Shown: piece after piece, positions 1 through 63,328 of the stretch | Layout: every line of letters starts with the position of its first letter | Numbering within the stretch: position 1 is the stretch's first letter | Origin: Pseudomonadota bacterium | Lineage (GTDB): Bacteria; Pseudomonadota; Gammaproteobacteria; UBA9214 | Direction: 5' to 3' | Assembly: GCA_039714155.1 (NCBI GenBank) | Contig: JBDLJX010000003.1 | Span: 1-63,328 of the forward strand | DNA: 63,328 nucleotides | Program-made: the position numbers and the translations under genes | Notes under the pieces: model-generated | What the model saw: only the letters and a program-made list of their open reading frames with translations | Database searches by the model: none | What the model was told of the DNA's origin: nothing

Positions 1-1
1 T

Positions 2-250
2 CATCCGCCAGTCAGGATCGTGCTTGCCGCCGCGAGCGATGCAGTCCAGCTGGCTGGTGACAGCTCAAGCGAGTGGTACATGTATACCTACCGGATGCAA
101 CTCCTGAGCGAACAACAGGAGGAGGCGCCCGTCCTCATCTGTGGCGGCGCCTACAACTACCCCTTTTACGCCCGCTACCCCACACTTCAGGAAATGCATG
201 ATGCGCTGGGTGATTATGCAACCCTGACATTGCGGCGCCCCCTTTCCTGA
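2..250 (+). CDS. 3' end of an unidentified protein (truncated by window start)
   Basis: Frame is open from base 2 (HPPVRIVLAAASDAV...) to TGA at 248-250; no recognisable motif. Confidence 0.55.
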   Translation, partial: HPPVRIVLAAASDAVQLAGDSSSEWYMYTYRMQLLSEQQEEAPVLICGGAYNYPFYARYPTLQEMHDALGDYATLTLRRPLS

Positions 251-304
251 CCTTTTTTTGCAGACCCCTGTTTCGCGCCGCGTTTGTCAAAACCACACAC
301 CAGC

Positions 305-357
305 CCGAAGGGGACAAATTTATTCCCGACACCGGGTAATAAATCTGTCCCCTTTGG
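305..357. repeat. Palindromic REP-like element AAGGGGACA(A/G)ATTTATT...AATAAATCTGTCCCCTT
   Basis: Near-perfect ~20 bp inverted arms around a 13 nt spacer, intergenic. Confidence 0.75.
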
Positions 358-507
358 CACTCGGATATAAGATATTTTACCAGTCATAACAATCATATAT
401 CTGACACCACCGTACGGTTTGGGATGACTGTCAAACCATTCCAGGTTATGTATTTTGACTCACTACTGTCAGCCCTCCGATTGACTGAGTGTGTATGGTG
501 TGTATTA

Positions 508-699
508 ATGCGTAGCAGGGATGTGATTAAACGACTGGAGACCGAGGGCTGGATACTGATTCATGCAAAAGGCTCTCACTTTCAGTTCACCCACCCGGTA
601 AAGCCTGGCCGGGTGACCGTGCCACACCCGAAAAAGGATTTACCTGTTGGCACACTGCGCAATATTTATCGCCAGGTGGGCTGGCGCTGGGGTCAGTAA
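508..699 (+). CDS. hicA: HicA family toxin (mRNA interferase)
   Basis: MRSRDVIKRLETEGW...KGSHFQFTHP..GRVTVPHPKKDLPVGTLRNI is the HicA signature; ATG at 508 chosen over the ORF-track start 424. Confidence 0.93.
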   Translation: MRSRDVIKRLETEGWILIHAKGSHFQFTHPVKPGRVTVPHPKKDLPVGTLRNIYRQVGWRWGQ

Positions 700-700
700 G

Positions 701-1108
701 ATGCGTTATACGGTTGTCATTCATAAAGACAAATCGTCGGATTACGGCGTGACGGTACCCGACTTGCCGGGTTGTTTTTCGGCGGGCGATACGATGGAAG
801 ATGCAATGACCAATGTTGTCGAGGCCATCGAGTGTCATCTGGAAGGTTTGTTGTTTGATGGTGAGGCCATTCCCGAGGCGCAGTCCGTTGAGGTACATCA
901 GAAGAACAAAGATTTTAAAGGCGGTATCTGGGCACTGGTGAATGTCGATCTTTCCAAACTGGCCAGCAAGGCGAAACGGATTAACATCACGCTTCCTGAG
1001 CGTGTGTTGGCGTTGGTGGATGAGCAGGCGAAACGCGAGGGGGAGAGTCGTTCGGGGTTACTGGCGCGTGCAGTGCTGGATTATATCGGGCGGAACAAGG
1101 TGGCTTGA
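701..1108 (+). CDS. hicB: HicB family antitoxin with C-terminal ribbon-helix-helix
   Basis: YTVVIHKD..YGVTVPDLPGCFSAGDT.E.A motif; C-terminal KRINITLPERVLALVDE; starts 1 nt after the hicA stop. Confidence 0.93.
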   Translation: MRYTVVIHKDKSSDYGVTVPDLPGCFSAGDTMEDAMTNVVEAIECHLEGLLFDGEAIPEAQSVEVHQKNKDFKGGIWALVNVDLSKLASKAKRINITLPERVLALVDEQAKREGESRSGLLARAVLDYIGRNKVA

Positions 1109-1176
1109 TTGATATTCGTGGCTAAAGCCTGTCCCCGCGCTGGCGGGGGCCGCACCTACGGGGACGGGAAATTCCT

Positions 1177-1201
1177 GTTGGAGCGCCGGCCTTCGGCGCG
1201 A
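1177..1201 (+). repeat. REP family A copy (GT.GGAGCG-hairpin-CGCGA); a degenerate opposite copy lies at ~1116-1159
   Basis: gttggagcgccggccttcggcgcga matches other family A copies in the window. Confidence 0.6.
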
Positions 1202-1267
1202 TTGTTTGGACGGCATTGTGGTCAGGAGACCGCTCCTGCAAAGGCCCTGATCATCTAGACTGTGGGT

Positions 1268-1816
1268 ATGCGTTACCTCGTTGCAAAACCCCGCTTCCGC
1301 GTCCTGCTGATAGCACTGCTGCTGAGCGCTTGCGCCTCGCAGGTTCCGCAGAACATCCGGCAAGCGCCTGCCGACACTCCGTCGCTGGAGCAGGTGCGTG
1401 AGAACGCCGCCGACTACCTGGGGCGGCCGGTGCGCTGGGGCGGTACGATCATCGAAACCGGGAACCGGGAAGACGCCACCTGGCTGACCGTGCTGGGGCG
1501 GCCCCTGAGCAAGTCCGGGAAACCGGAGTACACCGATGACAGCGCCGGGCGTTTCATCGCCATCGTGCCCGAATTCCTGGATCCGCAGGTCTATGCTCCC
1601 GACCGGCAGGTCACCGTCACCGGCACATTGCTGCGCACCGAAGCCGGCAAGGTGGGGGAATATCCCTATACCTATCCCGTTGTCCAGGCGGATGCCTGGT
1701 ACCTGTGGCCCGAGGCAACCGAACGGCCCTACGGCTACCCGTATCCCGGGTGGTATGATCCCTGGTATTACGATTCCTGGTATCCGTACGGATACCCCTA
1801 CCGCTACCGGCGTTGA
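1268..1816 (+). CDS. slp: Slp family outer-membrane lipoprotein
   Basis: Lipobox LLSAC; VRWGGTII, GRFIA....FLDP.VYAPDRQVTVTG, YPVV.......W Slp motifs; Tyr/Trp/Pro-rich tail. Confidence 0.88.
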   Translation: MRYLVAKPRFRVLLIALLLSACASQVPQNIRQAPADTPSLEQVRENAADYLGRPVRWGGTIIETGNREDATWLTVLGRPLSKSGKPEYTDDSAGRFIAIVPEFLDPQVYAPDRQVTVTGTLLRTEAGKVGEYPYTYPVVQADAWYLWPEATERPYGYPYPGWYDPWYYDSWYPYGYPYRYRR

Positions 1817-2355
1817 CCCGAATCCTCATGCTGCCGCGCTCCACCCTGCCAGTCATCCTGCTCCTGCTGCTGAGCGCCTGCGCCAGTGGTCCCACCTTCA
1901 ATACCGGCGGGGTCGACCGCTCGCTGACACCACGGGACTTCGCCACCCGTCCGCAGATGGCCACGGGCAGGAGTGTGCAGTGGGGCGGCGTCATCCTGAG
2001 CACCACCAACCTGCAGGACAGCACGCAGGTCGAGGTGCTGGCCTACCCGCTCGACGCCGATGCGCGGCCGCAAAGCGACAGCAATCCGCTGGGACGCTTT
2101 ATCCTCGAGCGGGCCGGTTACCTGGAACCGGCCACCTATGCCGAGGGCCGGCAGATCACGGTGGTCGGGACGGTGACTGGCACCAGGGCCGGCCAGGTCG
2201 GCGAATCGGACTATATCTACCCGGTCATCTCCGCCCGGCAACTCTACCTGTGGCCCCCGGGCCGGGGGCGCGATGGTGTTGGCGTTGGCGGCTATATCGG
2301 CATCGGCGTGGGAAGCGGTGGCAACTGGGGCAGCGGTGTGGGGGTTGGGTTTTGA
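1813..2355 (+). CDS. slp: Slp family outer-membrane lipoprotein (tandem paralog)
   Basis: Lipobox LLSAC; VQWGGVIL, GRFI.....YLEP..YAEGRQITVVG; 4 nt overlap with the upstream paralog; Gly-rich tail. Confidence 0.88.
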   Translation: MTRILMLPRSTLPVILLLLLSACASGPTFNTGGVDRSLTPRDFATRPQMATGRSVQWGGVILSTTNLQDSTQVEVLAYPLDADARPQSDSNPLGRFILERAGYLEPATYAEGRQITVVGTVTGTRAGQVGESDYIYPVISARQLYLWPPGRGRDGVGVGGYIGIGVGSGGNWGSGVGVGF

Positions 2356-2390
2356 ATGGATCGCGGACGCGGCCCGCTTCTTTATATTAT

Positions 2391-2425
2391 TCCCTCTCCC
2401 AGGCCCTTCCCGGCGGGAGAGGGGA
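2391..2425. repeat. Intergenic hairpin TCCCTCTCCC...GGGAGAGGGGA (REP-like) between convergent genes; related hairpin at 3902-3934
   Basis: Inverted arms visible in the sequence. Confidence 0.55.
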
Positions 2426-2460
2426 TGCACTGTTCCCGGACGCGAGGCAGTGACTCGGCA

Positions 2461-3831
2461 TCATTTAATAATCCGATAACACGGCACATATTCCGTTACC
2501 GGCAGTTTCATGCGGTGTTGTGCGACGAACGACTTCAGCAGCGTATCCAGCGGGTCCATGATGCCGGCATCGCCGCGTATCTCGAAGTGGCCGTACTTCT
2601 CGATGGCACGAATCCCCTCGTCCTTGACGTTGCCGGCGACGATGCCGGAGAACGCACGCCGCAGGTTGGCCGCGAGTTGATGGCCGGGCAGGTCATGGCG
2701 CAGTTCCAGGTTGCGCATGTTTTCGTGCGTCGGGATAAACGGCTGCTGGAATTCCTGCTCGATCGTGAGTGCCCAGTTGAAGTAATAGGCGTCATCGCGC
2801 TGCTTGCGGTAGGCGCGCACCGCGGCGATGCCTGCTTTCATTTCTCTGGCCACACCCGCGGGATCATCGATGATGATGGTGTAACGCCGTTGCGCCCCGG
2901 CGCCGAGTGTGGCGGCGATAAATGCATCGATTTCCTTGAAGTAGTCCGCCGCACTGGCCGGGCCGGTAAAGATCAGTGGAAACGGCAGGTCGGCATTGTC
3001 CGGGTGCAGCAGCAGGCCGAGCATATAGAGGATTTCCTCGGCGGTACCGACACCGCCGGGGAACACGACGATACCGTGCGCGGTGCGCACGAACGCCTCC
3101 AGGCGTTTCTCGATGTCCGGCAGGATGACGAGGTCGTTGACGATCGGGTTGGGCGATTCCGCGGCGATGATGCCCGGTTCCGTGATACCGAGGTATTGCC
3201 CGTCGCGGATACGCTGCTTGGCATGGCCGATGGTCGCGCCCTTCATCGGGCCCTTCATTGCGCCCGGCCCGCAACCGGTGCAGGTGTCCAGGCCGCGCAG
3301 CCCCAGCTGGTAGCCGACCTCCTTGGTGTAGTCGTATTCCTTGCGGCTGATCGAATGGCCGCCCCAGCAGACCACCGTGCGTGGATTGGTGTTCGGGCGC
3401 AGGATATTGGCGTTGCGCAACATGTGAAACACGGCGTTGGTGATGCCTTCCGAGGACATCAGGTCGAATTTCGGGTTGGTGGTGATCTTGTCACTGACGT
3501 ACACCACGTCGCGCAATACCGCCAGCAGGTGCTCGCTGATGCCCTTGATCATAACGCCGTCGACGAAGGCACTGGCCGGCGCACCGCTGACCTTCAGCTT
3601 GATGCCGCGTTCTTCCGGGATGATCTCGATGTCAAAGGATTGGTAGCGTTCCAGCAACTCCTTGCCATCGTCCAGTTCGCTGCCGACGTTCAGTACCGCC
3701 AGCGCGCAGTTGCGCAGCGTGGTGTACAGCCCGCCAGTACTGGTATCGAGCAGCTTGGCCACTTCGGCCCTGGACAGCACTTCCAGGCTGCCTTCGGGTG
3801 TAATCACGGCATCAACGGTTTCGTATTGCAT
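2461..3831 (-). CDS. ppnN: Nucleotide 5'-monophosphate nucleosidase PpnN (YgdH, LOG family)
   Basis: CWGGHSI..EY.Y...VG..LGLR.LD.CTGCGPGAMKGPMKGA.IGHAKQ, PDIEKRLEAF, FPGGVGTAEE. Confidence 0.95.
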   Translation of the reverse strand: MQYETVDAVITPEGSLEVLSRAEVAKLLDTSTGGLYTTLRNCALAVLNVGSELDDGKELLERYQSFDIEIIPEERGIKLKVSGAPASAFVDGVMIKGISEHLLAVLRDVVYVSDKITTNPKFDLMSSEGITNAVFHMLRNANILRPNTNPRTVVCWGGHSISRKEYDYTKEVGYQLGLRGLDTCTGCGPGAMKGPMKGATIGHAKQRIRDGQYLGITEPGIIAAESPNPIVNDLVILPDIEKRLEAFVRTAHGIVVFPGGVGTAEEILYMLGLLLHPDNADLPFPLIFTGPASAADYFKEIDAFIAATLGAGAQRRYTIIIDDPAGVAREMKAGIAAVRAYRKQRDDAYYFNWALTIEQEFQQPFIPTHENMRNLELRHDLPGHQLAANLRRAFSGIVAGNVKDEGIRAIEKYGHFEIRGDAGIMDPLDTLLKSFVAQHRMKLPVTEYVPCYRIIK

Positions 3832-3934
3832 GGTTTGTGTTTTCCGGGTTAGGGATAAACAGTGTCAGGGCACAATTTCTGCTTATAGTATAGTGCTGTC
3901 CCTTAACTCCCTCTCTCGGAAGGAGAAGGAGTTA

Positions 3935-3979
3935 ACCCGCATTTCTCACCGCGGGGCGAGATGATCGCGCAGAGATTTG
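3935..3979 (+). repeat. Truncated left end of ERIC-like element (subfamily B)
   Basis: TA-acccgcatttctcaccgcggggcgagatgatcgcgcagagatttg nearly identical to the start of the 36470 copy. Confidence 0.8.
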
Positions 3980-4016
3980 CACTTAAGGGGACAACCCCCT
4001 GTTCATCAAGGGAACT

Positions 4017-4655
4017 TCAATAGGCATTGTTGTGGCTGAGGTGGTCCAGGCGGGCCTGCTGGTCCTCCAGGTCAAGTTCGAGGTCAATGATCTCGTCTTC
4101 GACGCTGTGCATTTCCTGCTGCAGTTCGCTGAGATCGTGGAGGATCATCACCCGCTGATCGGCCTTGAGGCCATCCGCGATCAGGTCTGCCAGTTTTTGG
4201 GCCCTGTTGTTTTCCAGGTTTGACAGTGTTTGTTTACGGTTATTGATGCGTGAATGTGTCTTGTTGACCGCGGAGCGTGCCAGGTAGAGTTGCCGGCCGG
4301 TGTTGTAGGCATCGCGAAAATCATCTTCCAGTGCCGTCGGGCAAACGGCGGCAAAACCACGCCCGGCATTGCCGAGGCGGTAACCGTTGTCCGCCTTGCA
4401 GTACTGATGCAGGCCTTCCTCGCGGCCGGCGCGGTAGGCATCCAGATCCGGGACCACGGCATGTTTTGCGCAGTCCTTGCGGTACTCGCCGATCACGGCG
4501 GCGGACTTGCCGGCGACGCCGTCCTGGTAGCCGATCAGGCGCCAGTCGGCGAGCATGCATTCGTCCTTGTCGAGGGTGGCACAGCCTTGCAGCAGTACCA
4601 GTACGGCCAGCATGGCCCCGGTGATGAGTGGCTTGCGTTTGCGTGTCTCAGTCAT
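4017..4655 (-). CDS. DUF2799-family lipoprotein with C-terminal coiled coil
   Basis: Lipobox LQGC; EC..ADW..IGY.DG..G....Y..G.EEGL..YC...NGY..G pattern. Confidence 0.85.
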   Translation of the reverse strand: MTETRKRKPLITGAMLAVLVLLQGCATLDKDECMLADWRLIGYQDGVAGKSAAVIGEYRKDCAKHAVVPDLDAYRAGREEGLHQYCKADNGYRLGNAGRGFAAVCPTALEDDFRDAYNTGRQLYLARSAVNKTHSRINNRKQTLSNLENNRAQKLADLIADGLKADQRVMILHDLSELQQEMHSVEDEIIDLELDLEDQQARLDHLSHNNAY

Positions 4656-4868
4656 GATATTACCTCCCCGGTTTGCCTGTCATTGCGCCGCCTGGCGGTC
4701 GCTGATTCCTTATATAGCGGCATGCTTTGAGAATTCCTGGAGTTGGTCCCGCCCGGGCGCGGTTGAGCATGCAGCACCAGCATGAAATGGGTTCTGTCTG
4801 ACAATGAAATCAGCAGCTGGCTGACAGACACATATATCTCCATTGATTACGGTCTCCCCTTTAACCCG

Positions 4869-4958
4869 CATTCAATCCGGATTAACGAGCAATGGCGGAT
4901 TGTGTTTCGCTGGCAAGCCGGCAATGCCTTCGAGGCCGAAGTGACAGACTATCATTGA
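4869..4958 (+). pseudogene. higB: C-terminal remnant of a HigB (RelE-like) toxin
   Basis: Translates HSIRINEQWRIVFRWQAGNAFEAEVTDYH*, the typical HigB C-terminus, 11 nt upstream of higA; sequence further upstream no longer resembles HigB. Confidence 0.8.
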
Positions 4959-4969
4959 GGTGTGGAACC

Positions 4970-5236
4970 ATGAAACAACCGACTAATCCCTTTCATCCCG
5001 GCGAGATTTTGCTGGAGGAGTTTTTGCAGCCGGCGGACATTACCCAGACGGCATTTGCCGGGCAACTGGGGTGGACACGTGCGCGCCTCAATGAACTCAT
5101 CAAGGGCAAACGCGGGATTACGGCGGAGTCGGCACTGGATCTGGCGGAGGTGCTGGGGACGTCGGCAAAGTTGTGGATGAATTTACAGGCGACGTGGGAT
5201 CTGGACCAGGCGATGAAGCGGCGGGTGATGGCGTAG
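4970..5236 (+). CDS. higA: HigA family antitoxin (HTH)
   Basis: HPGEILLEEFL.P...TQ..FA..LG......NE.IKGKR.IT...AL.LA..LGTSA..W.NLQ. Confidence 0.92.
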   Translation: MKQPTNPFHPGEILLEEFLQPADITQTAFAGQLGWTRARLNELIKGKRGITAESALDLAEVLGTSAKLWMNLQATWDLDQAMKRRVMA

Positions 5237-5286
5237 AACGATTGTCGGATTACACTGCGCTTCCTCCTGGCTACGGCACTACGTAA

Positions 5287-5318
5287 TCCCGGATTGCGTT
5301 TCACTCCATCCGGGCTAC
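5287..5318 (-). repeat. REP family D copy (GTAGCCCGGATGGAGTGAAACGCAATCCGGGA); others at 21808-21887 (inverted pair) and 49570-49598
   Basis: Near-identical 32 bp palindromes starting with GTAG at three loci. Confidence 0.8.
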
Positions 5319-5372
5319 GGTACTTCCTGGTTATCGCGCCTGCAAGGTGCTCCTGCATGTTCGCGGTCAGGT

Positions 5373-5557
5373 CTGCGCAATGTGCCGAGGCACGCCTGGA
5401 AGGTATGAGCAAGCTTGCGGAGGCCACCGGCCTGAATCGTGAGAGTCTGTACCGGATGTTATCCGGGAAGGGTGACCCGGAGTTGAAAAGCCTTGATCGG
5501 CTGTTGCATGCACTCGGTTTGAAGATTACCGTCGATGTTGACGAGCATGCGGCGTAA
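5373..5557 (+). pseudogene. Frameshifted C-terminal half of an HI1420-type addiction-module antidote (HTH)
   Basis: ctg cgc aat gt|gcc gag gca = LRNV/AEARLEGMSKLAEATGLNRESLYRMLSGKGDPELKSL; one base missing at ~5383, N-terminal half absent. Confidence 0.7.
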
Positions 5558-5565
5558 TTAACTAT

Positions 5566-5691
5566 TCGCGAGCAAAGCCCGCTCCTGCGGTTCTATTTTG
5601 AAGGGCGGTAATATTCGCGGCTGAAGCCGCTCCTACCCGTACATCTGACAATCAACGTTTAATCCGCGTGTAGGAGCGAATTCATTCGCGA
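5566..5691. repeat. Cluster of three family A REPs (5566-5588, 5615-5636, 5670-5691)
   Basis: tcgcgagcaaagcccgctcctgc, tcgcggctgaagccgctcctac, gtaggagcgaattcattcgcga. Confidence 0.85.
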
Positions 5692-5780
5692 CCCGCGATC
5701 ATGATCCATTACCTGTTCGCGGCTCTTTTTTGAGGTTGGTCAGACCAATTACCCGTCAATCCAGCAATCCTGTGGCGCCT

Positions 5781-5814
5781 GTTCAGCCTGTATTCAGCGA
5801 ACATTGCCTATCCT
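5781..5814 (+). promoter_or_regulatory. PhoP-type direct-repeat box plus -10
   Basis: GTTCAG-cctgt-ATTCAG, 11 nt, TATCCT; matches the Pseudomonas PhoP-box consensus GTTCAG-N5-RTTCAG as recalled; upstream of the phoP-like operon. Confidence 0.7.
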
Positions 5815-5886
5815 GACTGTGAATCATGGAAAACAGGGCCTTGCTGCCCTGCCCTGGCACACAACCCAAGCAACAGGAGACAGACA

Positions 5887-6414
5887 ATGAAACGCATAAT
5901 GACTGTAGTGACAATCGGGATCCCGGCGCTGGCCTTTTCCGGGGCCGCCATTTCGGAACATGGATTCATTGGCAAGGCCAGGGTCATCAACGCCGAACCG
6001 CTGTATGAAACCGTTGAAGTGGCACACCCGGTCACCGAGTGCTGGACGGAACGGGTCACTCGCAACGAGCACCGGCACGGCGACTATCTTGCACCGATCG
6101 CCGGCGGCATTGTCGGCGGTGTGGTCGGCAAGAAGATCGGCAGGGGGCGTGGAAAAACCGCACTGACCATCGCCGGTACGTTGCTTGGCGCCTCACTCGG
6201 GCAGCAGTACAATTCATCGCACTCAGGGCGACGCCAGCGGGTTGAACACGTGAGACGCTGCGAAACCGTTGATCGATACGAACGAGAGGAGCAACTCACG
6301 GGCTATCGTGTAAAATACCGTTATGAGGGACAAACCTACTACACGCAGACCACCGAACACCCGGGCAAGTTCATACCGGTGCGCGTCAGGGTGTCGCCGG
6401 TTAACGGGATTTAA
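5887..6414 (+). CDS. Glycine-zipper 2TM domain protein (YcfJ-like), exported
   Basis: Signal peptide; GGIVGGVVGKKIGRGRGK..LTIAGTLLGASLG zipper; C-terminal GYRVKYRYEGQ. Confidence 0.85.
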   Translation: MKRIMTVVTIGIPALAFSGAAISEHGFIGKARVINAEPLYETVEVAHPVTECWTERVTRNEHRHGDYLAPIAGGIVGGVVGKKIGRGRGKTALTIAGTLLGASLGQQYNSSHSGRRQRVEHVRRCETVDRYEREEQLTGYRVKYRYEGQTYYTQTTEHPGKFIPVRVRVSPVNGI

Positions 6415-6435
6415 TGCAACATTACACACCAACCA

Positions 6436-6759
6436 ATGACTAACGGACGGCTGATTACCGGCTGCTTGATCCTGTTACTGGCCACTGGCCCGGTAATGGC
6501 CGCGCCGTTTCATCAGTCTCCGTTTTATTATCACCCGCTGCTGGTCGCGCAACGCGATCATGCCGGCAATGGCGGCATCAGCCTGGACGAGGCGGTCGCG
6601 CAGGCACGGCAACGGAACAAGGGCAAGGTACTGTCTGCGGAGACCATCCGTGTCGATGGTCGCAAGGTCCACCGCATCAAGATCCTGACGAAGAACGGGC
6701 GGGTCAAGCGCATCCAGATCGATGCCCGTAGCGGGAAGAAAATGAAACGCGGACATTGA
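6436..6759 (+). CDS. PepSY domain protein, exported
   Basis: Signal peptide; ISLDEAVAQARQRNKGKVLSAE......VHRIKILTKNGRVKRIQIDARSG. Confidence 0.85.
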   Translation: MTNGRLITGCLILLLATGPVMAAPFHQSPFYYHPLLVAQRDHAGNGGISLDEAVAQARQRNKGKVLSAETIRVDGRKVHRIKILTKNGRVKRIQIDARSGKKMKRGH

Positions 6760-6762
6760 GCC

Positions 6763-7446
6763 ATGCATATCCTGGTTGTCGAAGACGAAACCCGCCTGCG
6801 CGAGCAACTGAGGGACCGCCTGCGTGACAGTGGCTACGTCGTCGAGGTGGCTGCCGACGGTGAGGAAGGCCTGTACTACGGCGAGGAATATCCGCTCGAC
6901 CTGGCGATTATCGATCTCGGGCTGCCGAAGTTGTCCGGTATCGAACTGATCCGCCGCCTGCGCTCCCGGGACCGGCATTTCCCGATCCTGATCCTGACGG
7001 CCAGGGGCAACTGGCAGGACAAGGTAGATGGCCTGGAAACCGGCGCCGATGATTACCTGGTCAAGCCGTTTCGCTTCGAGGAGCTCGAGGCGCGTTTGAA
7101 TGCCCTGTTGCGCCGCGCATCCGGCTGGTCGAAACCGGTGCTGGACTGCGGACCGATTTCGCTGGATACCGGCAAACAGTCCATCACGGTCTCGGGCAAT
7201 GCCGTGGAACTGACCGCCTTTGAGTACCGGGTGCTGGAATACCTGATGCTGCACGCCGGTGAAGTCATCTCCAAGACCGAACTGACGGACAACCTCTACG
7301 AGCAGGATTTCGACCGCGACAGTAATGTACTGGAAGTGTTCATCGGACGCCTGCGTCGCAAGCTGGACCCGGATAACACCATCAGCCCCATAGAAACACT
7401 GCGTGGCCGCGGCTATCGGTTCCGGCTGGAAGCCAACGCCGGCTGA
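6763..7446 (+). CDS. phoP: OmpR-family response regulator, PhoP-like
   Basis: ILVVEDE, DLAIIDLGLP, PILILTARGNWQDKVDGL..GADDYLVKPF.FEEL.ARLNALLRR, closely resembling Pseudomonas PhoP. Confidence 0.85.
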   Translation: MHILVVEDETRLREQLRDRLRDSGYVVEVAADGEEGLYYGEEYPLDLAIIDLGLPKLSGIELIRRLRSRDRHFPILILTARGNWQDKVDGLETGADDYLVKPFRFEELEARLNALLRRASGWSKPVLDCGPISLDTGKQSITVSGNAVELTAFEYRVLEYLMLHAGEVISKTELTDNLYEQDFDRDSNVLEVFIGRLRRKLDPDNTISPIETLRGRGYRFRLEANAG

Positions 7447-8792
7447 TGCGTTCGCTGCACAGCCGACTGCTGCTGGCTGCATCCCTGGTTCTTGCCGGCT
7501 TCCTTGGTGCCACCGGCCTGGCGCTCGACAAGGCCTTTCGCGTCAGTGCCGAGGCCGCCATGCAGGACCGCCTGCAGTCTCATATCTACGCCCTGCTGGC
7601 CGCCGCGGATGAAGATGACAACGGCCGCATGACCCCGCCACAGGAGCTGCCGGAACCACGCTTCTCGAAACCGGATTCAGGTCTGTATGCGGTCATCACC
7701 AGCGGCAACGGTAAACCGCTGTGGCACTCCACCTCCCTGACCGGGCGCAACATCAACGTGACGGAACAACAAATGCCCGGCAAGCGCCACTTTAGCCGGC
7801 TAGCCCGCTCGGGCATGCAACTGTATGCCCTCGCGCTTGGCGTTGCCTGGGAAGACGATGCCGGCACGGAGGCGTTGTACACATTCACCGTGGCGGAAGA
7901 TACCACGGTGTTCCAGACGGAGATCGACAGTTTCCGTTCTACCTTGTGGCGCTGGCTCGGCGGCATGGCACTGGTGCTGCTGCTGGCGCAGGGTGTCATC
8001 CTGCGCTGGGGCCTGCGGCCACTGCGGACGGTTAGCAATGACCTGCAGCAGATCGAAAAAGGCCGCGCAGACCGTCTGGACGGACACTACCCCAGGGAAC
8101 TCACCGGCTTGACCTCCAGCCTGAATTCCCTGATCGAGCACAGCAAGGCGGTACAGATCCGTTACCGCAACAGCCTCGATGACCTCGCCCACAGCCTGAA
8201 AACACCACTGGCCATTTTGCAGTCCAGCCCCCCGGACAGCAGTCGCAACCCTGATACCAGCCACGCCCTGGTCAGGGAACAGGTGGAACGCATGGATGAA
8301 ATCATCAGCCATCAATTACAACGCGCCGCCGTCTCCGGCCGGACCACACTGGCCAAACCGGTATCGGTTGGCAAGGTCGTGGAGCGGCTGGTGCGCTCCC
8401 TCGACAAGGTGTACCGGGAAAAACAGCTGACGGTTAACCTGGAACTGGACCCGTCAGCCAGCTTCACAGGGGACGAGGCCGACCTGACGGAGGTCCTCGG
8501 CAACCTGCTGGAGAACGCCTACAAGTACTGCCACCGTGCGGTCCGGGTGTGCGTGCGGACGGGCCCACACACCGACGGTGTCGAGATCAGCATCGAAGAC
8601 GACGGCCCCGGCATTGCAGCAGATCAGGTCGACACCGTCCTGCAACGCGGCAAACGCATGGACGAGTCGATTCCCGGTCAGGGCCTCGGCCTGAGCATGG
8701 CCAGCGAAATTATTACCGTGTATGGCGGGCAACTGGCATTTGCTGTCAGCCCCCTGGGCGGCACCCTGCTGCGGGTCAGTTTCCGCGATTGA
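7446..8792 (+). CDS. phoQ: Sensor histidine kinase, PhoQ-like
   Basis: Two TM segments, HAMP, H-box DLAHSLKTPL, N-box GNLLENAYKY, G-boxes DDGPGI and GQGLGL. Confidence 0.85.
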   Translation: MRSLHSRLLLAASLVLAGFLGATGLALDKAFRVSAEAAMQDRLQSHIYALLAAADEDDNGRMTPPQELPEPRFSKPDSGLYAVITSGNGKPLWHSTSLTGRNINVTEQQMPGKRHFSRLARSGMQLYALALGVAWEDDAGTEALYTFTVAEDTTVFQTEIDSFRSTLWRWLGGMALVLLLAQGVILRWGLRPLRTVSNDLQQIEKGRADRLDGHYPRELTGLTSSLNSLIEHSKAVQIRYRNSLDDLAHSLKTPLAILQSSPPDSSRNPDTSHALVREQVERMDEIISHQLQRAAVSGRTTLAKPVSVGKVVERLVRSLDKVYREKQLTVNLELDPSASFTGDEADLTEVLGNLLENAYKYCHRAVRVCVRTGPHTDGVEISIEDDGPGIAADQVDTVLQRGKRMDESIPGQGLGLSMASEIITVYGGQLAFAVSPLGGTLLRVSFRD

Positions 8793-8828
8793 CCCGGTAG
8801 TCAGTTCTTCACAGGTCGGGTTAGCCAT

Positions 8829-8923
8829 GTGGGAGCGTCGTCGCCTACAGGGATGTAGGTGAGGGGCGTGAGCAGGACGCGGAAGCTTCCCCGGCGCGAA
8901 TCGCGGCGAGACGCCGCTCCCAC
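8829..8923. repeat. Composite family A REP pair with internal insert
   Basis: gtgggagcg...ccccggcgcga followed by tcgcggcgagacgccgctcccac; same layout, without the insert, at 44936-44983. Confidence 0.7.
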
Positions 8924-8957
8924 AGTAAGAATATTCTTTCAATAATGAGGGCAACCT

Positions 8958-9356
8958 TCACCGCATTGGTGACAGGCTGACGTTCACTGGTATCCGCTCA
9001 CCGGGGTCGTAAGACAACCGGGTGGTCTCCGTCTCACCGCCATAGCGATAGGTCACCCGGTAACCGCTAATGTGTTCGCGAGCGCGTTGTTCAGTGACGT
9101 TTCTGCAGCGGTGCTGTTGCTGCCACTGACGAACCTGATGCCGGATATCCTCACCGATGGTCGCCGCGATGTCGTTAAATTCCCGCGCCGTGGCATCCGG
9201 TTCAGTACATACCCGGCGTGTGATCGGCTCATAGCGTGTTTCCATGACAGGCTCTACGTTCAACACCGGCGCAAAGGCCTGGTATTCCACGGCGTGCGTG
9301 AAGCCGCTCATGAGCCAGACAAGCAACAGGACCTGTATCTTCATTCCGGTTCTCAT
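8958..9356 (-). CDS. Exported YcfJ-like protein lacking the glycine zipper
   Basis: Signal peptide; A.VLNVEPV.ET...C and GYRVTYRYGGE...DPGERIPV.V match the 5887 protein; zipper segment replaced. Confidence 0.75.
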   Translation of the reverse strand: MRTGMKIQVLLLVWLMSGFTHAVEYQAFAPVLNVEPVMETRYEPITRRVCTEPDATAREFNDIAATIGEDIRHQVRQWQQQHRCRNVTEQRAREHISGYRVTYRYGGETETTRLSYDPGERIPVNVSLSPMR

Positions 9357-9401
9357 TGGTCTGCTCCTGTTCAGTTTGCCGGATGCCTTGATGGTTTTGC
9401 A

Positions 9402-9471
9402 GTAGGAGCGACTTCAGTCGCGATGGGTTGTTAATAATTCAGCCAGTTATCGCGGCTGAAGCCGCTCCTAC
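9402..9471. repeat. REPIN-like inverted pair of family A REPs
   Basis: gtaggagcgacttcagtcgcga ... tcgcggctgaagccgctcctac. Confidence 0.85.
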
Positions 9472-9538
9472 GGTTGCTGTTTGTAATTATGTGAGACAGC
9501 AGTAACACTGCATACATAATCAGTTTCGTGTGCAACAT

Positions 9539-10333
9539 TTATCCAAACCCCATCTTGTCGAGCAACTGCTCTCCACTGCTGCGCTCGGCCTCGTCGGTAT
9601 ACTGCATCACTACATCAAAGCCACCTTCCGGTAGCCGAAACCAGTCCAGGCGCAAGTTACCAAACCCGGGCTGCAGCCGGTCAACAAAGGCGGCCGCACG
9701 GTAGGGACGGGAAAAATGGATGATGAACAGGCGATTCTGCCCCGCATAGCGTTGCCGTGCCGTGCCGCTGCGTGCCTTGCCGCTGCCGTTCAGGACATAC
9801 TCAAGATGCCGCAGGATATAGGCGCTGTACCAGACCGCACCGGCCGGCAAGCGCCCCCCGGACACAGGTATCCGTGAAGGTCCGTAATTATAGGCCGCCA
9901 GGGTGCGGTACCAGTTGCCATCATAGCGTTGCTGCAGTTCCTTCAGGTAGCGTGCACCGGCATCCACATTGGTACAGGGATCCAGCACCTCGGACAGGCG
10001 CTCCAGCCCCAGGTGTTTCGCCGTAGCGGGCCAGAGAATCTGCATCAGGCCGTAGGCATTGGCCTTCGAACGGGCCCGCGGTTTGAAATCACTCTCGCCC
10101 CTGGCAACGGCCAGTAACAGGGTTTCCGGCAGGTCATGGGCAGAGGCCGCGCGACTGAAGCAATGTGCATAGGGAAAGTCCAGTGCCGGCGAGGTTTGCA
10201 GGGCGTTCGTCGCATAGGTCTGCCAGCGCGCTTCCGTTGCCAGGCGATCGATCGAGGTATCCGTTTTCGCAGCTGCTGTGGTGGTCCACGACACACTTAT
10301 ACAAAGTATCAGTATCGATGGATGCCGCAGCAT
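9539..10333 (-). CDS. SLT-family lytic transglycosylase with C-terminal SPOR-like domain
   Basis: AVARGESDF (catalytic Glu), AYGLMQI, NVDAGARYL, LAAYNYG; signal peptide; short C-terminal alpha/beta domain. Confidence 0.9.
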   Translation of the reverse strand: MLRHPSILILCISVSWTTTAAAKTDTSIDRLATEARWQTYATNALQTSPALDFPYAHCFSRAASAHDLPETLLLAVARGESDFKPRARSKANAYGLMQILWPATAKHLGLERLSEVLDPCTNVDAGARYLKELQQRYDGNWYRTLAAYNYGPSRIPVSGGRLPAGAVWYSAYILRHLEYVLNGSGKARSGTARQRYAGQNRLFIIHFSRPYRAAAFVDRLQPGFGNLRLDWFRLPEGGFDVVMQYTDEAERSSGEQLLDKMGFG

Positions 10334-10335
10334 GG

Positions 10336-10875
10336 CTATTCCAGTTCGAGTCCGGTTATGGTCTGAATATGCTCGACCAGCACCTGCCGTTCCCCGTCAT
10401 CCCGGTAACTGAAAACCACCTGATAGTTTCCCGGGCTTTCATTCACCACTTCCATGGGCACATCAGTCGCCAGGGCCAGGCGTCGTGCAAAGCCGTTTGC
10501 CGCCCACTCGCTCCGGAAGGGACTCCAGACCCGATAGCGGGACCCCGCCATGTCGCCACTGCGATCATCGGTTTCCTGGGCAGCCACGGACTGATTCCAT
10601 GACTGCGGGTCCAGTGCCAGTTCGTTACCGGTAGCATCAGGCTTGCTCTCTTCAGCCGGGCTGGCAGTGTCTGTAACCGGAAGTACCGGGCTGTCGACAG
10701 CATTGTCGACCGGTACATCCTCTGCCGGTGCCGGTTCGGTAACCCTGCGGTCTGTATCCGCCTCACTGCTGACGACTTCCTTCACCAGCGTTGGCGAGTT
10801 GCCGGTACTCAGGGCCAGCAGGAATACCCCCGACATCAACAAGGCACCGACCAGAAATCCTATAGCCCGCGTCAT
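10336..10875 (-). CDS. Membrane-anchored protein with low-complexity linker and SPOR-like C-terminus
   Basis: ATGA overlap with the upstream stop; N-terminal TM; acidic Pro/Ala linker; RVWSPFRSEWAANGFARRL...YQVVF resembles the C-terminus of the neighbouring SLT. Confidence 0.7.
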   Translation of the reverse strand: MTRAIGFLVGALLMSGVFLLALSTGNSPTLVKEVVSSEADTDRRVTEPAPAEDVPVDNAVDSPVLPVTDTASPAEESKPDATGNELALDPQSWNQSVAAQETDDRSGDMAGSRYRVWSPFRSEWAANGFARRLALATDVPMEVVNESPGNYQVVFSYRDDGERQVLVEHIQTITGLELE

Positions 10876-12299
10876 GGCAACCGCCTCGCCGTCCACACGG
10901 CATGGTCGCGGTTCGCCGCGATCAGGCGGTCAAGCCTGTCCAGCCACGGGTCCCGGTCTTCAGCATCACCCTGCATACCCGCAGCATTGCTGCAGGCATC
11001 GGGCAGGTCCTGCAACAGCTGGCGAAATTGCCGTCCCGGTTCGGCGCCACTGACGGCAATGGCATAGACCGTTGGCCAGTCGGACGACTGAAAACGTGCC
11101 TCGGGAAACCGGTACGCATGCCTGCCCGGGTGTGCCTGTGCGGGGGCCGTCGTGTCACAGGTAGCGGACAGTTGACTGATACCGTCTTTGGTACCATGCG
11201 CAATCACAAACACCGCGTCGGCCTGTTCGACGTCCACTTCCAGCACCGGGCAGCCGTGCTGCCCGTCGCTGCAACTGTCACGCCAGGCACCACTGTTTGC
11301 GTGCCGCACCAGTTCCATGCGGGCAATGCTCGGCTTCATCCTGCTGCTATCCCGAGCCACGCTGCGTTTGCCGGGATGGCTGCCGGCGGGCGGGAGTCGA
11401 ATCCAGGTCGCCGTGTCCATGCCGGCAAGGTGGTCGCCGGAGCCCCCGGGATGCAGTATGACCCAGACCTGGTAAAGACCCGGCTGAATCATGTGGCTCT
11501 CGCCGCGCAGCACGAAGTTCGCCTGCCGGCCTGCATCGGTCACCTGTACCTCCCGGTAACGCGACAGGTTATTGCCGATCAACTGCAACAGGGTACGCAG
11601 CTGCGGCTGGTCAGAGGCAAGCTTGTCTACCTTGATTTTCAGGTCTTCCACATCCTGTTGCCGCAACAGGCAACTCAGGTTGTTGGCCAGGTAGGTTGCG
11701 GCCAGGTCCGGCTGGCCGGCACTGAAGGGCAAAACCCTGAGACCCCGCAGTGACTCATCGGTACGCCGCACTTGCAGGGCGCGCAACTCGTTACCGGTCA
11801 GACTCCCCGACCAGTGCTGGCTGAATCCGCTGACCCATTCACCTGCCTGCACATCCAGGGCACGCACCGATACGCGGAACTGTGCCGTTGCCGTGCGTGC
11901 AATCTCGATGCCGATAAAATAACTGGCATCACGACTTCTGCCGCACTGTACCTGGTCCAGCCGGCGGTGATGTCGGGCTTGCTGTTGCTGTGGTTGCCAG
12001 GGCACGTGTACGCCGGGCGTTTGCAGCAGGCTGTCCATGAGCCGGTCACGCATGCTGCGCGTCAGGCCGTCGATGTCCGGCTGTATATCGTCGCCATCGA
12101 GGTGCACGATAATCACCGGCTCGCCCTTGAAGCGCGGGTGCTGGCCAAGTTGTTGCGACACGTAGGGTGCAAGTTCGGTATCCACCCAGTCTTGCAGTGT
12201 TGACGGTGTGCCGTGCACGGGACGCAGCGGATTCTGACTGCAGCCGGCGGTCAGCAGCAGGAGCAGTAATGCAATCAGGGCATGGCGCCTGGTTATCAC
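10872..12299 (-). CDS. Uncharacterised 475 aa lipoprotein
   Basis: Lipobox LTAGC; N-terminal region loosely recalls FlgO/CsgG/TolB-N-like folds (unverified). Confidence 0.75.
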   Translation of the reverse strand: MITRRHALIALLLLLLTAGCSQNPLRPVHGTPSTLQDWVDTELAPYVSQQLGQHPRFKGEPVIIVHLDGDDIQPDIDGLTRSMRDRLMDSLLQTPGVHVPWQPQQQQARHHRRLDQVQCGRSRDASYFIGIEIARTATAQFRVSVRALDVQAGEWVSGFSQHWSGSLTGNELRALQVRRTDESLRGLRVLPFSAGQPDLAATYLANNLSCLLRQQDVEDLKIKVDKLASDQPQLRTLLQLIGNNLSRYREVQVTDAGRQANFVLRGESHMIQPGLYQVWVILHPGGSGDHLAGMDTATWIRLPPAGSHPGKRSVARDSSRMKPSIARMELVRHANSGAWRDSCSDGQHGCPVLEVDVEQADAVFVIAHGTKDGISQLSATCDTTAPAQAHPGRHAYRFPEARFQSSDWPTVYAIAVSGAEPGRQFRQLLQDLPDACSNAAGMQGDAEDRDPWLDRLDRLIAANRDHAVWTARRLP

Positions 12300-12302
12300 T
12301 TC

Positions 12303-13283
12303 TCACTCCTCCAGTACCACCTGGCCGTCGCTACGGATCACCAGCGCACCACCCTGCTGTCCCCGGGTGAGTGAGGCAATGGCCGCTTGTGTAGCTGCTG
12401 GCAATTGCACCCCCCAGACAACGGTGGACTGCCCGGGGCCGTCTGCCGTGTTTTTCAGGCTGTGAATGTAGTGTGCCGGCACGGTCAGCGCCGACATCTC
12501 GTGAAACCATCCTGGCAATGACTCTGGCGCAACAGCCGGCCTGCCCGCATCCATCGACAGGCGCCAGGCCTGTTGATTGGCCATGCCGTACAGGCTGACG
12601 CTACCCGCCGCGACCAGTCGATCGAGTGCGGCCGCGGAGGCAAAGCGCAAGCTAAACCCCTGCCTGGCGGGTACCGGTTTTACTGCGGGCGCTGCTGGTG
12701 CTTGTTTCTCGATCACAGACTTGTCCGGTTTTTGCTGTGACCGGCGCTTGATTGCCTCGATTTCCTTGCGGCTGTGATCCAGCTGCACCTGTGTGTCCAG
12801 CAGTCGCCCACGGAGTTCGTCCAGGTCCTGTTCTTGCTGCATCGAGGCCTGTTCGATATCGGCCAGCAGCTTGCGTCCCTGCTCAAGCTGCCGGTCCAGG
12901 GTGTCCAGCTGCGCTTCGAGGCGGTTGCGTTGCTCGCGTGCCTGTTGTGTTTGCCCGGCAAGCTGTTCAAGCTGTCGTTGCGCAACAGTCAGAACATGCT
13001 GCGTCCGCTCCTTTGCTGATTTCAGTGCCTGCAGTTCGACCTGCAGTTCCCGTACCTGTTGCTGCTGCGCCCTGATCTCCTGCCGTATCCTTGCCGCCTG
13101 CGGAGGCTGGGCGGGTTTGTCCGGCTCCTGTACCGGAATCCCCTGCACCAGTGCGAATATGGCCATCAGGCACAGACCGATGATTGACATGAAGCGCATG
13201 ACATCCGTTTGCAGGGCATCGGTATCTCTCCCTGCCGCACCGGCGGCAGCTGGATACTTTGCATGTCGGCGCCGCTGCATCAT
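12303..13283 (-). CDS. MotB/ExbD-like single-TM protein with ~120 aa coiled coil
   Basis: QTDVMRFMSIIGLCLMAIFALV: Asp at the start of a TM helix; heptad-rich segment; no OmpA-like domain seen. Confidence 0.7.
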   Translation of the reverse strand: MMQRRRHAKYPAAAGAAGRDTDALQTDVMRFMSIIGLCLMAIFALVQGIPVQEPDKPAQPPQAARIRQEIRAQQQQVRELQVELQALKSAKERTQHVLTVAQRQLEQLAGQTQQAREQRNRLEAQLDTLDRQLEQGRKLLADIEQASMQQEQDLDELRGRLLDTQVQLDHSRKEIEAIKRRSQQKPDKSVIEKQAPAAPAVKPVPARQGFSLRFASAAALDRLVAAGSVSLYGMANQQAWRLSMDAGRPAVAPESLPGWFHEMSALTVPAHYIHSLKNTADGPGQSTVVWGVQLPAATQAAIASLTRGQQGGALVIRSDGQVVLEE

Positions 13284-13945
13284 TGTTCTTCCTGTAATGT
13301 GTACGCCGTGCTTCCGCGTGTGCCAGCACCGTCGATAGACTCGCGTATATCACTGAGCAATGTTTCAACCCGGTTGGCGTGGTGTTGCTCCTGTGCCTCG
13401 TAATAGCGACTCAGCCGGGTTCCCAGCAGAGAACTCTTGATGACACGCATCAGGTAACCGCCAATGCCGCCGACGATGGTGGTTGTCAGCGCCGTCAGGA
13501 TGCCGCCCTCCACCAGCCGCTGCAGCACGGCATAGGCACCGGCTTGTGTCGCCACCCCCGGATCACCGAGGGCATACAACAGCGCACTGCGCATGCCGAT
13601 CGCGGTCCAGATCACGCCGATACCGAAGAACAGGCTGGTCCAGACATCGTTCAGATGCTCGAGCTGGCTGATCTCATCCTGTGGACGGTTGTCATCGAGC
13701 CGCTGTTGCAACGTCCGCAGGCTATGGATATACAGGCCCAGGGTGATGCCGAACGGCAGTATCGATAACCCCAGGTTGCGCCGGCTCCACTCAAACAGCA
13801 CCTGGATCCGGGGCGCCTCGAGAATGGATATCGAAATGACCTCGAGCACGCTCAGCAGGTACACCGCCACCAGGCCGGTGATGAAGCTGAGCGTCATGCC
13901 CAGCAACATACCCTTGAAAAAGCCGCGATCCCTCAGCTGTTTCAT
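13280..13945 (-). CDS. MotA/TolQ/ExbB-like proton-channel protein
   Basis: FFGIGVIWTAIGM (cf. lGllGTviGm) and GILTALTTTIVG (cf. GiatAL.tT..G) TM motifs. Confidence 0.75.
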   Translation of the reverse strand: MKQLRDRGFFKGMLLGMTLSFITGLVAVYLLSVLEVISISILEAPRIQVLFEWSRRNLGLSILPFGITLGLYIHSLRTLQQRLDDNRPQDEISQLEHLNDVWTSLFFGIGVIWTAIGMRSALLYALGDPGVATQAGAYAVLQRLVEGGILTALTTTIVGGIGGYLMRVIKSSLLGTRLSRYYEAQEQHHANRVETLLSDIRESIDGAGTRGSTAYTLQEEQ

Positions 13946-13951
13946 CGCCCA

Positions 13952-14509
13952 TTACTCAATCGGCCCACAGGCCTCGCAGGTGGCCTCCAGCACCAGTTCG
14001 GTCTCCTGATACAGGTTGCTGGCGCGGGTGTAATTAAGCCGGTCCGCACTGATCTTGAGCAGGCCCTGCTCCTTGTCGGCCAGTTCCCGGTTCATGTCAC
14101 GCATGACATCGGACTGGTGCGGGCAGGTTTGTGCACAGACACTGTAATCGCTGACCAGGGACACGTACTTGATACCAAAATAACGGTTATAGAGTTCCCG
14201 CGCCTGCCGCTTGCTCAACAGACCTGTGTCATTCGACCACAACAGGAAGTCGCTGAAGCTGGCCTTGTTCTCCTTTTTCGGGTCGCCTTCCGCGATCGTC
14301 AGCAGGCGCTGGAAGTAGGCATCGAACTCATGTTCGCAACCGGTTTCCAGATCGAAGCGGGCGGCACTGATGGCACGTTCCAGGTTCGGTCCCTCCGGCA
14401 GGCTGCAGGCAGTCGCGTGGGTGGGATTGCTGCTGCAGGCGGCCAGTGACGTGGTGATAGCCGCCACGGTAACGAGTCCGGTCAGTTTGATTTTCATTGC
14501 TGTGTTCAT
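13952..14509 (-). CDS. Uncharacterised helical Cys-containing lipoprotein
   Basis: Lipobox SLAAC; SD GGAG upstream; Cys pairs CAQTC, CEAC. Confidence 0.75.
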   Translation of the reverse strand: MNTAMKIKLTGLVTVAAITTSLAACSSNPTHATACSLPEGPNLERAISAARFDLETGCEHEFDAYFQRLLTIAEGDPKKENKASFSDFLLWSNDTGLLSKRQARELYNRYFGIKYVSLVSDYSVCAQTCPHQSDVMRDMNRELADKEQGLLKISADRLNYTRASNLYQETELVLEATCEACGPIE

Positions 14510-14533
14510 GCCTTTTCTCCAGTTCAGTTGCTG

Positions 14534-15373
14534 TCACATTTGCAGGGCACTTTCATAGCCGTGGTCGGCCGGCCCGGCGGGCGGGATGGCCATCGGCATG
14601 ACGTCCAGTTCTTCACCGAACAGGATGGCCTTGACGCCGGCCACCACTTCCTGCATCTCCGGGGTAATGGTCCCGAATGACTGGTTAAGCTGTTCCATCA
14701 GGGTTGCGCGGCTGATCTCTTCGCGGGTACGTGCGATCAGACTGGACGTCTCCTGCATATCGAGATAGATATCCGAGGCAATCACGGCCAGTGAGGAATT
14801 GTTCTTGCCACCGGAACGCGACACCAGCTTGTAATACTGGCTAAAGCGGGCACTGAGCCGCATGCCCGAGCGGCCGCGCAGTGATGGCTGACTGGCAGCG
14901 GCCGATTTACCGGACTCTGCCCCTATCAGCAGTTCCTGCAGGGTCCAGGACGTTTTCTTCTGGCCCAGTTCCTTGCGAATGCGCTTCTCGAGACTGGACG
15001 AGGTGGCATTCACCGCGGTTTCCATCTCCGGCAGCTTGTCTGCCATGATATTCAGCATCTCGAGATAACTTTTTCCGAGTTGCCTGGCAATGCGCTCGCA
15101 ACCGGGATCACCTTCGTTGCCTTCGCACTTGCTGCCCAGGTAAAGCTTTTGCTGTTCATCCAGCTGGCTGATAACGCCCTGCAGCCCGGTTTCCATCTCC
15201 GCGGCGACATTGCCGGTATGCTTGATTTCCTCCAGTACGGTGGTCGGAAACAACTTGATAGTCGGTGCAGTCGGACTTGCATAAGCGCCCACCGGCAGCA
15301 GCAGGCAGCCGGTCAGCAGCTGTTTGAAAAAATTCCGTGTGCCTTTCCAGTCACAGATCGTTGCAATCTTCAT
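14534..15373 (-). CDS. Uncharacterised secreted helical/coiled-coil protein (first gene of the operon)
   Basis: AAGGAGG SD before ATG 15373; signal peptide ending AYA; CEGNEGDPGC loop. Confidence 0.75.
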   Translation of the reverse strand: MKIATICDWKGTRNFFKQLLTGCLLLPVGAYASPTAPTIKLFPTTVLEEIKHTGNVAAEMETGLQGVISQLDEQQKLYLGSKCEGNEGDPGCERIARQLGKSYLEMLNIMADKLPEMETAVNATSSSLEKRIRKELGQKKTSWTLQELLIGAESGKSAAASQPSLRGRSGMRLSARFSQYYKLVSRSGGKNNSSLAVIASDIYLDMQETSSLIARTREEISRATLMEQLNQSFGTITPEMQEVVAGVKAILFGEELDVMPMAIPPAGPADHGYESALQM

Positions 15374-15446
15374 TGGGAGCCCCTCCTTGCAGTCATTGAT
15401 ATCATGATTTACCTTGAAGCCTTCGCGGCCTGTGTTTGTGAGGATT

Positions 15447-15480
15447 AATATAGGCAAGTGTTCCTGAACAGAACCTGAAT
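15447..15480 (-). promoter_or_regulatory. PhoP-type direct-repeat box plus -10 for the 15373 operon
   Basis: Minus strand ATTCAG-gttct-GTTCAG, 11 nt, TATATT; same geometry as 5781-5814. Confidence 0.7.
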
Positions 15481-15508
15481 GGCGCTGAAAAAAGGCTGGT
15501 GGTGACAG

Positions 15509-15556
15509 GCGGGAGCGCCGGCCCCGGCGTGAAACACGGCTGGAAGACGCTCCTGC
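15509..15556. repeat. Degenerate family A REP pair
   Basis: gcgggagcgccggccccggcgtga...gacgctcctgc. Confidence 0.6.
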
Positions 15557-15701
15557 AGGTTATCAGCATGTACAGGCTGGATCAGGCCGGCAGGCCGCGT
15601 AATCCGGCAGTAATTCCGGGCCTGAACGAGCGGATGCCTGAATTTTGCTACAATCAGGACAGGAGAATAATGAAAAGCGATGTCGGGCCGATTACATTCC
15701 A

Positions 15702-16595
15702 GTGACTAACAACTCTTCCATATCGGGGATACAAGGACTTCTGGCAATACCCCTGTCGTTGTTGCTGCTCTCGGCCACGGTATTTTCTTCCAGTGTGTTT
15801 GGACATGCCGGTATTCAGGAGGAGATCAAAGAGATCACCCGGTTGATCCGGCAAGACCCGGCGAATGCGCAATTGTATTTGCAGCGCGGCGATCTATACC
15901 GCATTCACCAGGACTGGGATCATGCGCGGGAAGATTTTCACAAGGCACTGCAAGCGGGTACCGATGATGCCAGTGCCGAGACCGGTCTGGGCCGGACTTG
16001 TTTTGACCAGGGCTTGCACCAGCAGGCGCTTGCGCATCTGAACCGTGCGCTGGCCCTGCAACCGGGCAATGTGCGTGCGCTGGTCACCCGGGCAAAGACC
16101 TGGAGGGTGCTGGGCAAACCGCTTGCCACCGCCGCGGATTACACGCGGGCCATCCGGCAATTTCAGTCACCCCGGGAACCACTGCCCGAGTATTATCTGC
16201 AACGTGCCCGTGCATATGCCGCGGCAGGCGATCCACACATCGGCCAGGCCCTGCAGGGCCTGGATGAAGGCATGCAGGTACTGGGCAATATCCAGACCCT
16301 CGCACTTTATGCCGTGGAACTCGAAACACAGCGCGGCAATGTCGAAGCGGCGCTTGAGCGTCTCGATACCATCCTGGCAGGTTCGCCGCGCAGGGAATCC
16401 CTGCTGCTGCAACGCGGCGACATCCTGCTGGCGGCAAATCGCAACGCGGAAGCACAACAGGAGTTTCTCGCGGCACAGGCGGCAATTGCTGCCCTGCCCC
16501 TGCAACGCCGTCACACCCGATCGATGCAGCAACTGGCAGCGGCACTGACTGGCCGATTGCAATCAGCAGCACAGCAGGATGATCATGCACAGTAG
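15702..16595 (+). CDS. Exported tetratricopeptide-repeat protein
   Basis: Repeated TPR helices (AQLYLQRGDLYR..QDW..A..DF..AL); signal-like N-terminus; start uncertain (15645 or GTG 15702). Confidence 0.8.
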   Translation: MTNNSSISGIQGLLAIPLSLLLLSATVFSSSVFGHAGIQEEIKEITRLIRQDPANAQLYLQRGDLYRIHQDWDHAREDFHKALQAGTDDASAETGLGRTCFDQGLHQQALAHLNRALALQPGNVRALVTRAKTWRVLGKPLATAADYTRAIRQFQSPREPLPEYYLQRARAYAAAGDPHIGQALQGLDEGMQVLGNIQTLALYAVELETQRGNVEAALERLDTILAGSPRRESLLLQRGDILLAANRNAEAQQEFLAAQAAIAALPLQRRHTRSMQQLAAALTGRLQSAAQQDDHAQ

Positions 16596-18927
16596 GCCGA
16601 AATACCGGCGATCCGCGCTGCTGCTGGCGCTGCTGCTCTGGCCATTCTGCAGCCTGGCGGCGCCCCAGGTGCTGGTGCAGGCCGGTTCAGCGAACAAGTA
16701 CCTGGCCAACAGCAGTGACCCGGGGATCGGGCTGGACTGGACTGTAAAAAACTACCCCCCTGAGTCAAGCTGGGACGTGGGCAGCTACGGCATCGGTTAT
16801 GAAAACGACTCGGGCGCACAGAACCTGTTTCAAACCACGGTACCGACTAATACCCGCTCCCTGTATACCCGGACAACATTTACAATCACGAACAAGAACA
16901 ATGTCACCAGTATGTTACTCGGCGTGGACTACGACGATGGTTACGTTGCCTGGATCAATGGTACCGAGGTGTTCCGTTCCGCCTCAATGCCCGGCGGCAC
17001 GCCAGTCTGGAACTCAACCCCGGCCTCGCATGAGTCGAGTAACGGCTCGAGCCCCAATTATTCACCGTTGCAGGATATCTCGTCGACCGCCATTCCGAAG
17101 TTGAAGAACGGCACCAACACACTGGCTATTGCTGCCTACAACCGTTCCGGCTCTTCCAGCGACCTGGTACTGGTTCCACAGCTGTCCATCAATGACAACG
17201 TCACGCGCGGCCCGTATTTGCAACAAGGCACACCCACCAGCGTCATCGTTCAGTGGCGGACTGCAACGGCAACTGACAGCCGGGTCCGCTATGGCACCGC
17301 ACCCGGCAATCTCACCAGTGTTGTCGATGTTGCAGGCAGTACCACGGAACATACGGTCACGCTGAGTGGTTTGACGCCGGATACCACTTACTACTATTCC
17401 ATTGGCAGTACCACCGGGGTGTTTGCCGGTGATGATGCCGATCATTTCTTTCTGACATCGCCAACGGCTGGCACGGCCAAGCCCACCCGCATCTGGGTGT
17501 TGGGTGATTCCGGTACGGCGAATGCCAATGCACAGGCCGTTGCCGATGCCTATGCAAACTTTACCGGCAGCACCCACACCGACCTGTGGCTGATGCTGGG
17601 TGATAACGCCTATAACGACGGGACCGATATTGAGTACCAGGCCGCCGTATTTGATATGTACCCGGAGATGCTGCGCAAGTCCGTACTGTGGGCAACACTG
17701 GGGAACCACGATGGCCATACGGCGGATTCTGCGACACAGTCCGGGCCGTATTACGATATCTTTACCCTGCCGAAAAATGGCGAGGCCGGTGGACTGGTCT
17801 CAGGGACAGAAGCCTATTATTCCTTTGATTACGGCAACATCCATTTCATTTGCCTGGAATCCCACGAAACCGACCGTTCGCCCACCGGGGCAATGCTGAC
17901 CTGGCTGGGCCTGGATCTGGCGGCCACAACGCAGGAGTGGATCATCGCCTTCTGGCATCACCCGCCTTATACCAAGGGCAGTCACGATTCCGATACCGAA
18001 ACCCGGTTGGTGGAAATGCGGCAAAATGCCCTGCCGATTCTGGAAGCAGCCGGTGTGGACCTGGTGCTGTCCGGGCACAGTCATTCCTATGAACGTTCTT
18101 TTTTGCTTGACGGGCATTACGGCCTCTCGGGCACCCTCGCGAATTCCATGAAGATTGATACCGGTGATGGCAAAACCAATGGCGATGGTGCCTACAAGGA
18201 TGTGTATGACGAGGCCAATCCGTTTCAGGGTGCTGTCTATGTCACGGCGGGCAGCTCCGGCAAGACCAGCAACGGTTCGCTGGACCACCCGGTGATGGTG
18301 CATGCCTCCCTCAAACAGCTTGGTTCACTGGTGCTGGATGTGAACGGCAACCGCCTGGATGCCACGTTTGTGAGAGAGAATGGCAGCGTCGATGATTACT
18401 TCACCATTCTGAAGGCACCGGACAATTGCCCGCTGGTGGCGAACCCGTCACAACTGGACACCGATGGCGACGGCCTCGGTGATGCTTGCGACGAGGATGA
18501 TGACGACGACGGACTGAGCGACAGCTTTGAACAGGGCATTGGTACCAATCCGCTATTGAGTGATACCGACGGAGACGGGCTGAGTGACTTTTTTGAAGTG
18601 AATTTTGACAATGACCCGGCCTACACACCCGGCACGGATCTCAATCCCCTGCTGGATGACACGGATGGTGATGGCCATGCCGATGCGGCCGACCCGATTC
18701 CACTGACGTTTAATTTTGACGATGGTGATGTGGCGCCCAGGGACAACCCGGATGGCAACATCAATGCCGGCGATTATGTCGTCATGATGAGGATCGTGCT
18801 CGGACTGGTGACAGCGGGTGATACCGAACTGGCACATGGCGATCTCTATCCACCCGGCGCACCTGACGGCGAAATCGGCCTCCCGGACATGTTGCAACTG
18901 TTGCAACTTCCCGGCTTGCAGGAATAA
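16579..18927 (+). CDS. Secreted purple-acid-phosphatase-like metallophosphoesterase with FN3-like, TSP3-like Ca-binding repeats and dockerin-like tail
   Basis: RGPYLQ PAP N-domain; GDSG, GDNAY, GNHD, WHHPPY, SGHSHSYER; DNCP.VANPSQLDTDGDG.GDACD repeats; duplicated D...DG.I...D loop at the C-terminus. Confidence 0.88.
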   Translation: MIMHSRPKYRRSALLLALLLWPFCSLAAPQVLVQAGSANKYLANSSDPGIGLDWTVKNYPPESSWDVGSYGIGYENDSGAQNLFQTTVPTNTRSLYTRTTFTITNKNNVTSMLLGVDYDDGYVAWINGTEVFRSASMPGGTPVWNSTPASHESSNGSSPNYSPLQDISSTAIPKLKNGTNTLAIAAYNRSGSSSDLVLVPQLSINDNVTRGPYLQQGTPTSVIVQWRTATATDSRVRYGTAPGNLTSVVDVAGSTTEHTVTLSGLTPDTTYYYSIGSTTGVFAGDDADHFFLTSPTAGTAKPTRIWVLGDSGTANANAQAVADAYANFTGSTHTDLWLMLGDNAYNDGTDIEYQAAVFDMYPEMLRKSVLWATLGNHDGHTADSATQSGPYYDIFTLPKNGEAGGLVSGTEAYYSFDYGNIHFICLESHETDRSPTGAMLTWLGLDLAATTQEWIIAFWHHPPYTKGSHDSDTETRLVEMRQNALPILEAAGVDLVLSGHSHSYERSFLLDGHYGLSGTLANSMKIDTGDGKTNGDGAYKDVYDEANPFQGAVYVTAGSSGKTSNGSLDHPVMVHASLKQLGSLVLDVNGNRLDATFVRENGSVDDYFTILKAPDNCPLVANPSQLDTDGDGLGDACDEDDDDDGLSDSFEQGIGTNPLLSDTDGDGLSDFFEVNFDNDPAYTPGTDLNPLLDDTDGDGHADAADPIPLTFNFDDGDVAPRDNPDGNINAGDYVVMMRIVLGLVTAGDTELAHGDLYPPGAPDGEIGLPDMLQLLQLPGLQE

Positions 18928-19068
18928 AGATATCGGGGACCGGCCCCGATCCCTTAATATCCTTCGGGTTATGCCGACAGTGGTTATGTAATATTCTGTT
19001 AACTGGCAAATCAGGTGTAAAAACCGGGTATTAGGGGGCTGTACCATTAATATTTTTGGAGGTTATTC

Positions 19069-19368
19069 ATGAAGTTATCATTTATCGGCTTGATTCAGGG
19101 AATTCTCCTGGGATGGGCGTTTATCCCGGCCGGCGTACTGGCCTGTCATCCGGGGCAGGATGGTTGCCTGGGTTGTAATGACGAGGAGTTGCCAGTATGT
19201 CTGCAGGCATTTGTGATGGAAGTATGCGAGAACTCCGGCAATCCGGCCACCTGCGACAGCCGTCGCGTCTACGATGATGCGGAACGCCATGTTCTGACCA
19301 ACACCGGCAGACATATGTCCCGCATACGCGCCATGGTCCGGAGCTCCCGCAAGTACCAGCTTCACTGA
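19069..19368 (+). CDS. Small exported six-Cys protein
   Basis: SD GGAGG, signal peptide ending VLA, mature part CHPGQDGCLGC..C..C..C. Confidence 0.65.
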   Translation: MKLSFIGLIQGILLGWAFIPAGVLACHPGQDGCLGCNDEELPVCLQAFVMEVCENSGNPATCDSRRVYDDAERHVLTNTGRHMSRIRAMVRSSRKYQLH

Positions 19369-19415
19369 GGCGGGGTATCCACAACAGTTCCTGCAAGAAC
19401 TATCCATACCAATCA

Positions 19416-19468
19416 GCCCACATTTCTCACCACGATGACGAGCCCTCGCCCCGCGGTGAGAAGTACGG
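19416..19468 (-). repeat. Internally deleted ERIC-like element (short subfamily B)
   Basis: Reverse complement matches 22742-22796. Confidence 0.8.
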
Positions 19469-19471
19469 CCT

Positions 19472-19547
19472 GCAGGAGCGAATTCATTCGCGATGGTGTT
19501 GCATGAATATACCTGCAATGTTCTTTCGCGGCTGAAGCCGCTCCTGC
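19472..19547. repeat. REPIN-like inverted pair of family A REPs
   Basis: gcaggagcgaattcattcgcga ... tcgcggctgaagccgctcctgc. Confidence 0.85.
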
Positions 19548-19571
19548 GGGATAATATCCATCAACAGGTAA

Positions 19572-21755
19572 TCATGATGACCGCGGTGGCAAGCCGGTGT
19601 GTTGAGTGAGGATTTTCTTTCCCCGGGTACGATGCTGGTGGGCGGCGGCGGAGTTCTTGCGTCGGGGTGACTTGTAGTCTTTCTTCTCTTGTGGTTGTTC
19701 TTTCGGAATGAGCTGGTGTTCACCGTTGCCAATGAGGTCGGTACGCCCCATCCCCTTGAGTCTTTCGCGAAGCAACGGCCAGTTGTCCGGGTCGTGGTAG
19801 CGCAGGAAGGCCTTGTGCAAATTGCGCTGCTCCGGGTCCTTGACGGATTCCACAGTTTCGCTCTTGTAGCCAACTTTCTTCAGCGGGTTCTTGCCGGTAT
19901 GGAACATGGCGGTCGCCGTGGCCATCGGTGACGGGTAAAACGCCTGCACCTGGTCGGCACGGAAGCCGTTGTGTTTGAGCCATAAAGCGAGGTTCAGCAT
20001 ATCCTCGTTAGTGGTGCCGGGGTGCGCAGCGATGAAGTATGGAATCAGGTACTGTTCCTTGCCGGCTTCTTTCGAGAACTTCTCGAACAGCTTCTTGAAC
20101 CTGTCATAGCTGCCGATGCCCGGTTTCATCATTTTCGACAACGGCCCGTCCTCGGTGTGTTCCGGGGCGATCTTGAGGTAGCCGCCGACGTGGTGGGTGA
20201 CCAGCTCTTGCACATATTCCGGGTCTTCAACGGCGAGATCATAGCGAAGTCCCGAGGCAATCAGCACTTTCCTGACGCCCTTGAGCTTGCGCGCCTCGCG
20301 GTAGAGTTGCGTCAGTGCCGAGTGGTTGGTGTTGAGGTTCGGGCAGATACCGGGATACACACAGCTCGGCTTGCGACAGGCGGCCTCGATCTCGCGGCTC
20401 TTGCAGGCGATGCGGTACATGTTCGCGGTCGGCCCGCCAAGGTCGGAGATGACACCGGTGAAACCCGGCACCATGTCGCGGATCTGCTCGATCTCGTTGA
20501 GAATCGATTCCCTTGAGCGGTTCTGGATGATGCGGCCCTCGTGCTCGGTGATGGAGCAGAAGGTGCAGCCACCGAAGCAGCCGCGCATGATGTTTACCGA
20601 GAAACGGATCATTTCCCAGGCAGGAATTCGTGCGCCCTGGTATGACGGGTGCGGTACACGCGCATACGGCATGCCAAAGATGTAATCCATTTCTGCCGTG
20701 GTCAGCGGCACCGGTGGCGGGTTCAGCCAGATATCCCGGCCGTCATGGCTCTGTACCAGCGCCCGCGCATTGCCGGGGTTGGTCTCGAGATGCAGCACAC
20801 GGCTGGCATGCGCGTACAGCGCCCTGTCGTTGCGCACCTTTTCAAATGATGGCAGACGGATGACGGTCTTGCTGCGGTCAAGTTTCCCTGGCTGTGTGAA
20901 CTCAACGATCTGTGCCCCGCTCTCGTCGATGCCATATTGCTGTGTATTGCGGCGCTGCTTTTCGCAGTCGGTGATTTCCTGCGTATTGATATAGGGATTG
21001 ACAATCCGGTCGATGCGCCCGGGCCGGTCGATGCGGGTGGAGTCGATTTCCTGGTAGCCGTCCGGGGTGTCGTGGCGGATAAAGGCGGTACCGCGCACAT
21101 CGGTAATTTCCTCGATGACCTCGCCCAGCGACAGACGCTGCGCAATCTCGGCGATGGCACGCTCGGCATTGCCGTAGAGCAGGATGTCGGCGTTGGCATC
21201 CAGCAGGATAGAGCGGCGCACCGTGTCCTGCCAGTAGTCGTAGTGTGCGATGCGCCGCAGGGAGGCCTCGATACCGCCAAGCACAATCGGCACACCCTGG
21301 TATGCCTCGCGACAGCGCTGGCTGTAGACCAGCGAGCAGCGGTCCGGGCGTGCCCCGCCCTGCCCGTCCGGCGTGTAGGCATCGTCCGAGCGTGGTTTGC
21401 GATCAGCGGTGTAGCGATTGATCATGGAATCCATGTTGCCGGCGGTCACACCGAAGAACAGGTTCGGTTTACCGAGCGCCATGAACGGGTCTTTCGAGTG
21501 CCAGTCGGGTTGCGCGATGATGCCGACGCGGAAGCCCTGTGCCTCTAACAGCCGGCCGATGATGGCCATACCAAAGGACGGTTGGTCGACGTAGGCATCG
21601 CCGGTGACGATGATGATGTCGCAGGAATCCCAGCCGAGCATATCCATCTCCGCCCGCGACACGGGCAGGAATTTACTGCTGCCGTAACACTCGGCCCAGT
21701 ACTTCGGATAGTCGTACAGGCTGGTGTCGGCCTTGGGGACAGGGATGGCGGACAT
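19572..21755 (-). CDS. ygiQ: YgiQ family radical SAM protein
   Basis: [28 protein letters not shown] (CxxxCxxC), [19 protein letters not shown]. Confidence 0.95.
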
Positions 21756-21807
21756 GGGGAATACAGGTGTTTACAGGGATTTTACAGGAAATCCGGTTCT
21801 ATGACCT

Positions 21808-21887
21808 GTAGCCCGGATAAAATGCAGTGAAATCCGGGAATACTTATATACCCAATCCCGGATTACGTTTCACTCCATCCGGGTTAT
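21808..21887. repeat. Inverted pair of family D REPs
   Basis: gtagcccggataaaatgcagtgaaatccggga ... tcccggattacgtttcactccatccgggtta. Confidence 0.8.
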
Positions 21888-21945
21888 GGCACTTTCGCAG
21901 TTATGGGACAGCAATCGGATTGCCTCCGATTACTTGTCCATTCGA

Positions 21946-22389
21946 TCAGGAACCCGGGGCCTCATCTGGCGGTGACTCTGACGCCTTGATGCAAGCGTCG
22001 ATGTATTCATCCAGTTTGTTTTTGGCAGTGTGGTCGAGACTCTGGAACTCGACACCGACATGGAAGCGGTCCTGGGCAAGGCGTTCGTAGTGCACCAGCT
22101 GCACCTTGTCCTTGATGATGGTGGCGTGCTGGCTGCCGGCCTTTATCTTGAAACAGATCTCGAGGATGACGTCGTGGACAGTACCCGGGGTGCGCTGCTC
22201 TTCCGGTATCAGTGCATTGATCAGTTGCAAACCGCACTGGAACTTCAGCCCACCGAGTGACAGGTTGAGAACGCGTGCCGAACCAGGGCTCTCGCCCGGC
22301 AGGCCGGCTTCGCAGGATATGTCGGTTTCAATACGCCGGTGGCGACGGTTGATCCTGAGGTGTTGTTCCGTTGTATTGTTCAAGTGCAA
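21946..22389 (-). CDS. PilZ domain protein
   Basis: RRHRR (RxxxR) and NLSLGG (N/DxSxxG) motifs; GVEF near the end. Confidence 0.8.
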   Translation of the reverse strand: MHLNNTTEQHLRINRRHRRIETDISCEAGLPGESPGSARVLNLSLGGLKFQCGLQLINALIPEEQRTPGTVHDVILEICFKIKAGSQHATIIKDKVQLVHYERLAQDRFHVGVEFQSLDHTAKNKLDEYIDACIKASESPPDEAPGS

Positions 22390-22606
22390 TCTGGCGGGTT
22401 GTTATCCCTGCGGTTGACCTGTCCCTGCCTCGTGGCACAGGCCCCGGTTCGTCTTCGAATCAGGGCCGAGAATGTATGCTTCGGCCAGGCAAAGGTCAAG
22501 TGCGAGGCGTTTTTCCCGCCTGACGCAGATAAATTTTCCGATCAAAATTAAACAGCTGTCAAATTAGTCAAAAATACACCAGACAGACTGGTCTATCTTT
22601 AATGCC

Positions 22607-22838
22607 TCATTCTTCAGCCTGCTGTTCTTCCAGTTTGATCTGCTGGTAGATCTCTTTCCTGTGCACAGCTATTTCACGGGGTGCGTTGATGCCGATTCTG
22701 GCCTGGCACACCAAGCACGGTGATGCTGACATCATCATCTAGCCCGCACTTCTCACCGCGGGGCGAGGGCTCGTCTTCGTGGTGAGAAATGCGGGCTAGC
22801 ATCAGGGTCTCCCCTGTCCTTCGAGTAAGTATCAACAC
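22607..22838 (-). pseudogene. csrA: csrA/rsmA pseudogene interrupted by a 55 bp palindromic element and frameshifted
   Basis: GGAGG SD, GTG start; MLILTRRTGETLML [element] [11 protein letters not shown] / frameshift / [31 protein letters not shown]; not in the ORF track. Confidence 0.9.
22742..22796. mobile_element. Short ERIC-like/MITE element with TA target-site duplication
   Basis: TA-gcccgcacttctcacc...ggtgagaaatgcgggc-TA; removing element plus one TA restores the csrA frame. Confidence 0.85.
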
Positions 22839-22912
22839 GGGCGGGGCCTCCTTATCGCTTCTTTCGCTCCTGCAGTAAGATTTATTGCGATGATTGGATA
22901 ATTATCTCTGAT

Positions 22913-23635
22913 TCAGGCAGTTAAAGGAGTCTTCAGAATATCGGGGGGCAGCTCGTAACCGGCCTGCTGCATGGCATCGAGAATCATGCCAACTGTCTGG
23001 TCAACCGTGAACCGGTCAGTATTGATGGCCAGATCGAAATTGCTGCAGTCGTTGGCATCCACGCCATAGAGTGTCTTGAGGTAGTCGGCGCGTTCACTGT
23101 CGACCTGTTGGACACGCCGCTCGGCGGCATCCGGATCGAGTCCTTCACGTTCCCTGATACGCGCGGCACATTTTGACAACGAGCCGATGATCCGTACCCG
23201 GAAACAGCGCTTCGGCCCCAGGATCAGGTGCGCACCGCGACCGACGATGACACCACCCTTGGCGGAAATATTGAGTATCACCTTGACCAGGTGATGCAGG
23301 TAGCGTTCCTGCGAATAGCTCTTGTCACGAAACAGGTCCTGCCACCAGTTGCTGTCGATGTGCTTGATCCGTTCATCCAGCACCTTGACCAGTTCAACAT
23401 CGACATTGGCACGCCTGGCGACTTCCTGCAGGATAATACGGTCGCAACAACGCACACCGAGCCGGTCGGCCAGGGCCTGCGCCGTTTCCTTGCCAAGTGC
23501 GCCACAGCCACGGGATACGGTAACAACATAGGTGGCACGGCGGGCTGCGGCTGCCCGCTCCTCGGTTGCCTTGCGCTCAGCCGCAATTTCCGAGCCAACC
23601 AGCGCCTCAATCAGTCGTTCTGCACTGCATTTCAT
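22913..23635 (-). CDS. Cytidylate kinase-like family protein
   Basis: VTVSRGCGALGK..A..LA.RLG; GGVIVGRGA..IL; FDLAINT. Confidence 0.85.
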   Translation of the reverse strand: MKCSAERLIEALVGSEIAAERKATEERAAAARRATYVVTVSRGCGALGKETAQALADRLGVRCCDRIILQEVARRANVDVELVKVLDERIKHIDSNWWQDLFRDKSYSQERYLHHLVKVILNISAKGGVIVGRGAHLILGPKRCFRVRIIGSLSKCAARIREREGLDPDAAERRVQQVDSERADYLKTLYGVDANDCSNFDLAINTDRFTVDQTVGMILDAMQQAGYELPPDILKTPLTA

Positions 23636-23720
23636 CGGGTTAGTAGAGCCAGTGAAAATGAAAGTCTAGTGTAGCAAATCCGTCTGCCTCTGACAGGGGC
23701 GTCAATGGTTGTATGGAGGC

Positions 23721-23749
23721 AAAAACAAAACGGCCGCCAGAGGCGGCCG
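23721..23749 (-). terminator. Intrinsic terminator on the minus strand
   Basis: cggccgcc-tct-ggcggccg followed by ttttgttttt on the minus strand. Confidence 0.7.
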
Positions 23750-23817
23750 CTATTGCGTATTGCATGTATTACCAGAGAGAGAGTAAGTTCATTGTAACTT
23801 CCCGCTCCGGAGAATCT

Positions 23818-23835
23818 ATTGTACTGAAGTACAAT
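23818..23835. promoter_or_regulatory. Perfect 18 bp palindrome ATTGTACT-GA-AGTACAAT (operator candidate; TACAAT on both strands)
   Basis: Exact inverted repeat in a divergent intergenic region. Confidence 0.5.
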
Positions 23836-23859
23836 CTGGCCGGGATCAACCAGTGGCCC

Positions 23860-24027
23860 TTCAAGCTGATAACAACGGCTACAGAACCAACACAGCTGAG
23901 TGCCGGTTTTTTTATTAAATGGCCACGAAATCCACGAAAGGACACGGAAAAATGTCTTTAAGGCTTTTATCCTTCCGTGTTTTTCCGTGGATTCCGTGGC
24001 AATAATATCTGTCTTTTTCAGGTTGAA
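23860..24027. mobile_element. ~170 bp MITE-like element (family E): TTCAANCTGA terminal IRs and internal CCACGGAA triplet hairpin
   Basis: Colinear with 53860-54030; inverted degenerate copy at 30783-30924. Confidence 0.75.
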
Positions 24028-24038
24028 AAAGTACTAGA

Positions 24039-25268
24039 ATGAATGCAGGCAACGCGACAATCCGGTATCAAATGACTCCATTGCACTGCATCCGTCTGCT
24101 GGCCCTGCTCCTGTTTTGCTGGGCTGTGGCTGTCAGTCCGGCAGCAGGACGATCGGTCAGCCAGAGCGTGACGGTTGAAGGCGATAACTGGTTACTCAGG
24201 ATCCCGGCAGGCACACGCCTTGAGGTGTTGAATGCCAGCCTCGATGGCCCGCGCCTGATGCACTTCCTGCCCAACGGCGACCTTGTTATTGGTTCCCGCT
24301 CCGGCAAAGTCTACCGGCTGGTGCCGCCCTACAGCCATGCAGAGGTACTGGTAGAACTCAGCGGCTATCCGCACAGCATTGTCTGGCGCAATGGCGAGTT
24401 ACTGATTGCCCGGACCGATGGCCTCTACCGGGCGCCCTACACTCCCGGTCAACAGACCATTGAACGGGATGCCGTCAAACTGCTGGTGGCCTTGCCCGGT
24501 GGTGGTGGCCACAACAGCCGCACGGTTGCAATCGGGCCGGATAAACGCATCTACATTGCGCTTGGCATTAGCGGCAACTGCCCGAATGAATATCTCGATA
24601 ACAGTTATCGTTTTGATGATCGCCGCGGAGGGGTGTTTGTTGTCGATGAATCCGGCAAGGAACCAAAGCTGGTGCCATTTGCTTCCGGCCTGCGCAATCC
24701 GGTTGGATTCGACTGGCATCCACAGACCGGTGGGTTGTATGCCTCGAATAACGGCCCCGACCACCTTGGCTATGAACAACCACCGGAATATTTCTCAAGG
24801 CTGACCGCGGGGTCGTTTCATGGCATGCCGTGGTACCAGTTTGATGGCAAGCGTATCAACCGCGACAGCTGTATCCGCAGTGACCCACCACGCCGGGATG
24901 TGACTGCACCGGTGGCCACTTTCCCTGCACGGAATGCCCCGATGGGAGTGACGTTTGTACCGGAAGGTGCGCTGGGTAATCGCTACACCGGCAACGCCAT
25001 TGTCGCGTTGAAAGGTTCCTGGGGCACGAAACCCTCCGGCGGCATGTTCGGCAGCAAGGCGACACGGCGACATCCAAAACTGGTTATGGTGGCATTCAGT
25101 AACGGCAAAGCCACGGGTGAAATACGTGATCTTGTTACCGGCCTGCAGCGCCCGGATGGTGAACGCCTGTTACGTCCGGTCGGTGTTGCTTTTGGCCCGG
25201 ACGGTGCACTGTACTTCACCAGTGATTCACATCTGGAAGGTCTGTTCCGCTTGCAAGTTATCCATTGA
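24039..25268 (+). CDS. PQQ-dependent sugar/sorbosone dehydrogenase family (beta-propeller), exported
   Basis: GGGHNSRT...GPD..IY..LG, ASGLRNPVGFDW, NGPD, RPVGVAFGPDGALY.T.D. Confidence 0.88.
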   Translation: MNAGNATIRYQMTPLHCIRLLALLLFCWAVAVSPAAGRSVSQSVTVEGDNWLLRIPAGTRLEVLNASLDGPRLMHFLPNGDLVIGSRSGKVYRLVPPYSHAEVLVELSGYPHSIVWRNGELLIARTDGLYRAPYTPGQQTIERDAVKLLVALPGGGGHNSRTVAIGPDKRIYIALGISGNCPNEYLDNSYRFDDRRGGVFVVDESGKEPKLVPFASGLRNPVGFDWHPQTGGLYASNNGPDHLGYEQPPEYFSRLTAGSFHGMPWYQFDGKRINRDSCIRSDPPRRDVTAPVATFPARNAPMGVTFVPEGALGNRYTGNAIVALKGSWGTKPSGGMFGSKATRRHPKLVMVAFSNGKATGEIRDLVTGLQRPDGERLLRPVGVAFGPDGALYFTSDSHLEGLFRLQVIH

Positions 25269-25374
25269 AACGTCGCTTTGCACTTTCATAATGGTTGCAT
25301 GATAAAACTGCGCAGTAGATGCGAAACGTGATGCTTGCAAAACCCGATGAATAATCGTTTAATGGGAAGTCCTG

Positions 25375-25402
25375 GGCCGCTGGAAGCGGCCTTTTTCTTT
25401 TT
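25375..25402 (+). terminator. Intrinsic terminator
   Basis: ggccgc-tggaa-gcggcc followed by tttttcttttt. Confidence 0.7.
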
Positions 25403-25418
25403 GAAATCAAGTGCTTCT

Positions 25419-25452
25419 GTGTCATAATCCCGTCATGCTGGTATTTCATTAT
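25419..25452 (+). promoter_or_regulatory. Pho box candidate upstream of phoH
   Basis: GTGTCAT-aatc-CCGTCAT (11 bp period), 10 nt, CATTAT. Confidence 0.6.
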
Positions 25453-25550
25453 CGAACTCGGGCAGCCACCGGGAGGATATCCATGTAAGTAGTCTCAACG
25501 CGCATACCCCGGTAGATCAATTTTGCATTCATTTACGAGAGGGATTCCGC

Positions 25551-26333
25551 ATGTCAAAACACACGCGTAGCAGATGCAAGTTGACCAGCAAGAAAGCACG
25601 AAGGCGTACAGACAACGAGTTAACAAACCACGACGGCGTCGTTATCGATATCAACGCCTTCGCCTCCCACCCCCCCGATAAACACCTTTCGCATTACCAG
25701 CATAACAATCACCCGATCATCCAGGCACGCAACCGCGCCCAGGGTGAATACATGGCGGCGATCAACACTCACCAGTTGACATTTGGTATTGGTCCTGCCG
25801 GTACCGGCAAAACCTTCTGTGCCACGGCAATGGCCGTGCAGGCATTCGAACACCGCCAGATCGATCGCATCATTTTCAGTCGCCCGGCGGTTGAGTCCGG
25901 CGAAAGCCTCGGCTTTCTGCCTGGCAAGGTGCAGGAAAAGCTCGAACCCTGGTTCGGCACCTTCCGCACTTATCTCAATGACATGCTCGGACGCGGCGTG
26001 GTTGACTGTGCACTGAAAAACGAACGCATCGTGTTTGAACCGCTCGCCTACATGCGCGGCAAGACCTTCGAGGATGCCTTCGTGATTCTCGACGAGGCGC
26101 AGAACTGTACCCGCTTGCAGCTGAAGATGTTCCTGACGCGCATCGGCGAACGCACCCGCGTGATCATCAACGGTGATACAAACCAGAGCGATATTGGTAA
26201 TGGCTCGGGACTCGTGGATGCCGCTACACGATTACGTGGCGTCAGCAACATTCACGTGCATGAGTTCGAGTGCGGCGATATTGTTCGCAGCAAACTGGTG
26301 CGGGATATTATCGAGCGTTACGAGACGGGCTGA
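25551..26333 (+). CDS. phoH: PhoH family ATPase
   Basis: GPAGTGKT, RPAVE..E.LGFLPG...EKL.PW, LAYMRGKTF..AFVILDEAQN, GD..QSD. Confidence 0.95.
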   Translation: MSKHTRSRCKLTSKKARRRTDNELTNHDGVVIDINAFASHPPDKHLSHYQHNNHPIIQARNRAQGEYMAAINTHQLTFGIGPAGTGKTFCATAMAVQAFEHRQIDRIIFSRPAVESGESLGFLPGKVQEKLEPWFGTFRTYLNDMLGRGVVDCALKNERIVFEPLAYMRGKTFEDAFVILDEAQNCTRLQLKMFLTRIGERTRVIINGDTNQSDIGNGSGLVDAATRLRGVSNIHVHEFECGDIVRSKLVRDIIERYETG

Positions 26334-26374
26334 CTACATAGCCCAATAAAACGTTCACATTACAAATAGCAGTT

Positions 26375-26443
26375 GTAGGAGCGACTTCAGTCGCGATAGC
26401 TAACTAAAATATCCAAACCCGTCGCGACTGAAGTCGCTCCTAC
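26375..26443. repeat. REPIN-like perfect inverted pair of 22 bp family A REPs
   Basis: gtaggagcgacttcagtcgcga / tcgcgactgaagtcgctcctac. Confidence 0.9.
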
Positions 26444-26456
26444 TACAAAACAATCC

Positions 26457-27329
26457 ATGCACTGGTTTTACCTGACCCTGTTATCGGCCTTCTTTCTGGC
26501 CACGGCGGACACCGTAACCAAGCGTTACCTGTCACACTACCCGGCCAGCGAACTGGTACTGGTGCGCTTTGGTGCCTGTGGCGCATTGTTACTGCCGCTG
26601 TTGTTCCTGCAACCCTGGCCGGCCCTGCCGGCGCCATTCTGGGGCTGGGTGGCCGCCCTGCTGCCCTTCGAGATTCTCGCCATGTGGCTGTATATGAAGG
26701 CCATCCGCAAATCACCATTGTCACTGACCCTGCCCTACCTGGCGTTTACCCCGGTCTTCAATACGGTGACCGGCTATGTACTGCTGGGCGAGACCGTGAC
26801 ACTACAGGGCTTTTCGGGAATTGCACTGGTCGTGTGCGGGGCCTGGCTGCTGAATCTCGATGCGCTGCGCATCGATCGCGGCTGGAATGTACTGTCGCCC
26901 TTTCGTGCAATCAGCGATGAGCCCGGTTCACGCCTGATGCTGATTGTGGCAGCGCTCTACAGCCTGACCTCGGTCATGGGCAAGGGTGCACTGCAGTATG
27001 TGCCGCCGGGTTTCTTCGGCCCGTTTTATTTCGTGCTGCTGGGACTGGCGACAGCCATCATCTTTGCCCGGCGCGACGTCAAACCCTGGCAGGTGCTGAC
27101 CCGACACCCCTGGGCCCATCTCGGTGTCGGGCTGTTCATGGGCCTGATGGTGCTGACACATTTCTATGCCATTCAACACGTCGAGGTCGCCTACATGATT
27201 GCCGTGAAACGCACCAGCCTGCTGTTCGGCATGTTGTACGGGGCGTGGCTGTTCAGGGAAACCGGACTGGCATGGAATTTTGCAGCCGGTCTGTTGATGG
27301 TGCTGGGTGTCTATCTGATTGCGGGCTGA
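26457..27329 (+). CDS. EamA/DMT family transporter
   Basis: ~10 TM helices, duplicated halves, LGE..T...G..L..G motif. Confidence 0.88.
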   Translation: MHWFYLTLLSAFFLATADTVTKRYLSHYPASELVLVRFGACGALLLPLLFLQPWPALPAPFWGWVAALLPFEILAMWLYMKAIRKSPLSLTLPYLAFTPVFNTVTGYVLLGETVTLQGFSGIALVVCGAWLLNLDALRIDRGWNVLSPFRAISDEPGSRLMLIVAALYSLTSVMGKGALQYVPPGFFGPFYFVLLGLATAIIFARRDVKPWQVLTRHPWAHLGVGLFMGLMVLTHFYAIQHVEVAYMIAVKRTSLLFGMLYGAWLFRETGLAWNFAAGLLMVLGVYLIAG

Positions 27330-27373
27330 TAAAAAACCTGATGGTTCTTCCAGAATAATCCGTGTTGCCAACT

Positions 27374-27643
27374 TCACTTTACGGTTAATGATTTCTTTTT
27401 TTTCTCCCCGACATCTTCCACCTGCCAGCTAATCCGGATATTGAGCCGGTTGTGATTCTCTTCCCGGGTAGCGGTAATCTTGAGGTCCAGCAGACCCTCA
27501 GGCCTCATGGCAATTTTTTCATTCTCATCGCTGAAGGTAATTTTCCCCCTGGCAATACCGCTGGTGATGGACTTCAGAATATCCTGAATGGATTTTTCAT
27601 CCTGCAGTGACTGGTGGCGGAAACTTCTTTTCCCACTTCTCAT
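27374..27643 (-). CDS. Amphi-Trp domain protein (GAK system)
   Basis: Amphipathic helix, G.ITF, ..L.I.ISW ending. Confidence 0.85.
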   Translation of the reverse strand: MRSGKRSFRHQSLQDEKSIQDILKSITSGIARGKITFSDENEKIAMRPEGLLDLKITATREENHNRLNIRISWQVEDVGEKKKKSLTVK

Positions 27644-27702
27644 TTTTTACATATCCGTTGCCAGCATTCCCCGTTAACTGTGTCAGGCCCGGGAATGACA
27701 GT

Positions 27703-29037
27703 TTAGTGACTGATTGATGCCGGTTCAAAAACCTTGATATAAGGATAGTCGGTACTGATCCCCATCACCAGCCCTTCGGGTCTGAAGATAGTGACCGCCG
27801 CCCCTTGCCCTTCAAGCCCCTCTTTTTCCCTTGAGTTGCGGTCCAGCGTGGTATCGCATTCGAAATTGACGATGCCTTTCCTCAACATAACCCGCTGTCC
27901 ATGCAACAGGTTACGATGCCCGTGAACAATAGCATGCACACCGCTTTTTTTTCTGAGCATCCTGACACCATACCGGGTCAGGGGCATGTCTACCGGACGA
28001 TACTTGGTGCGAATAATATTGGCCATGGGGCCATAGTAGAAATCAAACGGGTCCCTGTACATTTGCCTCCGGAATTTCCGGTTGAGATGTTTCATGCCTT
28101 TTTCACTGATCAATTTCGCCATTCGGTCATCAATACCGGCGTGGACAAAAATAAAAGAACCTTCACGGCAACCAAGCTTCATACGTTTGTAAAACCACGC
28201 GTATTCACCTTTTGAATGTAAAAACAACTCCTGCCATTTCCTTGCAGCAGCGTACACCATACGCAGGGACAACCCTGCCTTCTCGCAATCCGCTTCGAAA
28301 TTCTCAAGCTTCTTGCGTAATCTCTGCACCTCACGCTCGATCGTCGAATCCGGCATCGCCCATACAGCCTGTTGTGGAAACTCCCGGAACCAGTTTTTCG
28401 AAGGATAGAGCCGTCGCCTGCATTCACGGCTACCCGGCACATCGTGCAATGCATCTTTTCCCTGCAGGTACCGGTCACGAATCTCGGTCAGGAAAGGAAT
28501 CACCTTGGGCCCCATGCGAATAAAAAAATGGTCGATTCTCGGGTCCGGCTCCATCCCGGCTGCCTTTATTCCAAGCATCATGCGGATATCATGATTACCG
28601 GCCAGCAGTTGCACGTCACCACCGCGATCAATCAGCAGTCGGATGACACGCAACAGTCGCAGTGCGCTTGGGCCCTTGTCAAAACAGTCGCCGCCGATAA
28701 GAAAACGCGCCTTCCTCCCGGCCCTGGTGAGCTTGAAATCCTTGTCTCCTGGCCCGGTTTTTTTCACACCGCCAGAGGCAACCAGTGAGGCGATAAAGGC
28801 ATCGGCATCGGCATGCAAATCGGAGATGAAATACACGGTCCGTTTCGGCCATACCCATGGCTCCCGGCCGATAGCCTTGCGCATTTCCTGCACATAGGCA
28901 GCACTGTGGTATTTGTCTTTTCTAACGGAAAGCTGTTTGCCCAGCATCCAGACCTGTCCCTGCCCCGGGAGGCTGGCCTTGATCCAGGATTCTCCCCTGT
29001 AACGCGGCAGGTATATATGTGAATTCTCCAGCTGCAT
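27703..29037 (-). CDS. Calcineurin-like metallophosphoesterase
   Basis: SDLHAD, GDCFDKG, GNHD, FVHAG, HGH; ATG 29037 preferred over 29151. Confidence 0.85.
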   Translation of the reverse strand: MQLENSHIYLPRYRGESWIKASLPGQGQVWMLGKQLSVRKDKYHSAAYVQEMRKAIGREPWVWPKRTVYFISDLHADADAFIASLVASGGVKKTGPGDKDFKLTRAGRKARFLIGGDCFDKGPSALRLLRVIRLLIDRGGDVQLLAGNHDIRMMLGIKAAGMEPDPRIDHFFIRMGPKVIPFLTEIRDRYLQGKDALHDVPGSRECRRRLYPSKNWFREFPQQAVWAMPDSTIEREVQRLRKKLENFEADCEKAGLSLRMVYAAARKWQELFLHSKGEYAWFYKRMKLGCREGSFIFVHAGIDDRMAKLISEKGMKHLNRKFRRQMYRDPFDFYYGPMANIIRTKYRPVDMPLTRYGVRMLRKKSGVHAIVHGHRNLLHGQRVMLRKGIVNFECDTTLDRNSREKEGLEGQGAAVTIFRPEGLVMGISTDYPYIKVFEPASISH

Positions 29038-29051
29038 GACCTGTTTCCCGC

Positions 29052-29753
29052 CTAGTCCGTGAAGCTGCTCTGTATGGTGCGCACCTTCCAGTCTCCCCCG
29101 ACATGGCGCCATTGCCCCCCGGGAAGATATTCGATCATGACCGGCCGGCAATGATGCATGCTGAGCTGCCTGAGTTGTTCAATCCCGAGCACACCAAGAT
29201 GGTACGCCGCATGACGAAAGGCAGCACCATGGCCCATGAAGATCTTTACACTGTCGTACTTTTCGCGTGGCAGTGCAGCCATGCATTGTGCCAGGTGTCC
29301 AGCCACCCGCTCGCCGGCCTCCAGCAGGGATTCGGCACCCTGTAACGGCAGACGGTAATGACTGTCCGCCTTCCAGTCATCAGGCGGATCGGAAACCCGC
29401 GGATCCTGCTGCAGGACCGCCTCGATCTGTGCTGTCGTGAGGTTGGCCAGGCAGCCGACACCTCTTTCAGCCAGCTCGTCATAACTCTCGATACGCAGCG
29501 TGGATGAAACCAGGTCGGCAAGCCTGTCAGCAAATATCACTGCAGTCTGCCAGGCACGAAGCATACGGGATGAATCAATGGAGGGTACCAGGGTCCAGTC
29601 ATTCCGGACGATCATGTCTTTCAGGGCTTGCGCACCTTCCTGCGCCCGGGTTTCTCCTTCGCGATTGAGTGGATACGGTTGGTGGGCACTGGGGGTATCC
29701 GGCAACTGCTGATAATCGCCATGTCGGATCAGGGCTGCAATGATTCTACCCAT
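29052..29753 (-). CDS. Histidine phosphatase family protein
   Basis: LIRHGDY, SSRMLRAWQTA, ELAERG, GHGA. Confidence 0.85.
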   Translation of the reverse strand: MGRIIAALIRHGDYQQLPDTPSAHQPYPLNREGETRAQEGAQALKDMIVRNDWTLVPSIDSSRMLRAWQTAVIFADRLADLVSSTLRIESYDELAERGVGCLANLTTAQIEAVLQQDPRVSDPPDDWKADSHYRLPLQGAESLLEAGERVAGHLAQCMAALPREKYDSVKIFMGHGAAFRHAAYHLGVLGIEQLRQLSMHHCRPVMIEYLPGGQWRHVGGDWKVRTIQSSFTD

Positions 29754-29756
29754 ATT

Positions 29757-30722
29757 TCAGAGCATAGCTGCCAGTTTGATAACCAACGGCCGCAGTTCCT
29801 CCTGCTTCAGCTGACTGGCTGCCTTTTCCGGGCTCACCCACTGACGCCCCCGGTGGCGTTCCTCCCACTCCTCATCCGGTATGACACGGGTTACTTTCAT
29901 TGGATATACAGCCACGGTACAGGTGGCGCCCCACTTTTCACATGTGTAGCTGCCGAGCGCGGTATCCGCAACCTCCCCTTCGATACCCGCCTCTTCCATT
30001 GCTTCCTTTGCGGCTGATTCCTGTGGTGAAAGCCCCGGGTCCTTGATGCCTTTCGGGACCACCAGATGATGTTGCTTACTGGACGCTATGACCAGTATTT
30101 CCGGTTTCCCGTCACGCATACGGTATGGAATCACGGATGACTGGGTATAGTAGTAAGCGGGCCGGTCACGCCAATCCTTGCCGTCCGGCGCCGGGTAGGG
30201 AAATTTCTTCGGCAACGTTTCAGGACGCGTAATGGAGTCAAGACGGGCGCATCCGGCGATCAGTGCACGCCAGTCAGCCGGCATCTTTAATCTGGCCAGA
30301 GTCGCTGTCGGCAACAGTTTGCCATCCTCCGGCGCCGGAACCGCTGCGCTCGCCAGCCAGACAAGCAACTCCTCCAGCCCCGGGTTATGTCCTACCAGCA
30401 TGACCCGGCCCGCGGTATCCGGGCAATCACCGAGTACCGCAAGCAATTCATCAATATCAGCTGCGTAAATACGCTTGTCCTGCTGTATCCCCTCGTCGCC
30501 CCTACCCATGGCCTTGCAGGCCTTCTGGGCCGTGACCAGCGCACGTTCCGCAGACGATGTGACAATAAGGTCAGGTACCATTTTCTGCTGCGCGAGCCAT
30601 ACCCCGATGCGCTGGGCACCCCGTTTGCCGCGGTCCTTCAGCGGGCGATGATAATCATCAACGCCGGTATTCCAGTCGGACTTGCCGTGGCGCAGCAGCA
30701 GCAGTTCACGTGTCATGATCAT
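29757..30722 (-). CDS. SixA-like histidine phosphatase fused to a NUDIX (DIPP-like) domain
   Basis: LLRHGKSDW...RPL..RG, VGHNPGL; C-terminal VIPYR...PKG...AAKEAMEEAG. Confidence 0.88.
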   Translation of the reverse strand: MIMTRELLLLRHGKSDWNTGVDDYHRPLKDRGKRGAQRIGVWLAQQKMVPDLIVTSSAERALVTAQKACKAMGRGDEGIQQDKRIYAADIDELLAVLGDCPDTAGRVMLVGHNPGLEELLVWLASAAVPAPEDGKLLPTATLARLKMPADWRALIAGCARLDSITRPETLPKKFPYPAPDGKDWRDRPAYYYTQSSVIPYRMRDGKPEILVIASSKQHHLVVPKGIKDPGLSPQESAAKEAMEEAGIEGEVADTALGSYTCEKWGATCTVAVYPMKVTRVIPDEEWEERHRGRQWVSPEKAASQLKQEELRPLVIKLAAML

Positions 30723-30782
30723 TTAAGCTCCTGTTATCCGCTCAGACCAGAATGGCACTTAAACTTAAGCACATGCTACTCA

Positions 30783-30924
30783 TTCAGTCTGAAAAAGAAT
30801 CATATTATCGCCACGGAATCCACGGAAAAACACGGAAATATAAATGCATTAAAAGACATTTTTCCGTGTCCTTTCGTGGATTCCGTGGCCAATTGGATAT
30901 TTATAATAGATGACACCAGTTGAG
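30783..30924. mobile_element. Inverted, degenerate family E element (core hairpin 30810-30889)
   Basis: Core is the near reverse complement of 23922-24000. Confidence 0.7.
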
Positions 30925-30938
30925 TAAGCAGCCTTCGC

Positions 30939-32027
30939 TCAGGCCAGTATCTCATGCAAACAGCACTCTGACAGGGCGGAAAAATCTACCCGCCCCCTGG
31001 CCACATAGACAGCAACACCTTCAAGTGCATCCAGATAGGCGGCTTCATCAAAGGCTGTCGTATCTTCCAGGAAGGTGCCATCCGGATACTGGTAGAACGG
31101 ACCGGGAGATTTCATCAAGGCACCCAGCAGGTCACGGTGTGCTGCCAGATCCACCTGCTCGACTTTCAGCTCCGTCTCACTGCCACGCTGCCAGTCAAGT
31201 ATCAGGAATGCCTCCAGGGGAGCCTCCGTTATGATCCGCCCGGGTCCGTAGACCCTGTCAATATGTACATCGTATTTTTCCTCGAGCTCCCAAAGCTCTG
31301 CACCTGGCAACTGCAGCAGCGCCTCGCGCTGTTGCGCAGGAATGAGGCTGTGCAGTTTTTGATTATGGACGATGGTACCGGGATTGATGCGCGGTAATTT
31401 CGGTATTCCGCGCGCCAGTATCTGGCCGGAACCGGCATGGATAAACAAACGATCGTTGGTCAGGTAGGACACCTCGTCATTGTCCAGCAGATGCAGCATC
31501 AGGGTAGACTTGCCACCACCGGAGAACCCGGCAATGCCGATGCCCTTGCCCCGGTAGACCAGCCCCGCTGCATGACAAATCAGCCAGCCCCGGTGTTGCA
31601 GCCAGTTCATGTACTGGGAGTTGATGAAATTGATCACCTGGTTGTTGTATTTCAGGCACGGACCAGCGGCGATCCGGTGACGCTCACTTTGCAAAAAAAC
31701 CATACCGGTACGCACCTTGCGAACCAGGCGTCCGCCCGGCAGGTCCGCATAGGAATCCTTGCGTCCGGTCTTGCCCGGCTCGCGTTTCCAGTCGATAAAG
31801 TCGATATCCAGCTCGGGCGCATCGCGTTCAATGGCAATGATGTCGACGTCCGGCGTCATTGCCTCGCTTGCGACATGCGAGAAATAATCGGCAAGGTCTG
31901 CCAGCAGTTCCGTGGAATTGGAGCGCAACCTCAGCATACATCCATCGAGCGCAAGATACAGTTCATCAGCGCACAAACGTGCTTCACCCTGCAATGCGCT
32001 CACGGCAGATTCTTCTGTGTAGCCCAT
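30939..32027 (-). CDS. HprK-related kinase B (GAK system)
   Basis: HAAGL......IAGFSGGGKSTL.L, NDRLF, PKLPRINPGTI; ATG 32027. Confidence 0.88.
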   Translation of the reverse strand: MGYTEESAVSALQGEARLCADELYLALDGCMLRLRSNSTELLADLADYFSHVASEAMTPDVDIIAIERDAPELDIDFIDWKREPGKTGRKDSYADLPGGRLVRKVRTGMVFLQSERHRIAAGPCLKYNNQVINFINSQYMNWLQHRGWLICHAAGLVYRGKGIGIAGFSGGGKSTLMLHLLDNDEVSYLTNDRLFIHAGSGQILARGIPKLPRINPGTIVHNQKLHSLIPAQQREALLQLPGAELWELEEKYDVHIDRVYGPGRIITEAPLEAFLILDWQRGSETELKVEQVDLAAHRDLLGALMKSPGPFYQYPDGTFLEDTTAFDEAAYLDALEGVAVYVARGRVDFSALSECCLHEILA

Positions 32028-32046
32028 CGTCGTGCCCCTCTCTTTC

Positions 32047-32937
32047 TCATGCCTCGAGTTGACGCAGCACATGTTCTGCATACAAACCGGCGGCATCGAT
32101 GCCAATCCCTTCGAGCGCACCACGGAAACCCCCGAATGCCGAGACTTCGAAAACAATCGGACCCTCATTTGTTTCGGCAACATCGACCGTGGTGAAGTCC
32201 ATATCAAACAGCGCCTGCGCCTGTTGTGCAAACTCTATCACCGCATCCGGCGGTGTATGCGCGGCATACCTGCCGCCACTGTGTATGGTCGTGTTCCAGG
32301 CATCGTCCCTCGACACCCTGGCATAGCTGCCGAGATATTCACCATCCAGGAACACCATCCCCAGGTCCCGGCCTGGCAGGTCGATTTTCTGCTGGATATA
32401 CATCATGGGATTGTCCACCTGAAAGGCGCGAATCTCACGCTCGATCTCGGCGTGGTCCCGGTGCGCGTCGATCACACACATGCCACGTGCCTTGGTGGAA
32501 TACAGGGGCTTGAAGACCGCACTGCCAAAATCCTGTACGGCCGTTAGCGCGGCCCCGACATCCTCGGTGACCCGGGTTGCCGGCATGGGAATGCCGGCGT
32601 TACGCAGGGTTACGGTACAGCTCAGGCGATCGATCAGACGCAGGATATGCTCCGCCCGGCTGAAGACCCGGACTCCGGCCTGCTCGGCCACGCGCAGCAG
32701 TTCCAGGCGATCCAGGGTATTGGGGTTGTAGCTGGCACTGATCTTTTTGACAATCAGGGCATCCAGCTGACACAAATCCTGATCCTGGAATAACAGGCGC
32801 TGCCGTTCCAGATCGAGGCTGACGCCAGCCATATCGATCACCAGCCGGTAGCCGGTCCTTGCCGCAACGGCATCGGCCAGGGTTTCCGTGGACCATTTCC
32901 CCGCTATGCCGATAACACCGATTTTGTATTCAGCCAA
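32047..32937 (-). CDS. GAK system ATP-grasp enzyme (RimK-like)
   Basis: IGVIG..GKWSTE.LADAV, DRLSCTVTL, KPLYSTKARGM, WNTTIHSGG, FEVSAFGGF; TTG start after AAGGAG. Confidence 0.9.
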   Translation of the reverse strand: MAEYKIGVIGIAGKWSTETLADAVAARTGYRLVIDMAGVSLDLERQRLLFQDQDLCQLDALIVKKISASYNPNTLDRLELLRVAEQAGVRVFSRAEHILRLIDRLSCTVTLRNAGIPMPATRVTEDVGAALTAVQDFGSAVFKPLYSTKARGMCVIDAHRDHAEIEREIRAFQVDNPMMYIQQKIDLPGRDLGMVFLDGEYLGSYARVSRDDAWNTTIHSGGRYAAHTPPDAVIEFAQQAQALFDMDFTTVDVAETNEGPIVFEVSAFGGFRGALEGIGIDAAGLYAEHVLRQLEA

Positions 32938-34570
32938 TGAAAATCTCCTTGACCGGAACACGAAACGATGCCGGATCCTTCAGGTCTGCAGCCAGCACCT
33001 GCTCGAGCAGGTAACGCGCACGCAGGAACATGGCGCGTGCCAGTGACTTGTCAAGGATAAACCGTGTCGATGTGGCAAACGAGCGCGCCAGCCCCAGGGC
33101 CAGGCGCAGCTCAAAGGTCCTGTCACCGGATTTCCCGGCATAGGCCGCTGCAAAACGGTAGAAATCCTGCGTCAGTATCAGGATACGTTTGCGTAGTGGT
33201 GCGTCGAAAATCTGCAGGCGGTAATTGGACACCATAAAAACCGATACATCCTGTACATAGTCCATGTAACGCGAACGATGCAGGTCAATGAAATTGATTT
33301 TCTTCTCCAGCGGGTCGTAGATGATGTTATCCACATTGAAATCGCCATGGATATAGACTGAAAATGGCGCCCTGATCCCGGCTTCGAGACGATGCGCCTG
33401 CTTCAGCAATGCGCCAAACGAAGCAACGGATTTGCCACAGATACAGCAGCCATCCTGCCGAAACTCCGGATGGATGGTATACACCTCCTCCAGGCGCCTT
33501 GAGAGTTGCCGCATGTAACCGGCGGCAACCGGTTTGCCGGTACGGGTCTCGCGCCATACCTTTCCCAGGGTACGGTTCAGCTGCTTCAGGGTCTGCCTGA
33601 GCAGACGGGTCGGCTCATGCAGTAATATCTGCTCGAATGTCTGTCCGGCCAGATGCTCAATCAATAACGAGGCAGACTGCCCGCGCTTGTGGTAGGAAAG
33701 AATCCTCGGCGCCAGACCCGGGTATATTTCCTGCCAGCTGTTCAGGCCCCTGCGCTCCTCCCGCAACTTGCGCTTCTTGCCGTCCTTGTAGATGGCTACA
33801 TAACCGGTATCTTCCTGGCCCGTTGCGCTGATACCGGAAATGCCGCTGCCTGAACGGGTTTCCGCAATCGGCTCGACCACCAGGTCTGCAGAGTTATTTG
33901 CCGTATCCAGCTGTTCCATTGAGGCACGCAGGGAATGGTAGCGATCAATGTTGATGGGCTGCCCCAGATTGGCGGATATAATGGCTTCGCTGATATTAAG
34001 CATGGCATCCCCCATCTGCTCAATGCCATGGACCAGGAACAGTCCCGCCACCAGGTCTTCCGTATGTTTCTTGCGCTTCAGTCCCGCGGTGTATTTTTTT
34101 ACCAGTTTTTGGCTGGCCTTGTCCAGGCTCGGCTTGATCCGGCCGATCTTGAGGGCCAGCCGGGTGTCATTTCGACGAATCGCAGGTTCAATCCGGTCAA
34201 GTCCCCTGCTGATTCCGCCCAGCATGGTTTTACAGGTGCCGGCGCCAGTGCAACGCCTGTTTTGCAGCTGATCCAGTTGCTGGATACATTCACGGCACAA
34301 GCCGGTGATACGTTCCAGGTCTGTCGCAATGGATTCAATGGCCCGCAGTGAAGCAATATCTGTACCTGATTCGCCGGCCTTGATGACCTGGTGGTGGCAG
34401 CTGTCGTGTATCCGCAGCATGAGATTATAGGCATAGCCGCTGCGGTCAAGAATACGCCGGGCAACGCTTGCCGAGGGGGTATCAAGATAGGCCTGTAGAT
34501 TGGAGACCTGGGACCCGACCTCGGCAATCAGGAAGCGGAGATTGTTGCGTATATTCTTCGAAATTCTCAT
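32930..34570 (-). CDS. PhoU-like domain fused to an APH/choline-kinase-like phosphotransferase
   Basis: N-terminal ATDLERI / IEQMGD PhoU-like repeats; HGDFNVDN and FIDL kinase motifs. Confidence 0.82.
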   Translation of the reverse strand: MRISKNIRNNLRFLIAEVGSQVSNLQAYLDTPSASVARRILDRSGYAYNLMLRIHDSCHHQVIKAGESGTDIASLRAIESIATDLERITGLCRECIQQLDQLQNRRCTGAGTCKTMLGGISRGLDRIEPAIRRNDTRLALKIGRIKPSLDKASQKLVKKYTAGLKRKKHTEDLVAGLFLVHGIEQMGDAMLNISEAIISANLGQPINIDRYHSLRASMEQLDTANNSADLVVEPIAETRSGSGISGISATGQEDTGYVAIYKDGKKRKLREERRGLNSWQEIYPGLAPRILSYHKRGQSASLLIEHLAGQTFEQILLHEPTRLLRQTLKQLNRTLGKVWRETRTGKPVAAGYMRQLSRRLEEVYTIHPEFRQDGCCICGKSVASFGALLKQAHRLEAGIRAPFSVYIHGDFNVDNIIYDPLEKKINFIDLHRSRYMDYVQDVSVFMVSNYRLQIFDAPLRKRILILTQDFYRFAAAYAGKSGDRTFELRLALGLARSFATSTRFILDKSLARAMFLRARYLLEQVLAADLKDPASFRVPVKEIFIG

Positions 34571-35043
34571 TACCAGTCGATGGTCCCCAGATAGACGGTG
34601 CCTGTGCCCTCGCTGGAATCCGCCAGGTACGGGGCCAGTGACCTCGGGTAAAGCGGCATGCCCGCAAGCTCGTCCAGCCTCGCCCAGACTACCTCTACCT
34701 GGTGCTTGTCCGGGTGGTGGCCGTTTATGGGCGCATAGTCATCAGGAACCGTGCACGCGAACAGAAACTCGACCAGGTGACGTGTGCCCCCGGGCGGTGT
34801 GTCCCGCGGCTTGAAACAGTCTGCCACGCAGACAAGTTCGCGGATTTCCACCCGGGTGCCGATTTCCTCCATGCATTCACGGTGCAGCGCCTGTTCCAGG
34901 GTCTCCCCGGGATCCTGGCCACCTCCCGGTAATGCAAACCGCTCACCCTCTTCATAGCCATCCTTGCGCAGCAGCAGGATGTGATTGTCCTGCAGAATCA
35001 GTGCGCGGGCAGCATTGCGTATCGGTGGGATAATCGATTCCAT
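34570..35043 (-). CDS. NUDIX hydrolase
   Basis: LPGGGQDPGETLEQALHRECMEEIG Nudix box. Confidence 0.9.
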   Translation of the reverse strand: MESIIPPIRNAARALILQDNHILLLRKDGYEEGERFALPGGGQDPGETLEQALHRECMEEIGTRVEIRELVCVADCFKPRDTPPGGTRHLVEFLFACTVPDDYAPINGHHPDKHQVEVVWARLDELAGMPLYPRSLAPYLADSSEGTGTVYLGTIDW

Positions 35044-35194
35044 TGGTCCACTGAAGTGGTTATTTTATTGCAATACCCAATCATACCAGTCAAATACCCG
35101 TATTATTGATAATAACCTGTGTAAACCAGCTTCACCCGGGAGCCTGTATCAAACAGGTCCACAAACGATCCTGAATGACTAAACGGACCTGACT

Positions 35195-36397
35195 GTGCCA
35201 GCACATAACCCCCTCAGAATCACCCGTACTGTACGAATACCTGACCGGGTGCGACTCAGTCGCTATCTGAAAACACCCGAACTGGGACCACGCATTTTGT
35301 TTTTCAGTGGCGGCACGGCCCTCACCGCTACGAGCCGTGTTTTAAAGCGCTACACGCACAACTCCATACACCTGGTCACCCCCTTTGATTCCGGTGGCAG
35401 CTCGGCAAAGCTGCGACAGGCCTTCTCCATGCCATCGATTGGCGACCTCCGCAGCCGGCTGGTAGCCCTCGCAGATGAAAACATTACCGGCCATCCGGAG
35501 GTTTACCAGTTATTCACCTATCGCTTTCCCGCCGATCAACCGGCCCGTGACCTGTTGGCCAGGCTCGACCTGATGAGCAGGGGCAAGGAACCGCTGGTGG
35601 CAGCCATCTCCAACCCCATGCGCCGTCTCATCCGCAACCAGCTGGGTTATTTCCGCAAGGCGATGCCGGATGATTTCGATCTGCGTGGCGCCAGCACCGG
35701 CAACCTGATTCTTGCCGGTGGCTACCTGAATAACCACAAGCATCTGGACCCGATCATTTTCCTGTTCTCGAAGCTGGTCAATGTACTGGGCACGGTACGC
35801 ACCGTGGTCAATGATAATCTGCACCTGGCGGCAGAGCTGGAGGATGGCAGTTACGTGACCGGCCAGCATCGGCTGACCGGCAAGGAAGTCGCACCATTGG
35901 GGTCCCCCGTCAGCCGGCTGTTCCTGTCCAGTCATCCCGACAAGCCCGTAGCCGCGAAAGCGGAAATGCGCAAAAAGAACCGCAGACTGATCCAGCAGGC
36001 AGAGCTCATCTGCTACCCTCCCGGCAGTTTCTATACGAGCCTGATAGCCAACCTGCTGCCGACAGGAGTTGGTTCAGCCATCGCCGGAACCGATTGCCCG
36101 AAAGTCTACATTCCCAACCTCGGGCAGGACCCGGAACAAATCGGTATGACCCTGGACAGTTCCGTACGGACCCTGCTCGATTACCTGCGTGCCGATAACA
36201 CGGACAAGTGTCCCAACGGGAAACTGCTGAATTTTGTGCTTATTGACAGCAAGCGGGGCAAATACCAATCATCACTGTCAACCCCGCTGATGCAGGAAGC
36301 GGCTATCCGGATCATCGATACCCGGCTGATCAGCAAACACAGTGCGCCTTATTATGATGCTGAACTGCTGGCTTCGGCCCTGCTGTCCCTGACATAG
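35195..36397 (+). CDS. GAK system CofD-like protein (CofD/UPF0052 family)
   Basis: FFSGGTAL, TPFDSGGSS..LR......GDLRSRL, GNLILAGGY, YPPGSFYTS, YIPN. Confidence 0.9.
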   Translation: MPAHNPLRITRTVRIPDRVRLSRYLKTPELGPRILFFSGGTALTATSRVLKRYTHNSIHLVTPFDSGGSSAKLRQAFSMPSIGDLRSRLVALADENITGHPEVYQLFTYRFPADQPARDLLARLDLMSRGKEPLVAAISNPMRRLIRNQLGYFRKAMPDDFDLRGASTGNLILAGGYLNNHKHLDPIIFLFSKLVNVLGTVRTVVNDNLHLAAELEDGSYVTGQHRLTGKEVAPLGSPVSRLFLSSHPDKPVAAKAEMRKKNRRLIQQAELICYPPGSFYTSLIANLLPTGVGSAIAGTDCPKVYIPNLGQDPEQIGMTLDSSVRTLLDYLRADNTDKCPNGKLLNFVLIDSKRGKYQSSLSTPLMQEAAIRIIDTRLISKHSAPYYDAELLASALLSLT

Positions 36398-36469
36398 GGG
36401 GTTGCGCTGATTGGTGGCAAGAACCTGCCCGGTTTCCAGGCAAGACATTTACAATACGAAATTGCCCTA

Positions 36470-36630
36470 GCCCGCACTTCTCACCGCGGGGCGAGATGAT
36501 CGCGCAGAGATTTGGATTCACAGCGCATTTTCTGAAGGAGCGGAATACGGACTGTATTTCCGACTGAAGAAAATCCGCTGTGGATTCAAAGATCAAGTGA
36601 GGGCTCGTCATCGTGGTGAGAAATGCGGGC
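36470..36630 (+). mobile_element. Full-length 161 bp ERIC-like palindromic element (subfamily B)
   Basis: Terminal IRs gcccgcacttctcacc / ggtgagaaatgcgggc, nested internal hairpin, flanked by TA and TG. Confidence 0.8.
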
Positions 36631-36653
36631 TGAGTCCGATTCCGGGAGCGGGA

Positions 36654-37958
36654 ATGATGAGTATCTGGTCACAGGCCAAAGATCTGGCAGCACAAACGCC
36701 CGGCGATCGGAATCGATATGTCGATTTTCTTCGTGCCGTGTCAATCCTGGCGGTAATCACCGGCCATTGGCTGATTGCTGCTCTTTATTACCATGACGGA
36801 TCGCTAACCCCGGGTGATCTGCTCGTAATTCAACCCGATACGCAGTGGTTGACCTGGCTGTTCCAGGTTATGCCGATATTCTTCATCGTCGGTGGTTATG
36901 CCAATGCCGTCTCGCTGGAAAGCGCACGCCGACGCGAGATTGGTTATGCGGGTTGGCTGGCAGCGCGCCTTAATCGCCTCGTTACACCGCTGCTTGTCTT
37001 GTTGCTGGGTTGGGCGTTACTCGCGGCAATATTGTATTTCTCGGGCGTCAGTGGCGATGTTACCCGGCTCGCATCCCGGGCTGCTCTGATCCCAACCTGG
37101 TTTCTTGCGATCTATATCATGGTAGTCGTACTTGCCCCGGCAACCTACATCGCGTGGCGGCGTTGGGGTTTTGCCTCGTTTTGGGCGCTTGCGGCAGTCG
37201 GCGCCCTCGTCGATATCGCCTTTTTCGCGGCTGATCTTCAATGGCTGGGCTGGAGTAATTACTTCTGGATCTGGCTCTCCGTTCACCATCTTGGATATGC
37301 CTGGCGGGATGGCCGCATGGGTAGCCCGGCGCGGCTGTTGACTTACTCAGCGCTCGGCTTGTTGGCGCTGGGGTTGCTGGTTTTCAAAGGGCCGTATCCT
37401 TTTGCGATGGTGGGATCACCGGACGATGGCTTAAGCAACTCACTCCCGCCGAAAATTACGTTACTGATGCTCGGCATTTCCCAGTTCGGTTTGCTCCTGG
37501 CAATTGAAGGTCCGATGCGACGCATGTTGTCCGGCATTCGTGTTTGGGCTGCAACGGTATTGATCAATAGCATGATCATGACCCTCTATCTCTGGCACCT
37601 GACCGTAATGGTGATCATCGTTGCACTGGCTTACCTGGCAGGGGGTCTGGGGCTGGGACTGGAACCGGGGAGTGCCGACTGGTGGGTCACTCGACCGATA
37701 TGGATAGCCGTTCTTTATGCCGCGTTATTGCCGGTAACCTTGCTGTTCTCGCCGTTCGAAAGACGTGCGCGCGCCGCTGACGCAGCAGTTCCGGCAACAG
37801 CGAGGCTGGTCGGTGGCGCCGCGCTTCTTTGCCTTGGCGTTGCGCTACTCGCCCTTTTTGGATTCGGAAGTGCTCCGTTGCCGAGGCTTGATATTGCTGC
37901 ATTCCTGATGGTAGTTGCAGGAGCTGCAATCAGTGGTTTACTGCCCGGGTTCAAATAA
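36654..37958 (+). CDS. Acyltransferase-3 family membrane protein
   Basis: RNRYVDFLRA......V..GHW, FQVMP.FF.VGGYAN, LYLWH; ORF-track extension to 36597 comes from the MITE. Confidence 0.88.
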   Translation: MMSIWSQAKDLAAQTPGDRNRYVDFLRAVSILAVITGHWLIAALYYHDGSLTPGDLLVIQPDTQWLTWLFQVMPIFFIVGGYANAVSLESARRREIGYAGWLAARLNRLVTPLLVLLLGWALLAAILYFSGVSGDVTRLASRAALIPTWFLAIYIMVVVLAPATYIAWRRWGFASFWALAAVGALVDIAFFAADLQWLGWSNYFWIWLSVHHLGYAWRDGRMGSPARLLTYSALGLLALGLLVFKGPYPFAMVGSPDDGLSNSLPPKITLLMLGISQFGLLLAIEGPMRRMLSGIRVWAATVLINSMIMTLYLWHLTVMVIIVALAYLAGGLGLGLEPGSADWWVTRPIWIAVLYAALLPVTLLFSPFERRARAADAAVPATARLVGGAALLCLGVALLALFGFGSAPLPRLDIAAFLMVVAGAAISGLLPGFK

Positions 37959-38041
37959 GATCTGAAGATCGGGGCATTTCCGACAGTTGTGTGAGCCGAT
38001 TACAGGATCGGCCGGCTTGCGTATATAGTTGCCCGAACCTA

Positions 38042-38204
38042 ACCCGAAAAATTCATAAATCATGCGCAATCTCGCTTGTCTCTTGACTCCACAAGGAATA
38101 TTTCCTCGGTCGGCCGTAATCACCGATACGCCACTCCCTCGAAAATTTCCTTGTGAAACCAATATCCTGCGCGATCTTTGCGCAGATTTATGAAATTTCC
38201 GGGC
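38042..38204 (-). mobile_element. 163 bp ERIC-like element (subfamily C) flanked by TA on both sides
   Basis: Near-identical reverse complement at 60413-~60560; homologous to subfamily B. Confidence 0.8.
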
Positions 38205-38293
38205 TAAAGAGGGGAAACGCCGGAGTGCACGACAAAACCGACAGGTCGAACACAAACCTCGATCCACCGAATCGGGGAGGGTCGGGCCAGGGT

Positions 38294-39178
38294 GTGTCGT
38301 CCACCTACGCCATCGGCGACGTCCAGGGCTGCTTCGATGACCTGCTGAGGCTCCTGGAGAAGCTTGACTTCGATCCGGACGTCGACCGTCTCTGGTTTAC
38401 CGGAGATCTCGTCAACAAGGGACCCAACTCACTGGAGTTGTTGCGCTTCGTGCGCGGCCTCGGCAACGCCGCCATCAGCGTACTCGGCAACCACGACCTG
38501 CACCTCCTGGCCGTGGCCGCCGGGGCGGTCAAGATCCGCAAGAAGGACACTATCGCCGAGATCCTCGACGCCCCCGACTGCGAGGAGTTCCTGTTCTGGC
38601 TGCGCCACCAACCGGTCCTGCACCACAGCGAGACCCTCGGTTTCACCATGGTCCATGCCGGGCTCCCTCCCCAGTGGGATCTGGATAAAGCCCGGCAATG
38701 CGCCCGCGAGCTGGAGACCGTGCTGCAGAATTCCGGTTACGAGGACCTGTTCCTGCACCTTCCGGGAGACGGACCGCTGCGCTGGCGGGAAGATCTGGAC
38801 GGCTGGGGGCGCCTTCGTTTCATCACCAACTGCTTCACCCAGCTGCGCTGGTGCGACCTCAGCGGCCGCATCGATCTGCCGGGGAAAAGACGAACGGCCC
38901 CGGCGAAGAAAAAACGCTCGCGGCCCTGGTTTGAGATCCCGCACCGTGCCAGCAAACCGCTGTGGATTCTTTTCGGACACTGGGCGAAGCTCGTAGTCGC
39001 CCCGCCGGCCAGAGGGGCCGCGGGTGTGGTCCCCCTGGACACCGGCTGTGCCAACGGCGGCCGGTTCACCGCGTTTCGACTCGAAGACTGGCGCCACTTC
39101 AAGCTAAAGTGCAAGAACAAGGCCGTGCCCTGGAGAAGTCTCGCGACGTCCGACCGTGACGCCCAGGAAGACCCATGA
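38294..39178 (+). CDS. apaH: Symmetrical Ap4A hydrolase ApaH
   Basis: YAIGDVQGC, LWFTGDLVNKGP.SL, LGNHDLHLL, MVHAG, FGHWA, LDTGC. Confidence 0.9.
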   Translation: MSSTYAIGDVQGCFDDLLRLLEKLDFDPDVDRLWFTGDLVNKGPNSLELLRFVRGLGNAAISVLGNHDLHLLAVAAGAVKIRKKDTIAEILDAPDCEEFLFWLRHQPVLHHSETLGFTMVHAGLPPQWDLDKARQCARELETVLQNSGYEDLFLHLPGDGPLRWREDLDGWGRLRFITNCFTQLRWCDLSGRIDLPGKRRTAPAKKKRSRPWFEIPHRASKPLWILFGHWAKLVVAPPARGAAGVVPLDTGCANGGRFTAFRLEDWRHFKLKCKNKAVPWRSLATSDRDAQEDP

Positions 39179-39272
39179 GGCGTTTAGCAACCAAACCAGA
39201 GCCTCCCGTTATATACAGAAAACCCACAAGCAGGACCCGCGCCTCGCGGGGAATACTTACCATTCCCCAAGG

Positions 39273-40526
39273 TTACGTTTCCTCACTGGCCGGAACACCG
39301 GCAGGATGTCGTATATTGACCTGGTCAATACTGCGGTCTGATGCCCTGACAATCCTGACTTCCAGATTGTCGATTGTGAATATTTCATCCTCACACGGAA
39401 TATATTCCGTATGGTTCAGGATCCACAGGCTTACTGTATCGGTTGGTTTGCCGGGAAGATCCACATCAAAGAACTCTTCCACCACCCGTAGTTCAGCCGA
39501 GCCTTCCACAATAATCTCATTCCTGGAAACACTGTCGACATCGAGTGGTGCAACATCACTTTCATCATAGATTTCGCCGACCAGCTCCTCGAGCAGGTCT
39601 TCGAGTGTCGCGATTCCCCGCACATCACCGTATTCATCCACGACGATTGAGAAAAGGCGGTTACGCCGTCTTAACGTGGCAAACAGATCATCGATGGCCT
39701 GGTACTGCGACACAAACAGCGGCTCGTGGGCAATATTGCCCAGCCGTTCTTCCATCTGGCCGTTCGCGGAAGCCCTGAGCAGATCCCTCAGGTACAGCAC
39801 CTTCGTAAAGTTATCGTTTTGTCCTTCAAACAAAGGTATCCGCGAGTACCGCTCCTGTGAGACCACCGGCAGCGCCTCGGCAACCGTAAGGGTGGCATCC
39901 AGGGAAAATATCCGGCCCTTGGGCGTCATGACATCCCTGACTTTCAGGTCATTGAAGGCAAATACCCGCTCGATAATTTCCCTTTCATCATGTTCGATGG
40001 CGCCTTCCTCGACACCGTATCCCAGCATACCGATGAGTTCCAACTCGGTAACCGTTGGATCGCTCTTGCCACCCGTCAGGCGATGTACCCAGTTGGTAAA
40101 GTGGCCAAAGAACCAGACCAGCGGATAGATCAGGCGCATGAATAGCAGCAACGGGTAAGAGATGAACAGTGAAATGCGCTCGGAATAACGTGTTGCCAGA
40201 CTCTTGGGGGTAATTTCACCAAATACCAGAATAAACAGGGTAAGCACACCAACGGCAATACCGGGTCCGGCACTGCCAAATTCCCGTATTGCAACGACCG
40301 TCGCCAGTGCCGAAGCCGCAATATTGACCAGGTTGTTCCCTATCAGGATTGTCGTCAGCATTCGCGAAGGGTCTTTCTTGAGCTGGTACAGCGCCTTTGC
40401 GCCGGCACGGTCTTCCTTGACAAGGGCCTCCGCCCGCGCCATCGACAATGCTACCAGGGCCGTCTCCGAACCGGAAAAAATACCGGAGAAAACCAGCAAG
40501 ACCAGCAGAATACCAATCTCAATCAT
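39273..40526 (-). CDS. Hemolysin/CNNM family (DUF21-CBS-CBS-CorC_HlyC) membrane protein
   Basis: FSGSETAL, ILIGNNLVN, FGEITPK, YSRIP, VDEYG..G..TLEDLLEELVGEI.DE. Confidence 0.92.
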   Translation of the reverse strand: MIEIGILLVLLVFSGIFSGSETALVALSMARAEALVKEDRAGAKALYQLKKDPSRMLTTILIGNNLVNIAASALATVVAIREFGSAGPGIAVGVLTLFILVFGEITPKSLATRYSERISLFISYPLLLFMRLIYPLVWFFGHFTNWVHRLTGGKSDPTVTELELIGMLGYGVEEGAIEHDEREIIERVFAFNDLKVRDVMTPKGRIFSLDATLTVAEALPVVSQERYSRIPLFEGQNDNFTKVLYLRDLLRASANGQMEERLGNIAHEPLFVSQYQAIDDLFATLRRRNRLFSIVVDEYGDVRGIATLEDLLEELVGEIYDESDVAPLDVDSVSRNEIIVEGSAELRVVEEFFDVDLPGKPTDTVSLWILNHTEYIPCEDEIFTIDNLEVRIVRASDRSIDQVNIRHPAGVPASEET

Positions 40527-40736
40527 TCATTCTTACCTGAAACAACCCCAACACCCGCAATGGCTGCATGAGGCGGTTTGCATTGCATGATTGGGAGTTT
40601 TAGTGACAGAATAGACTATATAACAAATACGGTTTCCGAATTACCATGCATACTTGTCATATTCAGGCACCTGTCTGAGTAATCAGTCTGGCGCAGACAC
40701 GATTATCACCGGAGAGCAACCCGGACAATACAACAA

Positions 40737-42284
40737 ATGCGTATCGAATTTATCATTCCCGAAGATCTGGACTACGAAGACCTGCAGTCAACGCTTCGGA
40801 AAAACACCCGGATGCTCCCGGAACCGGTACGGACAATCTACAGGACGTACTACGACAGTTTTGACTGGCGCCTGTATCAGAACGATTCCCTGCTTGAAGA
40901 CACCCGTGACGGCAATGAACACACACTGGTGTGGCAGACCCTGAAGGGCGAATACCGCTGCCCCCGGTTAAAGCTGCATGCAGCACCCCGGTTTGCCAGA
41001 GACCTGCCACATGGACCGTTTCGCAACAGCCTGGAACCGGTGCTTGAAATGCGCGAACTCATCCCGAAAGTCAGGATCCGTTCCCGGATCAATAGCCTGC
41101 GCATCCTGAACAGGGACGAAAAAACCGTGGCCTGGCTGACAGTCGAGGAAAACACCCTGCTGCGGCAGAAAGGGACACGCTCCGGAAAACTTGATAAGCG
41201 GGCTGTAGTGATTCCGGTCAGGGGCTACCCGAAACCCGGCAAGGCGCTGGCAAGACGCCTTCAGGAGCAGGGTCTGACCCCCGCGCAGGATGACCTCATG
41301 CTGGCGGCCCTGTCCACTACCGGTGCAATACCGGCCAGCTATTCTTCCAAGCTGGACCTGAAGCTGGATCCCGCCATGCGTGCAGACAGGACAACCAAGG
41401 TCATCCTGCACCGGCTCCTCGATATCATGTTACAAAACGAGGCTGGCACCCGCACGGGTACGGATACCGAATTCCTGCATGATTTCCGTGTCGCAATCCG
41501 CCGCACCCGTTCGGCCCTCACCCAGATCAAGGCGGTATTTCCGAAACGCATCGTTGACCGTTATAAAACCGAATTTGCCTGGCTCGGCGGGGTAACCAGC
41601 CCCAGCCGTGACCTGGATGTGTATTTACTGAATTTTGATGAATACCGTGACAGCCTGTCAGCCGCCATGCAGGCCGATATCGAACCACTGCGTGATTTTC
41701 TCATCAGGCACCAGAAGACTGAACACAGGACCCTGGTCAAGGCACTGGATTCGGCGCGCTACCGCCGGCTGATCAGGAACTGGCGTCTGTTTCTGGACCA
41801 GCCGGTCAACGAACGCTCGACACTGAAAAATGCAGGCCGGCCCGTCATTGAGGTTGCCTGCGAACGGATCTGGCGTGTCTACCGGTGCGCCATCCGGGAG
41901 GGTAATGCGATCAATGCAGAGTCGCCCGCGGATGCCCTGCATGAACTGCGCAAGACCTGCAAGAAACTGCGATATCTCATGGAGTTCTTCCAGAGCCTGT
42001 ATACGACCGGTAATATCAAGGAGTTAATCCGGGTACTCAAGACACTGCAGGACAACCTGGGTAATTTTCAGGATTACGAGGTACAGGTCACCACATTGAA
42101 AAAATTCAGCCACCAGATGGTTGCCGAAGGTACAGTCCCTCCTGATACGCTGCTCGCCATGGGTATGCTTATCGACGGCCTGGAACGGCGCCAGCATCAG
42201 GCGCGGGAAGAATTTGCCGGCCGGTTCGCGAATTTCTACCTGCAGGAAAATCAGGACCGGTTCCGGAAACTGTTCGCATATTAA
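40737..42284 (+). CDS. CYTH-like + CHAD domain protein (polyphosphate-binding family)
   Basis: YYDSFDWRL; E.LHDFRVA.RR.RS; LHELRK.CKKLRY..E, LQD.LG..QD. Confidence 0.9.
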   Translation: MRIEFIIPEDLDYEDLQSTLRKNTRMLPEPVRTIYRTYYDSFDWRLYQNDSLLEDTRDGNEHTLVWQTLKGEYRCPRLKLHAAPRFARDLPHGPFRNSLEPVLEMRELIPKVRIRSRINSLRILNRDEKTVAWLTVEENTLLRQKGTRSGKLDKRAVVIPVRGYPKPGKALARRLQEQGLTPAQDDLMLAALSTTGAIPASYSSKLDLKLDPAMRADRTTKVILHRLLDIMLQNEAGTRTGTDTEFLHDFRVAIRRTRSALTQIKAVFPKRIVDRYKTEFAWLGGVTSPSRDLDVYLLNFDEYRDSLSAAMQADIEPLRDFLIRHQKTEHRTLVKALDSARYRRLIRNWRLFLDQPVNERSTLKNAGRPVIEVACERIWRVYRCAIREGNAINAESPADALHELRKTCKKLRYLMEFFQSLYTTGNIKELIRVLKTLQDNLGNFQDYEVQVTTLKKFSHQMVAEGTVPPDTLLAMGMLIDGLERRQHQAREEFAGRFANFYLQENQDRFRKLFAY

Positions 42285-42300
42285 CCAGGGAACCCCCAGT

Positions 42301-43053
42301 TTGAAAGTAATCGCCACATACAACATCAAGGGCGGTGTCGGCAAGACGGCAACCGCGGTTAACCTCGCCTGGCTGGCGGCCCGCGAAGGTGCGCCAACAC
42401 TGGTCTGGGACCTCGATCCCCAGGGCGCCGCAAGCTACTACTTCCGTATCAAACCCAGTATCAAGGGAGGCGGCAAACGCCTGGTTCAGGGCAAGCGGGA
42501 CCTGGATGATTTTATCCGCGGTACCGATTATGAACTGCTCGATCTGCTGCCAGCGGATTTTTCCTACCGGAATATGGATCTTTACCTGGAACAGGCGAAA
42601 AACCCGATACGCCAGCTGCGCAAACTGCTCAAACCCTTCAAGAGTGAATATTACTATGTTTTTCTTGACTGCCCGCCGAGCATTTCCCTGGTATCGGAAA
42701 ACATCTTCGAGGCGACCGACACGGTGCTGGTACCAACCATACCAACCACCCTGTCGTTGCGCACCTACAAGCAGATCCGGAAATTTTTCCGGCAGCACGC
42801 ACTTGACACAGTCAAGATCCTGCCGTTCTTCTCTATGGTCGACCGCCGCAAGCAAATGCACCGCACTATCGTTGACAACCCGCCCGGGTACGTGGAGAAC
42901 CTCCTGCAGAACCATATTCCCTACAACAGTATCGTTGAGCGTATGGGAGACTATCGTGCCCCGCTGGGCGAATTTGCACCCAACAGCCATGCCAGCCGCT
43001 GCTATGAGGCCCTGTGGGAAGATGTCAGACAGCAGTTATCCGGCCAGGAATAA
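42301..43053 (+). CDS. ParA/Soj family ATPase
   Basis: YNIKGGVGKT deviant Walker A, WDLDPQG, DCPPS; TTG start 42301. Confidence 0.9.
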   Translation: MKVIATYNIKGGVGKTATAVNLAWLAAREGAPTLVWDLDPQGAASYYFRIKPSIKGGGKRLVQGKRDLDDFIRGTDYELLDLLPADFSYRNMDLYLEQAKNPIRQLRKLLKPFKSEYYYVFLDCPPSISLVSENIFEATDTVLVPTIPTTLSLRTYKQIRKFFRQHALDTVKILPFFSMVDRRKQMHRTIVDNPPGYVENLLQNHIPYNSIVERMGDYRAPLGEFAPNSHASRCYEALWEDVRQQLSGQE

Positions 43054-43128
43054 GCCGCTTATTTCCAGGGAGTATCCCGGCAACAGCACACCCGCATCCT
43101 GCGGGTCTGAATCCTCACACCGTAATAA

Positions 43129-43142
43129 TTGATCCAGATCAA
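43129..43142. promoter_or_regulatory. FNR/Anr-type box
   Basis: TTGAT-ccag-ATCAA, perfect consensus; AATACT ~20 nt downstream. Confidence 0.7.
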
Positions 43143-43250
43143 AAAAACGCCATATATCAGGCAATACTGATTGCTCCTGACTCAGCCTGATGCCAGCATG
43201 TTTAGTTCACTAATCATGTCACCTTGAAAAAATTGAGGGGGTTAAGGAAC

Positions 43251-43601
43251 ATGAAACCAGCCATTATCGATATTCCCGGCATCGGGCCGGCAGCAGCAGA
43301 AACACTGGCCGAACATCGCATCAGGAGTCTTGCCGGCCTTGCCAGGGCATCTGTCGAGAAAATCACCGCCATTCCCGGTTTCAGTGAAGCACGCGCCACC
43401 CAGGTCATCGCAGCCGCCGCCGAGCTGCTTGCCGCATCAGGAACAACCCCGGCAGCCAAAGACGCAGGTGAGGAATCCGGGAAAAAGACCAAGTCTGGCG
43501 GCAAAGGCAAAAAAGACAAGAAGAAAAAAGACAAGGGAAAAGGCAAGAATAAGGGTAAAGGTAAGGGCAAGAACAAGGGAAAGAAGAAAGGCAAGAAATA
43601 G
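43251..43601 (+). CDS. Helix-hairpin-helix protein with Lys/Gly-rich tail
   Basis: IPGIGPAAA..L and IPGFSEARA HhH pair; tail KGKKDKKKKDKGKGKNKGKGKGKNKGKKKGKK. Confidence 0.85.
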   Translation: MKPAIIDIPGIGPAAAETLAEHRIRSLAGLARASVEKITAIPGFSEARATQVIAAAAELLAASGTTPAAKDAGEESGKKTKSGGKGKKDKKKKDKGKGKNKGKGKGKNKGKKKGKK

Positions 43602-43667
43602 TACTGACGCCACTAACCGGCATCGTCGACTCCTGAAAACCATTTCGGATCAGCCGGCAGTTGCTGT

Positions 43668-43691
43668 GCAGGAGCGGGCTCTAGCCCGCGA
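43668..43691 (+). repeat. Family A REP
   Basis: gcaggagcgggctctagcccgcga. Confidence 0.7.
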
Positions 43692-43809
43692 ACCCTGTCT
43701 CCCCCGGCCACCACTTTCGCCAGTAAGCTGGCTCCTGCAACCAACTGCCCGGGCATGCGACCATTGTGTGCCCATCATATGCACCAGTCATTCCGGCCAC
43801 TCTCGAAAT

Positions 43810-43854
43810 TTATCATCACATGGTAATAAAACGGTAACATTCCGCTGTTATTGT
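43810..43854 (+). promoter_or_regulatory. Tandem Pho box upstream of pstS
   Basis: TTATCAT-caca-TGGTAAT-aaaa-CGGTAAC (11 bp period), 10 nt, TATTGT. Confidence 0.65.
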
Positions 43855-44021
43855 TAGCTAACCTTAAGCTAACGCAAATTTAATATCTCTCTAATACTGA
43901 CCTGACAACACGTCTCTTCAGCGACTGGAATAACCGTCTCCACAAGCTGGAAAGACTGTAAACGCCGGGAGAAAACCGGTGTTTATGTGTAATGCATACA
44001 TATTCAACTGGAGCTGAAATC

Positions 44022-44894
44022 ATGAAACTGAAACTCATTCTTTCCACAACGCTGCTGGTGTCCGCCCTGCTAACCACAATGGCCCCGCAGGCACGCACCC
44101 TGATCCAGAACAAGGGCTCGGATACACTGGTCAATGTCGCCCAGGCCTGGGCAGAAGCCTACCCGAAGGTTAACCCCGATGTCGCTGTTGCTGTCTCCGG
44201 CGGCGGCTCCGGCACGGGCATTGCGGCCATGATCAACGGCACGGTGGATATTGCCAACGCCAGCCGCAAGATGAAGGCCAAGGAGATGAAGCTGGCCAAG
44301 GAAAACGGCCAGTCACCGGTCGAGCATGTCGTCGGCTACGATGCGCTGGCGGTATTCATTCACAGGGACAACCCGGTCAAGTCCATGTCGCTGGCACAAT
44401 TAAAGGACATCTACGGCCGTGACCCCAAGGTCAAAAAGTGGTCGGACATGGGCATCACCGTTCCCGGCTGCAAGGACAAGATTGTGGTGGTGAGCCGGCA
44501 GAACAATTCCGGCACCTACGTCTATTTCAAGGAGACCGTGCTGGGCAAGAAAGGCAAGTATCGCCAGGGAACACTGGATATGCACGGCTCCAAGGATGTT
44601 GTTGACCTGGTCGAGAAGACACCCTGCGCCATCGGCTACAGTGGTCTGGCCTATGCCACGGACCACCTCAAGATGGTCTGCATAGCAAAAGACGGCGCGG
44701 ATGCCTGTGTAAACCCGAGTGTTGGAACAGCCAGCGACCGCAGTTATCCCATTGCCCGTCCGCTGTTCATGTACACCGACGGTGAGCCCAAGGGCGCGAT
44801 CAAGGCCTACATGGACTGGATTCAGAGCGATGCCGGTCAATGTATATTGAAGAAAAAAGGCTACGCCCCAATACGCGCCGTCAAGTGCGACTGA
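44022..44894 (+). CDS. pstS: Phosphate ABC transporter substrate-binding protein
   Basis: KGSDT, GGGSGTGI, DIANASR, SRQNNSGTY..F, YPIARPLFMY; ATG 44022 after GGAG. Confidence 0.93.
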   Translation: MKLKLILSTTLLVSALLTTMAPQARTLIQNKGSDTLVNVAQAWAEAYPKVNPDVAVAVSGGGSGTGIAAMINGTVDIANASRKMKAKEMKLAKENGQSPVEHVVGYDALAVFIHRDNPVKSMSLAQLKDIYGRDPKVKKWSDMGITVPGCKDKIVVVSRQNNSGTYVYFKETVLGKKGKYRQGTLDMHGSKDVVDLVEKTPCAIGYSGLAYATDHLKMVCIAKDGADACVNPSVGTASDRSYPIARPLFMYTDGEPKGAIKAYMDWIQSDAGQCILKKKGYAPIRAVKCD

Positions 44895-44935
44895 GCTTCA
44901 ATTCTTTACACTGGGTCAGGTTCTTGACCGGTCCT

Positions 44936-44983
44936 GTGGGAGCGCCGTCCCCGGCGCGATTCGCGGCTGGAAGCCGCTCCTGC
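44936..44983. repeat. Head-to-head family A REP pair
   Basis: gtgggagcgccgtccccggcgcga-t-tcgcggctggaagccgctcctgc. Confidence 0.8.
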
Positions 44984-45052
44984 AGTAAGAGATTTTGCAA
45001 TGACCGGCATAACTACAAATTTTTTCAAGCTGCAACCACGGGATGCTAGACA

Positions 45053-46138
45053 ATGAGTCACTACGAAGAACGTCTGGAAAGAGACCTGGCCGCCATCCGC
45101 GTACAGGTGGCAGACATGGCCGCCCTGGTGGAAACAGGGGTCAAGAATGCCATGCACGCACTGCAAACCGGCAATAGCAAGCTCGCATCCGCCACCGTAC
45201 TTGCAGACCACCCGATCAACCGCTCCATGCGGTGGATCGACCAGTTATGTCATAAATTCATTGCCCTGCACCTGCCGAGCGCGGGTCATCTGCGGTTGCT
45301 GTCCTCCGTGATCCGGGCAAACATCGAACTGGAACGGATCGGAGATTACGCCGTCACCATCGCCCGCGAGGCATTACAACTGTCGGCACCTCCGTCAGGA
45401 CCAATGTCCCGTGAACTGGAACGTGTCGGCAGCGAGACGCAACTCATGCTGGGCCAGTCCATCAAGGCCTTTAACGAGCTCAATCCTGAAATGGCAAAAG
45501 GCACCATGATCATGGAAGAGCAGATGGAGAATGACCTGGACATCATCTATTCCGAGTTGATGGCCAATGACGACCGGGATGCGGTCAAGAACCTGCTGGC
45601 GATGTTCGCCGTTTTCACCCAGCTGAAACGGATCGCAGACCAGGCCAAGAACCTCTGCGAGGAAACGGTTTTCGCCGCTACCGGTGACACCAAGGCACCC
45701 AAGGTCTACAACATCCTGTTCATTGACGAGGACAACAGTTGTCAAAGCCAGATCGCCGAGGCCATTGCCCGCAAGAACTTTCCCGAAAGCGGCAACTACA
45801 CCAGCGCCGGGCGGCAACCTGCCGCCGGGCTGAATCCTGCCATGGTGGAATTTCTTGACAGCCATGGCGTAAGCCTTGCTGACACCGCCAAACCCAGACC
45901 CCTTGACATGACCCCGCTGGAACTGACCACACAGCATTTCATCGTCAGCCTGCAGGGCACGGTCAACTCCTACTTCGACCTGATCCCCTTCCACACCACC
46001 CCTCTGGAGTGGGACGTCGGTCCCGCCCCGGAGAGTAGTGATGAAGCCGGCATCAAGCGAATGGAAGAACTCTACCGTGACACGGCCGTCCAGGTTCGTG
46101 ACCTGATGGAAGCCCTGCGCGGTAAGGAAGCGCCTTGA
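45053..46138 (+). CDS. phoU: PhoU fused to a degenerate LMW-PTP/ArsC-like domain
   Basis: ELERIGDYA and LKRIADQAKNLCE PhoU repeats; ILFIDEDNSCQSQIAEA...SAG in place of C(X)5R. Confidence 0.85.
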   Translation: MSHYEERLERDLAAIRVQVADMAALVETGVKNAMHALQTGNSKLASATVLADHPINRSMRWIDQLCHKFIALHLPSAGHLRLLSSVIRANIELERIGDYAVTIAREALQLSAPPSGPMSRELERVGSETQLMLGQSIKAFNELNPEMAKGTMIMEEQMENDLDIIYSELMANDDRDAVKNLLAMFAVFTQLKRIADQAKNLCEETVFAATGDTKAPKVYNILFIDEDNSCQSQIAEAIARKNFPESGNYTSAGRQPAAGLNPAMVEFLDSHGVSLADTAKPRPLDMTPLELTTQHFIVSLQGTVNSYFDLIPFHTTPLEWDVGPAPESSDEAGIKRMEELYRDTAVQVRDLMEALRGKEAP

Positions 46139-46139
46139 T

Positions 46140-47072
46140 ATGCCCGACCAGCAGCTGACAGAGAGAGCCAGCATGACGGCATTCGATCGTCGCAACGCCG
46201 ACTGGTATATCGACAAGCTGGTCCAGGTGCTGGTCTTCATCGGCGGCATCTCGGCCATCATCTTTGTCGTCGGTATCTTTGCCTTCGTCACCAAGGAAGG
46301 CTTCGGTTTCATTCTCGACCGCTTCGATTTCCAGGAATTCTTCACCTCCCCCTACTGGTACCCCGCCGAAGAGGAGGATCCTGAATATGGTATCCTGGCG
46401 CTGATCGCGGGCACGGCCAGTGTCACCGGACTGGCCATGCTGGTGGCCATCCCGTTTTCACTGGGCGCGGCGATCTATGTCGCCGAATTTGCCAGCGGCA
46501 AGACCCGGGAGACCCTCAAGGTACTGGTGGAACTGCTGGCCGCCATCCCCTCGGTGGTATGGGGCTTCATCGGTCTCAGCATCATGAACCCGCTGATCAT
46601 ACAAGTCTTTGACGTCCCGGTGGGACTGAATGTACTGAACGCCGGCATTATCCTCGGACTGATGGCCGCACCCATCATGACATCCATCGCCGAGGATGCT
46701 CTCAAGGCGGTGCCCGACCGTTACCGGGAAGCCGCTGAAGCCATGGGCGCCACCCGCTGGCAGGTCATCTACAAGACTGTGTTACCGGCCGCCAAGAATG
46801 GCCTGCTGGGTGCTGTCCTGCTGGGTGTCGGCCGGGGTTTCGGCGAAACCATGGCCGTGCTGATGGCCACCGGTCACTCGATCAACATCCCGCACAGCAT
46901 CTTCGACTCGGTGCGCGCCCTGACGGCCACCATTGCCGCGGAACTGGGTGAAACCGCCGTCGGTTCCGATCACTACCAGGTACTGTTCACCATCGGCATC
47001 TTCCTGTTCCTGATCACTTTCGTTATTAACCTCACCGCCGATCTGATCGTGCGTGGCGTACGCAAGGGGTAG
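46140..47072 (+). CDS. pstC: Phosphate ABC permease PstC
   Basis: ELLAAIPSVVWG, P.RYREAA.AMGATRW, GRGFGETMAV.M. Confidence 0.93.
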   Translation: MPDQQLTERASMTAFDRRNADWYIDKLVQVLVFIGGISAIIFVVGIFAFVTKEGFGFILDRFDFQEFFTSPYWYPAEEEDPEYGILALIAGTASVTGLAMLVAIPFSLGAAIYVAEFASGKTRETLKVLVELLAAIPSVVWGFIGLSIMNPLIIQVFDVPVGLNVLNAGIILGLMAAPIMTSIAEDALKAVPDRYREAAEAMGATRWQVIYKTVLPAAKNGLLGAVLLGVGRGFGETMAVLMATGHSINIPHSIFDSVRALTATIAAELGETAVGSDHYQVLFTIGIFLFLITFVINLTADLIVRGVRKG

Positions 47073-47081
47073 GTACTAATC

Positions 47082-47951
47082 ATGTTCGAGACATCCGCAC
47101 TCAATATCAAAAACCAGCGGGTCCAGCGACTGTTTAATATCCTGTTCCTGCTGATGACCATGTTGCTGATTTTGCCGGTGCTGCTGATACTCGGGACCCT
47201 GGTTGCAAAAGGCGGCTCGGTCATCTCGATCGATTTCCTGTTCACCGCCCCGACCGACGGCATGACCGCAGGCGGCCTGTTCCCTGCCCTGCTGGGCACC
47301 GTCTGGCTGGTGGCGGTGGCGCTGCTGATCTCCGTGCCGCTGGGAATCGCAGCCGCCATCTATCTCAGCGAGTACGCAGGCAACAACTGGTTCACCCGCA
47401 TCATCAACCTGGCCATTATCAACCTGGCCGGCGTACCGTCGATCGTGCACGCCCTGTTCGGTGTCGGCGCCTTCGTGCTATTTTTCGGCTTTGGCACCAG
47501 CATCCTCGCGGCCAGCCTGACGCTGGCCATCATGACCCTGCCGGTGGTGATTGTGGCGACCCGCGAATCCCTGCAGGCGGTCCCGCATGCGTTTCGCGAG
47601 GCCTGCTGGAACATGGGCGCCACCCGCTGGCAGACCATTCGCCGCGTGGTGCTGCCCAATGCCGTCTCCGGCATCCTGACCGGTGTCATTCTCGAGGTAT
47701 CGCGCACCTCCGGTGAGACCGCGCCCATCATGTTCACCGGCGCCGTATTCTTCACGCCGTTCCTGCCACAGGGGATCTTTGACCAGACCATGGCCATGTC
47801 CCTGCACCTGTTCGTGGTATCGACGCAGGTCCCCGGCGTCCCCGAAGACCTGCCTTACGGTGTGGCCCTGGTGCTCATCGCCATGGTACTGCTGATGAAC
47901 AGCATCTCCATCGCCTTCCGTACCTGGTTGCGGGGTAAAAAGAAATGGTAG
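47082..47951 (+). CDS. pstA: Phosphate ABC permease PstA
   Basis: NLAGVPSIV..LFG, REA....GATRWQTI, R..GETAPI. Confidence 0.93.
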   Translation: MFETSALNIKNQRVQRLFNILFLLMTMLLILPVLLILGTLVAKGGSVISIDFLFTAPTDGMTAGGLFPALLGTVWLVAVALLISVPLGIAAAIYLSEYAGNNWFTRIINLAIINLAGVPSIVHALFGVGAFVLFFGFGTSILAASLTLAIMTLPVVIVATRESLQAVPHAFREACWNMGATRWQTIRRVVLPNAVSGILTGVILEVSRTSGETAPIMFTGAVFFTPFLPQGIFDQTMAMSLHLFVVSTQVPGVPEDLPYGVALVLIAMVLLMNSISIAFRTWLRGKKKW

Positions 47952-48748
47952 CCGGTATGCAGACAGCCGCACCTGCACCGGTAGCGGAACAAGTACCCAT
48001 CAAACTGGAAGTGCGCAACCTGTCCATTCGCTATGGCGATACAGCCGCACTCAGTGACGTCAGCCTGGACATCCGTGAACACGAAATCTTCGGCATCATC
48101 GGTCCGGCCAATGCCGGCAAGACCTCGTTCCTGAAAACGCTGAACCGCATGGACACGTTCAACTCCAGTATGCATGTCGGCGGTGAAATCCTGTTCAACG
48201 GTCTTGATATCCACCGCCTGAAAAATGTCTATGCATTGCGTTCCCGTATCGGTGTGGTATTCCCCCTGCCGGTCGGTCTGCCAATGACGATTTATGACAA
48301 CGTGGCCCTCGCCCCGCGCCTGTCAGGTATGAAAAAAAAGACCGACCTCGACATCATCGTCGAGCGCTGCCTGACCCGCGCCGCACTCTGGGATGAGGTC
48401 AAGGACCGGCTGACTTCCCTCGGCAGTCTGCTCTCCGGTGGCCAGCAGCAGCGCCTGACGATCGCCCGCGCGCTGTCCCAGGAACCGGAAGTGCTGATGC
48501 TCGACGAGTTCTCCATCGCCGTCGACCCGGTGACGACCATGCGCATCGAGGATGTCCTCAAGGAACTGAAACAGGAAATGACCATCATCCTGGTCACCAA
48601 CCTGGTACAGCAGGCGCGGCGTCTTGCCAGCCGAACCGCATTTTTCCTCAATGGCGAGTGCGTGGAAATCGGCGCGACCGAGGACCTGTTTACCGGCGAG
48701 GTCAAGGACCAGCGCACCCGGGATTACGTCGAGGGACGGTTTGGATAA
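47945..48748 (+). CDS. pstB: PstB-like ATPase 1 (intact signature, H-loop His replaced by Asn)
   Basis: GPANAGKT, LSGGQQQR, LDEF, LVTN, T..YVEGRFG. Confidence 0.88.
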   Translation: MVAGMQTAAPAPVAEQVPIKLEVRNLSIRYGDTAALSDVSLDIREHEIFGIIGPANAGKTSFLKTLNRMDTFNSSMHVGGEILFNGLDIHRLKNVYALRSRIGVVFPLPVGLPMTIYDNVALAPRLSGMKKKTDLDIIVERCLTRAALWDEVKDRLTSLGSLLSGGQQQRLTIARALSQEPEVLMLDEFSIAVDPVTTMRIEDVLKELKQEMTIILVTNLVQQARRLASRTAFFLNGECVEIGATEDLFTGEVKDQRTRDYVEGRFG

Positions 48749-49552
48749 ATGATGAATACAAGCAGCCAGGCAGTCATTGATAATCCGGTGGAATATGCCA
48801 TCCAGACAGAGCGATTGAATCTCTGGTATGGCACGTTTCAGGCGCTGTTCGATATCGATCTCGACATCAAGCAAGGCATCATCACTTCCCTCATCGGACC
48901 TTCCGGGTGCGGCAAATCAACCTTCCTGCGCAGTGTCAACCGCATTAATGAACGGCTCGGTTATGTGCGCATCGAGGGTTCGATCAATGTCTTCGACCAC
49001 AACATCTATGACCCGGCTGTCGAACTTGTACAGGTGCGCAAACAGATCGGCATGGTCTTCCAGCGACCAAACCCGCTACCGATTTCCATCCGCGACAACG
49101 TGCTGTTCGGCTACAACCTGCATTCGGAAGGCAAACGTGCCTCGCGCAGTGAACAGGATGATATCGCCGAGGACGCCCTTCGCCAGGTACTGTTATGGGA
49201 CAAGGTCAAGGACCGGCTGGACAGCAAGGGCACCGAACTCTCGCTGGAGGAACAGCAGAAACTCTGTATCGCCCGCCTGCTGCCCGTCAAGCCCGGCTTG
49301 CTGCTGATGGATGAACCCTGCTCCGCGCTCGACCCCAAGGGCACCGAGGCCGTGGAAGAGCTGATATGGGAACTGCGCGGCAAGTACACCATCCTCATCG
49401 TGACCCACAACATGGCCCAGGCGCGTCGCGCCAGCGAAGAATGCATCTTTATGCTGATGGGCAAGGTGGTGGAACACACGGCCACCGAAGACATGTTTGT
49501 CACACCCCGGAAACAGGAAACGGCGGACTACATCGAAGGCCGTTACGGCTAG
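48749..49552 (+). CDS. pstB: PstB-like ATPase 2 (degenerate signature, intact Walker A/B and H-loop)
   Basis: GPSGCGKS, MVFQRPNP, LSLEEQQKL, MDEPCSALDP, IVTHN, YIEGRYG. Confidence 0.9.
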   Translation: MMNTSSQAVIDNPVEYAIQTERLNLWYGTFQALFDIDLDIKQGIITSLIGPSGCGKSTFLRSVNRINERLGYVRIEGSINVFDHNIYDPAVELVQVRKQIGMVFQRPNPLPISIRDNVLFGYNLHSEGKRASRSEQDDIAEDALRQVLLWDKVKDRLDSKGTELSLEEQQKLCIARLLPVKPGLLLMDEPCSALDPKGTEAVEELIWELRGKYTILIVTHNMAQARRASEECIFMLMGKVVEHTATEDMFVTPRKQETADYIEGRYG

Positions 49553-49685
49553 CCCGCACAGATTGCCTGGCCCGGATGGAGTGTAACGGAATCCGGGAAA
49601 CTTGTTCCAAATAAGGCCCCGGATTCCGGCCCCTGGCTTACACCCCTCTTTGATTTGCTGACCACCTGCCATATCCTTGCATACC

Positions 49686-50372
49686 ATGTCCTGCATCCTG
49701 GTTGTCGATGATGATCCCGCCATCCGCGAAATGGTCGGCATGGCACTGGCCCGCGAAAGATACGAAGTCCTTGAAGCCGGGAGCGCGCTGGAAGCACGTC
49801 AGATAATCACTTCCCGAAAGCCTGACCTGATACTTCTCGACTGGATGCTGCCTGGACAATCGGGATTCGAATTCGCCCGTACATTGCAGAGGGATTCCGT
49901 TCACAAGCAGATTCCCGTCATCATGTTAACGGCGCGGGACCAGGAAGAAGACAAGGTGGCCGCACTGGAGGCCGGCGCGGATGATTATGTAGCCAAACCT
50001 TTCTCGGTCTCCGAACTGCTGGCACGCATCAAGGCCGTGCTGCGCCGCACCACCCGGGATACCGACGGGGAAATCCTGGCAAGCGATACGCTGCGCCTGG
50101 ACCCGGCAAGTCACCGGGTCAGCATCAATGACACCCCGCTGGAACTGACGCCCATGGAGTTTCAGTTACTGCTGTTCTTCATGACACACCCGGAGCGGGT
50201 TTACAGCCGTCAGCAATTGATCGACCGGGTCTGGGGAACCAGTGTCTATGTAGAGGAACGCACCGTCGATGTTCACATTCGCCGCTTGCGCAAGACCCTG
50301 GAGCCGTCAGGACACGACCGGCTGGTGCAAACGGTTCGTGGTAGCGGCTACCGCTTCTCCACACACGATTGA
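49686..50372 (+). CDS. phoB: Phosphate regulon response regulator PhoB
   Basis: [57 protein letters not shown]. Confidence 0.92.
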
Positions 50373-51685
50373 GCACGGAATCTCTCCATTCCATGCCCAG
50401 CCACTGGCGAGAAGAACTCCGGCTGTTCCTCGGGGTAGTGCTCATAGCAGGCCTGGCGGGTACGCTAACGGGACAACTGCTGCCGTGCCTGTTGCTCGGC
50501 CTGCTGGTTTATCTCGGCTGGCATCTGTATCAACTGGCCCGTCTGCCGCACTTGCTCGACCAGGACGGGCAGGACGGTCCGCGGCCCAATGGCCTGTGGA
50601 AAGGCATCGTCCGGGAGGTCCGGGACCTGCAAGCCAGCAACCGCACCCGCAGACGCGATCTCTCATATCAGCTTGACCGTTTTCAGGACACGGTCAACAC
50701 ATTGCCCGATGCCGTGGTCATTCTGGGCCCGTCGGGCGGAATCGACTGGTCCAACCCCGCCGCCGGGAATCTGCTGGGTATCATGTGGCCGGGTTCACAG
50801 GGCCGGTTATTGACTGCTCTCGCACCGGACCCGGTACTCGGAGAATATCTGGCAAGCGGTGATTTTGCCATGCCGCTGGTCATTACCTCACCGGCAAACC
50901 GGGCAAAGATCCTGTCAGTTTTTATCGCCCCGCTAAAACATGAAGCCAACCGGCTAATGGTCGTGGCGCGAGACATAACCCGCCAGTATTACCTCGATGC
51001 AGCACGGCGTGATTTTGTGGCCAATGTGTCGCATGAACTGCGCACCCCCCTGACCGTAATATCCGGACTTGCTGAACAGCTGAACATGGATGAGCCTGAT
51101 CCGGCCATACTGCACCGGTCAACCGGGCTGATACTTCAACAGGCAAGACGCATGAGTGAACTGGTATCCGACCTGCTGACATTGTCACAGCTGGAAATGC
51201 AGCAGGAATCTGCACCTGAGGAGCACGTCCCGGTAGCGAAACTCCTCACGACCATCATCGAGGAAGCACGTACCCTGAGTGGTGCGGCGCAGCATGTACT
51301 GCAACTGGATATCCGTTCGCCAAACGGATTGCGCGGCAACGCAAAGGAACTCCGTACCGCCTTTTCAAACCTGGTTAGCAATGCAATCAGACATACCCCG
51401 AGCCAGGCGGAAGTCAGGGTCCGGTGGCAGGTGGATCATGCGGGCGCTCATCTCAGTGTCATTGATACCGGGGAAGGCATTGCCGCCCGCCACATCCCCC
51501 GCCTGACCGAACGACTGTATCGTGTCGATGCCAGCCATTCACGGGATACCGGGGGCACGGGCCTCGGACTGGCCATTGTCAAACACGTACTCGAGCACCA
51601 CGAGGCAGAACTGGAAATTATCAGCACGGTGGGAGGCGGCAGCACCTTTACCTGCCACTTCCCGTCCGCAAGAGTGATCTCATGA
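50369..51685 (+). CDS. phoR: Phosphate regulon sensor kinase PhoR
   Basis: PAS-like region, [46 protein letters not shown]. Confidence 0.92.
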
Positions 51686-51716
51686 TTAAAAAAGTATAGT
51701 GGCCTGGATGCAGCGG

Positions 51717-52127
51717 TCAGATGGTTTCCGGCAGTTTCTTCAGTACCTGCTTTAATCCGCCATTACTGACCAGTTTGAGGGCTTGCTGCAGCGACACCCA
51801 TTCACGCTTCCGGTCGGATTCTTCCCATACCTTGTAGATCCTGGTGACCCGCATCGGATAGACCTTGACGGTACAGGTCATGCCCCACTTCCTGTGCCGG
51901 TAGATACCCAGTGGCTTGCCGTGTACCCCGCCCTTCACACCGGCCTCTTCCAGCGCCTCCTTGGCAGCCGAGTTGCGCGCGCTGAGGTCGGACTCGATGA
52001 TGCCCTTGGGAATAATCCAGCGACGTTCCTTACGTGAGGTAATCAGGAGAATTTCAAGATTTCCCTTGCGCACCCGGTAGGGGATGACCCCGGACTGTCG
52101 GCAAAAGTAATCGGTCTTTACGGCCAT
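51717..52127 (-). CDS. NUDIX hydrolase, DIPP/Nudt3-like
   Basis: QSGVIPYR...EILLITSR...WIIPKG...AAKEALEEAGV. Confidence 0.88.
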   Translation of the reverse strand: MAVKTDYFCRQSGVIPYRVRKGNLEILLITSRKERRWIIPKGIIESDLSARNSAAKEALEEAGVKGGVHGKPLGIYRHRKWGMTCTVKVYPMRVTRIYKVWEESDRKREWVSLQQALKLVSNGGLKQVLKKLPETI

Positions 52128-52411
52128 AGGGTTCGTCTCTTGCTGCGGGTTATCAGATACACTTTAGCCAGACACACCCCTGCCAGACAAAGTAGAACAA
52201 CACGACAGGAATACAACCAGCCGGGAGTGTAACAATCCGTGGCACTAAAATACCACTGATTCCGATGACAACATGACCAGAGCGAAACAAGGCAAGCTGC
52301 GAAGAATCAGCCTCGCAGAGACTGAAAAAAACCTGCTGGCCATCTGCTACACTGTACGCGCTCTATATCAAAGACAGATACAGCCATTGCGGGAAACCGG
52401 TTCACTCCAGC

Positions 52412-53869
52412 ATGACGAAACAATCGATCTGGGAAAATATTCGGGGTTATTTCCACCCTGGTCAGGAAACCGTTATTCTCGATCACTCCCAAAGGCTTCG
52501 ACTCTCGGGCAAGGAACTGCGCATCCCCCTCAGTGGGTATCCGGAGTACCGGATCGAGATGGGCAAGCAGATTCTCATTCTGTCTCCGGACCCTGGCATC
52601 GCAGCATCTGATAACAAGTCACCCTGTGATTTCATCCTGTTCGACCCGGATCGATATCTTAACGGCATCGCCCATTTCCAAAGACTATCCCCCGGGTGTA
52701 CGCTTGCCATAGACAGCAAGGTTGAATATCAGGAACAGGTATTCAGCTCGCCACGTGATGCATTCCGCCGCCATTTTTCCGTTTCCCACACCGGTGACAG
52801 CCTGGTTTTCAGGGACCCGATATCGGAACTCGGCACCTATATTTCACTTACCGGCGACCCACAGGGAATTCCCGCACTTGCACAGCGGCGCAGGGCCGCC
52901 CTGAAGCGAGTCCTGGAAATTTTCGGCGGACCACTTGAGCCCCTGTCTCCACCTGAGGCAAGCGCAACCCTGAAACAGGTCAATGCCCTCCTCAGGAATG
53001 AAACCGGCCGTCACAAGGACGCCCTCGGCAACCCCGGTGGTGTCCTCGAGTTGCCGGACAATGTCACGCCGGTACTCGTCGGTGACCTGCATGCCCGGAT
53101 TGATAATCTGCTCACGATCCTCAGTGAGAATGCTGTCCTTGACCGCCTGGAGAAAGGCACAGCGGCACTGATCATCCTTGGGGATGCTGTACATTCGGAG
53201 GAACCTGGCAGACTCGATGACATGGAAAGTTCTCTGTTGATGATGGACCTGATTTTCAGGTTAAAACTGCAGTTTCCTGACCAGGTCTTCTATATCGTTG
53301 GCAACCATGACAGTTTTCTGCGTGAGTTAATGAAGCAAGGAATCCCCCAGGGGCTGCTCTGGGAAAAACAGGTGCTATCGTCACGCGGCGAGGCATACAA
53401 AACGGAACTGGAGCTCTTTTATCAACTGTCCCCGTTACTGGTACTCTCAAAAGATTTTATTGCCTGCCATGCAGGGCCCGCCCGCAGAAAAGTCTCGCAA
53501 CAAATCCTGATCGACGTACACCAGTTCCCCGATATTGTCCATGACATGACCTGGAACAGGATCAGGACTACGGCCTTCCCCGCTGGCTATACCCGTAGCG
53601 ATGTCTGTCAGTTCCGCAAGGGCCTGGAAGTCGGCACCGACACCCCGTTTATTGTCGGCCATCACCCCTGTTCCATTGATGAGACACTGTGGCTGAATGT
53701 CGGTCAGATCAATCAACACCACGTCATAATCAGCTCACGGCCCGATCGTGTCGGGATTTTCATCGGCATTGATGGCAAGATGGTGCCGCAAATCTACCCG
53801 GTTGAAGCACTAACCACGTGGCTGAATGAACAGGCCGCTGTGGCTACTCCTGGTACTCGTTCAAACTGA
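52412..53869 (+). CDS. Calcineurin-like metallophosphoesterase with N-terminal extra domain
   Basis: GDLHA, GDAVHSE, GNHD, CHAG, GHHP; stop codon lies within the family E element. Confidence 0.85.
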   Translation: MTKQSIWENIRGYFHPGQETVILDHSQRLRLSGKELRIPLSGYPEYRIEMGKQILILSPDPGIAASDNKSPCDFILFDPDRYLNGIAHFQRLSPGCTLAIDSKVEYQEQVFSSPRDAFRRHFSVSHTGDSLVFRDPISELGTYISLTGDPQGIPALAQRRRAALKRVLEIFGGPLEPLSPPEASATLKQVNALLRNETGRHKDALGNPGGVLELPDNVTPVLVGDLHARIDNLLTILSENAVLDRLEKGTAALIILGDAVHSEEPGRLDDMESSLLMMDLIFRLKLQFPDQVFYIVGNHDSFLRELMKQGIPQGLLWEKQVLSSRGEAYKTELELFYQLSPLLVLSKDFIACHAGPARRKVSQQILIDVHQFPDIVHDMTWNRIRTTAFPAGYTRSDVCQFRKGLEVGTDTPFIVGHHPCSIDETLWLNVGQINQHHVIISSRPDRVGIFIGIDGKMVPQIYPVEALTTWLNEQAAVATPGTRSN

Positions 53870-54030
53870 TAACAACGGATACAGAACCAAATCAAGCTGA
53901 GTGCCAGCTATATCATTGTAATAGCCACGAAACCCACGGAAGAACACGGAAAGATTTCTTGTAAAGTATTTATTTTTTCGTGTTCTTCCGTGGATTCCGT
54001 GGCCATAATTTCTATCTTTTTCAGGTTGAA
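53860..54030. mobile_element. ~170 bp family E element
   Basis: TTCAAACTGA...TCAGGTTGAA ends, internal CCACGGAA hairpin, colinear with 23860-24027. Confidence 0.75.
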
Positions 54031-54033
54031 GGA

Positions 54034-54630
54034 TTAGTAATCTTCCGCATCGATAATGGTCCGGGGCATACCTTCAAAATCGGTACGCACAATAACCCGC
54101 ATGCCGCAACGGTGAAAGTGCTGTGCCAGCAATTCATACACTGCGCATTGTCGCTCGACTTCCGCTTTTGTGAGCGCCCTGTCGACCGGGTGACTTTGAA
54201 CCGAAGCGCGGGCCTTGCGTATGGTGTAAATGCGATCAGGAGGCGGCAGCTGGAAATCAAAGACAAATCGCCTCCTCCAGTTGGTCTGAAAAAACCAGAT
54301 CCTTCCCGGAGGTATCTGGATCCGTCCATAATCTACCGGAGTCGGCGCAGCAAGCCATTCCCGGTCAAACACGGTACGGCTGTCACGAAACCCCTTGAAC
54401 GGCACTCTAAAGTGCACTTCCCGCGGCCGGAATGCCAGCACCCGGCTACGCCACCAGTGATCCAGTGCGAGATCGATACTGCCTTCTTCCGGCCAGCCAC
54501 CCAGCTTCTGGATCAGGCTGGACTTGCCACTGGCTGGCGGCCCGGTGACGATGATCTGGCGAAATCGCACCCCCCGGGGAACGGCCACACCCTTGATCCA
54601 GTCAACCGCTTCAAGCTCGACACTATTCAA
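54034..54630 (-). CDS. Small P-loop NTPase/kinase-like protein
   Basis: IIVTGPPASGKS Walker A; coupled downstream of pit. Confidence 0.75.
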   Translation of the reverse strand: MNSVELEAVDWIKGVAVPRGVRFRQIIVTGPPASGKSSLIQKLGGWPEEGSIDLALDHWWRSRVLAFRPREVHFRVPFKGFRDSRTVFDREWLAAPTPVDYGRIQIPPGRIWFFQTNWRRRFVFDFQLPPPDRIYTIRKARASVQSHPVDRALTKAEVERQCAVYELLAQHFHRCGMRVIVRTDFEGMPRTIIDAEDY

Positions 54631-54643
54631 TGAACAACATGCG

Positions 54644-55909
54644 TTATGTAAACATGCCCTTCAGGGTAAAGAAGAAGAGTGCTGCCAGCGCGGCGCCAAC
54701 CGGCAATGTCACAACCCAGGAGACCACGATACTGCCGATCACACGCAGATCGATTGCCCCGACACCACGCGCCAGACCAACCCCAATCACGGCGCCCACG
54801 GCAATATGCGTGGTGGAGACCGGCAAACCGGTACGTGACGCCAGCACGACGGTTGCCGCTGCCGCCAGCGTCGCACAATAGCCGCGGCTCGGTGTAAGCT
54901 GGGTAATGCCGCTGCCGATAGTCTTCATCACCCGGTAACCCATTGTTGCCAGACCGACAACGATACCGGTCCCGCCAAGCACCAGTATCCACAAGGGCAA
55001 GGCCGCCTTTTGACCAACTTCTCCGCCGGATTGCACAATACTGATGACGGCGGCAAGGGGCGCTATGCCGTTGGCGACATCGTTCGATCCATGTGCGAAG
55101 GCCATGGCACAGGCCGTGAATATCATCATGGGGGTGAAAACCTTTTCCACGCTGGCAAAGTGAAAGTCACGATCAGCACCCGGGTCGATCTCAATCCGTT
55201 TAATCAGGAACCAGCCAATGCCGGCCAGGGTCATGCCGAAAATCACTGCCACCACGAAACTCATACCTGCAGACAGTTCGAGGTTCAGGTGCTTCAGACC
55301 CTTGAACATGGTCACGAGGGAGATAATAAAACCGACCAGAAAGATGTAGCCTGGCCCCCAGCGTTTTGCGCTCTGGAAGGGATTATCCGTATTCAGGATC
55401 AGTCGACGGATACTCATCATCAGCAGGAAGGCGAGGGTTCCTCCCAGTAGCGGTGACACCACCCAGCTGGCCGCAATCTGGGAAACCTTGCCCCACTCCA
55501 CTGCATCGACCCCGATTCCCACCATTGCGAAGCCGATTACGGCACCGACGATGGAGTGCGTCGTCGAGACCGGCCAGCCCTTGGATGAGGCCATCATTAA
55601 CCAGACCGCTGCCGCCAACAGGGCGGCAAGCATCCCGAAGACCAGGATCTCCGGATTATTGACGATTGACGAGGGGTCAATAATGCCTTTGCGGATCGTC
55701 CTGGTCACATTGCCGCCAGCAATAAAGGCACCGGCAAATTCGAAGATAGCGGCAATGATGATGGCCTGTTTGACCGTAATGGCGCCCGAGCCCACGGACG
55801 TCCCCATGGCATTGGCCACATCATTGGCGCCTATACCCCAGGTCATATACAGCCCGAAGACAACGGCCATGGCCATAAAGATGAAACCGTATGTCGCGAT
55901 TATTTCCAT
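54644..55909 (-). CDS. pit: Inorganic phosphate transporter (PiT family)
   Basis: GANDVANAMGT and HGSNDVANG signatures, PVSTTH twice. Confidence 0.95.
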   Translation of the reverse strand: MEIIATYGFIFMAMAVVFGLYMTWGIGANDVANAMGTSVGSGAITVKQAIIIAAIFEFAGAFIAGGNVTRTIRKGIIDPSSIVNNPEILVFGMLAALLAAAVWLMMASSKGWPVSTTHSIVGAVIGFAMVGIGVDAVEWGKVSQIAASWVVSPLLGGTLAFLLMMSIRRLILNTDNPFQSAKRWGPGYIFLVGFIISLVTMFKGLKHLNLELSAGMSFVVAVIFGMTLAGIGWFLIKRIEIDPGADRDFHFASVEKVFTPMMIFTACAMAFAHGSNDVANGIAPLAAVISIVQSGGEVGQKAALPLWILVLGGTGIVVGLATMGYRVMKTIGSGITQLTPSRGYCATLAAAATVVLASRTGLPVSTTHIAVGAVIGVGLARGVGAIDLRVIGSIVVSWVVTLPVGAALAALFFFTLKGMFT

Positions 55910-55959
55910 TGGCTTGTTCCCGGATCAGTTTTTGTTAAAGGCAGGTCATTGCCAGCAGC

Positions 55960-56640
55960 TCATCTGGCGATCAGCAGACGCAGCCGGTCGCCAACCTTCT
56001 CGGCATAATCGGCCAGGTCCCCGACCCACTCGATCAGCTGGTACCACATCATTACGGAGACCGGCTTGATCTCGTCTTCATGGTCAAACAGGTGACGAGC
56101 CAGTTCAATACCGAGTTCATCCGTGTCATCTTCAATCAGATTCAGCTGCTCGACCATTTCCTCGACCCGGCTCGCCTCGCGCCCGCGAAAGCCCATGGCC
56201 AGCAGTTCGTCCAGTTCCTCGATGATTTTTGCCGACTGTTCGCAGGCATCAATACTGCGACGGGCAAGCGCCAGCATCGGCTCCTGCATGAAATCCGGTA
56301 TTTCCATGCGGCGTTCGACCAGCATCCCGGCAATATCCTGGGCCGTATCGGCGATTGAATCCTGCATTTGCAGAACTTCCAGCAGGTCACGCCGATCCAC
56401 CGGCATAAACAGGCTTCTTGGCAAGGCGCCACGCAAGTCATTCTTGATTCTGTCGGCCTCGGCTTCCCGCTCGAAGATCTTGTTTTTGGTGGCTACCACG
56501 CCCTCCTGGTCACCGGCAGCCAGGGCTTCAAACAAGGGTGGAATCTCACGGGCGCACTCAAGCACGATACGCATATGGCCCTGCATGGCCTTAAAGGGTG
56601 ACTTGCCAAACAGGTTTGCGAATGGATTGGTGGTTGACAT
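55960..56640 (-). CDS. DUF47/TIGR00153 PhoU-like Pit regulator
   Basis: FGKSPF..MQ.H, E.EAD.IK...R..LP..LF.P..R.DLL, DLAD.AE.VG. Confidence 0.9.
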   Translation of the reverse strand: MSTTNPFANLFGKSPFKAMQGHMRIVLECAREIPPLFEALAAGDQEGVVATKNKIFEREAEADRIKNDLRGALPRSLFMPVDRRDLLEVLQMQDSIADTAQDIAGMLVERRMEIPDFMQEPMLALARRSIDACEQSAKIIEELDELLAMGFRGREASRVEEMVEQLNLIEDDTDELGIELARHLFDHEDEIKPVSVMMWYQLIEWVGDLADYAEKVGDRLRLLIAR

Positions 56641-56880
56641 GGTTGTTATCTCCTGTGGCCTTCACTGCATAGAGGATACAGGCAGGTTCCCTGTTCGGGA
56701 AACCAGGAGCCTGGCTATGTATGACCTGGATCAAATAAGGCGGTGAAAAGCATATGCATGGTTGGTTTATTATGCCTGTCCGATGTACCCCCTGAACAGC
56801 CCGGTTTCCTGTCCTGGCGGGCGGCGGCAGATAACGACGGGCATCCTGACACTGCAACACCACGACACTGGGGCAAACGA

Positions 56881-58452
56881 CTATTTTTTACCATCAAGTA
56901 TCGCTTCCAGCCGGTCACAGAACGTACTGATCACCTTGATGCGCGCGAAACGCTTGTCGTTGCCCTCAACCAGCACCCAGGGAGCAGAATAGGTACTGGT
57001 GTGCTCGACGATATCGTTGACCGCCCATTCGTAATCATCCCATTTCTCGCGGTTGCGCCAGTCTTCCTCGGTCAGTTTCCAGCGTTTGTGGGGCGTCTGC
57101 TCACGGGCCTTGAAGCGTTCCAGTTGTTCATCCTTGGTTATGTGGACCCAGTATTTCAGCAGCAGGATCCCGTGGTCCGTCAGCTGTTCCTCGAATTCAT
57201 TGATCTCGGCAAAAGCCCGCTTCCATTCATCCTCGGAGGCAAACCCCTCAACCCGCTCCACCAGGACGCGTCCGTACCAGCTGCGGTCAAAAATGTTAAC
57301 ACGGCCGGCGCGGGACAGGTGTCGCCAGAAACGCCACAGGTAGTGGTGGGCCCGTTCTTCATCCGTTGGCGCGGCAATCGGCAGGACCTGGTAGTGGCGG
57401 GCATCCAGTGCTGCGGTTACCCGGCGGATTGCACCGCCCTTACCGGCGGCATCGGCCCCCTCGAACATCAGGATGGTCGATATCTTCTTCTTCAGTGCAT
57501 TGCGATGCAGCTTGTTCAGCCGCGCCTGGCATTTCTTCAGCTGCTTCTTGTAGTCGGATTTCTTCAGCTGCAGCGACATGTCCAGGCTGGACAGTACCGT
57601 GACCCTCTGCAGCGGGCGGATTACAGTAGCCGGTTCATCCGCCTCCCCTTTCGGGGCCTCCACAACTGATTGCCGATCCTCCGCCAGGTGCGACTCACGC
57701 TCAGCTGCCAGCTGCTCCAGCAATAATGCCTTGTTGCGGGCTTCGTCAAGATGTGTGGCGATCTCGTTGCGTACAATTTCCCCGATAGTCAGGCTGCGGA
57801 AACACGGGTCCACGCCCTCGACGATCGTCCAGGGTGCCGTACCGGTACTGGTGCGCATGATGGTACGCTCCGCCGCTGCCTCGAAGCGGTCATAAATGTG
57901 CCAGTGATCCCAGTCCTGCTGGGTGACCCGCCAGCTCGTCAGGGGATCCTTCTCCAGCTTCTTCAGGCGTCGATTCTGGGCATCATGACTCAGGTGCATC
58001 CAGAACTTGAGGATCAGCGCACCGTCATCGGCAAGGGCCTTCTCGAATGCCAGGATCCGGTCCAGACGGTCATCAAAGGTTGCCTCGTCATCCTTCTCAT
58101 ATACCCGGCGCAGTATCGGCTGCGAATACCAGGAACTCAGGAACAGGCCGATGTGACCATTTGGCGGTAAATCGCGCCAGAAGCGCCAGTATTCCGGCCG
58201 GTCACGTTCTTCATCGGACGGCTCGTCATAGGCCCTGGTGATCAGCCAGCGCGGATCCATCCACTCATTGAGAAGGTTAACGGTATCCCCCTTGCCGCCA
58301 CCATCCACGCCGGCAAACAGGATGATTACCGGAAATTCGCTGCTTACTCTGAGATTTGCCTGCACCTCGAGCAATGCCTGCCGCAGTACCGGTTCCCGCT
58401 GATTAAATTCACTTTTCGGAACTTTCTGCCCAAGCTCGGCTGTTCTGAACAT
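56881..58452 (-). CDS. pap: Polyphosphate:AMP phosphotransferase (two-domain class II PPK2)
   Basis: GVDGGGKG and EGADAAGKGG P-loops, FDRSWYGRVLVERVEG, WKLT.EDW. Confidence 0.93.
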   Translation of the reverse strand: MFRTAELGQKVPKSEFNQREPVLRQALLEVQANLRVSSEFPVIILFAGVDGGGKGDTVNLLNEWMDPRWLITRAYDEPSDEERDRPEYWRFWRDLPPNGHIGLFLSSWYSQPILRRVYEKDDEATFDDRLDRILAFEKALADDGALILKFWMHLSHDAQNRRLKKLEKDPLTSWRVTQQDWDHWHIYDRFEAAAERTIMRTSTGTAPWTIVEGVDPCFRSLTIGEIVRNEIATHLDEARNKALLLEQLAAERESHLAEDRQSVVEAPKGEADEPATVIRPLQRVTVLSSLDMSLQLKKSDYKKQLKKCQARLNKLHRNALKKKISTILMFEGADAAGKGGAIRRVTAALDARHYQVLPIAAPTDEERAHHYLWRFWRHLSRAGRVNIFDRSWYGRVLVERVEGFASEDEWKRAFAEINEFEEQLTDHGILLLKYWVHITKDEQLERFKAREQTPHKRWKLTEEDWRNREKWDDYEWAVNDIVEHTSTYSAPWVLVEGNDKRFARIKVISTFCDRLEAILDGKK

Positions 58453-58526
58453 GACTATCCTCCTGGTCTTCGACCCGTAGCCGTATCTACACCTTAACCG
58501 GAATCCTTAAAACCGTTATCATCTAT

Positions 58527-58569
58527 TATAATACCAGTCTTATAATACCAGTCTTAATTAATACCAGTC
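58527..58569 (+). repeat. 14 bp tandem repeat TATAATACCAGTCT x2 plus a degenerate third copy
   Basis: Read directly from the sequence. Confidence 0.85.
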
Positions 58570-58610
58570 CGAACGTTCCAGTCTGAATACGCTGGCAGGC
58601 AGGATGATAT

Positions 58611-59801
58611 ATGTCAAAGATTTTCGTTGAAGACCGGGAAGAAGATACGCGCGTTCCGTTCCTGCGCGGGATACTGACTCGCTCCCTGCAGGATTCAGGA
58701 CTGTCATTCGATACAGCCTATGAGCTGGCCACCGAAATTCGCAATGATCTCGACGATACACCACTGACAACCACTCATGAACTGCGCCAAAGGGTCCTTG
58801 AGCTGCTCAAGGCCCGTTCGGGTCAGGATGTCATTACCCGCTATGAGAAGCAGAAAAGACCCTTTGCCATCCAGGTGGAACAGCGGGACGGGCAGCTAAC
58901 ACCCTTTTCCAGGCTCGAATACCAGCACTGCCTTGAAAACATTGGCCTCACCAGCGAAGAGGCCATGGATGTTGTGACCACCGTCCACAAGCATCTGGTT
59001 GACCGGCGCACGGAGATGATCACCTCAAAGCGCCTGGGTGCACTGACCTACCGATACCTTCGGCAGTCAAGTGAACTGGGACCGGCGGTTGCCTTCCGCT
59101 GGCTGGTATGGCGTGATTTTATAAAGAGTGGCAGGCCGTTGATTTTCCTTATCGGTGGAACGGCAGGCTGCGGGAAAAGCACCACGGCCACCATGCTGGC
59201 AAGCCGCCTGGATATTGTCCGTACCCAGTCAACGGACATGCTGCGCGAGGTCATGCGCATCATGATGCCCGAACAACTTATTCCGGTACTGCATACTTCA
59301 TCATTTACCGCCTGGACGGCACTGCCCGGCCAACCGGAGGACATTCAGGAAGCATCGGACACACTGCTGATAAATGGCTACCAAAGCCAGGCAGATTTGC
59401 TCGCCGTCGCGATTGAAGCCGTTATCCAGCGCGCCCTGCGTGAGCAGGTGTCACTGATCCTGGAGGGTGTCCACATCCATCCGGCATTCATGGAACAACT
59501 GGCAAGAAACGATGATGCAACCGTTATACCCGTCATGCTGGGTATGCTGAAGCGCAAACAGCTGCAGCAGAGAATACACGGCCGGGGCACCGATGTACCA
59601 CAGCGTCGCGCCGATCGCTACCTGAAGCACTTTGACGAAATCTGGCGATTACAGTCCTATCTTCTGTCCGAGGCCGACCATGCAAATATACCTATCGTCG
59701 TCAATCGCGACAGGGACAAGGTGTTTCGTGAAATCATGCGCATCACCATCGAGACCCTTGCAACGGATTTCAACAATACGCCGCAAGCCGTCTTTGCATG
59801 A
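58611..59801 (+). CDS. Tandem ATP-cone + 2-phosphoglycerate-kinase-like P-loop protein
   Basis: Two V..RD/E...PF cone-like units; GGTAGCGKST..LA.RL......TD.LREVMR, ILEGVH. Confidence 0.8.
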   Translation: MSKIFVEDREEDTRVPFLRGILTRSLQDSGLSFDTAYELATEIRNDLDDTPLTTTHELRQRVLELLKARSGQDVITRYEKQKRPFAIQVEQRDGQLTPFSRLEYQHCLENIGLTSEEAMDVVTTVHKHLVDRRTEMITSKRLGALTYRYLRQSSELGPAVAFRWLVWRDFIKSGRPLIFLIGGTAGCGKSTTATMLASRLDIVRTQSTDMLREVMRIMMPEQLIPVLHTSSFTAWTALPGQPEDIQEASDTLLINGYQSQADLLAVAIEAVIQRALREQVSLILEGVHIHPAFMEQLARNDDATVIPVMLGMLKRKQLQQRIHGRGTDVPQRRADRYLKHFDEIWRLQSYLLSEADHANIPIVVNRDRDKVFREIMRITIETLATDFNNTPQAVFA

Positions 59802-59848
59802 CTCCTGGCGCAGGTACTGAACCGGGCAAACAAAAACCCGAAACCGGT

Positions 59849-60298
59849 TCAGGCTGCATGCTCTTCGTTACCACTAAGCTCCCGGATCAGGGGATAAAGC
59901 TTTTCCGTCTCATGCTGGATTCTTTCCAGGACCAGCTCGAACATTTCCTCTGAATCTTTCAGAAAGCGTTCATGGTCAGATATGGCCAGGGACACGGTCT
60001 GTTTCCTCGGGCACCATTTCTTCGTGTATTCCATCATGATTTTCCTGATTTCCTGCGAGCCTGACATAAAATTCCTGGCCAGTTCCTGTATCTCGCGGTC
60101 ATCATGCGTCAGCAGTCTGCTGTAAAGGTTCTTGTCGACAAGATCAATATGGTCCTTGACCTTGTTCGTGTAGCGGTTAAAGAGTTCACAACAGGTCCCG
60201 GAATCGCACATGGAGCGTTCCTTGAACAGGTAGAGCAACACGTTGGAGAGTTCCGTAATGCTGTGATTCTGGGTATTCAGATCTTCGTAGGTGATCAT
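59849..60298 (-). CDS. Hemerythrin-like (HHE) domain protein
   Basis: QNH..., HI..VD..LY..L, RI..E...LYP four-helix pattern. Confidence 0.75.
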   Translation of the reverse strand: MITYEDLNTQNHSITELSNVLLYLFKERSMCDSGTCCELFNRYTNKVKDHIDLVDKNLYSRLLTHDDREIQELARNFMSGSQEIRKIMMEYTKKWCPRKQTVSLAISDHERFLKDSEEMFELVLERIQHETEKLYPLIRELSGNEEHAA

Positions 60299-60328
60299 CG
60301 ATAATTCCTTCTTTCACCGGTCACTGTC

Positions 60329-60344
60329 AGCAACCATTAATCCA
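60329..60344 (-). promoter_or_regulatory. sigma54 -24/-12 promoter candidate for the hemerythrin gene
   Basis: Minus strand TGGATTAATGGTTGCT: GG-N10-GC with TTGCT; CACG positions mismatch. Confidence 0.4.
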
Positions 60345-60412
60345 ATACAAATGTTGAGGCTAGGATGTTGATCAGTACATGTCAACGAGTTGCAGCCCTG
60401 GAAATACATTTA

Positions 60413-60560
60413 ACCCGGGAATTTCATAAATCTGCACAAAGATCGCGCAGGATATTGGTTTCACAAGGAAATTTCCGAAGGAGTGACGGTTCAGTGATTA
60501 CGGCCCACCGGGGAAATATTCCTTGTGGAGTCAAGAGACAAGCGGGATTGTGCATGATTT
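60413..60560 (+). mobile_element. ERIC-like element, subfamily C (right end decayed)
   Basis: Matches the reverse complement of 38042-38204. Confidence 0.8.
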
Positions 60561-60577
60561 GTGTTTTAGTCGTGCAA

Positions 60578-61984
60578 TCAGTTCAGATCATAGCGCTTGA
60601 GCTTTCGATACAGGGTACGCTCACTGATGCCCAGTGCCGCCGCGACCTGTCTGCGGTTGTCATGGTACTTTAGTAACAGCTCCGATATGTGCCGCGCCTC
60701 CACTTCCTGTAACGTGTTACTTGCCTTGCCGTGTGATGTTACTGTCGCAGCCTGCGAGGCCGCCGCGGGCGCATGCTGCCCCGGGTGTTTCCTGCCGTGC
60801 GCAAGTTGTAGCAGCACGGTTTCGATCACGGCGTCATCAATCTCGCCAGCATTGGCGTGCGTGGCGGCAATAAACAGGATATTGCGCAGTTCGCGCACAT
60901 TGCCGGGGTATTCATATAACTTGAGCCGTTCGATCGCCGCCGGGGTCAGTTTGAATCTTTGATTCATGGTGTGGCTGAAAGGGCCCAGCAGATCAGGCAC
61001 CAGCACCTCGATATCATCCAGCCGTTCCCGCAGTGCAGGCAGGCGTACAAACAGGCAGGCGATCCGGTAGTACAGATCCTCGCGGAAATGACCGGCACTC
61101 ACCGACTCCCACAAGTGCCGGTTGGTGGCACAGACAATACGCACGTCAGCCTTGCGCGGCCTGCGACCACCGACGCGGCGGTACTGCCCCGATTCCAGTA
61201 CCCGTAACAGCTTGGCCTGCTGGGACAGCGGCAACTCGCCCACTTCGTCCAGGAACAGGGTGCCGCCATCGGCCTGCTCGAACAGGCCGGTCCGCTCACC
61301 GACACTGCCGGTAAACGCACCGCGCGCATGCCCGAAGACCTCGGCCTCGAACAGGGATTCGGTCAGCACCGTGCAGTCCACGGTAAGAAACGGCTGGTCA
61401 TGACGCGTGGAATGGTTGTGAATGAAATGTGCCGCCAGCTCCTTGCCGGTGCCGGTTTCTCCCTGCAGCAGCACCGGCGCCTGCGCCGCAGCTACCATCA
61501 TCATCTGCTCCATGCAGGCAAGAAATGGCGGCGTCTGGCCAACCATGCGCTTGCCATTGACGCGGCGCTCCTCGGGCCCCGAGAGTCGCTCAATCAACTC
61601 GCCCATGTAGAGTTCGCCATTACTGCCATGCAGCGGATAGGCGGTTACCCGCACCTGGGACATGCGGTGGTCCCCGTCAAAGTGGACATGCAGACAGGAA
61701 TCCGTCTTGCCTATTTCGAACAAATTGGCATGCGGGCAGTCTTCACCGCATTCATGACAAGGCGCATCATTATCGTGACTGACCTTGTGACACGTCATTC
61801 CCACAGCCTTGTCACGGGGTATGCCGAAGGTCTTTTCATAGGCACGGTTGATCGCCAGAATCCGGTAGTCCCGGTCGATCACGACAAACGGCTGTTCATG
61901 ACTGTCTACCAGTGCTTGCATCTCAACCGACACCGGTGTTACCGGATCAACCAAATTAACGATATTGGCTATTGATTTTTTCAT
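60578..61984 (-). CDS. PAS-domain sigma54-dependent activator with Fis-type HTH
   Basis: GETGTGKE, FGHARGAFTGS, GTLFLDEVGEL, FREDLYYR, PGNVREL, ALGISERTLYRKL. Confidence 0.93.
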   Translation of the reverse strand: MKKSIANIVNLVDPVTPVSVEMQALVDSHEQPFVVIDRDYRILAINRAYEKTFGIPRDKAVGMTCHKVSHDNDAPCHECGEDCPHANLFEIGKTDSCLHVHFDGDHRMSQVRVTAYPLHGSNGELYMGELIERLSGPEERRVNGKRMVGQTPPFLACMEQMMMVAAAQAPVLLQGETGTGKELAAHFIHNHSTRHDQPFLTVDCTVLTESLFEAEVFGHARGAFTGSVGERTGLFEQADGGTLFLDEVGELPLSQQAKLLRVLESGQYRRVGGRRPRKADVRIVCATNRHLWESVSAGHFREDLYYRIACLFVRLPALRERLDDIEVLVPDLLGPFSHTMNQRFKLTPAAIERLKLYEYPGNVRELRNILFIAATHANAGEIDDAVIETVLLQLAHGRKHPGQHAPAAASQAATVTSHGKASNTLQEVEARHISELLLKYHDNRRQVAAALGISERTLYRKLKRYDLN

Positions 61985-62080
61985 GACGCCCCCGACATCA
62001 ATTGTTCTTCCTTTTTACTGTCATTATTGTCACTGTATGACACGTGTATGAAACTCTACTACTGACATAATTGACATGAC

Positions 62081-62094
62081 TTGACATAGATCAA
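62081..62094. promoter_or_regulatory. FNR-like box upstream of the sigma54 activator
   Basis: TTGAC-atag-ATCAA (one mismatch) within a cluster of TGACA/TGTCA repeats. Confidence 0.45.
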
Positions 62095-62117
62095 GCCCCC
62101 GGTATTTACGCAATAAA

Positions 62118-62193
62118 TCGCGCCGGAAACGGCGCTCCCACACAGTGGTGTAATGCTATTGGGGGGTGTTGTGGGAGCGGCGTCCCGCCGCGA
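62118..62193. repeat. Family A REP pair
   Basis: tcgcgccggaaacggcgctcccac ... gtgggagcggcgtcccgccgcga. Confidence 0.8.
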
Positions 62194-62251
62194 AGAACCT
62201 CCCTCAGACTCTGCTTACGAGGCACATTCCCGGACAATCTTCTCATGAGTT

Positions 62252-62785
62252 ATGCTGCAAAGCATGATCAAATGTAATCCGATTATCTTTCTGATAGCAC
62301 TACTGTATCCATGGCTGGCCAACCCGGTAAGCGCCACTGGAACAATCGAGCCCTATGAAGGCTCATTGAAGCAACCCGGGATCACATTACAGGACCTGGA
62401 TCATCGAGCGCACACACTGGCGGATTACCGCGGCAAGGTGGTACTGGTTAACTTCTGGGCCAGCTGGTGTGTTCCCTGCATCACGGAAATGCCGGGAATG
62501 CAGAGACTGGCGGATACATTAACGGATCAACCCTTCGAGATCCTTGCAGTCAATGTTTCGGATACAGAAGACCGGATCCGCGAGTTTCTCCGGCGAATGA
62601 ACCTGCGCCTGACCATTCTGGTGGACCACAACGGGGATACCTTCAAGGCCTGGCAGGGAAAGGTGCTACCTGCCAGCTTTTTACTGGATCGCAGCGGCAG
62701 AATACGTTACCGGGTAATCGGCCCCCTGGAATGGGACAGCGAAGAGGTCGGCAAGATTATCGAAGCATTGCTCCAGCACCCCTGA
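62252..62785 (+). CDS. TlpA/CcmG-like thiol-disulfide oxidoreductase
   Basis: VLVNFWASWCVPC..EMP, LP.S.L.DR.G.I, GP..W. Confidence 0.92.
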   Translation: MLQSMIKCNPIIFLIALLYPWLANPVSATGTIEPYEGSLKQPGITLQDLDHRAHTLADYRGKVVLVNFWASWCVPCITEMPGMQRLADTLTDQPFEILAVNVSDTEDRIREFLRRMNLRLTILVDHNGDTFKAWQGKVLPASFLLDRSGRIRYRVIGPLEWDSEEVGKIIEALLQHP

Positions 62786-62813
62786 AAAAAAGGGGTGGCC
62801 GAAGCCACCCCTT
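62785..62813 (-). terminator. Intrinsic terminator for the cytochrome gene
   Basis: ggggtggc-ttcg-gccacccc hairpin followed by a T7 run on the minus strand. Confidence 0.8.
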
Positions 62814-62841
62814 AACTTGCCAACAAAGCTTCTTGATTTGA

Positions 62842-63327
62842 CTACTTCTGCCGGTGACAGAGACCGCAACCCACTATCGTGCCCTTCGGAATGATCGCGG
62901 TGGCGTTACCTGCTGCACAACCCGGCAGACTGCCCTTGTTGTCCTTGCAGAGGACCGTGCGCTCATCGTTGGTACGCGACAGCACCGTGCCTCTCAGGTC
63001 GTCACCGTGGCAGGAATCGCAGCCCGGACCCTGATTTCGGTAGCTGCGATGCTGCAAGTTCCAGCGGTCGTCTGACAGGAAGTTAGTTCCATTGTCCTCG
63101 CCGTTCACACCGAGATTGGGCTCGAGGTCCGCGATGGGATGCATGCCGTGCGGACCGTTATTGCCCAGCGGCAACGACTCGTCGGTGGGCTCGTGGCAGA
63201 CCTGGCACTCGGCGATGTAGCCCGTGTGGCCCTGGATCTGCTTGGCCGGGACGTTGTCATTGGCGTTCGGATTGGATGCCGGCCACTCCGCGTGGGTACT
63301 GCCGTGGCAGGCCTCGCAGAACAGTCC
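62842..63327 (-). CDS. C-terminal part of a multiheme c-type cytochrome (truncated by window end)
   Basis: Frame is open to the edge; CEACH, CQVCH, CDSCH, CGLCH. Confidence 0.9.
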   Translation of the reverse strand, partial: GLFCEACHGSTHAEWPASNPNANDNVPAKQIQGHTGYIAECQVCHEPTDESLPLGNNGPHGMHPIADLEPNLGVNGEDNGTNFLSDDRWNLQHRSYRNQGPGCDSCHGDDLRGTVLSRTNDERTVLCKDNKGSLPGCAAGNATAIIPKGTIVGCGLCHRQK

Positions 63328-63328
63328 A

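What the first reader, a model, noticed from the sequence alone, without database searches (positions are those of the whole stretch)
5781..15480. The two convergent operons share the same PhoP-type promoter geometry, suggesting a self-contained ~10 kb regulon
SEEN: upstream of the glycine-zipper/PepSY/RR/HK operon is GTTCAG-cctgt-ATTCAG-cgaacattgcc-TATCCT; upstream of the motor operon (minus strand) is ATTCAG-gttct-GTTCAG-gaacacttgcc-TATATT. Both have the 11 bp-period direct repeat, an 11 nt spacer that is itself similar (gaaca..ttgcc), then a -10. KNOWN: Pseudomonas PhoP binds GTTCAG-N5-RTTCAG; OmpR-family regulators usually autoregulate. INFERENCE: the local PhoP/PhoQ-like pair switches on both arms, so the motor/SLT operon is an inducible envelope-stress or cation-limitation response.
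Basis: partly seen in the sequence, partly recalled or inferred. Interest (0 to 1): 0.78.

Follow-up and report, generated by a model that had tools for sequence, protein, structure and literature searches.

The report
Two PhoP-type promoters, one envelope operon
Two facing gene clusters in an uncultured marine gammaproteobacterium carry the same textbook PhoP-type activator site; it is conserved across dozens of related genomes and links a PhoP/PhoQ-like sensor pair to a widespread, uncharacterised eight-gene cell-envelope operon.

Summary
RTTCAG-N5-RTTCAG occurs exactly twice in the 63 kb window (0.01 expected). Each copy sits 11 nt upstream of a TAnnnT -10 hexamer and 73-74 nt upstream of the first gene of an arm.

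The box equals the published Pseudomonas aeruginosa PhoP consensus. Its geometry equals Salmonella PhoP 'architecture I': a direct box one helical turn upstream of -10, with no -35.

Comparative genomics supports function.
- The box precedes the envelope operon in 52 of 71 assessable genomes, all gammaproteobacterial.
- It precedes the regulator operon wherever that upstream region is present.
- The -10 A2/T6 sits at fixed spacing in 39/39 and 14/14 non-redundant promoters, while the flanks are unconserved.
- It is absent near 53 unrelated OmpR-family regulators.

The regulator and kinase are PhoP/PhoQ-like in their cytoplasmic parts but not in the sensor domain.

'Self-contained regulon' is not supported. 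Seventeen box-bearing operons have no adjacent two-component system, and one genome has two extra box promoters nearby.

'Motor' is only suggestive. There is weak TolQ/ExbB similarity at the two channel threonines, and the partner protein has an invariant transmembrane Asp. Desulfobacterales drive the same operon from an ECF-sigma-like promoter instead.

This is a known regulatory kind with a new, uncharacterised target.

The parts
5781..5797 (+). PhoP-type box GTTCAGcctgtATTCAG of the regulator arm
   Evidence: Conserved upstream of the orthologous glycine-zipper gene in 15 genome loci, 4 further loci and 13 metagenome loci.
5809..5814 (+). -10 hexamer TATCCT, 11 nt after the box; predicted transcription start near 5821
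   Evidence: A at position 2 and T at position 6 occur at this fixed spacing in 14/14 non-redundant orthologous promoters. No -35 hexamer.
5887..6414 (+). Glycine-zipper protein, YcfJ/UmoD-like, with a signal peptide (175 aa)
   Evidence: Pfam PF05433, 29.6 bits against a cutoff of 24.2. NCBIfam PRK11280, 78.7 bits, below its cutoff of 99.
6436..6759 (+). PepSY-domain periplasmic protein (107 aa)
   Evidence: Pfam PF03413, E = 1.4e-8.
6763..7446 (+). OmpR-family response regulator, PhoP-like (227 aa)
   Evidence: Receiver plus Trans_reg_C domains. The best NCBIfam model is PhoP at 224 bits, below the equivalog cutoff of 336. JGI names the orthologues PhoP.
7446..8792 (+). Sensor histidine kinase (448 aa), PhoQ-like from the HAMP domain to the catalytic domain, with an unrelated periplasmic domain
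   Evidence: NCBIfam PhoQ, 220.8 bits over residues 165-447 only. Best PDB match is the PhoQ catalytic domain, E = 1.5e-28. Orthologues hit PF26769 HAMP_PhoQ.
15464..15480 (-). PhoP-type box ATTCAGgttctGTTCAG of the envelope-operon arm
   Evidence: An exact box lies upstream of the orthologous first gene in 52 of 71 assessable genomes, all gammaproteobacterial.
15447..15452 (-). -10 hexamer TATATT, 11 nt after the box; predicted transcription start near 15440
   Evidence: A2/T6 occur at fixed spacing in 39/39 non-redundant promoters.
14534..15373 (-). First gene of the envelope operon: secreted or lipobox protein (279 aa), no known family
   Evidence: No Pfam, NCBIfam or PADLOC hit. Syntenic in 74 loci.
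13952..14509 (-). Cysteine-rich lipoprotein (185 aa), no known family
   Evidence: LAAC lipobox in the sequence. No family hit.
13280..13945 (-). Polytopic inner-membrane protein (221 aa); candidate TolQ/ExbB/MotA-like channel subunit
   Evidence: A compact family of 231 clusters among 1.84 billion proteins. AF2 model with pLDDT 91.8. hhalign against a TolQ/ExbB profile gives E = 0.008 over the TM2-TM3 core. Foldseek's top hits are TolQ and ExbB but are not significant.
12303..13283 (-). Single-pass membrane protein (326 aa): invariant Asp27 at the transmembrane entry, a coiled coil, and a conserved C-terminal domain
   Evidence: Alignment of 29 orthologues; LQTDVMRF is invariant. Its start overlaps the stop of the previous gene.
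10872..12299 (-). Large lipoprotein (475 aa), no known family
   Evidence: TAGC lipobox. No family hit.
10336..10896 (-). Single-pass membrane protein with an acidic, proline-rich linker (186 aa)
   Evidence: No family hit. Missing from most Desulfobacterales loci.
9539..10333 (-). SLT-family lytic transglycosylase with a signal peptide (264 aa)
   Evidence: Pfam PF01464, E = 2.2e-29.
8958..9356 (-). Secreted protein (132 aa) sharing the C-terminal domain of the YcfJ/UmoD family, without the glycine zipper
   Evidence: NCBIfam PRK11280, E = 4.3e-10, and UmoD, E = 5.7e-8, both over residues 79-125. A 182-nt gap holding a REP-like palindrome separates it from the SLT gene.

Best explanation
Both arms are driven by PhoP-type class II promoters that depend on an activator. 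The proposed mechanism has four steps.

1. The kinase (7446-8792) phosphorylates the regulator (6763-7446).
2. The phosphorylated regulator binds as a head-to-tail dimer to the two RTTCAG half-sites, which are spaced 11 bp apart.
3. The bound dimer occupies the place of the missing -35 element, one helical turn upstream of the -10 hexamer, and recruits RNA polymerase.
4. This switches on the regulator's own operon (glycine-zipper protein, PepSY protein, regulator, kinase: positive autoregulation) and the facing eight-gene envelope operon.

What is shown: the sites, their geometry, their deep conservation and their specific association with this regulator's orthologues.

What is inferred: binding, activation rather than repression, and the inducing signal.

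The envelope operon most likely builds a complex that spans the envelope. It encodes three lipoproteins, a lytic transglycosylase and a membrane pair that may work like TolQ-TolR or ExbB-ExbD.
For: - The exact box occurs only twice in the window, against 0.01 expected.
- It is identical to the P. aeruginosa PhoP consensus and ChIP-seq half-site (PMC3156716; PMC7916210).
- The box-to--10 spacing of 11 nt corresponds to Salmonella 'architecture I'. There a direct box lies 12 nt (11 nt in yrbL) upstream of -10, the promoters are class II, and the genes are the ancestral phoP, mgtA and slyB (PMC3335776).
- Neither promoter has a -35 hexamer.
- 52 of 71 assessable genomes have the box upstream of the operon. 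The -10 A2/T6 sits at fixed spacing in 39/39 and 14/14 promoters. Flanks carry 0.18-0.3 bits per position against about 1.9 in the half-sites.
- Specificity control from the metagenome scan. Of the 27 regulator relatives at 55% identity or more, 17 carry the box upstream of their operon. Most of the other 10 loci lack that upstream region; at least one (L111, 55% identity) includes about 2 kb of it and has no box. Of 53 loci with other OmpR-family regulators (40-47% identity), none has a box nearby.
- The regulator's best model is PhoP and the kinase's best model is PhoQ, by wide margins.
- A glycine-zipper protein as a PhoP target parallels slyB (PMC2650801; PMC7916210).
Against: - No binding, transcription-start or expression data exist for these uncultured organisms.
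- The regulator and kinase both score below NCBIfam's PhoP and PhoQ equivalog cutoffs.
- The kinase's periplasmic domain shows no PhoQ-sensor match, so the signal may differ.
- In 17 loci the operon keeps the box with no adjacent two-component system. So the local position of the regulator is not required, and an unlinked PhoP could serve the sites.
- The rest of this genome is unseen.
Confidence: 0.75

Rival explanations
1. The boxes are real PhoP-type sites, but a different, unlinked PhoP-family regulator binds them. The local two-component system is only one of its targets, or has another specificity.
For: Seventeen box-bearing operons have no two-component system within 10 kb. Two loci keep a box-bearing glycine-zipper arm without a regulator or kinase. 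The local regulator scores below the PhoP equivalog cutoff.
Against: The box tracks this regulator's orthologues down to 60% identity, even where the kinase and upstream genes have changed (L106-L109). It is absent near 53 other OmpR-family regulators. No second close PhoP-like regulator lies in the window; the only other hit is 36% identical.
Confidence: 0.13
2. The two promoters look alike because one was copied from the other (shared ancestry or a mobile promoter cassette), not because they are co-regulated.
For: In the window the two promoters share TTGCCTAT as well as the box.
Against: Outside the box and -10 the two regions do not align. Across genomes only the functional positions persist, while the N5 spacer, the 11-nt spacer and the flanks diverge separately in each arm. 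REP-like repeats lie nearby but do not include the box.
Confidence: 0.04
3. The sites mediate repression, or are non-functional relics.
For: P. aeruginosa PhoP represses retS and rsmZ through PhoP boxes (PMC3156716).
Against: Those repressor boxes lie between the -10 hexamer and the start codon. Here the box replaces the -35 at the activating position. It has been kept in register with the -10 hexamer in more than 50 diverged promoters.
Confidence: 0.04

Closest known systems
Pseudomonas aeruginosa PhoP-PhoQ regulon (oprH-phoP-phoQ, arn, pagP, slyB)
   Same: The half-site and spacing are identical (GTTCAGNNNNNRTTCAG; ChIP-seq motif G/ATTCAG). The two-component genes follow an envelope-protein gene in one autoregulated operon. 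A glycine-zipper protein is among the targets.
   Different: The leading genes are a YcfJ/UmoD-like glycine-zipper protein and a PepSY protein, not OprH. The kinase's sensor domain is unrelated by sequence. The main linked target is an uncharacterised eight-gene operon that I could not find in the P. aeruginosa PhoP papers I read.
Salmonella PhoP 'architecture I' promoters (phoP, mgtA, slyB, pmrD, yrbL)
   Same: A single direct-orientation box lies one helical turn (11-12 nt) upstream of -10 and overlaps a poor -35, giving class II activation. This architecture is typical of ancestral regulon members and of autoregulation.
   Different: The half-site is RTTCAG rather than (T/G)GTTTA. Nothing has been shown experimentally here.
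Tol-Pal, Ton and Mot ion-driven envelope systems (TolQ-TolR-TolA, ExbB-ExbD-TonB, MotA-MotB)
   Same: - A polytopic membrane protein is followed by an overlapping gene for a single-pass protein with an invariant Asp at the membrane entry.
- Two invariant Thr residues align with TolQ T145 and T178.
- The operon also encodes lipoproteins and a peptidoglycan-active enzyme.
   Different: There is no Pfam MotA_ExbB match and no PDB sequence match. hhalign gives E = 0.008-0.04 and Foldseek gives E about 0.5, neither significant. The partner carries a long coiled coil and a novel C-terminal domain instead of an OmpA-like or TolR-like domain.
SlyB and YcfJ/UmoD glycine-zipper envelope proteins
   Same: The first gene of the regulator arm has the PF05433 glycine-zipper domain. 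SlyB is a conserved direct PhoP target in enterobacteria and Pseudomonas.
   Different: The protein here has no lipobox and is closer to YcfJ/UmoD than to SlyB. Its role, whether feedback on the kinase or membrane stabilisation, is unknown.

Membership tests
PhoP-activated class II promoter (PhoP box, 'architecture I') | Two direct hexamer repeats at 11-bp period that match a PhoP consensus | tested here: met
   There are two exact matches to RTTCAG-N5-RTTCAG. The P. aeruginosa consensus is GTTCAGNNNNNRTTCAG and the ChIP-seq motif is G/ATTCAG.
PhoP-activated class II promoter (PhoP box, 'architecture I') | Box in direct orientation 11-12 nt upstream of the -10 hexamer, overlapping a weak or absent -35 | tested here: met
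   The spacer is 11 nt at both promoters. No -35 hexamer was found. The spacing holds in 39/39 and 14/14 orthologous promoters. The published architecture is in PMC3335776.
PhoP-activated class II promoter (PhoP box, 'architecture I') | Phospho-PhoP binds the site and transcription depends on PhoP | not testable with these tools
   This needs gel shift, footprinting, transcription-start mapping and mutant expression data.
PhoP/PhoQ two-component system | OmpR-family regulator that meets the PhoP equivalog model | tested here: not met
   PhoP (NF008078) is the best model at 224.3 bits, but the cutoff is 336. JGI's annotation nevertheless names the orthologues PhoP.
PhoP/PhoQ two-component system | Kinase with PhoQ-type HAMP, DHp and catalytic domains | tested here: met
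   The NCBIfam PhoQ model aligns residues 165-447 at 220.8 bits, against 109 for the next model. Best PDB match is the PhoQ catalytic domain, E = 1.5e-28. Orthologues hit PF26769 HAMP_PhoQ.
PhoP/PhoQ two-component system | PhoQ periplasmic sensor domain (Mg2+ and antimicrobial-peptide sensing) | tested here: not met
   No Pfam hit covers residues 28-165. The PhoQ model does not cover them, and the whole-protein score is below the cutoff of 497.
PhoP/PhoQ two-component system | Positive autoregulation through a PhoP box upstream of the operon | tested here: inconclusive
   The box lies upstream of the operon's first gene wherever the upstream region is present, for regulators down to 60% identity. 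This fits autoregulation but expression was not measured.
MotA/TolQ/ExbB ion-channel family (PF01618) | Significant match to the family profile or to solved members | tested here: not met
   There is no Pfam hit even at E = 10. Three profiles of the family found no relevant PDB sequence. A search of 1.84 billion proteins returned only 231 clusters.
MotA/TolQ/ExbB ion-channel family (PF01618) | Conserved TM2-TM3 core with the two channel threonines | tested here: inconclusive
   hhalign aligns residues 105-163 with TolQ 136-185, placing T114 on T145 and T156 on T178. E is 0.042 against TolQ alone and 0.008 against a small TolQ/ExbB profile. HH probability is 5% or less.
MotA/TolQ/ExbB ion-channel family (PF01618) | Fold similarity to solved stator or channel subunits | tested here: inconclusive
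   The AF2 model has pLDDT 91.8. Foldseek's PDB top hits are TolQ 8vlw, ExbB 5sv1 and ZorAB 8vvi. Their E-values are 0.45-1.5; TM-scores are 0.2-0.3 for TolQ and ExbB, while the short ZorAB chain reaches 0.64 when normalised to its own 99 residues.
MotA/TolQ/ExbB ion-channel family (PF01618) | Adjacent single-pass partner with a conserved Asp at the membrane entry (as in MotB, TolR and ExbD) | tested here: met
   D27 within LQTDVMRF is invariant in 29 orthologues spanning two phyla. The genes overlap. hhalign of the whole partner against TolR found nothing.
SLT lytic transglycosylase (PF01464) | Match to the SLT catalytic domain | tested here: met
   E = 2.2e-29, 101.8 bits against a cutoff of 21.3.
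Known anti-phage defence systems (for example Zorya) | Match to PADLOC models | tested here: not met
   Only coiled-coil noise matched the 326-aa protein, and nothing matched the other seven.

The most novel reading that the evidence does not exclude
The eight-gene operon encodes a previously undescribed ion-driven machine that spans the cell envelope.
- A minimal TolQ/ExbB-like channel (221 aa) pairs with a stator-type partner (326 aa).
- The partner carries the invariant transmembrane Asp and reaches across the periplasm on a coiled coil.
- Three lipoproteins and a dedicated lytic transglycosylase help assemble the complex.

Different phyla have wired this machine to different envelope-stress regulators: PhoP/PhoQ in sediment and symbiont Gammaproteobacteria, and an ECF-type sigma factor in Desulfobacterales.
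Probability: 0.4. Interest if true: 0.75.

Novelty: new member of a known kind. Interest (0 to 1): 0.55.

Why it matters
The regulatory logic is textbook PhoP, so the promoters themselves teach nothing new. Their value is as a label. They mark a widespread operon as a conserved output of an envelope-sensing two-component system. That operon has about 2,200 proteins at 90% clustering, spans two phyla, and six of its eight genes belong to no known family. It occurs in uncultured sulfur-cycling sediment bacteria and in tubeworm symbionts.

The label gives a concrete, testable condition for expressing and studying the operon. It also gives a candidate new relative of the Tol, Ton and Mot motors. 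The switch from a PhoP box to an ECF-like promoter between phyla is a clean example of regulatory rewiring of one module.

Tried and rejected
- Rfam scan of the whole window: nothing.
- RNAalifold on 21 leaders of the envelope-operon arm: no consensus structure.
- PADLOC: no defence-system match.
- Three profiles of the 221-aa family against PDB sequences: no relevant hit.
- First AF2 run with a shallow alignment: pLDDT 54.7, unusable. It was repeated with a 68-sequence alignment.
- hhalign of the 326-aa family against TolR: nothing.
- hhalign of the 221-aa family against single ExbB and MotA sequences: only short, insignificant matches.
- Search for TolQ/ExbB/MotA homologues in the loci to build a deeper comparison profile: only one found.
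- Search for an ECF sigma gene beside the Desulfobacterales operon in L059: none among the neighbours scanned.
- Weight-matrix scan for further strong sites within 10 kb of the operon in about 85 genomes: only the two known promoter classes scored 18 bits or more.
- McPhee et al. 2006, the original PhoP-box paper: not in the library. The consensus is cited from two papers that quote it.

Full report
**1. The observation**

- Plus strand: GTTCAG-cctgt-ATTCAG at 5781-5797, then 11 nt, then TATCCT at 5809-5814. The ATG of the first gene is at 5887.
- Minus strand: ATTCAG-gttct-GTTCAG at 15480-15464, then 11 nt, then TATATT at 15452-15447. The ATG is at 15373.

The leaders are therefore 73-74 nt long in both arms, and each start codon follows a good ribosome-binding site.

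RTTCAG-N5-RTTCAG has only these two exact matches in 63,328 bp on both strands. Shuffles give 0.01 expected, and 0 of 100 shuffles reached two. Relaxing to two mismatches gives background numbers. Outside the box, the spacer end and the -10 hexamer, the two regions do not align. A consensus scan finds no sigma-70 -35/-10 pair at either place. This is what an activator-dependent promoter looks like.

**2. The genes**

The plus arm is a tight four-gene operon:
- a glycine-zipper protein of the YcfJ/UmoD kind;
- a PepSY protein;
- an OmpR-family response regulator;
- a histidine kinase.

The regulator's best NCBIfam model is PhoP at 224 bits, against 211 for the next model (RppA) and 185 for the next E. 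coli-type model (PmrA). This is below the equivalog cutoff of 336.

The kinase's best model is PhoQ at 221 bits, against 109 for the next, but only over residues 165-447. Its catalytic domain is closest to PhoQ among solved structures (E = 1.5e-28, against 6.5e-17 for the next, CpxA). Orthologous kinases carry Pfam's HAMP_PhoQ domain. JGI names the regulator's orthologues PhoP. The periplasmic domain (about residues 28-165) matches nothing.

The minus arm has seven tightly packed genes, followed by an eighth after a 182-nt gap:
- a 279-aa exported protein;
- a 185-aa lipoprotein;
- a 221-aa polytopic membrane protein;
- a 326-aa single-pass coiled-coil protein;
- a 475-aa lipoprotein;
- a 186-aa single-pass protein;
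- an SLT lytic transglycosylase (E = 2.2e-29);

Six of the eight match no Pfam, NCBIfam or PADLOC family, even at permissive thresholds.

**3. Conservation of the sites**

The 221-aa protein has 2,186 relatives at 90% clustering, all unnamed. I fetched 80 genomic loci around it. They come from uncultured Gammaproteobacteria (Sedimenticolaceae, Thiogranum, Ectothiorhodospiraceae, Chromatiales, tubeworm endosymbionts, Motiliproteus) and from Desulfobacterales. The operon is syntenic throughout.

Seventy-one loci include the region upstream of the first gene:
- 52 carry an exact RTTCAG-N5-RTTCAG there, and all 52 are gammaproteobacterial;
- 17 Desulfobacterales loci carry a different conserved promoter;
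- 2 carry neither.

I aligned the promoters on the box. The flanks are unconserved (0.18-0.3 bits per position) while the half-sites carry about 1.9 bits; the half-site value is expected, because these promoters were selected by the exact pattern. The -10 hexamer was not part of the search pattern. It sits exactly 11 nt downstream, with A at position 2 and T at position 6, in 39/39 non-redundant operon promoters and 14/14 regulator-arm promoters. The window's A and T frequencies are each about 0.21-0.22, so this is far beyond chance.

A weight matrix built without the window scores the window's two sites at 53 and 43 bits. The next best site scores 10.

**4. Link between the box and this regulator**

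Three regulator orthologues gave four further loci (L082-L085). All carry the box upstream of the glycine-zipper gene. Three show the facing envelope operon, and in the fourth the contig ends just after the kinase.

A metagenome scan with a regulator profile gave a graded series.
- At 80% identity or more, the box lies upstream of the glycine-zipper gene in all 13 loci that include that region.
- At 60-63% identity (L106-L109), the operon is PepSY-regulator-kinase. There is no glycine-zipper gene and the kinase is only 34-41% identical. The box is still there, with a TAAAAT or TAGAAT -10 hexamer 10 nt away.
- At 40-47% identity (53 loci with other OmpR-family regulators), no box is nearby; one stray match lies 6 kb away.

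So the box follows this orthologous group specifically. That is the expected signature of autoregulation by the encoded protein.

**5. Comparison with known PhoP biology**

The P. aeruginosa PhoP consensus is GTTCAGNNNNNRTTCAG (PMC3156716). ChIP-seq gave G/ATTCAG, and an earlier form is CGTTCAGNNNNNRTTCAG (PMC7916210). The boxes here are also preceded by conserved C residues.

In Salmonella, 'architecture I' promoters carry one direct box 12 nt (11 nt in yrbL) upstream of the -10 hexamer. They act as class II promoters and serve the ancestral genes phoP, mgtA, slyB and pmrD (PMC3335776). RTTCAG is offset by one base from (T/G)GTTTA when GTTCA is laid over GTTTA. On that register, which is my inference, the 11-nt spacer here equals the Salmonella 12 nt.

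Autoregulation from a promoter upstream of a preceding gene is known for Yersinia (y1795-phoPQ) and P. aeruginosa (oprH-phoPQ). The glycine-zipper lipoprotein SlyB is a conserved PhoP target and a feedback element (PMC2650801). It is a direct PhoP target in P. aeruginosa and is also under the ECF sigma factor AlgU. The regulatory element is therefore a new member of a well-known kind.

**6.

'Self-contained' does not hold in general. Thirty box-bearing loci have at least 5 kb of sequence beyond the transglycosylase gene:
- 11 have the regulator or kinase adjacent;
- 2 keep a box-bearing glycine-zipper arm without a regulator or kinase (L015, L029);
- 17 have no two-component system within reach. 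These include the tubeworm symbionts, the Motiliproteus loci and a Sedimenticolaceae genome.

In L030, two further promoters lie next to the module. Each has an exact box, an 11-nt spacer and TAAAAT or TAGCCT. One precedes a DUF6134 protein and the other a 131-aa ORF.

Adjacency is thus a feature of one sub-clade, and the regulon can have other members. Only 63 kb of this genome is available, so its full regulon is unknown. The inducing signal is also open, because the sensor domain is not PhoQ-like by sequence.

**7. Is it a 'motor'?**

The 221-aa family is compact: 231 clusters at 50% identity among 1.84 billion proteins. It does not merge with MotA/TolQ/ExbB in HMMER searches, and it finds no PDB sequence. 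Four weak, independent hints point the same way.
- hhalign places residues 105-163 on TolQ 136-185, the TM2-TM3 core. E is 0.042 against TolQ alone and 0.008 against a three-sequence TolQ/ExbB profile.
- In that alignment the invariant T114 and the nearly invariant T156 fall on TolQ T145 and T178. From my own knowledge of the Tol literature, these are the channel threonines.
- A confident AF2 model (pLDDT 91.8) has TolQ, ExbB and ZorAB chains among its top Foldseek hits, but at E = 0.45-1.5 and with TM-scores of 0.2-0.3 for TolQ and ExbB, which is not significant.
- The next gene overlaps this one and encodes a single-pass protein whose LQTDVMRF motif, with Asp27 at the membrane entry, is invariant across 29 orthologues from two phyla. 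MotB, TolR and ExbD are built the same way.

I rate 'works like a TolQR/ExbBD-type pair' at about 0.4-0.5. Membership of the family is not shown.

**8. A second regulatory solution**

In 17 of 19 Desulfobacterales loci the operon is preceded by aaaTTGA(C/T)C-N14-GTCCGTCTA(A/T) and has no PhoP box. From its shape (a -35 of the GAAC/GACC type and a -10 of the CGTC type, about 17 nt apart) I read this as an ECF-sigma promoter. That reading is an inference, and no sigma gene was found among the neighbours scanned in L059. If it is right, two phyla couple the same module to two different envelope-stress regulators.

**9. Verdict**

The regulatory kind is known. What is new is its target, an unstudied and widespread envelope operon.

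Noticed in passing
L054-L080 (Desulfobacterales loci), 57-214 nt upstream of the first operon gene; for example L059 around 8540-8580: Seventeen of 19 loci share aaaTTGA(C/T)C-N14-GTCCGTCTA(A/T) in place of the PhoP box. It looks like an ECF-sigma promoter, so the same operon appears rewired to another envelope-stress regulator.
   Followed up: partly
window 5628/5670, 8829/8915, 9402/9463, 26375/26435, 62133/62171 (plus a single copy at 44936): GTRGGAGCG occurs 11 times against 1.1 expected, mostly as inverted pairs in intergenic gaps. This is a REP-like palindromic element. Copies lie just upstream of the regulator-arm promoter, between the two converging operons, and between the transglycosylase gene and the 132-aa gene.
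   Followed up: partly
L030 13267 (-) and 13374 (+): Two further exact boxes with 11-nt spacers and TAAAAT or TAGCCT hexamers lie back to back. They sit upstream of a DUF6134 secreted protein (12469-13200) and a 131-aa ORF, so this genome has extra regulon members.
   Followed up: partly
window 42247-42283 (+): This is the third-best weight-matrix site, at only 10.4 bits (AATCAG-N5-GTTCCG, 11 nt, CATATT). It lies at the end of a CHAD-domain gene (40737-42284) and upstream of a 265-aa ORF with no family. It is probably chance.
   Followed up: partly
window 15371-15440 (-) and orthologous leaders: The leader of the envelope operon keeps a short element, ATCGAGGT. By eye there is a small hairpin just after the predicted start whose stem sequence changes between clades. 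RNAalifold found no consensus structure.
   Followed up: partly
L045-L053, L061, L072, L073 (tubeworm symbionts and relatives), 3-7 nt upstream of the box; L102 18575-18548 (-): Distant loci have an inverted CTGAAY half-site just upstream of the direct repeat. L102 has three tandem direct half-sites at 11-bp period.
   Followed up: no
window 49824-50357 (+): A second OmpR-family regulator-like reading frame, 36% identical to the PhoP-like one over residues 46-220.
   Followed up: no
window 4892-5557 (+) and 15645-18927 (+): The module's neighbours are not conserved in other genomes. On one side are two small HTH genes, one of them like an addiction-module antidote. On the other are a TPR protein and a 782-aa purple-acid-phosphatase-like protein with bacterial TSP3 repeats.
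   Followed up: no
L059 14484-18557 (+): In this Desulfobacterales genome the operon is followed by two caspase-like (Peptidase_C14) proteins with DUF4384 domains and by a TPR-OmpA protein.
   Followed up: no
L004 (CP070821.1) 8575-11355: This MAG chromosome has the box and only the first four operon genes. The 326-aa homologue is cut short and the rest of the operon is missing, which points to a rearrangement or an assembly break.
   Followed up: no

Follow-up and report, generated by a model that had tools for sequence, protein, structure and literature searches.

A csrA pseudogene interrupted by a 53-bp miniature element with IS1380-type ends in a gammaproteobacterial metagenomic contig

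In Gammaproteobacteria, the primary copy of csrA is usually found in an alaS–csrA context. Insertion sequences of the IS1380 family are recorded in ISfinder with CC at their ends and direct repeats of 4–5 bp. Our literature searches gave no citable statement of target duplication by this family, nor did they find an account of IS1380-derived MITEs. The tetranucleotide CTAG is the classical target of IS630. The ends of piggyBac begin CCC...GGG, and the excised transposon keeps 4-nt 5′ overhangs that stem from the donor flank. The specificity of piggyBac for TTAA is stated in the abstract of PMC7351741, and IS1380 transposases have been treated as prokaryotic relatives of piggyBac (PMC10140906, PMC10813416).

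The locus considered here lies in a stretch of 63,328 nucleotides (the window), a whole metagenome contig from an uncultured gammaproteobacterium. The nearest homologs of its PhoH protein are 85% identical, some of them labeled as MAG Gammaproteobacteria. An initial annotation had proposed that a csrA pseudogene, missed by the gene calls, is split by a palindromic element. The features of the gene and its surroundings are as follows.

22607..22838, minus strand: csrA pseudogene that starts with GTG and stops with TGA (22609..22607); codon 13 is followed by 57 added nt, and 8 nt are deleted further on.
22800..22838, minus strand: csrA codons 1–13 (MLILTRRTGETLM), with a Shine-Dalgarno sequence (AAGGAG) upstream; no public run corroborates this side.
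22706..22707, minus strand: junction of the 8-nt deletion, where the relative's CGTGGTAA is absent, with 1-nt microhomology (C) and a shifted frame.
22607..22738, minus strand: 43-aa ORF made by the frameshift, covering the C-terminal half of CsrA.
21946..22389, minus strand: intact PilZ-domain gene that follows csrA, in synteny with relatives.
22913..23635, minus strand: cytidylate-kinase-like gene that precedes csrA, likewise in synteny with relatives.
22866..22874, minus strand: single copy of the 9-mer TGCAGGAGC, of which the relative has two copies flanking a segment of ~957 nt.

On the minus strand, 22838..22607 reads GTG-LILTRRTGETLM, followed by 19 extra residues (LARISHHEDEPSPRGEKCG) and then by 12 residues up to a frame break, after which the +1 frame continues for 32 residues. 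Once the insert is left out, the read-through sequence scores 71 bits against the Pfam CsrA profile (PF02599), well over the cut-off of 27. The proposed split pseudogene is borne out. Taken separately, the two csrA fragments reach 25.3 and 35.2 bits. With both lesions read through, the product is a typical CsrA of 57–60 aa, and the intact orthologue matches solved CsrA/RsmE structures (1y00, 1vpz and 2jpp among the family) with E = 1e-25. Given the 57-nt insertion and the 8-nt frameshift, the window contains no uninterrupted CsrA ORF of ~60 aa, and in a tblastn search with the intact orthologue the remnant at 22607..22838 was its only csrA. As for the 43-aa ORF created by the frameshift, its 35-bit match to the Pfam profile covers positions 29–52, and its opening ATG ATG ATG corresponds to the former GAT GAT GAT codons in another frame. 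This ORF is probably meaningless.

The protein search with the read-through sequence retrieved an intact CsrA of 60 aa (P0001, 88% identical), which is encoded on two metagenome contigs, L003 and L004. The gene order is GSDH, Cytidylate_kin2, Ysc84, CsrA and PilZ in L003, and a partial gene, CsrA and PilZ in L004. The window keeps this order and its flanking DNA is 94% identical, and the conserved neighbors identify both genes as orthologs of the remnant. Thus, as the initial annotation had anticipated, relatives carry an uninterrupted csrA at the same locus, and the PilZ gene that it had placed next to the pseudogene (21946–22389) does adjoin it. DNA alignment of csrA with L003 and L004 revealed exactly two length differences. 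One is a gain of 57 nt immediately behind the ATG that encodes Met13, which the alignment with the intact ortholog confirms to be in frame and stop-free. The other is the loss of 8 nt, precisely CGTGGTAA, which are missing between GGTGTG and CCAGG in the VRGNQ loop; the separate frameshift had been attributed to just such a loss. The start codon also differs, being GTG in the window and ATG in the relatives. A further difference lies upstream of the gene, where the ~957-nt segment of the relative, which holds a solo end of the element as well as a Ysc84-like gene, is absent from the window. In X3, the corresponding joint is 22874->22907, with 911 nt in between. When the cytidylate-kinase-like protein was searched against one genome per species, two relatives with 76–77% amino acid identity were found; in one of them the contig ends at this gene, in the other an RND transporter follows, and there is no synteny. 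An exact look-up of the 240-aa protein of the window returned no record.

The remnant is located between the cytidylate-kinase-like and PilZ genes rather than in the alaS–csrA context, and may therefore be a second copy of csrA. Moreover, an intact csrA preceded by other sequence is present in the marine metagenome X1, at a depth of 42.6 that equals the depth of the window organism. This suggests that a second intact csrA plausibly exists in the organism, in which case the remnant would be a paralog.

We next describe the element inserted into csrA and its other copies in the window.

22743..22795: core of the 53-bp MITE (CCCGCA, C or T, TTCTCACC ... GGTGAGAA, A or G, TGCGGG), the short form in csrA.
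22739..22742: CTAG flank toward the 3′ end of the gene, the first copy of a putative 4-bp duplication of the target, covered by an X1 contig.
22796..22799: CTAG flank on the 5′ side of the gene, the second copy of the putative duplication.
36467..36633: long-form copy, with a core at 36471-36629 (159 bp) and flanks CTAG and CTGA.
19413..19473: second short-form copy, intergenic, with a core at 19417-19469, degenerate ends and flanks TCAG and CTGC.
3933..3979: truncated copy, intergenic, in which the left end is followed by the opening 19 nt of the long-form body.

The csrA insert is an imperfect palindrome, whose 22-nt arms (counting the CTAG flanks) are 91% complementary and lie 17 nt apart. 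It is predicted to fold into a 19-bp stem (−43.1 kcal/mol, z = −8.5). At the gathering score, Rfam 15 gave no match in the whole window. The terminal 18-mer of the element occurs eight times in the window, where 0.13 occurrences are expected, and the four copies include three besides the csrA copy that are all intergenic. Without ~106 internal nt, the long form is the same as the short form. Outside the window, the same short form, with one base different in the peptide-encoding region, is found at an unrelated locus in another metagenome (L125). The element is small, non-coding and bounded by terminal inverted repeats, as is typical of MITEs. Its mobility, claimed from the beginning, is evident from filled and empty sites at csrA and at 36468-36632 and from several copies at unrelated loci. 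The long-form copy lies between genes for a CofD-like protein and an acyltransferase, and it is absent from relatives (joint 36467->36633 in X3, X5 and X6). Around the copy at 19414, the contigs of relatives break at 19412 and 19472, with unmatched sequence between these points. A comparison of four runs with window 1-20000 for further filled and empty sites gave a noisy picture, owing to numerous related organisms and additional repeat families. A different, REP-like repeat (TGCAGGAGCGAATTCATTCGCGA) is present nearby. REP/BIME sequences, which are mobilized by RAYT (IS200/IS605-like) transposases, were considered for the element itself and rejected, as it has the ends of an IS1380-family DDE insertion sequence.

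The assignment to IS1380 is based on the terminal repeat of 15–19 nt (CTAG-CCCGCATTTCTCACC), with which full-length IS1380-family insertion sequences of 1.63–1.75 kb terminate as well. A metagenome scan with the 16-mer GCCCGCAYTTCTCACC returned at least 120 loci. Among the matches listed, almost all 16-mers are preceded by (C/T)TA and the sequence on the inner side is wholly different; about 50 complete end pairs could be recognized among them, spanning from 36 bp to 1.75 kb. Of the small copies among the matches listed, 36 have a body of 60 nt or more, and these group into 22 clusters without relation to one another. At the upper end of the size range, L016, L020 and L021 (1.63–1.75 kb) have one open frame each, of 456–486 codons, corresponding to a transposase of about 460–470 aa when counted from the first Met. 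These transposases score 400–402 bits against NF033539 (NCBIfam, IS1380 family) and 492 bits against PF13701; the non-coding window element itself has no match to either profile. Ends identical to those of the window element occur on the autonomous elements L016, L020, L021, L126, L128 and L131, all encoding IS1380-family transposases. Complete plasmids from Stutzerimonas, Pseudomonas putida and Bradyrhizobium carry annotated IS1380-family elements that are bounded by the same CTAG-flanked ends: a 1655-bp element is shared by Stutzerimonas zhaodongensis and P. putida pKF715A, and a related element with the same ends occurs in Bradyrhizobium sp. CB82. In a Rhizobium copy, the ends were not located. 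Transposases associated with these ends are ~50% identical to the transposase of IS1380A. The ends of IS1380A (CGCGGAAATCTCACA), arranged as TCGA-CGCGG...CCGCG-TCAA, resemble those of the element, arranged as CTAG-CCCGC...GCGGG-CTAG, and the latter arrangement agrees with the CC ends and 4–5-bp repeats of the family. Because its ends are shared with IS1380-family insertion sequences, the csrA insert is an IS1380-derived MITE and not an ERIC-like or IS630/Tc1-type one.

How the element entered csrA is less straightforward. The filled site reads ATG CTAG (53 bp) CTAG ATGAT. The initial annotation reconstructed the empty site as atg cTA gat gat and saw in it direct evidence of TA duplication. Neither statement withstands comparison with the relatives, which read ATG GTT GGT GAT; that is, the site in L003 and L004 is ATG GTTG GTGAT, and the GTTG in place of the flanks contains neither TA nor CTAG. 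Subtracting the element and one CTAG from the window leaves ATG CTAG ATGAT, which amounts to three substitutions in six bases, changing Val-Gly to Leu-Asp. Since the rest of csrA differs from the relative at only ~4%, a simple duplication of the relative's target is not what is seen. Other alignments of the csrA junctions, including a target site duplication of GATG, were tried and none was more parsimonious than +57 nt with three substitutions.

On the other hand, flanks of related copies are informative as to the length of the duplication. CTAG is present on both sides of all plasmid copies and most metagenome copies listed. A clean pair of filled and empty sites is provided by plasmid pZDHY95-VIM-2 (GAG-CTAG-AGCC) and a Stutzerimonas plasmid (GAG-CTAG-IS-CTAG-AGCC). 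Empty counterparts were also looked for in the case of the Bradyrhizobium and P. putida plasmid copies, and none was found. Owing to the palindromic nature of CTAG and to the C...G ends, the pZDHY95-VIM-2 pair fits duplication of either 4 bp (CTAG) or 2 bp (TA). However, equal flank pairs other than CTAG are also seen (TTAG/TTAG, GTAG/GTAG and TTAA/TTAA), and these, together with the TCGA/TCAA flanks of IS1380A, favor a 4-bp duplication. The 2-bp duplication of TA was thus set aside in favor of 4 bp, the two being indistinguishable where the target is the palindrome CTAG. Accordingly, the CTAG/CTAG flanks in csrA fit a putative 4-bp duplication of the IS1380 family, of which TA would be only the core.

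Taken together, we consider it highly probable that this csrA copy was inactivated by two independent lesions, an IS1380-type 53-bp MITE insertion and an 8-bp deletion. A 53-bp non-autonomous MITE with IS1380-family terminal inverted repeats would have inserted into codon 14 of csrA. Since no IS1380 transposase was found in the 63-kb window, the MITE was presumably moved in trans by an IS1380-family transposase encoded elsewhere in the genome. The short form itself derives from the 159-bp long form by an internal deletion of ~106 nt. CsrA is a small domain-swapped β-sandwich, and we take the insertion position to lie inside its strand β2; with β2 split by the insert, the insertion alone should inactivate the protein. 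The 8-bp deletion, in the β3–β4 loop, in addition shifts the frame. We infer the order of events and the loss of csrA function. In essence, the finding is an ordinary pseudogene produced by a MITE and a small deletion, at a locus that has also lost a segment of ~957 nt with a Ysc84-like gene.

Other readings of the locus deserve consideration. Because the window is an entire metagenomic contig and element bins in X1 reach ~350 times the contig depth, an assembler might have joined two loci through a high-copy repeat, or the 8-nt deletion might have been mis-called. Assembly error was raised as a concern from the start, and the public data settle it for the deletion and one junction. A Logan contig from X1 (1086 nt, depth 41.5) matches 22300-22765 with no differences over 466 nt, running from PilZ over the 8-nt deletion and the 3′-side junction into the element, so neither that deletion nor that junction is an assembly error of the window contig. 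A second X1 contig matches the window from 22998 onward. The stretch in between, 22776-22997, has no match in X1 at 88% identity or above, and no indexed public run contains 22795-23000, although X1 is perfect on both sides. The window contig is thus the sole source for the 5′-side (right) junction, between the element and csrA codons 1–13. We nonetheless regard this junction as real, since a chimera would have to bring the two parts of one gene back together at precisely the same codon and beside the right upstream neighbor, and chance would not do so; both csrA halves and both neighbors are ordered as in L003 and L004. We therefore judge an artefact very unlikely. Very unlikely, too, is the reading favored by the initial annotation, in which the element would be an ERIC-like or IS630/Tc1-type MITE with TA as its insertion site and duplicated target. 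TA is indeed present at both ends and CTAG would suit IS630, but the full-length elements found with these ends all have transposases of the IS1380 family and not of the DDE_3/IS630 type. The equal TTAG, GTAG and TTAA flank pairs fit a 4-bp duplication, and the orthologous empty site is without TA. As to its partner, this explanation is already refuted. The same annotation further inferred that the element can add peptide cassettes to proteins, as Rickettsia palindromic elements (RPE) do, so that proteins would tolerate it and gain 19 residues. This we find extremely improbable. It would account for 57 nt that are in frame and stop-free in csrA, yet this outcome needs no special cause: 53 + 4 makes 57, the palindromic ends are free of stops in the CTA-G frame, and CTAG ends by construction leave one frame in three open, so an in-frame, stop-free result is expected for about one insertion frame in three. 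A 40-aa query concatenating the peptides of both orientations, searched against 5.8 billion protein clusters, identified one candidate, P0121, a predicted protein of 70 aa from a contig of another metagenome that contains LARISHHDDEPSPRGEKCGL; it is a hypothetical protein lacking a Pfam domain. Among ~45 other complete small copies listed, no credible case of in-frame presence inside a gene was found, the only long read-throughs being spurious frames rich in Arg, Ala and Pro, and element lengths have no clear 3-periodicity. Moreover, three of the four window copies are intergenic, and the one in csrA splits strand β2 of a gene that is dead by an 8-nt frameshift as well.

Several explanations can be considered for an empty site that does not match the CTAG flanks. 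It is possible that an unsampled ancestor already had CTAG at this position, and it is also possible that mutations occurred after the insertion. CTAG is, however, under-represented 20-fold in the window contig (12 observed, three of them beside these elements, and 238 expected), which makes a pre-existing CTAG in a conserved codon pair a priori unlikely. As an addition to the two-lesion reading, IS1380 elements might, like piggyBac, carry the flanking CTAG of the donor with them, and at a non-CTAG site the target tetranucleotide would then be rewritten via a heteroduplex. The change from GTTG in the relative to CTAG twice in the window is what such carry-over would produce, and the scarcity of canonical targets in a CTAG-depleted genome and the relationship between IS1380 and piggyBac transposases (PMC10140906, PMC10813416) point in the same direction. 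So does the long-form site at 36468-36632, where relatives read TTGCC-CATA-GTCCGA (X3, X5 and X6) or TATATTT (X2), hence CATA or TATA, and the window reads CTAG...CTGA. That site is intergenic and hypervariable among the relatives themselves, however, so the case for carry-over comes down to the single conserved site in csrA. Flank statistics are similarly two-sided. Among the matches listed, 48 flank pairs comprise 16 with CTAG/CTAG, two that are equal but not CTAG, 16 with exactly one CTAG and 14 with none, and 30 of the 48 are unequal. Per site, flanks deviate from CTAG at 18.8%, compared with 6.8% in the partner arm, a rate that is curtailed by the search. Decay at 6.8% per site would make ~43% of pairs unequal anyway, and the excess of unequal pairs is therefore modest. 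Furthermore, in the sole clean comparison of a filled with an empty site of a full-length element, the empty site reads CTAG, and an extra G-to-A change beside the csrA site is left unexplained by carry-over. On balance, we consider carry-over unlikely. If true, it would explain how GTTG became CTAG on both sides in a CTAG-depleted genome.

With two lesions as the preferred explanation, the csrA loss is routine genome decay of one copy of a global post-transcriptional regulator. It also has a practical side for annotation, as gene callers miss the csrA remnant and may call spurious ORFs over the element. With respect to known systems, the gene belongs with the CsrA/RsmA family (PF02599) at 71 bits, and differs from its members in being a pseudogene and in its location between cytidylate-kinase-like and PilZ genes. 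RPE resemble the present case in that a palindromic repeat sits in frame inside a coding sequence. However, RPE recur in intact, expressed genes, whereas the gene hit by the window element is frameshifted and no recurrence was found. The similarity to piggyBac concerns the target, TTAA in one case and CTAG in the other, both being palindromic tetranucleotides with a TA core, and the ends, as CCC...GGG resembles the ends of the window element; the transposases are distantly related (PMC10140906, PMC10813416). On the other hand, piggyBac is eukaryotic and the window element prokaryotic, and carry-over of the donor flank is speculative here. Should the mismatch between the empty site and CTAG recur elsewhere, it would be of mechanistic interest and would tie IS1380 to piggyBac-type chemistry.

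The closest counterparts are MITEs and the IS1380 family itself. In size, inverted repeats and short flanking repeats, copies, hairpin and polymorphism, the window element is like Correia/NEMIS, RUP, Nezha and ERIC, but its partner is IS1380 and not IS630 or IS5. It differs from other MITEs in yet another respect, namely that one end of 15–19 nt is common to at least 22 unrelated internal sequences. With the IS1380 family (IS1380A, ISEcp1) it shares its ends and its 4-nt palindromic flanks, which are CTAG at the window element and TCGA/TCAA at IS1380A; it differs in being only 53 bp long and without a transposase. IS1380-family transposases are best known from ISEcp1 and the mobilization of resistance genes, and they also support abundant MITEs that share only their CTAG-flanked ends. 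Our analysis largely establishes that a single IS1380-type end of 15–19 nt drives a very large and heterogeneous MITE population in marine-sediment Gammaproteobacteria and beyond.

What remains of csrA in the window includes an open reading frame on the C-terminal side of the element:

22607–22738, minus strand: 43-aa ORF, C-terminal half of CsrA, starting right after the element

The 8-nt deletion turns the former GAT GAT GAT into ATG ATG ATG, in frame with this C-terminal half, and the ORF is probably meaningless. An intact csrA (..VGDDVTVTVL..) is carried by a 379-nt contig from X1, the metagenome run that contains the window-like strain. The contig overlaps window 22800–22841, its upstream sequence differs, and its depth of 42.6 equals that of the window-like strain. 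This intact copy may be the organism's primary csrA.

Upstream of csrA, relatives (L003, which has an intact csrA in the same gene order, and one contig from run X3) carry a segment of ~957 nt that separates csrA from the cytidylate-kinase-like gene, contains a 188-aa Ysc84-like gene and is missing from the window. In L003 (2502–3457) the segment has TGCAGGAGC at both boundaries; the window retains one copy:

22866–22874: single remaining copy of TGCAGGAGC

The arrangement of these sequences suggests either that the window lost the segment by deletion between the 9-bp direct repeats or that the relative gained it by insertion. Directly past the Ysc84-like gene, L003 also holds a solo element end, CTAGCCCGCATTTCTCCAC (3296–3315), about 180 nt upstream of the relative's intact csrA. 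This solo end shows that the csrA locus was visited earlier by the same element family.

CTAG, which typically flanks the element, is by far the rarest palindromic tetranucleotide in the whole window, with 12 occurrences, where base composition predicts 238 and a second-order model 33.5:

1255, 7800, 22739, 22796, 23666, 24034, 29052, 36467, 43681, 45046, 49549, 60360: CTAG sites

Element flanks account for three of the 12.

In the relatives' metagenomes, depth also reaches 50 to 2400 at other short stretches (window 8828–8930, 19264–19370, ~5287–5691 and 9448–9520), and contigs end there, which points to additional families of small repeats that have no relation to the csrA element. Directly next to the second short-form copy of the element at 19414 is TGCAGGAGCGAATTCATTCGCGA, a REP-like motif with the palindrome GCGAAT..ATTCGC (19470–19495), and the csrA leader contains a related sequence, TGCAGGAGCGAAAG (22860–22880). 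Several X1 contigs match window 22864–22899, at depths of up to 37.

Contigs of relatives from runs X3 and X6 link position 9494 to 18944, omitting 9.4 kb, and depth is near zero over 16.0–18.7 kb in all four runs:

within 16.0–18.7 kb: metallophosphatase/TSP3-repeat ORF, 782 aa

The stretch ~9494–18944 may be a strain-specific island, although one side of the joint is short, at 29 nt.

The long-form element lies immediately upstream of a 453-aa acyltransferase gene. In window 36597–36632, the listed GTG start (36597) falls within the element, and therefore the real start is probably downstream. In L020, a metagenome locus with a full-length IS1380-family element, two elements directly follow one another head to tail, with one TTAG shared between them (60–100; ..GTGAGAAATGCGGG TTAG CCCGCATTTC..); here one element is inserted at another's flank. 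The same 53-bp short form as in csrA, flanked by TTAG/CTGG, occurs within a called 70-aa ORF in L125 (features at 2779–2967 and 10122–10174), a contig from another metagenome, which also encodes an intact 62-aa csrA near pgsA–uvrC and a GacA-like response regulator.

Follow-up and report, generated by a model that had tools for sequence, protein, structure and literature searches.

The GAK gene cluster of a gammaproteobacterium as a candidate phosphate-gated modification system of the small amphi-Trp protein

Background

To which process do the genes of the GAK system contribute, and on what kind of substrate do they act? The question is raised by a locus of nine genes in the window, by which we mean the whole 63,328-nucleotide stretch of DNA that was analysed. 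The initial annotation of this locus had described GAK as a system without an assigned pathway, and indeed the system itself goes unmentioned in the literature that we searched. GAK is a widely conserved bacterial system that is uncharacterised.

Results

All nine genes were found in the positions and the divergent layout described initially. Eight of them form a minus-strand operon that runs from a NUDIX hydrolase through a PhoU-kinase fusion, an ATP-grasp enzyme, HprK-related kinase B, a SixA-NUDIX protein, a histidine phosphatase and a metallophosphoesterase to amphi-Trp, and the CofD-like gene lies on the plus strand beyond the divergent intergenic region (35044-35194). The assignment of four genes to GAK families holds, as all exceed the curated NCBIfam cut-offs: amphi-Trp (TIGR04354, 62 bits, cut-off 31), HprK-related kinase B (TIGR04355, 352 bits, cut-off 200), ATP-grasp (TIGR04356, 451 bits, cut-off 300) and CofD-like (TIGR04357, 551 bits, cut-off 340). 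The fifth GAK family, the XXXCH protein (TIGR04358), is absent from the window. That the gene set is no chance juxtaposition follows from the recurrence of the identical eight-gene order in most of 80 related gammaproteobacterial loci (about 50-60 of the 80, at protein identities of 50-90%), and a large gammaproteobacterial clade has inherited this eight-gene unit from its common ancestor.

Across lineages the GAK genes are tightly packed and often overlap. Five lineages share four partners, namely type-1 amphi-Trp, the PhoU-APH-type kinase, the RimK/LysX-type ATP-grasp enzyme and the HprK-like P-loop kinase, and no GAK variant is without a hydrolase, or at least a candidate for one. Not only the composition but also the order of the core is maintained in the loci of Gammaproteobacteria, Desulfobacterota, Nitrospinota, Zixibacteria and Rhodobacterales. 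Non-proteobacterial loci contain the XXXCH protein and a family of about 385 amino acids without Pfam match, here called Y; proteobacterial loci carry a histidine phosphatase and a metallophosphoesterase in place of these two, to which the window's clade adds the NUDIX and SixA-NUDIX genes, and Rhodobacterales possess a shorter form of the operon. The locus had been read as a GAK system expanded with phosphatases. Extra phosphatase and NUDIX genes are present in comparison with Desulfobacterota, Nitrospinota and Zixibacteria, but they are no mere addition, as they replace Y and XXXCH, and the hydrolase domains number five rather than the four activities counted before.

The PhoU-kinase (32930-34570, minus strand; Pfam PhoU, APH and EcKL) combines a full-length PhoU domain (residues 5-215 approximately) with an APH/EcKL-type kinase domain (about 230-546) bearing the Brenner motif HGDFNVDN and FIDL. 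A profile built from 10 orthologues matched solved PhoU structures (E 2e-21 to 4e-11, residues 17-217 at best) and APH(3') (E 3e-4), and all 63 sequences compared retain the Brenner motif. Among the GAK loci examined, none that covers the relevant stretch lacks the fusion, be it from Gamma- or Alphaproteobacteria, Desulfobacterota, Nitrospinota or Zixibacteria. The fusion belongs to the universal core of GAK and is no add-on, contrary to its initial placement in the expansion. At this level the proposed link to phosphate is real, a complete PhoU being fused to an APH-type kinase throughout these loci.

The ATP-grasp enzyme (32047-32961, minus strand) belongs to the RimK/LysX/MptN clade. Its best non-GAK family match is MptN, a small-molecule glutamate ligase (144 bits, under the MptN cut-off), and its nearest solved structures are LysX (5k2m, 3vpd, 1uc8), RimK (4iwx, 5zct) and ArgX (3vpb), enzymes whose substrates are the small proteins LysW and S6. 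HprK-related kinase B, with the P-loop GGGKST, occupies an open reading frame at 30939-32231 on the minus strand and most likely extends over 30939-32027, as a start at M69 (32027) agrees with the family and puts the gene 19 nt behind the ATP-grasp gene. According to Foldseek, its AF2 model (pLDDT 90.8) resembles ATP-dependent PEP carboxykinases along its entire length (TMq about 0.5, E 1e-7) and HprK/P in the P-loop domain only. The family comprises 344 clusters at 50% identity (E<=1e-30); K90, R100, K104, H152, N191-D192-R193, K210, R213, E249, K251, D253 and K306 are among the conserved residues, and distant members match Pfam Hpr_kinase_C and ScmC. Small-protein precedents for this kinase are HPr, a substrate of HprK homologues, and the precursor peptides of lasso-peptide clusters, in which HprK homologues phosphorylate a serine, even repeatedly (PMC8498205). 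In Rhodobacterales the kinase gene resides on large plasmids, which are non-mobilisable, chromid-like replicons.

The CofD-like protein (35195-36397, plus strand) finds its nearest solved structures in YvcK/UPF0052 proteins (2o2z, 2hzb, 2ppv; E 1e-23 to 5e-26), whereas CofD proper is absent among its structure matches; with 129 bits it does not reach the cut-off of 196 of the YvcK family TIGR01826. The initial annotation had pointed out that CofD/UPF0052 enzymes transfer phospho-groups; this protein stands closest to the YvcK/UPF0052 branch, not to the enzyme CofD. In that branch the protein that has been studied is GlmR, which regulates by binding a ligand (PMC7525490, PMC6171935); the ligand is UDP-GlcNAc, and GlmR alternates between YvcJ and GlmS as partners (PMC7525490). 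The gene adjoins the operon in 38 of 80 gammaproteobacterial loci and is missing nearby in L082, L085 and L093, while in one called protein (P0315) the kinase is followed by an N-terminal stretch of CofD. Since it is not always adjacent, the CofD-like protein is less likely to catalyse an obligatory step of a pathway.

The catalytic motifs of the kinases and hydrolases of GAK loci are intact. The stand-alone NUDIX hydrolase, the first gene of the operon (34570-35043, minus strand; Pfam NUDIX, 64.9 bits), has the canonical box GGQDPGETLEQALHRECMEEIG; the strict box is found in 42 of the 59 sequences compared, the window protein being counted with its orthologues. Orthologues are found in 59 of the 80 gammaproteobacterial loci and in Qingshengfaniella, and none of the examined non-proteobacterial GAK loci carries the gene. 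Confined to the gammaproteobacterial version is the SixA-NUDIX gene (29757-30722, minus strand; Pfam His_Phos_1 and NUDIX), whose product joins a SixA-like histidine phosphatase (TIGR00249 44.5 bits, below the cut-off of 74.5) to a variant NUDIX domain with the box GIKDPGLSPQESAAKEAMEEAG; of 68 sequences, 66 retain RHG and 67 GHNP, none has the strict NUDIX box and 55 have the variant box. The branch 1 histidine phosphatase (29052-29753, minus strand; RHG and GHG; Pfam His_Phos_1, 63 bits) has orthologues in 60 of the 80 loci and is annotated in both Rhodobacterales loci, and a His_Phos_1 gene follows the CofD-like gene in the Desulfobulbaceae locus L087. The PPP/ApaH-like metallophosphoesterase (open reading frame 27703-29151, likely start 29037, minus strand; Pfam Metallophos, 31.9 bits) displays SDLHA, GDCFDKG, GNHD and HGH, with GD..D[KR]G, GNH[DE] and HGH each kept in 55 of 55 sequences, matches ApaH and the C. 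thermocellum phosphatase 4j6o weakly, and is present in the Rhodobacterales loci as well.

The amphi-Trp protein of the window (27374-27643, minus strand) is of type 1 and 89 amino acids long. An N-terminal motif is followed by a helix, by strands with a conserved tryptophan (ISW) and by a charged tail; in cross-phylum alignments the tails are charged and of low complexity. The motif, FRHQSLQD, fits the cross-phylum pattern F-x-[HYF]-[EQ]-[ST]-[LIV]-Q-D, with Q in the window's clade where others have E, and its hydroxyl residue is kept across phyla with one Thr substitution. The AF2 model is poor (pLDDT 58, and below 50 in the motif segment), and the motif region is predicted to be flexible. 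The C-terminus is neither conserved nor acidic, unlike those of LysW and S6, and therefore lends no support to C-terminal ligation in the manner of RimK or LysX. HprK-related kinase B and an amphi-Trp domain of type 2 form a fusion protein in one lineage (P0446/L083). The N-terminus of the XXXCH protein bears a very weak likeness to amphi-Trp (BLAST E 1.5). A list of the most abundant proteins of Dissulfuribacter thermophilus includes an amphi-Trp protein (PMC13490349).

The locus had also been placed in a phosphate/polyphosphate island, and this is borne out by the genes nearby. On one side lie PhoH (25551-26333) and a purple-acid-phosphatase-like protein (16579-18927), on the other a metallophosphoesterase (38153-39178), a CNNM/CorC Mg2+ transporter (39273-40526, minus strand), a CYTH-CHAD polyphosphate-binding protein (40737-42284, plus strand) and a ParA-like ATPase (about 42310-43053, plus strand). 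These are followed by pstS, phoU-LMWPc, pstC, pstA, pstB, pstB, phoB and phoR (43992-51685, plus strand; starts of PstS at 43992, PhoU-LMWPc at 45053, PhoB at 49677 and PhoR at 50369), a second metallophosphoesterase (52412-53869) and, on the minus strand, Pit (PHO4; 54644-55909), PhoU_div (DUF47; 55960-56640) and a two-domain PPK2 (56881-58452); the transporter, CHAD, ParA-like, pst-pho, Pit, PhoU_div and PPK2 assignments are from Pfam. The expected co-occurrence of GAK with CHAD, Pst and PPK2 genes holds for the window's own clade, in which 6 of 6 clusters (80% identity) have phosphate-gene neighbours, but elsewhere for a minority: 7 of 43 other gammaproteobacterial clusters (13 of 49 overall), 4 of 11 non-gammaproteobacterial loci and neither of the two Rhodobacterales loci. 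Adjacency to phosphate genes is recurrent, not general. A trio of CNNM, CHAD and ParA recurs beside GAK loci (11, 9 and 9 of 49 gammaproteobacterial clusters, respectively), and the ParA-like protein of the window is 42% identical to that beside L087, where an extra amphi-Trp gene directly precedes the ParA-like gene. Mg2+ transporters are the commonest neighbours: among the 125 nearest genes CNNM/CorC occurs 7-8 times, PhoU and glycogen phosphorylase 3 times each, and a Na/Pi cotransporter and CHAD twice each. Non-gammaproteobacterial loci are adjoined by pstCAB-phoU, PstS-like, PhnD-like and PhoH genes. Finally, a PGM/GlmM-like phosphohexomutase gene follows the GAK cluster in Nitronauta (L082), and in P0388 a phosphohexomutase is joined to a kinase fragment.

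Discussion

We suggest, at a probability of roughly 40%, that the products of the locus phosphorylate the small amphi-Trp protein and ligate a group to it in a phosphate-gated cycle, which is reset by hydrolases. By analogy with the relatives of its enzymes, amphi-Trp would be the modified substrate. The HprK-like kinase would phosphorylate it, possibly repeatedly, on the conserved Ser/Thr of F-x-H-[EQ]-[ST]-L-Q-D, and the ATP-grasp enzyme would ligate an amino acid that is probably glutamate-like, either to amphi-Trp itself or to a group borne by it, much as LysX and RimK act on LysW and S6. Through its PhoU domain the APH-type kinase may be tied to the phosphate status of the cell, comparable to PhoU with PstB and PhoR, and the CofD-like protein might serve either as a nucleotide-ligand-binding partner of the YvcK/GlmR type or as a phosphodiester-forming transferase. 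Resetting the cycle would then fall to the NUDIX domains, which would cut P-O-P bonds, and to the metallophosphoesterase and the two histidine phosphatases, which would strip phosphoesters. Since CNNM, CHAD, ParA, Pst and Pit neighbours recur, the system probably serves to control how the cell handles phosphate, Mg2+ or polyphosphate.

But could the same enzymes not act on a small molecule? This reading, which follows the initial annotation, has them make and recycle a phosphorylated metabolite for storage or signalling, or else a compound linked to polyphosphate; it is a strong rival, only somewhat less probable than the cycle on amphi-Trp. Two kinases would yield a mono- or diphosphorylated intermediate, the CofD-like enzyme would transfer a phospho-group to form a phosphodiester, the ATP-grasp enzyme would add glutamate like MptN and CofF, and the NUDIX, metallophosphoesterase and histidine phosphatase enzymes would degrade the product, with amphi-Trp as scaffold or regulator only. 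NUDIX, APH-type (EcKL included) and CofD-type enzymes usually act on small molecules, and a CofD-like protein together with an MptN/CofF-like ATP-grasp enzyme mirrors the pair that builds the tails of F420 and methanopterin. MptN, the best non-GAK family of the ATP-grasp enzyme, and PEP carboxykinase, which the model of kinase B resembles over its whole length, are both small-molecule enzymes, which counts against a protein cycle, and the many invariant Lys/Arg residues of the kinase would suit an anionic metabolite too. A sugar phosphate is suggested by the phosphohexomutase that two lineages have beside the kinase gene or joined with it, glycogen phosphorylase is found among the nearest neighbours, and abundant Mg2+ transporters are expected with a polyanionic product. 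However, we found in the loci examined no nucleotidyltransferase (the CofC equivalent) that would provide an activated donor, the CofD-like protein is nearer to the non-enzymatic YvcK/GlmR than to CofD and missing nearby in about half of the loci, and no role is left for the strictly co-conserved amphi-Trp, its invariant Ser/Thr motif and its kinase fusion. Wholesale swaps of hydrolases between lineages likewise fit the reset of a protein mark more easily than a defined catabolic route. Nothing that we found favours the metabolite over the protein-centred cycle. The nearest solved relatives of the ATP-grasp enzyme and the characterised relatives of the HprK-like kinase (HprK/P and lasso-peptide kinases) all act on small proteins or peptides.

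The kinship of the CofD-like protein with YvcK/UPF0052 also allows for a checkpoint, in which it would bind a nucleotide sugar, trimmed by the NUDIX enzymes, and together with the kinases adjust the flow of carbon through hexosamine, glycogen or sugar phosphates to the phosphate supply. The Bacillus yvcI(NUDIX)-yvcJ-glmR-whiA-crh cluster likewise brings together NUDIX, P-loop, CofD-like and small HPr-like proteins, and the UDP-GlcNAc binding and partner switching of GlmR, the PGM/GlmM-like mutase in L082 and the glycogen phosphorylase neighbours agree with such a role. We nevertheless consider it unlikely: no member of the neighbourhood is less constant than the CofD-like gene, its product falls short of the YvcK cut-off, the loci showed no homologue of GlmS, WhiA or YvcJ, and the ATP-grasp enzyme is left unexplained. 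It is quite improbable that amphi-Trp serves as a structural or adaptor protein in granules of polyphosphate or in a condensate of that kind, where the neighbouring ParA-like ATPase would position it and the enzymes would tune its charge. The CYTH-CHAD and ParA-like pair does recur, rearranged, at L021, L067, L073/L074 and in the window's clade, and the amphi-Trp gene before ParA in L087, the charged, low-complexity tails and the abundance of the protein in D. thermophilus would fit; yet ParA and CHAD are absent from 40 of 49 gammaproteobacterial clusters and from most non-gammaproteobacterial loci, and the idea overlaps and is compatible with the amphi-Trp cycle. That the locus is an anti-phage or toxin module on a mobile island is highly implausible, even though some defence systems contain NUDIX and kinase genes, the stand-alone NUDIX protein has a weak PADLOC match (PDC-S07, E 5.5e-11) and the kinase gene is plasmid-borne in Rhodobacterales. 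Eight of the nine proteins are without PADLOC match, no phage match was obtained, the GC content does not differ from that of the surroundings, the clade keeps a stable synteny with housekeeping phosphate genes, and the plasmids in question are not mobilisable.

As regards expression, an alignment of 11 close relatives revealed a sigma-70-like promoter on the operon strand, TTGACT-N16-TACAAT, that is conserved in the window's clade and, judged by its sequence, looks constitutive, and no convincing Pho box upstream of the operon on inspection; both observations count against the protein cycle. Within the operon, the 216-nt gap between the kinase and SixA-NUDIX genes contains a REP-like palindromic hairpin of 78 nt (30811-30888), one of three copies in the window, all of them intergenic. 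A search of Rfam returned chance miRNA models only. With a predicted RNA fold of -51 kcal/mol (z -8.9), the hairpin may be an mRNA-processing or attenuation point that halves the operon.

The GAK locus and its gammaproteobacterial relatives

All nine genes that the initial annotation had listed for this locus are present, and in the arrangement it described. The CofD-like gene (35195-36397, plus strand) is divergent from a minus-strand operon that runs from a stand-alone NUDIX gene (34570-35043) through the PhoU-APH kinase fusion (32930-34570) and the adjoining ATP-grasp gene (32047-32961) to the HprK-related kinase B (30939-32027; the ORF extends to 32231, with M69 as the likely start), a SixA-like histidine phosphatase fused to a NUDIX domain (29757-30722), a His_Phos_1 protein (29052-29753), a metallophosphoesterase (27703-29037) and amphi-Trp (27374-27643). 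The four GAK-specific models all pass their curated NCBIfam cut-offs in the window (amphi-Trp, TIGR04354, 62 bits against 31; kinase B, TIGR04355, 352.4 against 200; ATP-grasp, TIGR04356, 451 against 300; CofD-like, TIGR04357, 550.7 against 340), and a tblastn search of the window with four XXXCH proteins (TIGR04358) gave nothing better than E 0.03. The GC content is even across the region, the MAGs nearest to the locus are labelled Pseudomonadota or Ectothiorhodospiraceae, and the window sequence was matched in DNA metagenomes only, from marine, marine-sediment and brine samples, no RNA run carrying it being found. Its source is a marine or marine-sediment gammaproteobacterium.

A kinase B profile scan covering one genome per species yielded 275 relatives, from which 80 gammaproteobacterial loci were kept, and all window proteins were compared by BLAST with the ORFs of these loci. 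The operon order NUDIX, PhoU-APH, ATP-grasp, kinase, SixA-NUDIX, His-phosphatase, metallophosphoesterase, amphi-Trp is found in nearly every locus that is long enough, with the protein identity of the orthologues going down to about 50%. Among the 80 loci the kinase has orthologues in 80, the ATP-grasp enzyme in 73, SixA-NUDIX in 68, PhoU-APH in 66, the His-phosphatase and amphi-Trp in 60 each, the stand-alone NUDIX protein in 59 and the metallophosphoesterase in 55, and the CofD-like gene is adjacent and divergent in 38. The His-phosphatase and metallophosphoesterase genes have moved ahead of the kinase gene in four loci (L055, L065, L067 and L073) and are missing from two (L062 and L070). 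Catalytic motifs are well kept: the kinase P-loop in 80/80 orthologues, the Brenner motif in 63/63 PhoU-APH orthologues, the metallophosphoesterase motifs GD..D[KR]G, GNH[DE] and HGH in 55/55 each, and RHG and GHNP of the SixA-like domain in 66 and 67 of 68, respectively. The stand-alone NUDIX protein has a canonical NUDIX box in 42 of 59 cases; in the NUDIX domain fused to SixA the strict box occurs in 0/68 and a variant box in 55/68. Two of the loci (L015 and L016) come from MAGs labelled 'Halobacteria archaeon'; their kinases are 72-73% identical, the operon is the gammaproteobacterial one and the CNNM-CHAD-ParA-PstS order is shared as well. Most likely these contigs are mis-binned or mislabelled.

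A conserved core with exchangeable hydrolases

An exhaustive HMMER search of the kinase B family returned 344 clusters (50% identity, E<=1e-30) of about 360 aa each, and a second profile built from the most distant kinase members led to relatives in Desulfobacterota (Desulfonema, Maridesulfovibrio, Desulfohalovibrio and Desulfobulbaceae), Nitrospinota (Nitronauta) and Zixibacteria. A second and very regular layout emerged in 11 annotated contexts, [XXXCH] - Y - amphi-Trp type 1 - PhoU-APH - ATP-grasp - kinase B - CofD-like - [amphi-Trp type 2], in which Y stands for a family of about 385 aa. Different from the GAK loci of Desulfobacterota, Nitrospinota and Zixibacteria, the window lacks both XXXCH and Y and contains the NUDIX, SixA-NUDIX, His-phosphatase and metallophosphoesterase genes in their place; moreover, its amphi-Trp gene is the last rather than an early gene, its CofD-like gene is inverted, and its single amphi-Trp copy is not accompanied by one of type 2. 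Neither XXXCH nor Y occurs among the 80 gammaproteobacterial loci, and XXXCH, whose family identity was checked on the protein of the Maridesulfovibrio hydrothermalis locus L084 (TIGR04358, 109 bits), is thus not universal to the GAK system. The proteobacterial layout is also present in cultured Rhodobacterales, in two loci that a search of plasmid records brought up: Qingshengfaniella alkalisoli has a CofD-like gene divergent from NUDIX - phosphotransferase - ATP-grasp - kinase - His-phosphatase - metallophosphoesterase - amphi-Trp, and Tritonibacter mobilis, at 93.5-99.4 kb of its plasmid 3 (NZ_LR027555.1), has phosphotransferase - ATP-grasp - kinase - His-phosphatase - metallophosphoesterase - amphi-Trp.

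The invariant core of the system consists of amphi-Trp type 1, the PhoU-kinase, the ATP-grasp enzyme and the HprK-like kinase, while the CofD-like gene is a frequent yet the least constant neighbour. Every lineage couples this core to a hydrolase or candidate hydrolase, the type of which differs by lineage: Y, together with XXXCH, is replaced in Proteobacteria by the His-phosphatase and the metallophosphoesterase, and the clade of the window adds the NUDIX and SixA-NUDIX proteins. Such differing hydrolase sets imply that a phospho-mark is reversible or that a compound undergoes turnover. The window is the proteobacterial variant with the richest hydrolase complement among the loci examined. 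Hence the view that the system is expanded here is apt for the two NUDIX-containing genes; it does not apply to the PhoU-kinase, which is a core member, and it had overlooked the replacement of XXXCH and Y.

Y is a core GAK member outside Proteobacteria. It is the gene upstream of amphi-Trp in the non-gammaproteobacterial loci L081-L091 (e.g. L084 5856-6998), it has no Pfam, NCBIfam or PDB match, and its profile found nothing among PDB sequences, but copies from different phyla share 53-58% pairwise identity with that of L084 and the motifs HWHPEF, IPTQHN, VEVDC, IPHPEQFWPILLA, WNPQS and GDDxH are invariant. Going by its His/Asp motifs alone (HWHPEF, IPHPEQFWP and GDDxH), Y may be a PHP-like metal-dependent phosphoesterase. 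Homology of Y to the metallophosphoesterase of the window was ruled out by hhalign (probability 0.3%).

The GAK neighbourhood as such is already catalogued (NCBIfam/TIGRFAM TIGR04354-TIGR04358). Literature searches on its function, covering amphi-Trp, HprK-related kinase and CofD/ATP-grasp/PhoU/HPr kinase combinations, found none, the sole match being a proteomics table. New here are a redefined core, the distinction of two architectures, a candidate acceptor motif in amphi-Trp, gene fusions, a partial linkage to phosphate, Mg2+ and polyP genes that has been measured, and a set of cultured carriers. GAK is conserved, with seven to nine genes, across at least five lineages of bacteria. Sulfur oxidisers, sulfate reducers and nitrite oxidisers are among its carriers, as are animal symbionts and marine Rhodobacterales, and the cultured ones identified are Tritonibacter mobilis, Qingshengfaniella alkalisoli, Marinobacterium lacunae (strain AK27), Maridesulfovibrio hydrothermalis and Desulfonema ishimotonii.

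Properties of the core proteins

Two types of amphi-Trp can be told apart, and the window copy is type 1. This type carries the N-terminal motif F-x-[HYF]-[EQ]-[ST]-[LIV]-Q-D, which is kept from Gammaproteobacteria to Zixibacteria, lies within a predicted flexible region and has its hydroxyl residue in every sequence (Ser, and Thr once), so that a specific candidate acceptor residue on amphi-Trp is pinpointed. Type 2, encoded after the CofD-like or the kinase gene, lacks the motif. The C-terminus of the window protein (...KKKKSLTVK) differs between lineages. For amphi-Trp, AF2 gave a poor model (pLDDT 58), from which Foldseek obtained no meaningful match (best E 0.5). A table of the most abundant proteins of the sulfur-disproportionating Dissulfuribacter thermophilus (PMC13490349) includes one with an amphi-Trp domain, which suggests that proteins of this kind can reach very high expression.

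Kinase B gave a confident AF2 model (pLDDT 90.8), for which Foldseek ranks ATP-dependent PEP carboxykinases first, with both domains aligned (TMq about 0.5), whereas HprK/P structures match in the P-loop domain only (E about 2e-6, TMq 0.24). The family has many invariant Lys and Arg residues; its profile gave generic P-loop matches only among PDB sequences, and for the window protein no Pfam family, Hpr_kinase_C (PF07475) included, reached E<=0.01. Kinase B and HprK/P are P-loop kinases of the same fold class and, like HprK/P with HPr or Crh, kinase B of the window is accompanied by a partner of about 90 aa with a conserved Ser/Thr. It differs from HprK/P in that only the C-terminal domain superposes while the N-terminal domain is PEP-carboxykinase-like, and amphi-Trp has no detected similarity to HPr and, in its poor model, no HPr-like fold. 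HPr-kinase homologues encoded in lasso-peptide clusters place a phosphate, in some cases repeatedly, on a Ser of the precursor (PMC8498205); the maturation genes of such clusters were not seen in the window operon or among its immediate neighbours. In one lineage (protein P0446) the kinase carries amphi-Trp type 2 as a C-terminal fusion. Another family member, P0388, was rejected as a true phosphohexomutase-kinase fusion since half of each protein is missing, possibly through an assembly or gene-calling artefact, and it counts as adjacency only; a third, P0315, which joins the kinase to the start of CofD, may be a read-through. A literature search for ScmC returned unrelated acronyms only.

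In profile comparisons with solved structures the N-terminal 215 residues of the PhoU-kinase align to complete PhoU structures (E 2e-21) and its C-terminal half to APH(3') (E 3e-4). The fusion is encoded in L081, L082, L084-L089, L091, L092 and L093 outside the Gammaproteobacteria and in 66/80 loci within them and, as a universal core member, it provides a direct molecular link to phosphate sensing. Its PhoU domain shares both repeats of the ER..GD-type motif with PhoU of the Pst/PhoR system, but it is joined to an APH-type kinase, an arrangement of which we found no described example, and the score of the fusion with the PhoU model TIGR02135 (39 bits) is below the cut-off of 130. The pst operon of the same window encodes a separate PhoU protein (45053-46138) that is fused to LMWPc, a low-molecular-weight phosphotyrosine-phosphatase or arsenate-reductase-like domain, and the window therefore contains two different PhoU fusions.

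The solved structures nearest to the ATP-grasp enzyme are LysX, ArgX and RimK, enzymes that each attach amino acids to a small protein. Among curated families MptN ranks second after the GAK model (143.7 against a cut-off of 350), and the scores for RimK (93 against 143), LysX (85.5 against 275.6) and CofF (33.7 against 300) are below their cut-offs as well. As in the RimK/S6 and LysX/ArgX/LysW systems, the ligase of the window is encoded together with a small partner protein and a kinase. LysW and S6, however, have conserved acidic C-termini (EDWGE and EE, respectively) while the tail of amphi-Trp is basic and variable, and the remaining lysine/arginine pathway genes of the LysX/ArgX systems are missing from the window. 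The pairing of a CofD-fold protein with an alpha-L-glutamate-ligase-like ATP-grasp enzyme is likewise shared with the enzymes of F420 and methanopterin tail synthesis, but MptN and CofF score far below their equivalog cut-offs, and CofC, CofE, CofG and CofH were not seen in the window locus. In M. hydrothermalis a second CofD-family gene (L084 18687-19829) lies some 7 kb downstream of the GAK cluster and adjoins a gene for an AP-endonuclease-2/xylose-isomerase-like TIM-barrel protein.

Association with phosphate, Mg2+ and polyP genes

The phosphate island in which the initial annotation had placed the locus is real. It comprises PhoH, two further metallophosphoesterases, CNNM/CorC, CYTH-CHAD, the ParA-like ATPase, pstS, phoU-LMWPc, pstC, pstA, two pstB, phoBR, Pit with PhoU_div, a two-domain PPK2 and a purple-acid-phosphatase-like protein. 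The universal link of GAK to phosphate is nevertheless the fused PhoU domain, the signal from the gene neighbourhood being weaker. When the gammaproteobacterial loci were clustered at 80% kinase identity and phosphate genes were sought within 10-kb flanks, homologues of a window phosphate gene were found in 13 of 49 clusters. Six of these belong to the window's own clade, where CNNM-CHAD-ParA-PstS is syntenic, and seven to further lineages, with CHAD and ParA in differing positions (L021, L067 and L073), pstCAB-phoU (L046), PPK2, Pit and PhoU_div (L065), Pit and PhoU_div (L071), or phoBR, Pit and PhoU_div (L079). Outside the Gammaproteobacteria, 4/11 loci have a phosphate-related neighbour, namely pstCAB-phoU on one side and MgtE on the other in Desulfonema, PIN-PhoH in Desulfohalovibrio, a PstS-like binding protein in L088 and a PhnD-like one in L089; the two Rhodobacterales loci have none. 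We put the chance of a Pho-type gene in a random 20 kb of a 4-Mb genome at roughly 5%, an estimate that was inferred and not computed, and by this rough expectation the association is several-fold above chance, yet it is far from general. Upstream of the operon a sigma-70-like promoter, TTGACT-N16-TACAAT, is conserved in close relatives, and neither inspection nor phylogenetic footprinting revealed a convincing Pho box in the divergent promoter.

In a Pfam census of the two nearest genes per side in the 43 clusters outside the window clade, CNNM/CorC/CBS proteins are commonest (7-8 of 125 neighbours), followed by PhoU, glycogen phosphorylase and HisKA with three each and Na/Pi cotransporter, CHAD, CYTH and LMWPc with two each. 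Mg2+ transporters are the commonest GAK neighbours (window 39273-40526, L031, L034, L067, L071 and L081 12764-14191), and CNNM/CorC genes, often in tandem pairs, accompany 11/49 gammaproteobacterial clusters. A CYTH-CHAD gene followed by a ParA-like ATPase gene also recurs beside GAK in differing orientations (window 40737-43053, L021, L067 and L073/L074), and in the Desulfobulbaceae locus L087 (3746-4877) a 42%-identical ParA-like gene directly follows an extra amphi-Trp gene, both of which hint at a connection between a ParA subfamily and amphi-Trp or polyP granules. As a partner of the ParA-like protein orf43330 (43330-43857) was rejected, its Pro/Arg/Lys-rich translation looking like a spurious frame.

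Possible functions of the GAK system

What, then, could such a set of enzymes act on? We tentatively favour, at a probability of about 0.4, a phosphate-gated modification cycle on amphi-Trp. In such a cycle the HprK-like kinase would phosphorylate the conserved Ser/Thr of amphi-Trp, the RimK/LysX-like ligase would attach an amino acid either to amphi-Trp itself or to a group that it carries, and the PhoU domain would couple the second kinase to phosphate status, while the hydrolases would reset the cycle, NUDIX acting on P-O-P bonds and the metallophosphoesterase and histidine phosphatases on phosphoesters. We prefer this reading because of the strict co-conservation of the small protein, the precedents of both enzyme families and the free exchange of hydrolases between lineages; its basis is a tightly packed core with intact catalytic motifs, a universal PhoU fusion, swapped hydrolases, one amphi-Trp-kinase fusion and the Ser/Thr motif of type 1. 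The initial annotation had instead proposed that the enzymes build and recycle a phosphorylated small molecule. This seems to us somewhat less likely, as it provides no role for amphi-Trp, no nucleotidyltransferase that could supply an activated donor was found in the loci examined, and the CofD-like gene is often missing from the neighbourhood. Then again, the PEP-carboxykinase-like overall fold of the kinase, the resemblance of the ATP-grasp enzyme to MptN, the phosphohexomutase genes that adjoin the cluster in two lineages and the small molecules that are the usual substrates of NUDIX, APH-type and CofD-type enzymes are all left unexplained by the amphi-Trp cycle and keep the metabolite model alive. 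If a protein is the target, the system would represent a new bacterial signalling chemistry; if a metabolite is, an unknown phosphorylated compound would exist in organisms relevant to sediment phosphorus cycling.

A more far-reaching version of the amphi-Trp cycle, which we consider unlikely, would make amphi-Trp a new kind of small acceptor or carrier protein whose N-terminal Ser/Thr is (poly)phosphorylated by the HprK-like kinase, perhaps with a phosphodiester from the CofD-like protein and amino-acid ligation by the ATP-grasp enzyme, and with the NUDIX, metallophosphoesterase and histidine phosphatase activities as erasers; bacteria would then have a switch based on protein pyro- or polyphosphorylation, which senses phosphate status via the PhoU-kinase and controls how polyP, Mg2+ and phosphate are handled. 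In the eukaryotic PPIP5K/Vip1 and DIPP enzymes, too, NUDIX hydrolases occur with a histidine phosphatase and an enzyme of the ATP-grasp fold, and this set is likewise connected to phosphate sensing. The analogy to the window is functional only, and Pfam detected no sequence relationship of the window proteins to the ATP-grasp kinase families of the inositol-pyrophosphate pathway. A carbon checkpoint of the YvcK/GlmR kind appears improbable. The score of the CofD-like protein with the YvcK model TIGR01826 is 129 bits against a cut-off of 196, but the solved structures nearest to it are those of YvcK/UPF0052 (E 5e-26) and not CofD, and the studied member of that group, GlmR, is a UDP-GlcNAc-binding regulator (PMC7525490, PMC6171935). 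Very doubtful, too, is a role at polyP granules together with the ParA-like ATPase, which would overlap with the amphi-Trp cycle. Anti-phage defence, finally, is hardly credible and was rejected in view of the PADLOC, phage and synteny evidence, PADLOC giving a weak match of the stand-alone NUDIX protein alone to a candidate model and searches for phage and PHROG matches giving none.

Other features of the window

A 78-nt REP-like palindrome with the arms CCACGGAATCCACG and CGTGGATTCCGTGG occurs in three intergenic copies (23923-23999, 30811-30888 and 53925-54002), of which the second lies inside the GAK operon, where a gap of 216 nt follows the kinase gene. As RNA the element folds with -51 kcal/mol (z -8.9), and an Rfam scan of 26-45 kb gave chance miRNA-like matches only, on the REP-like hairpin. 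On the minus strand at 10872-15457, upstream of a TPR protein and the purple-acid-phosphatase-like protein, five consecutive ORFs of 475, 326, 221, 185 and 307 aa form an unannotated operon with no Pfam match at E<=1e-4. The gene at 58611-59801, which adjoins PPK2 and a sigma-54 activator (60578-61984), encodes a fusion protein of unusual architecture that joins an ATP-cone domain to a P-loop region of the AAA type.
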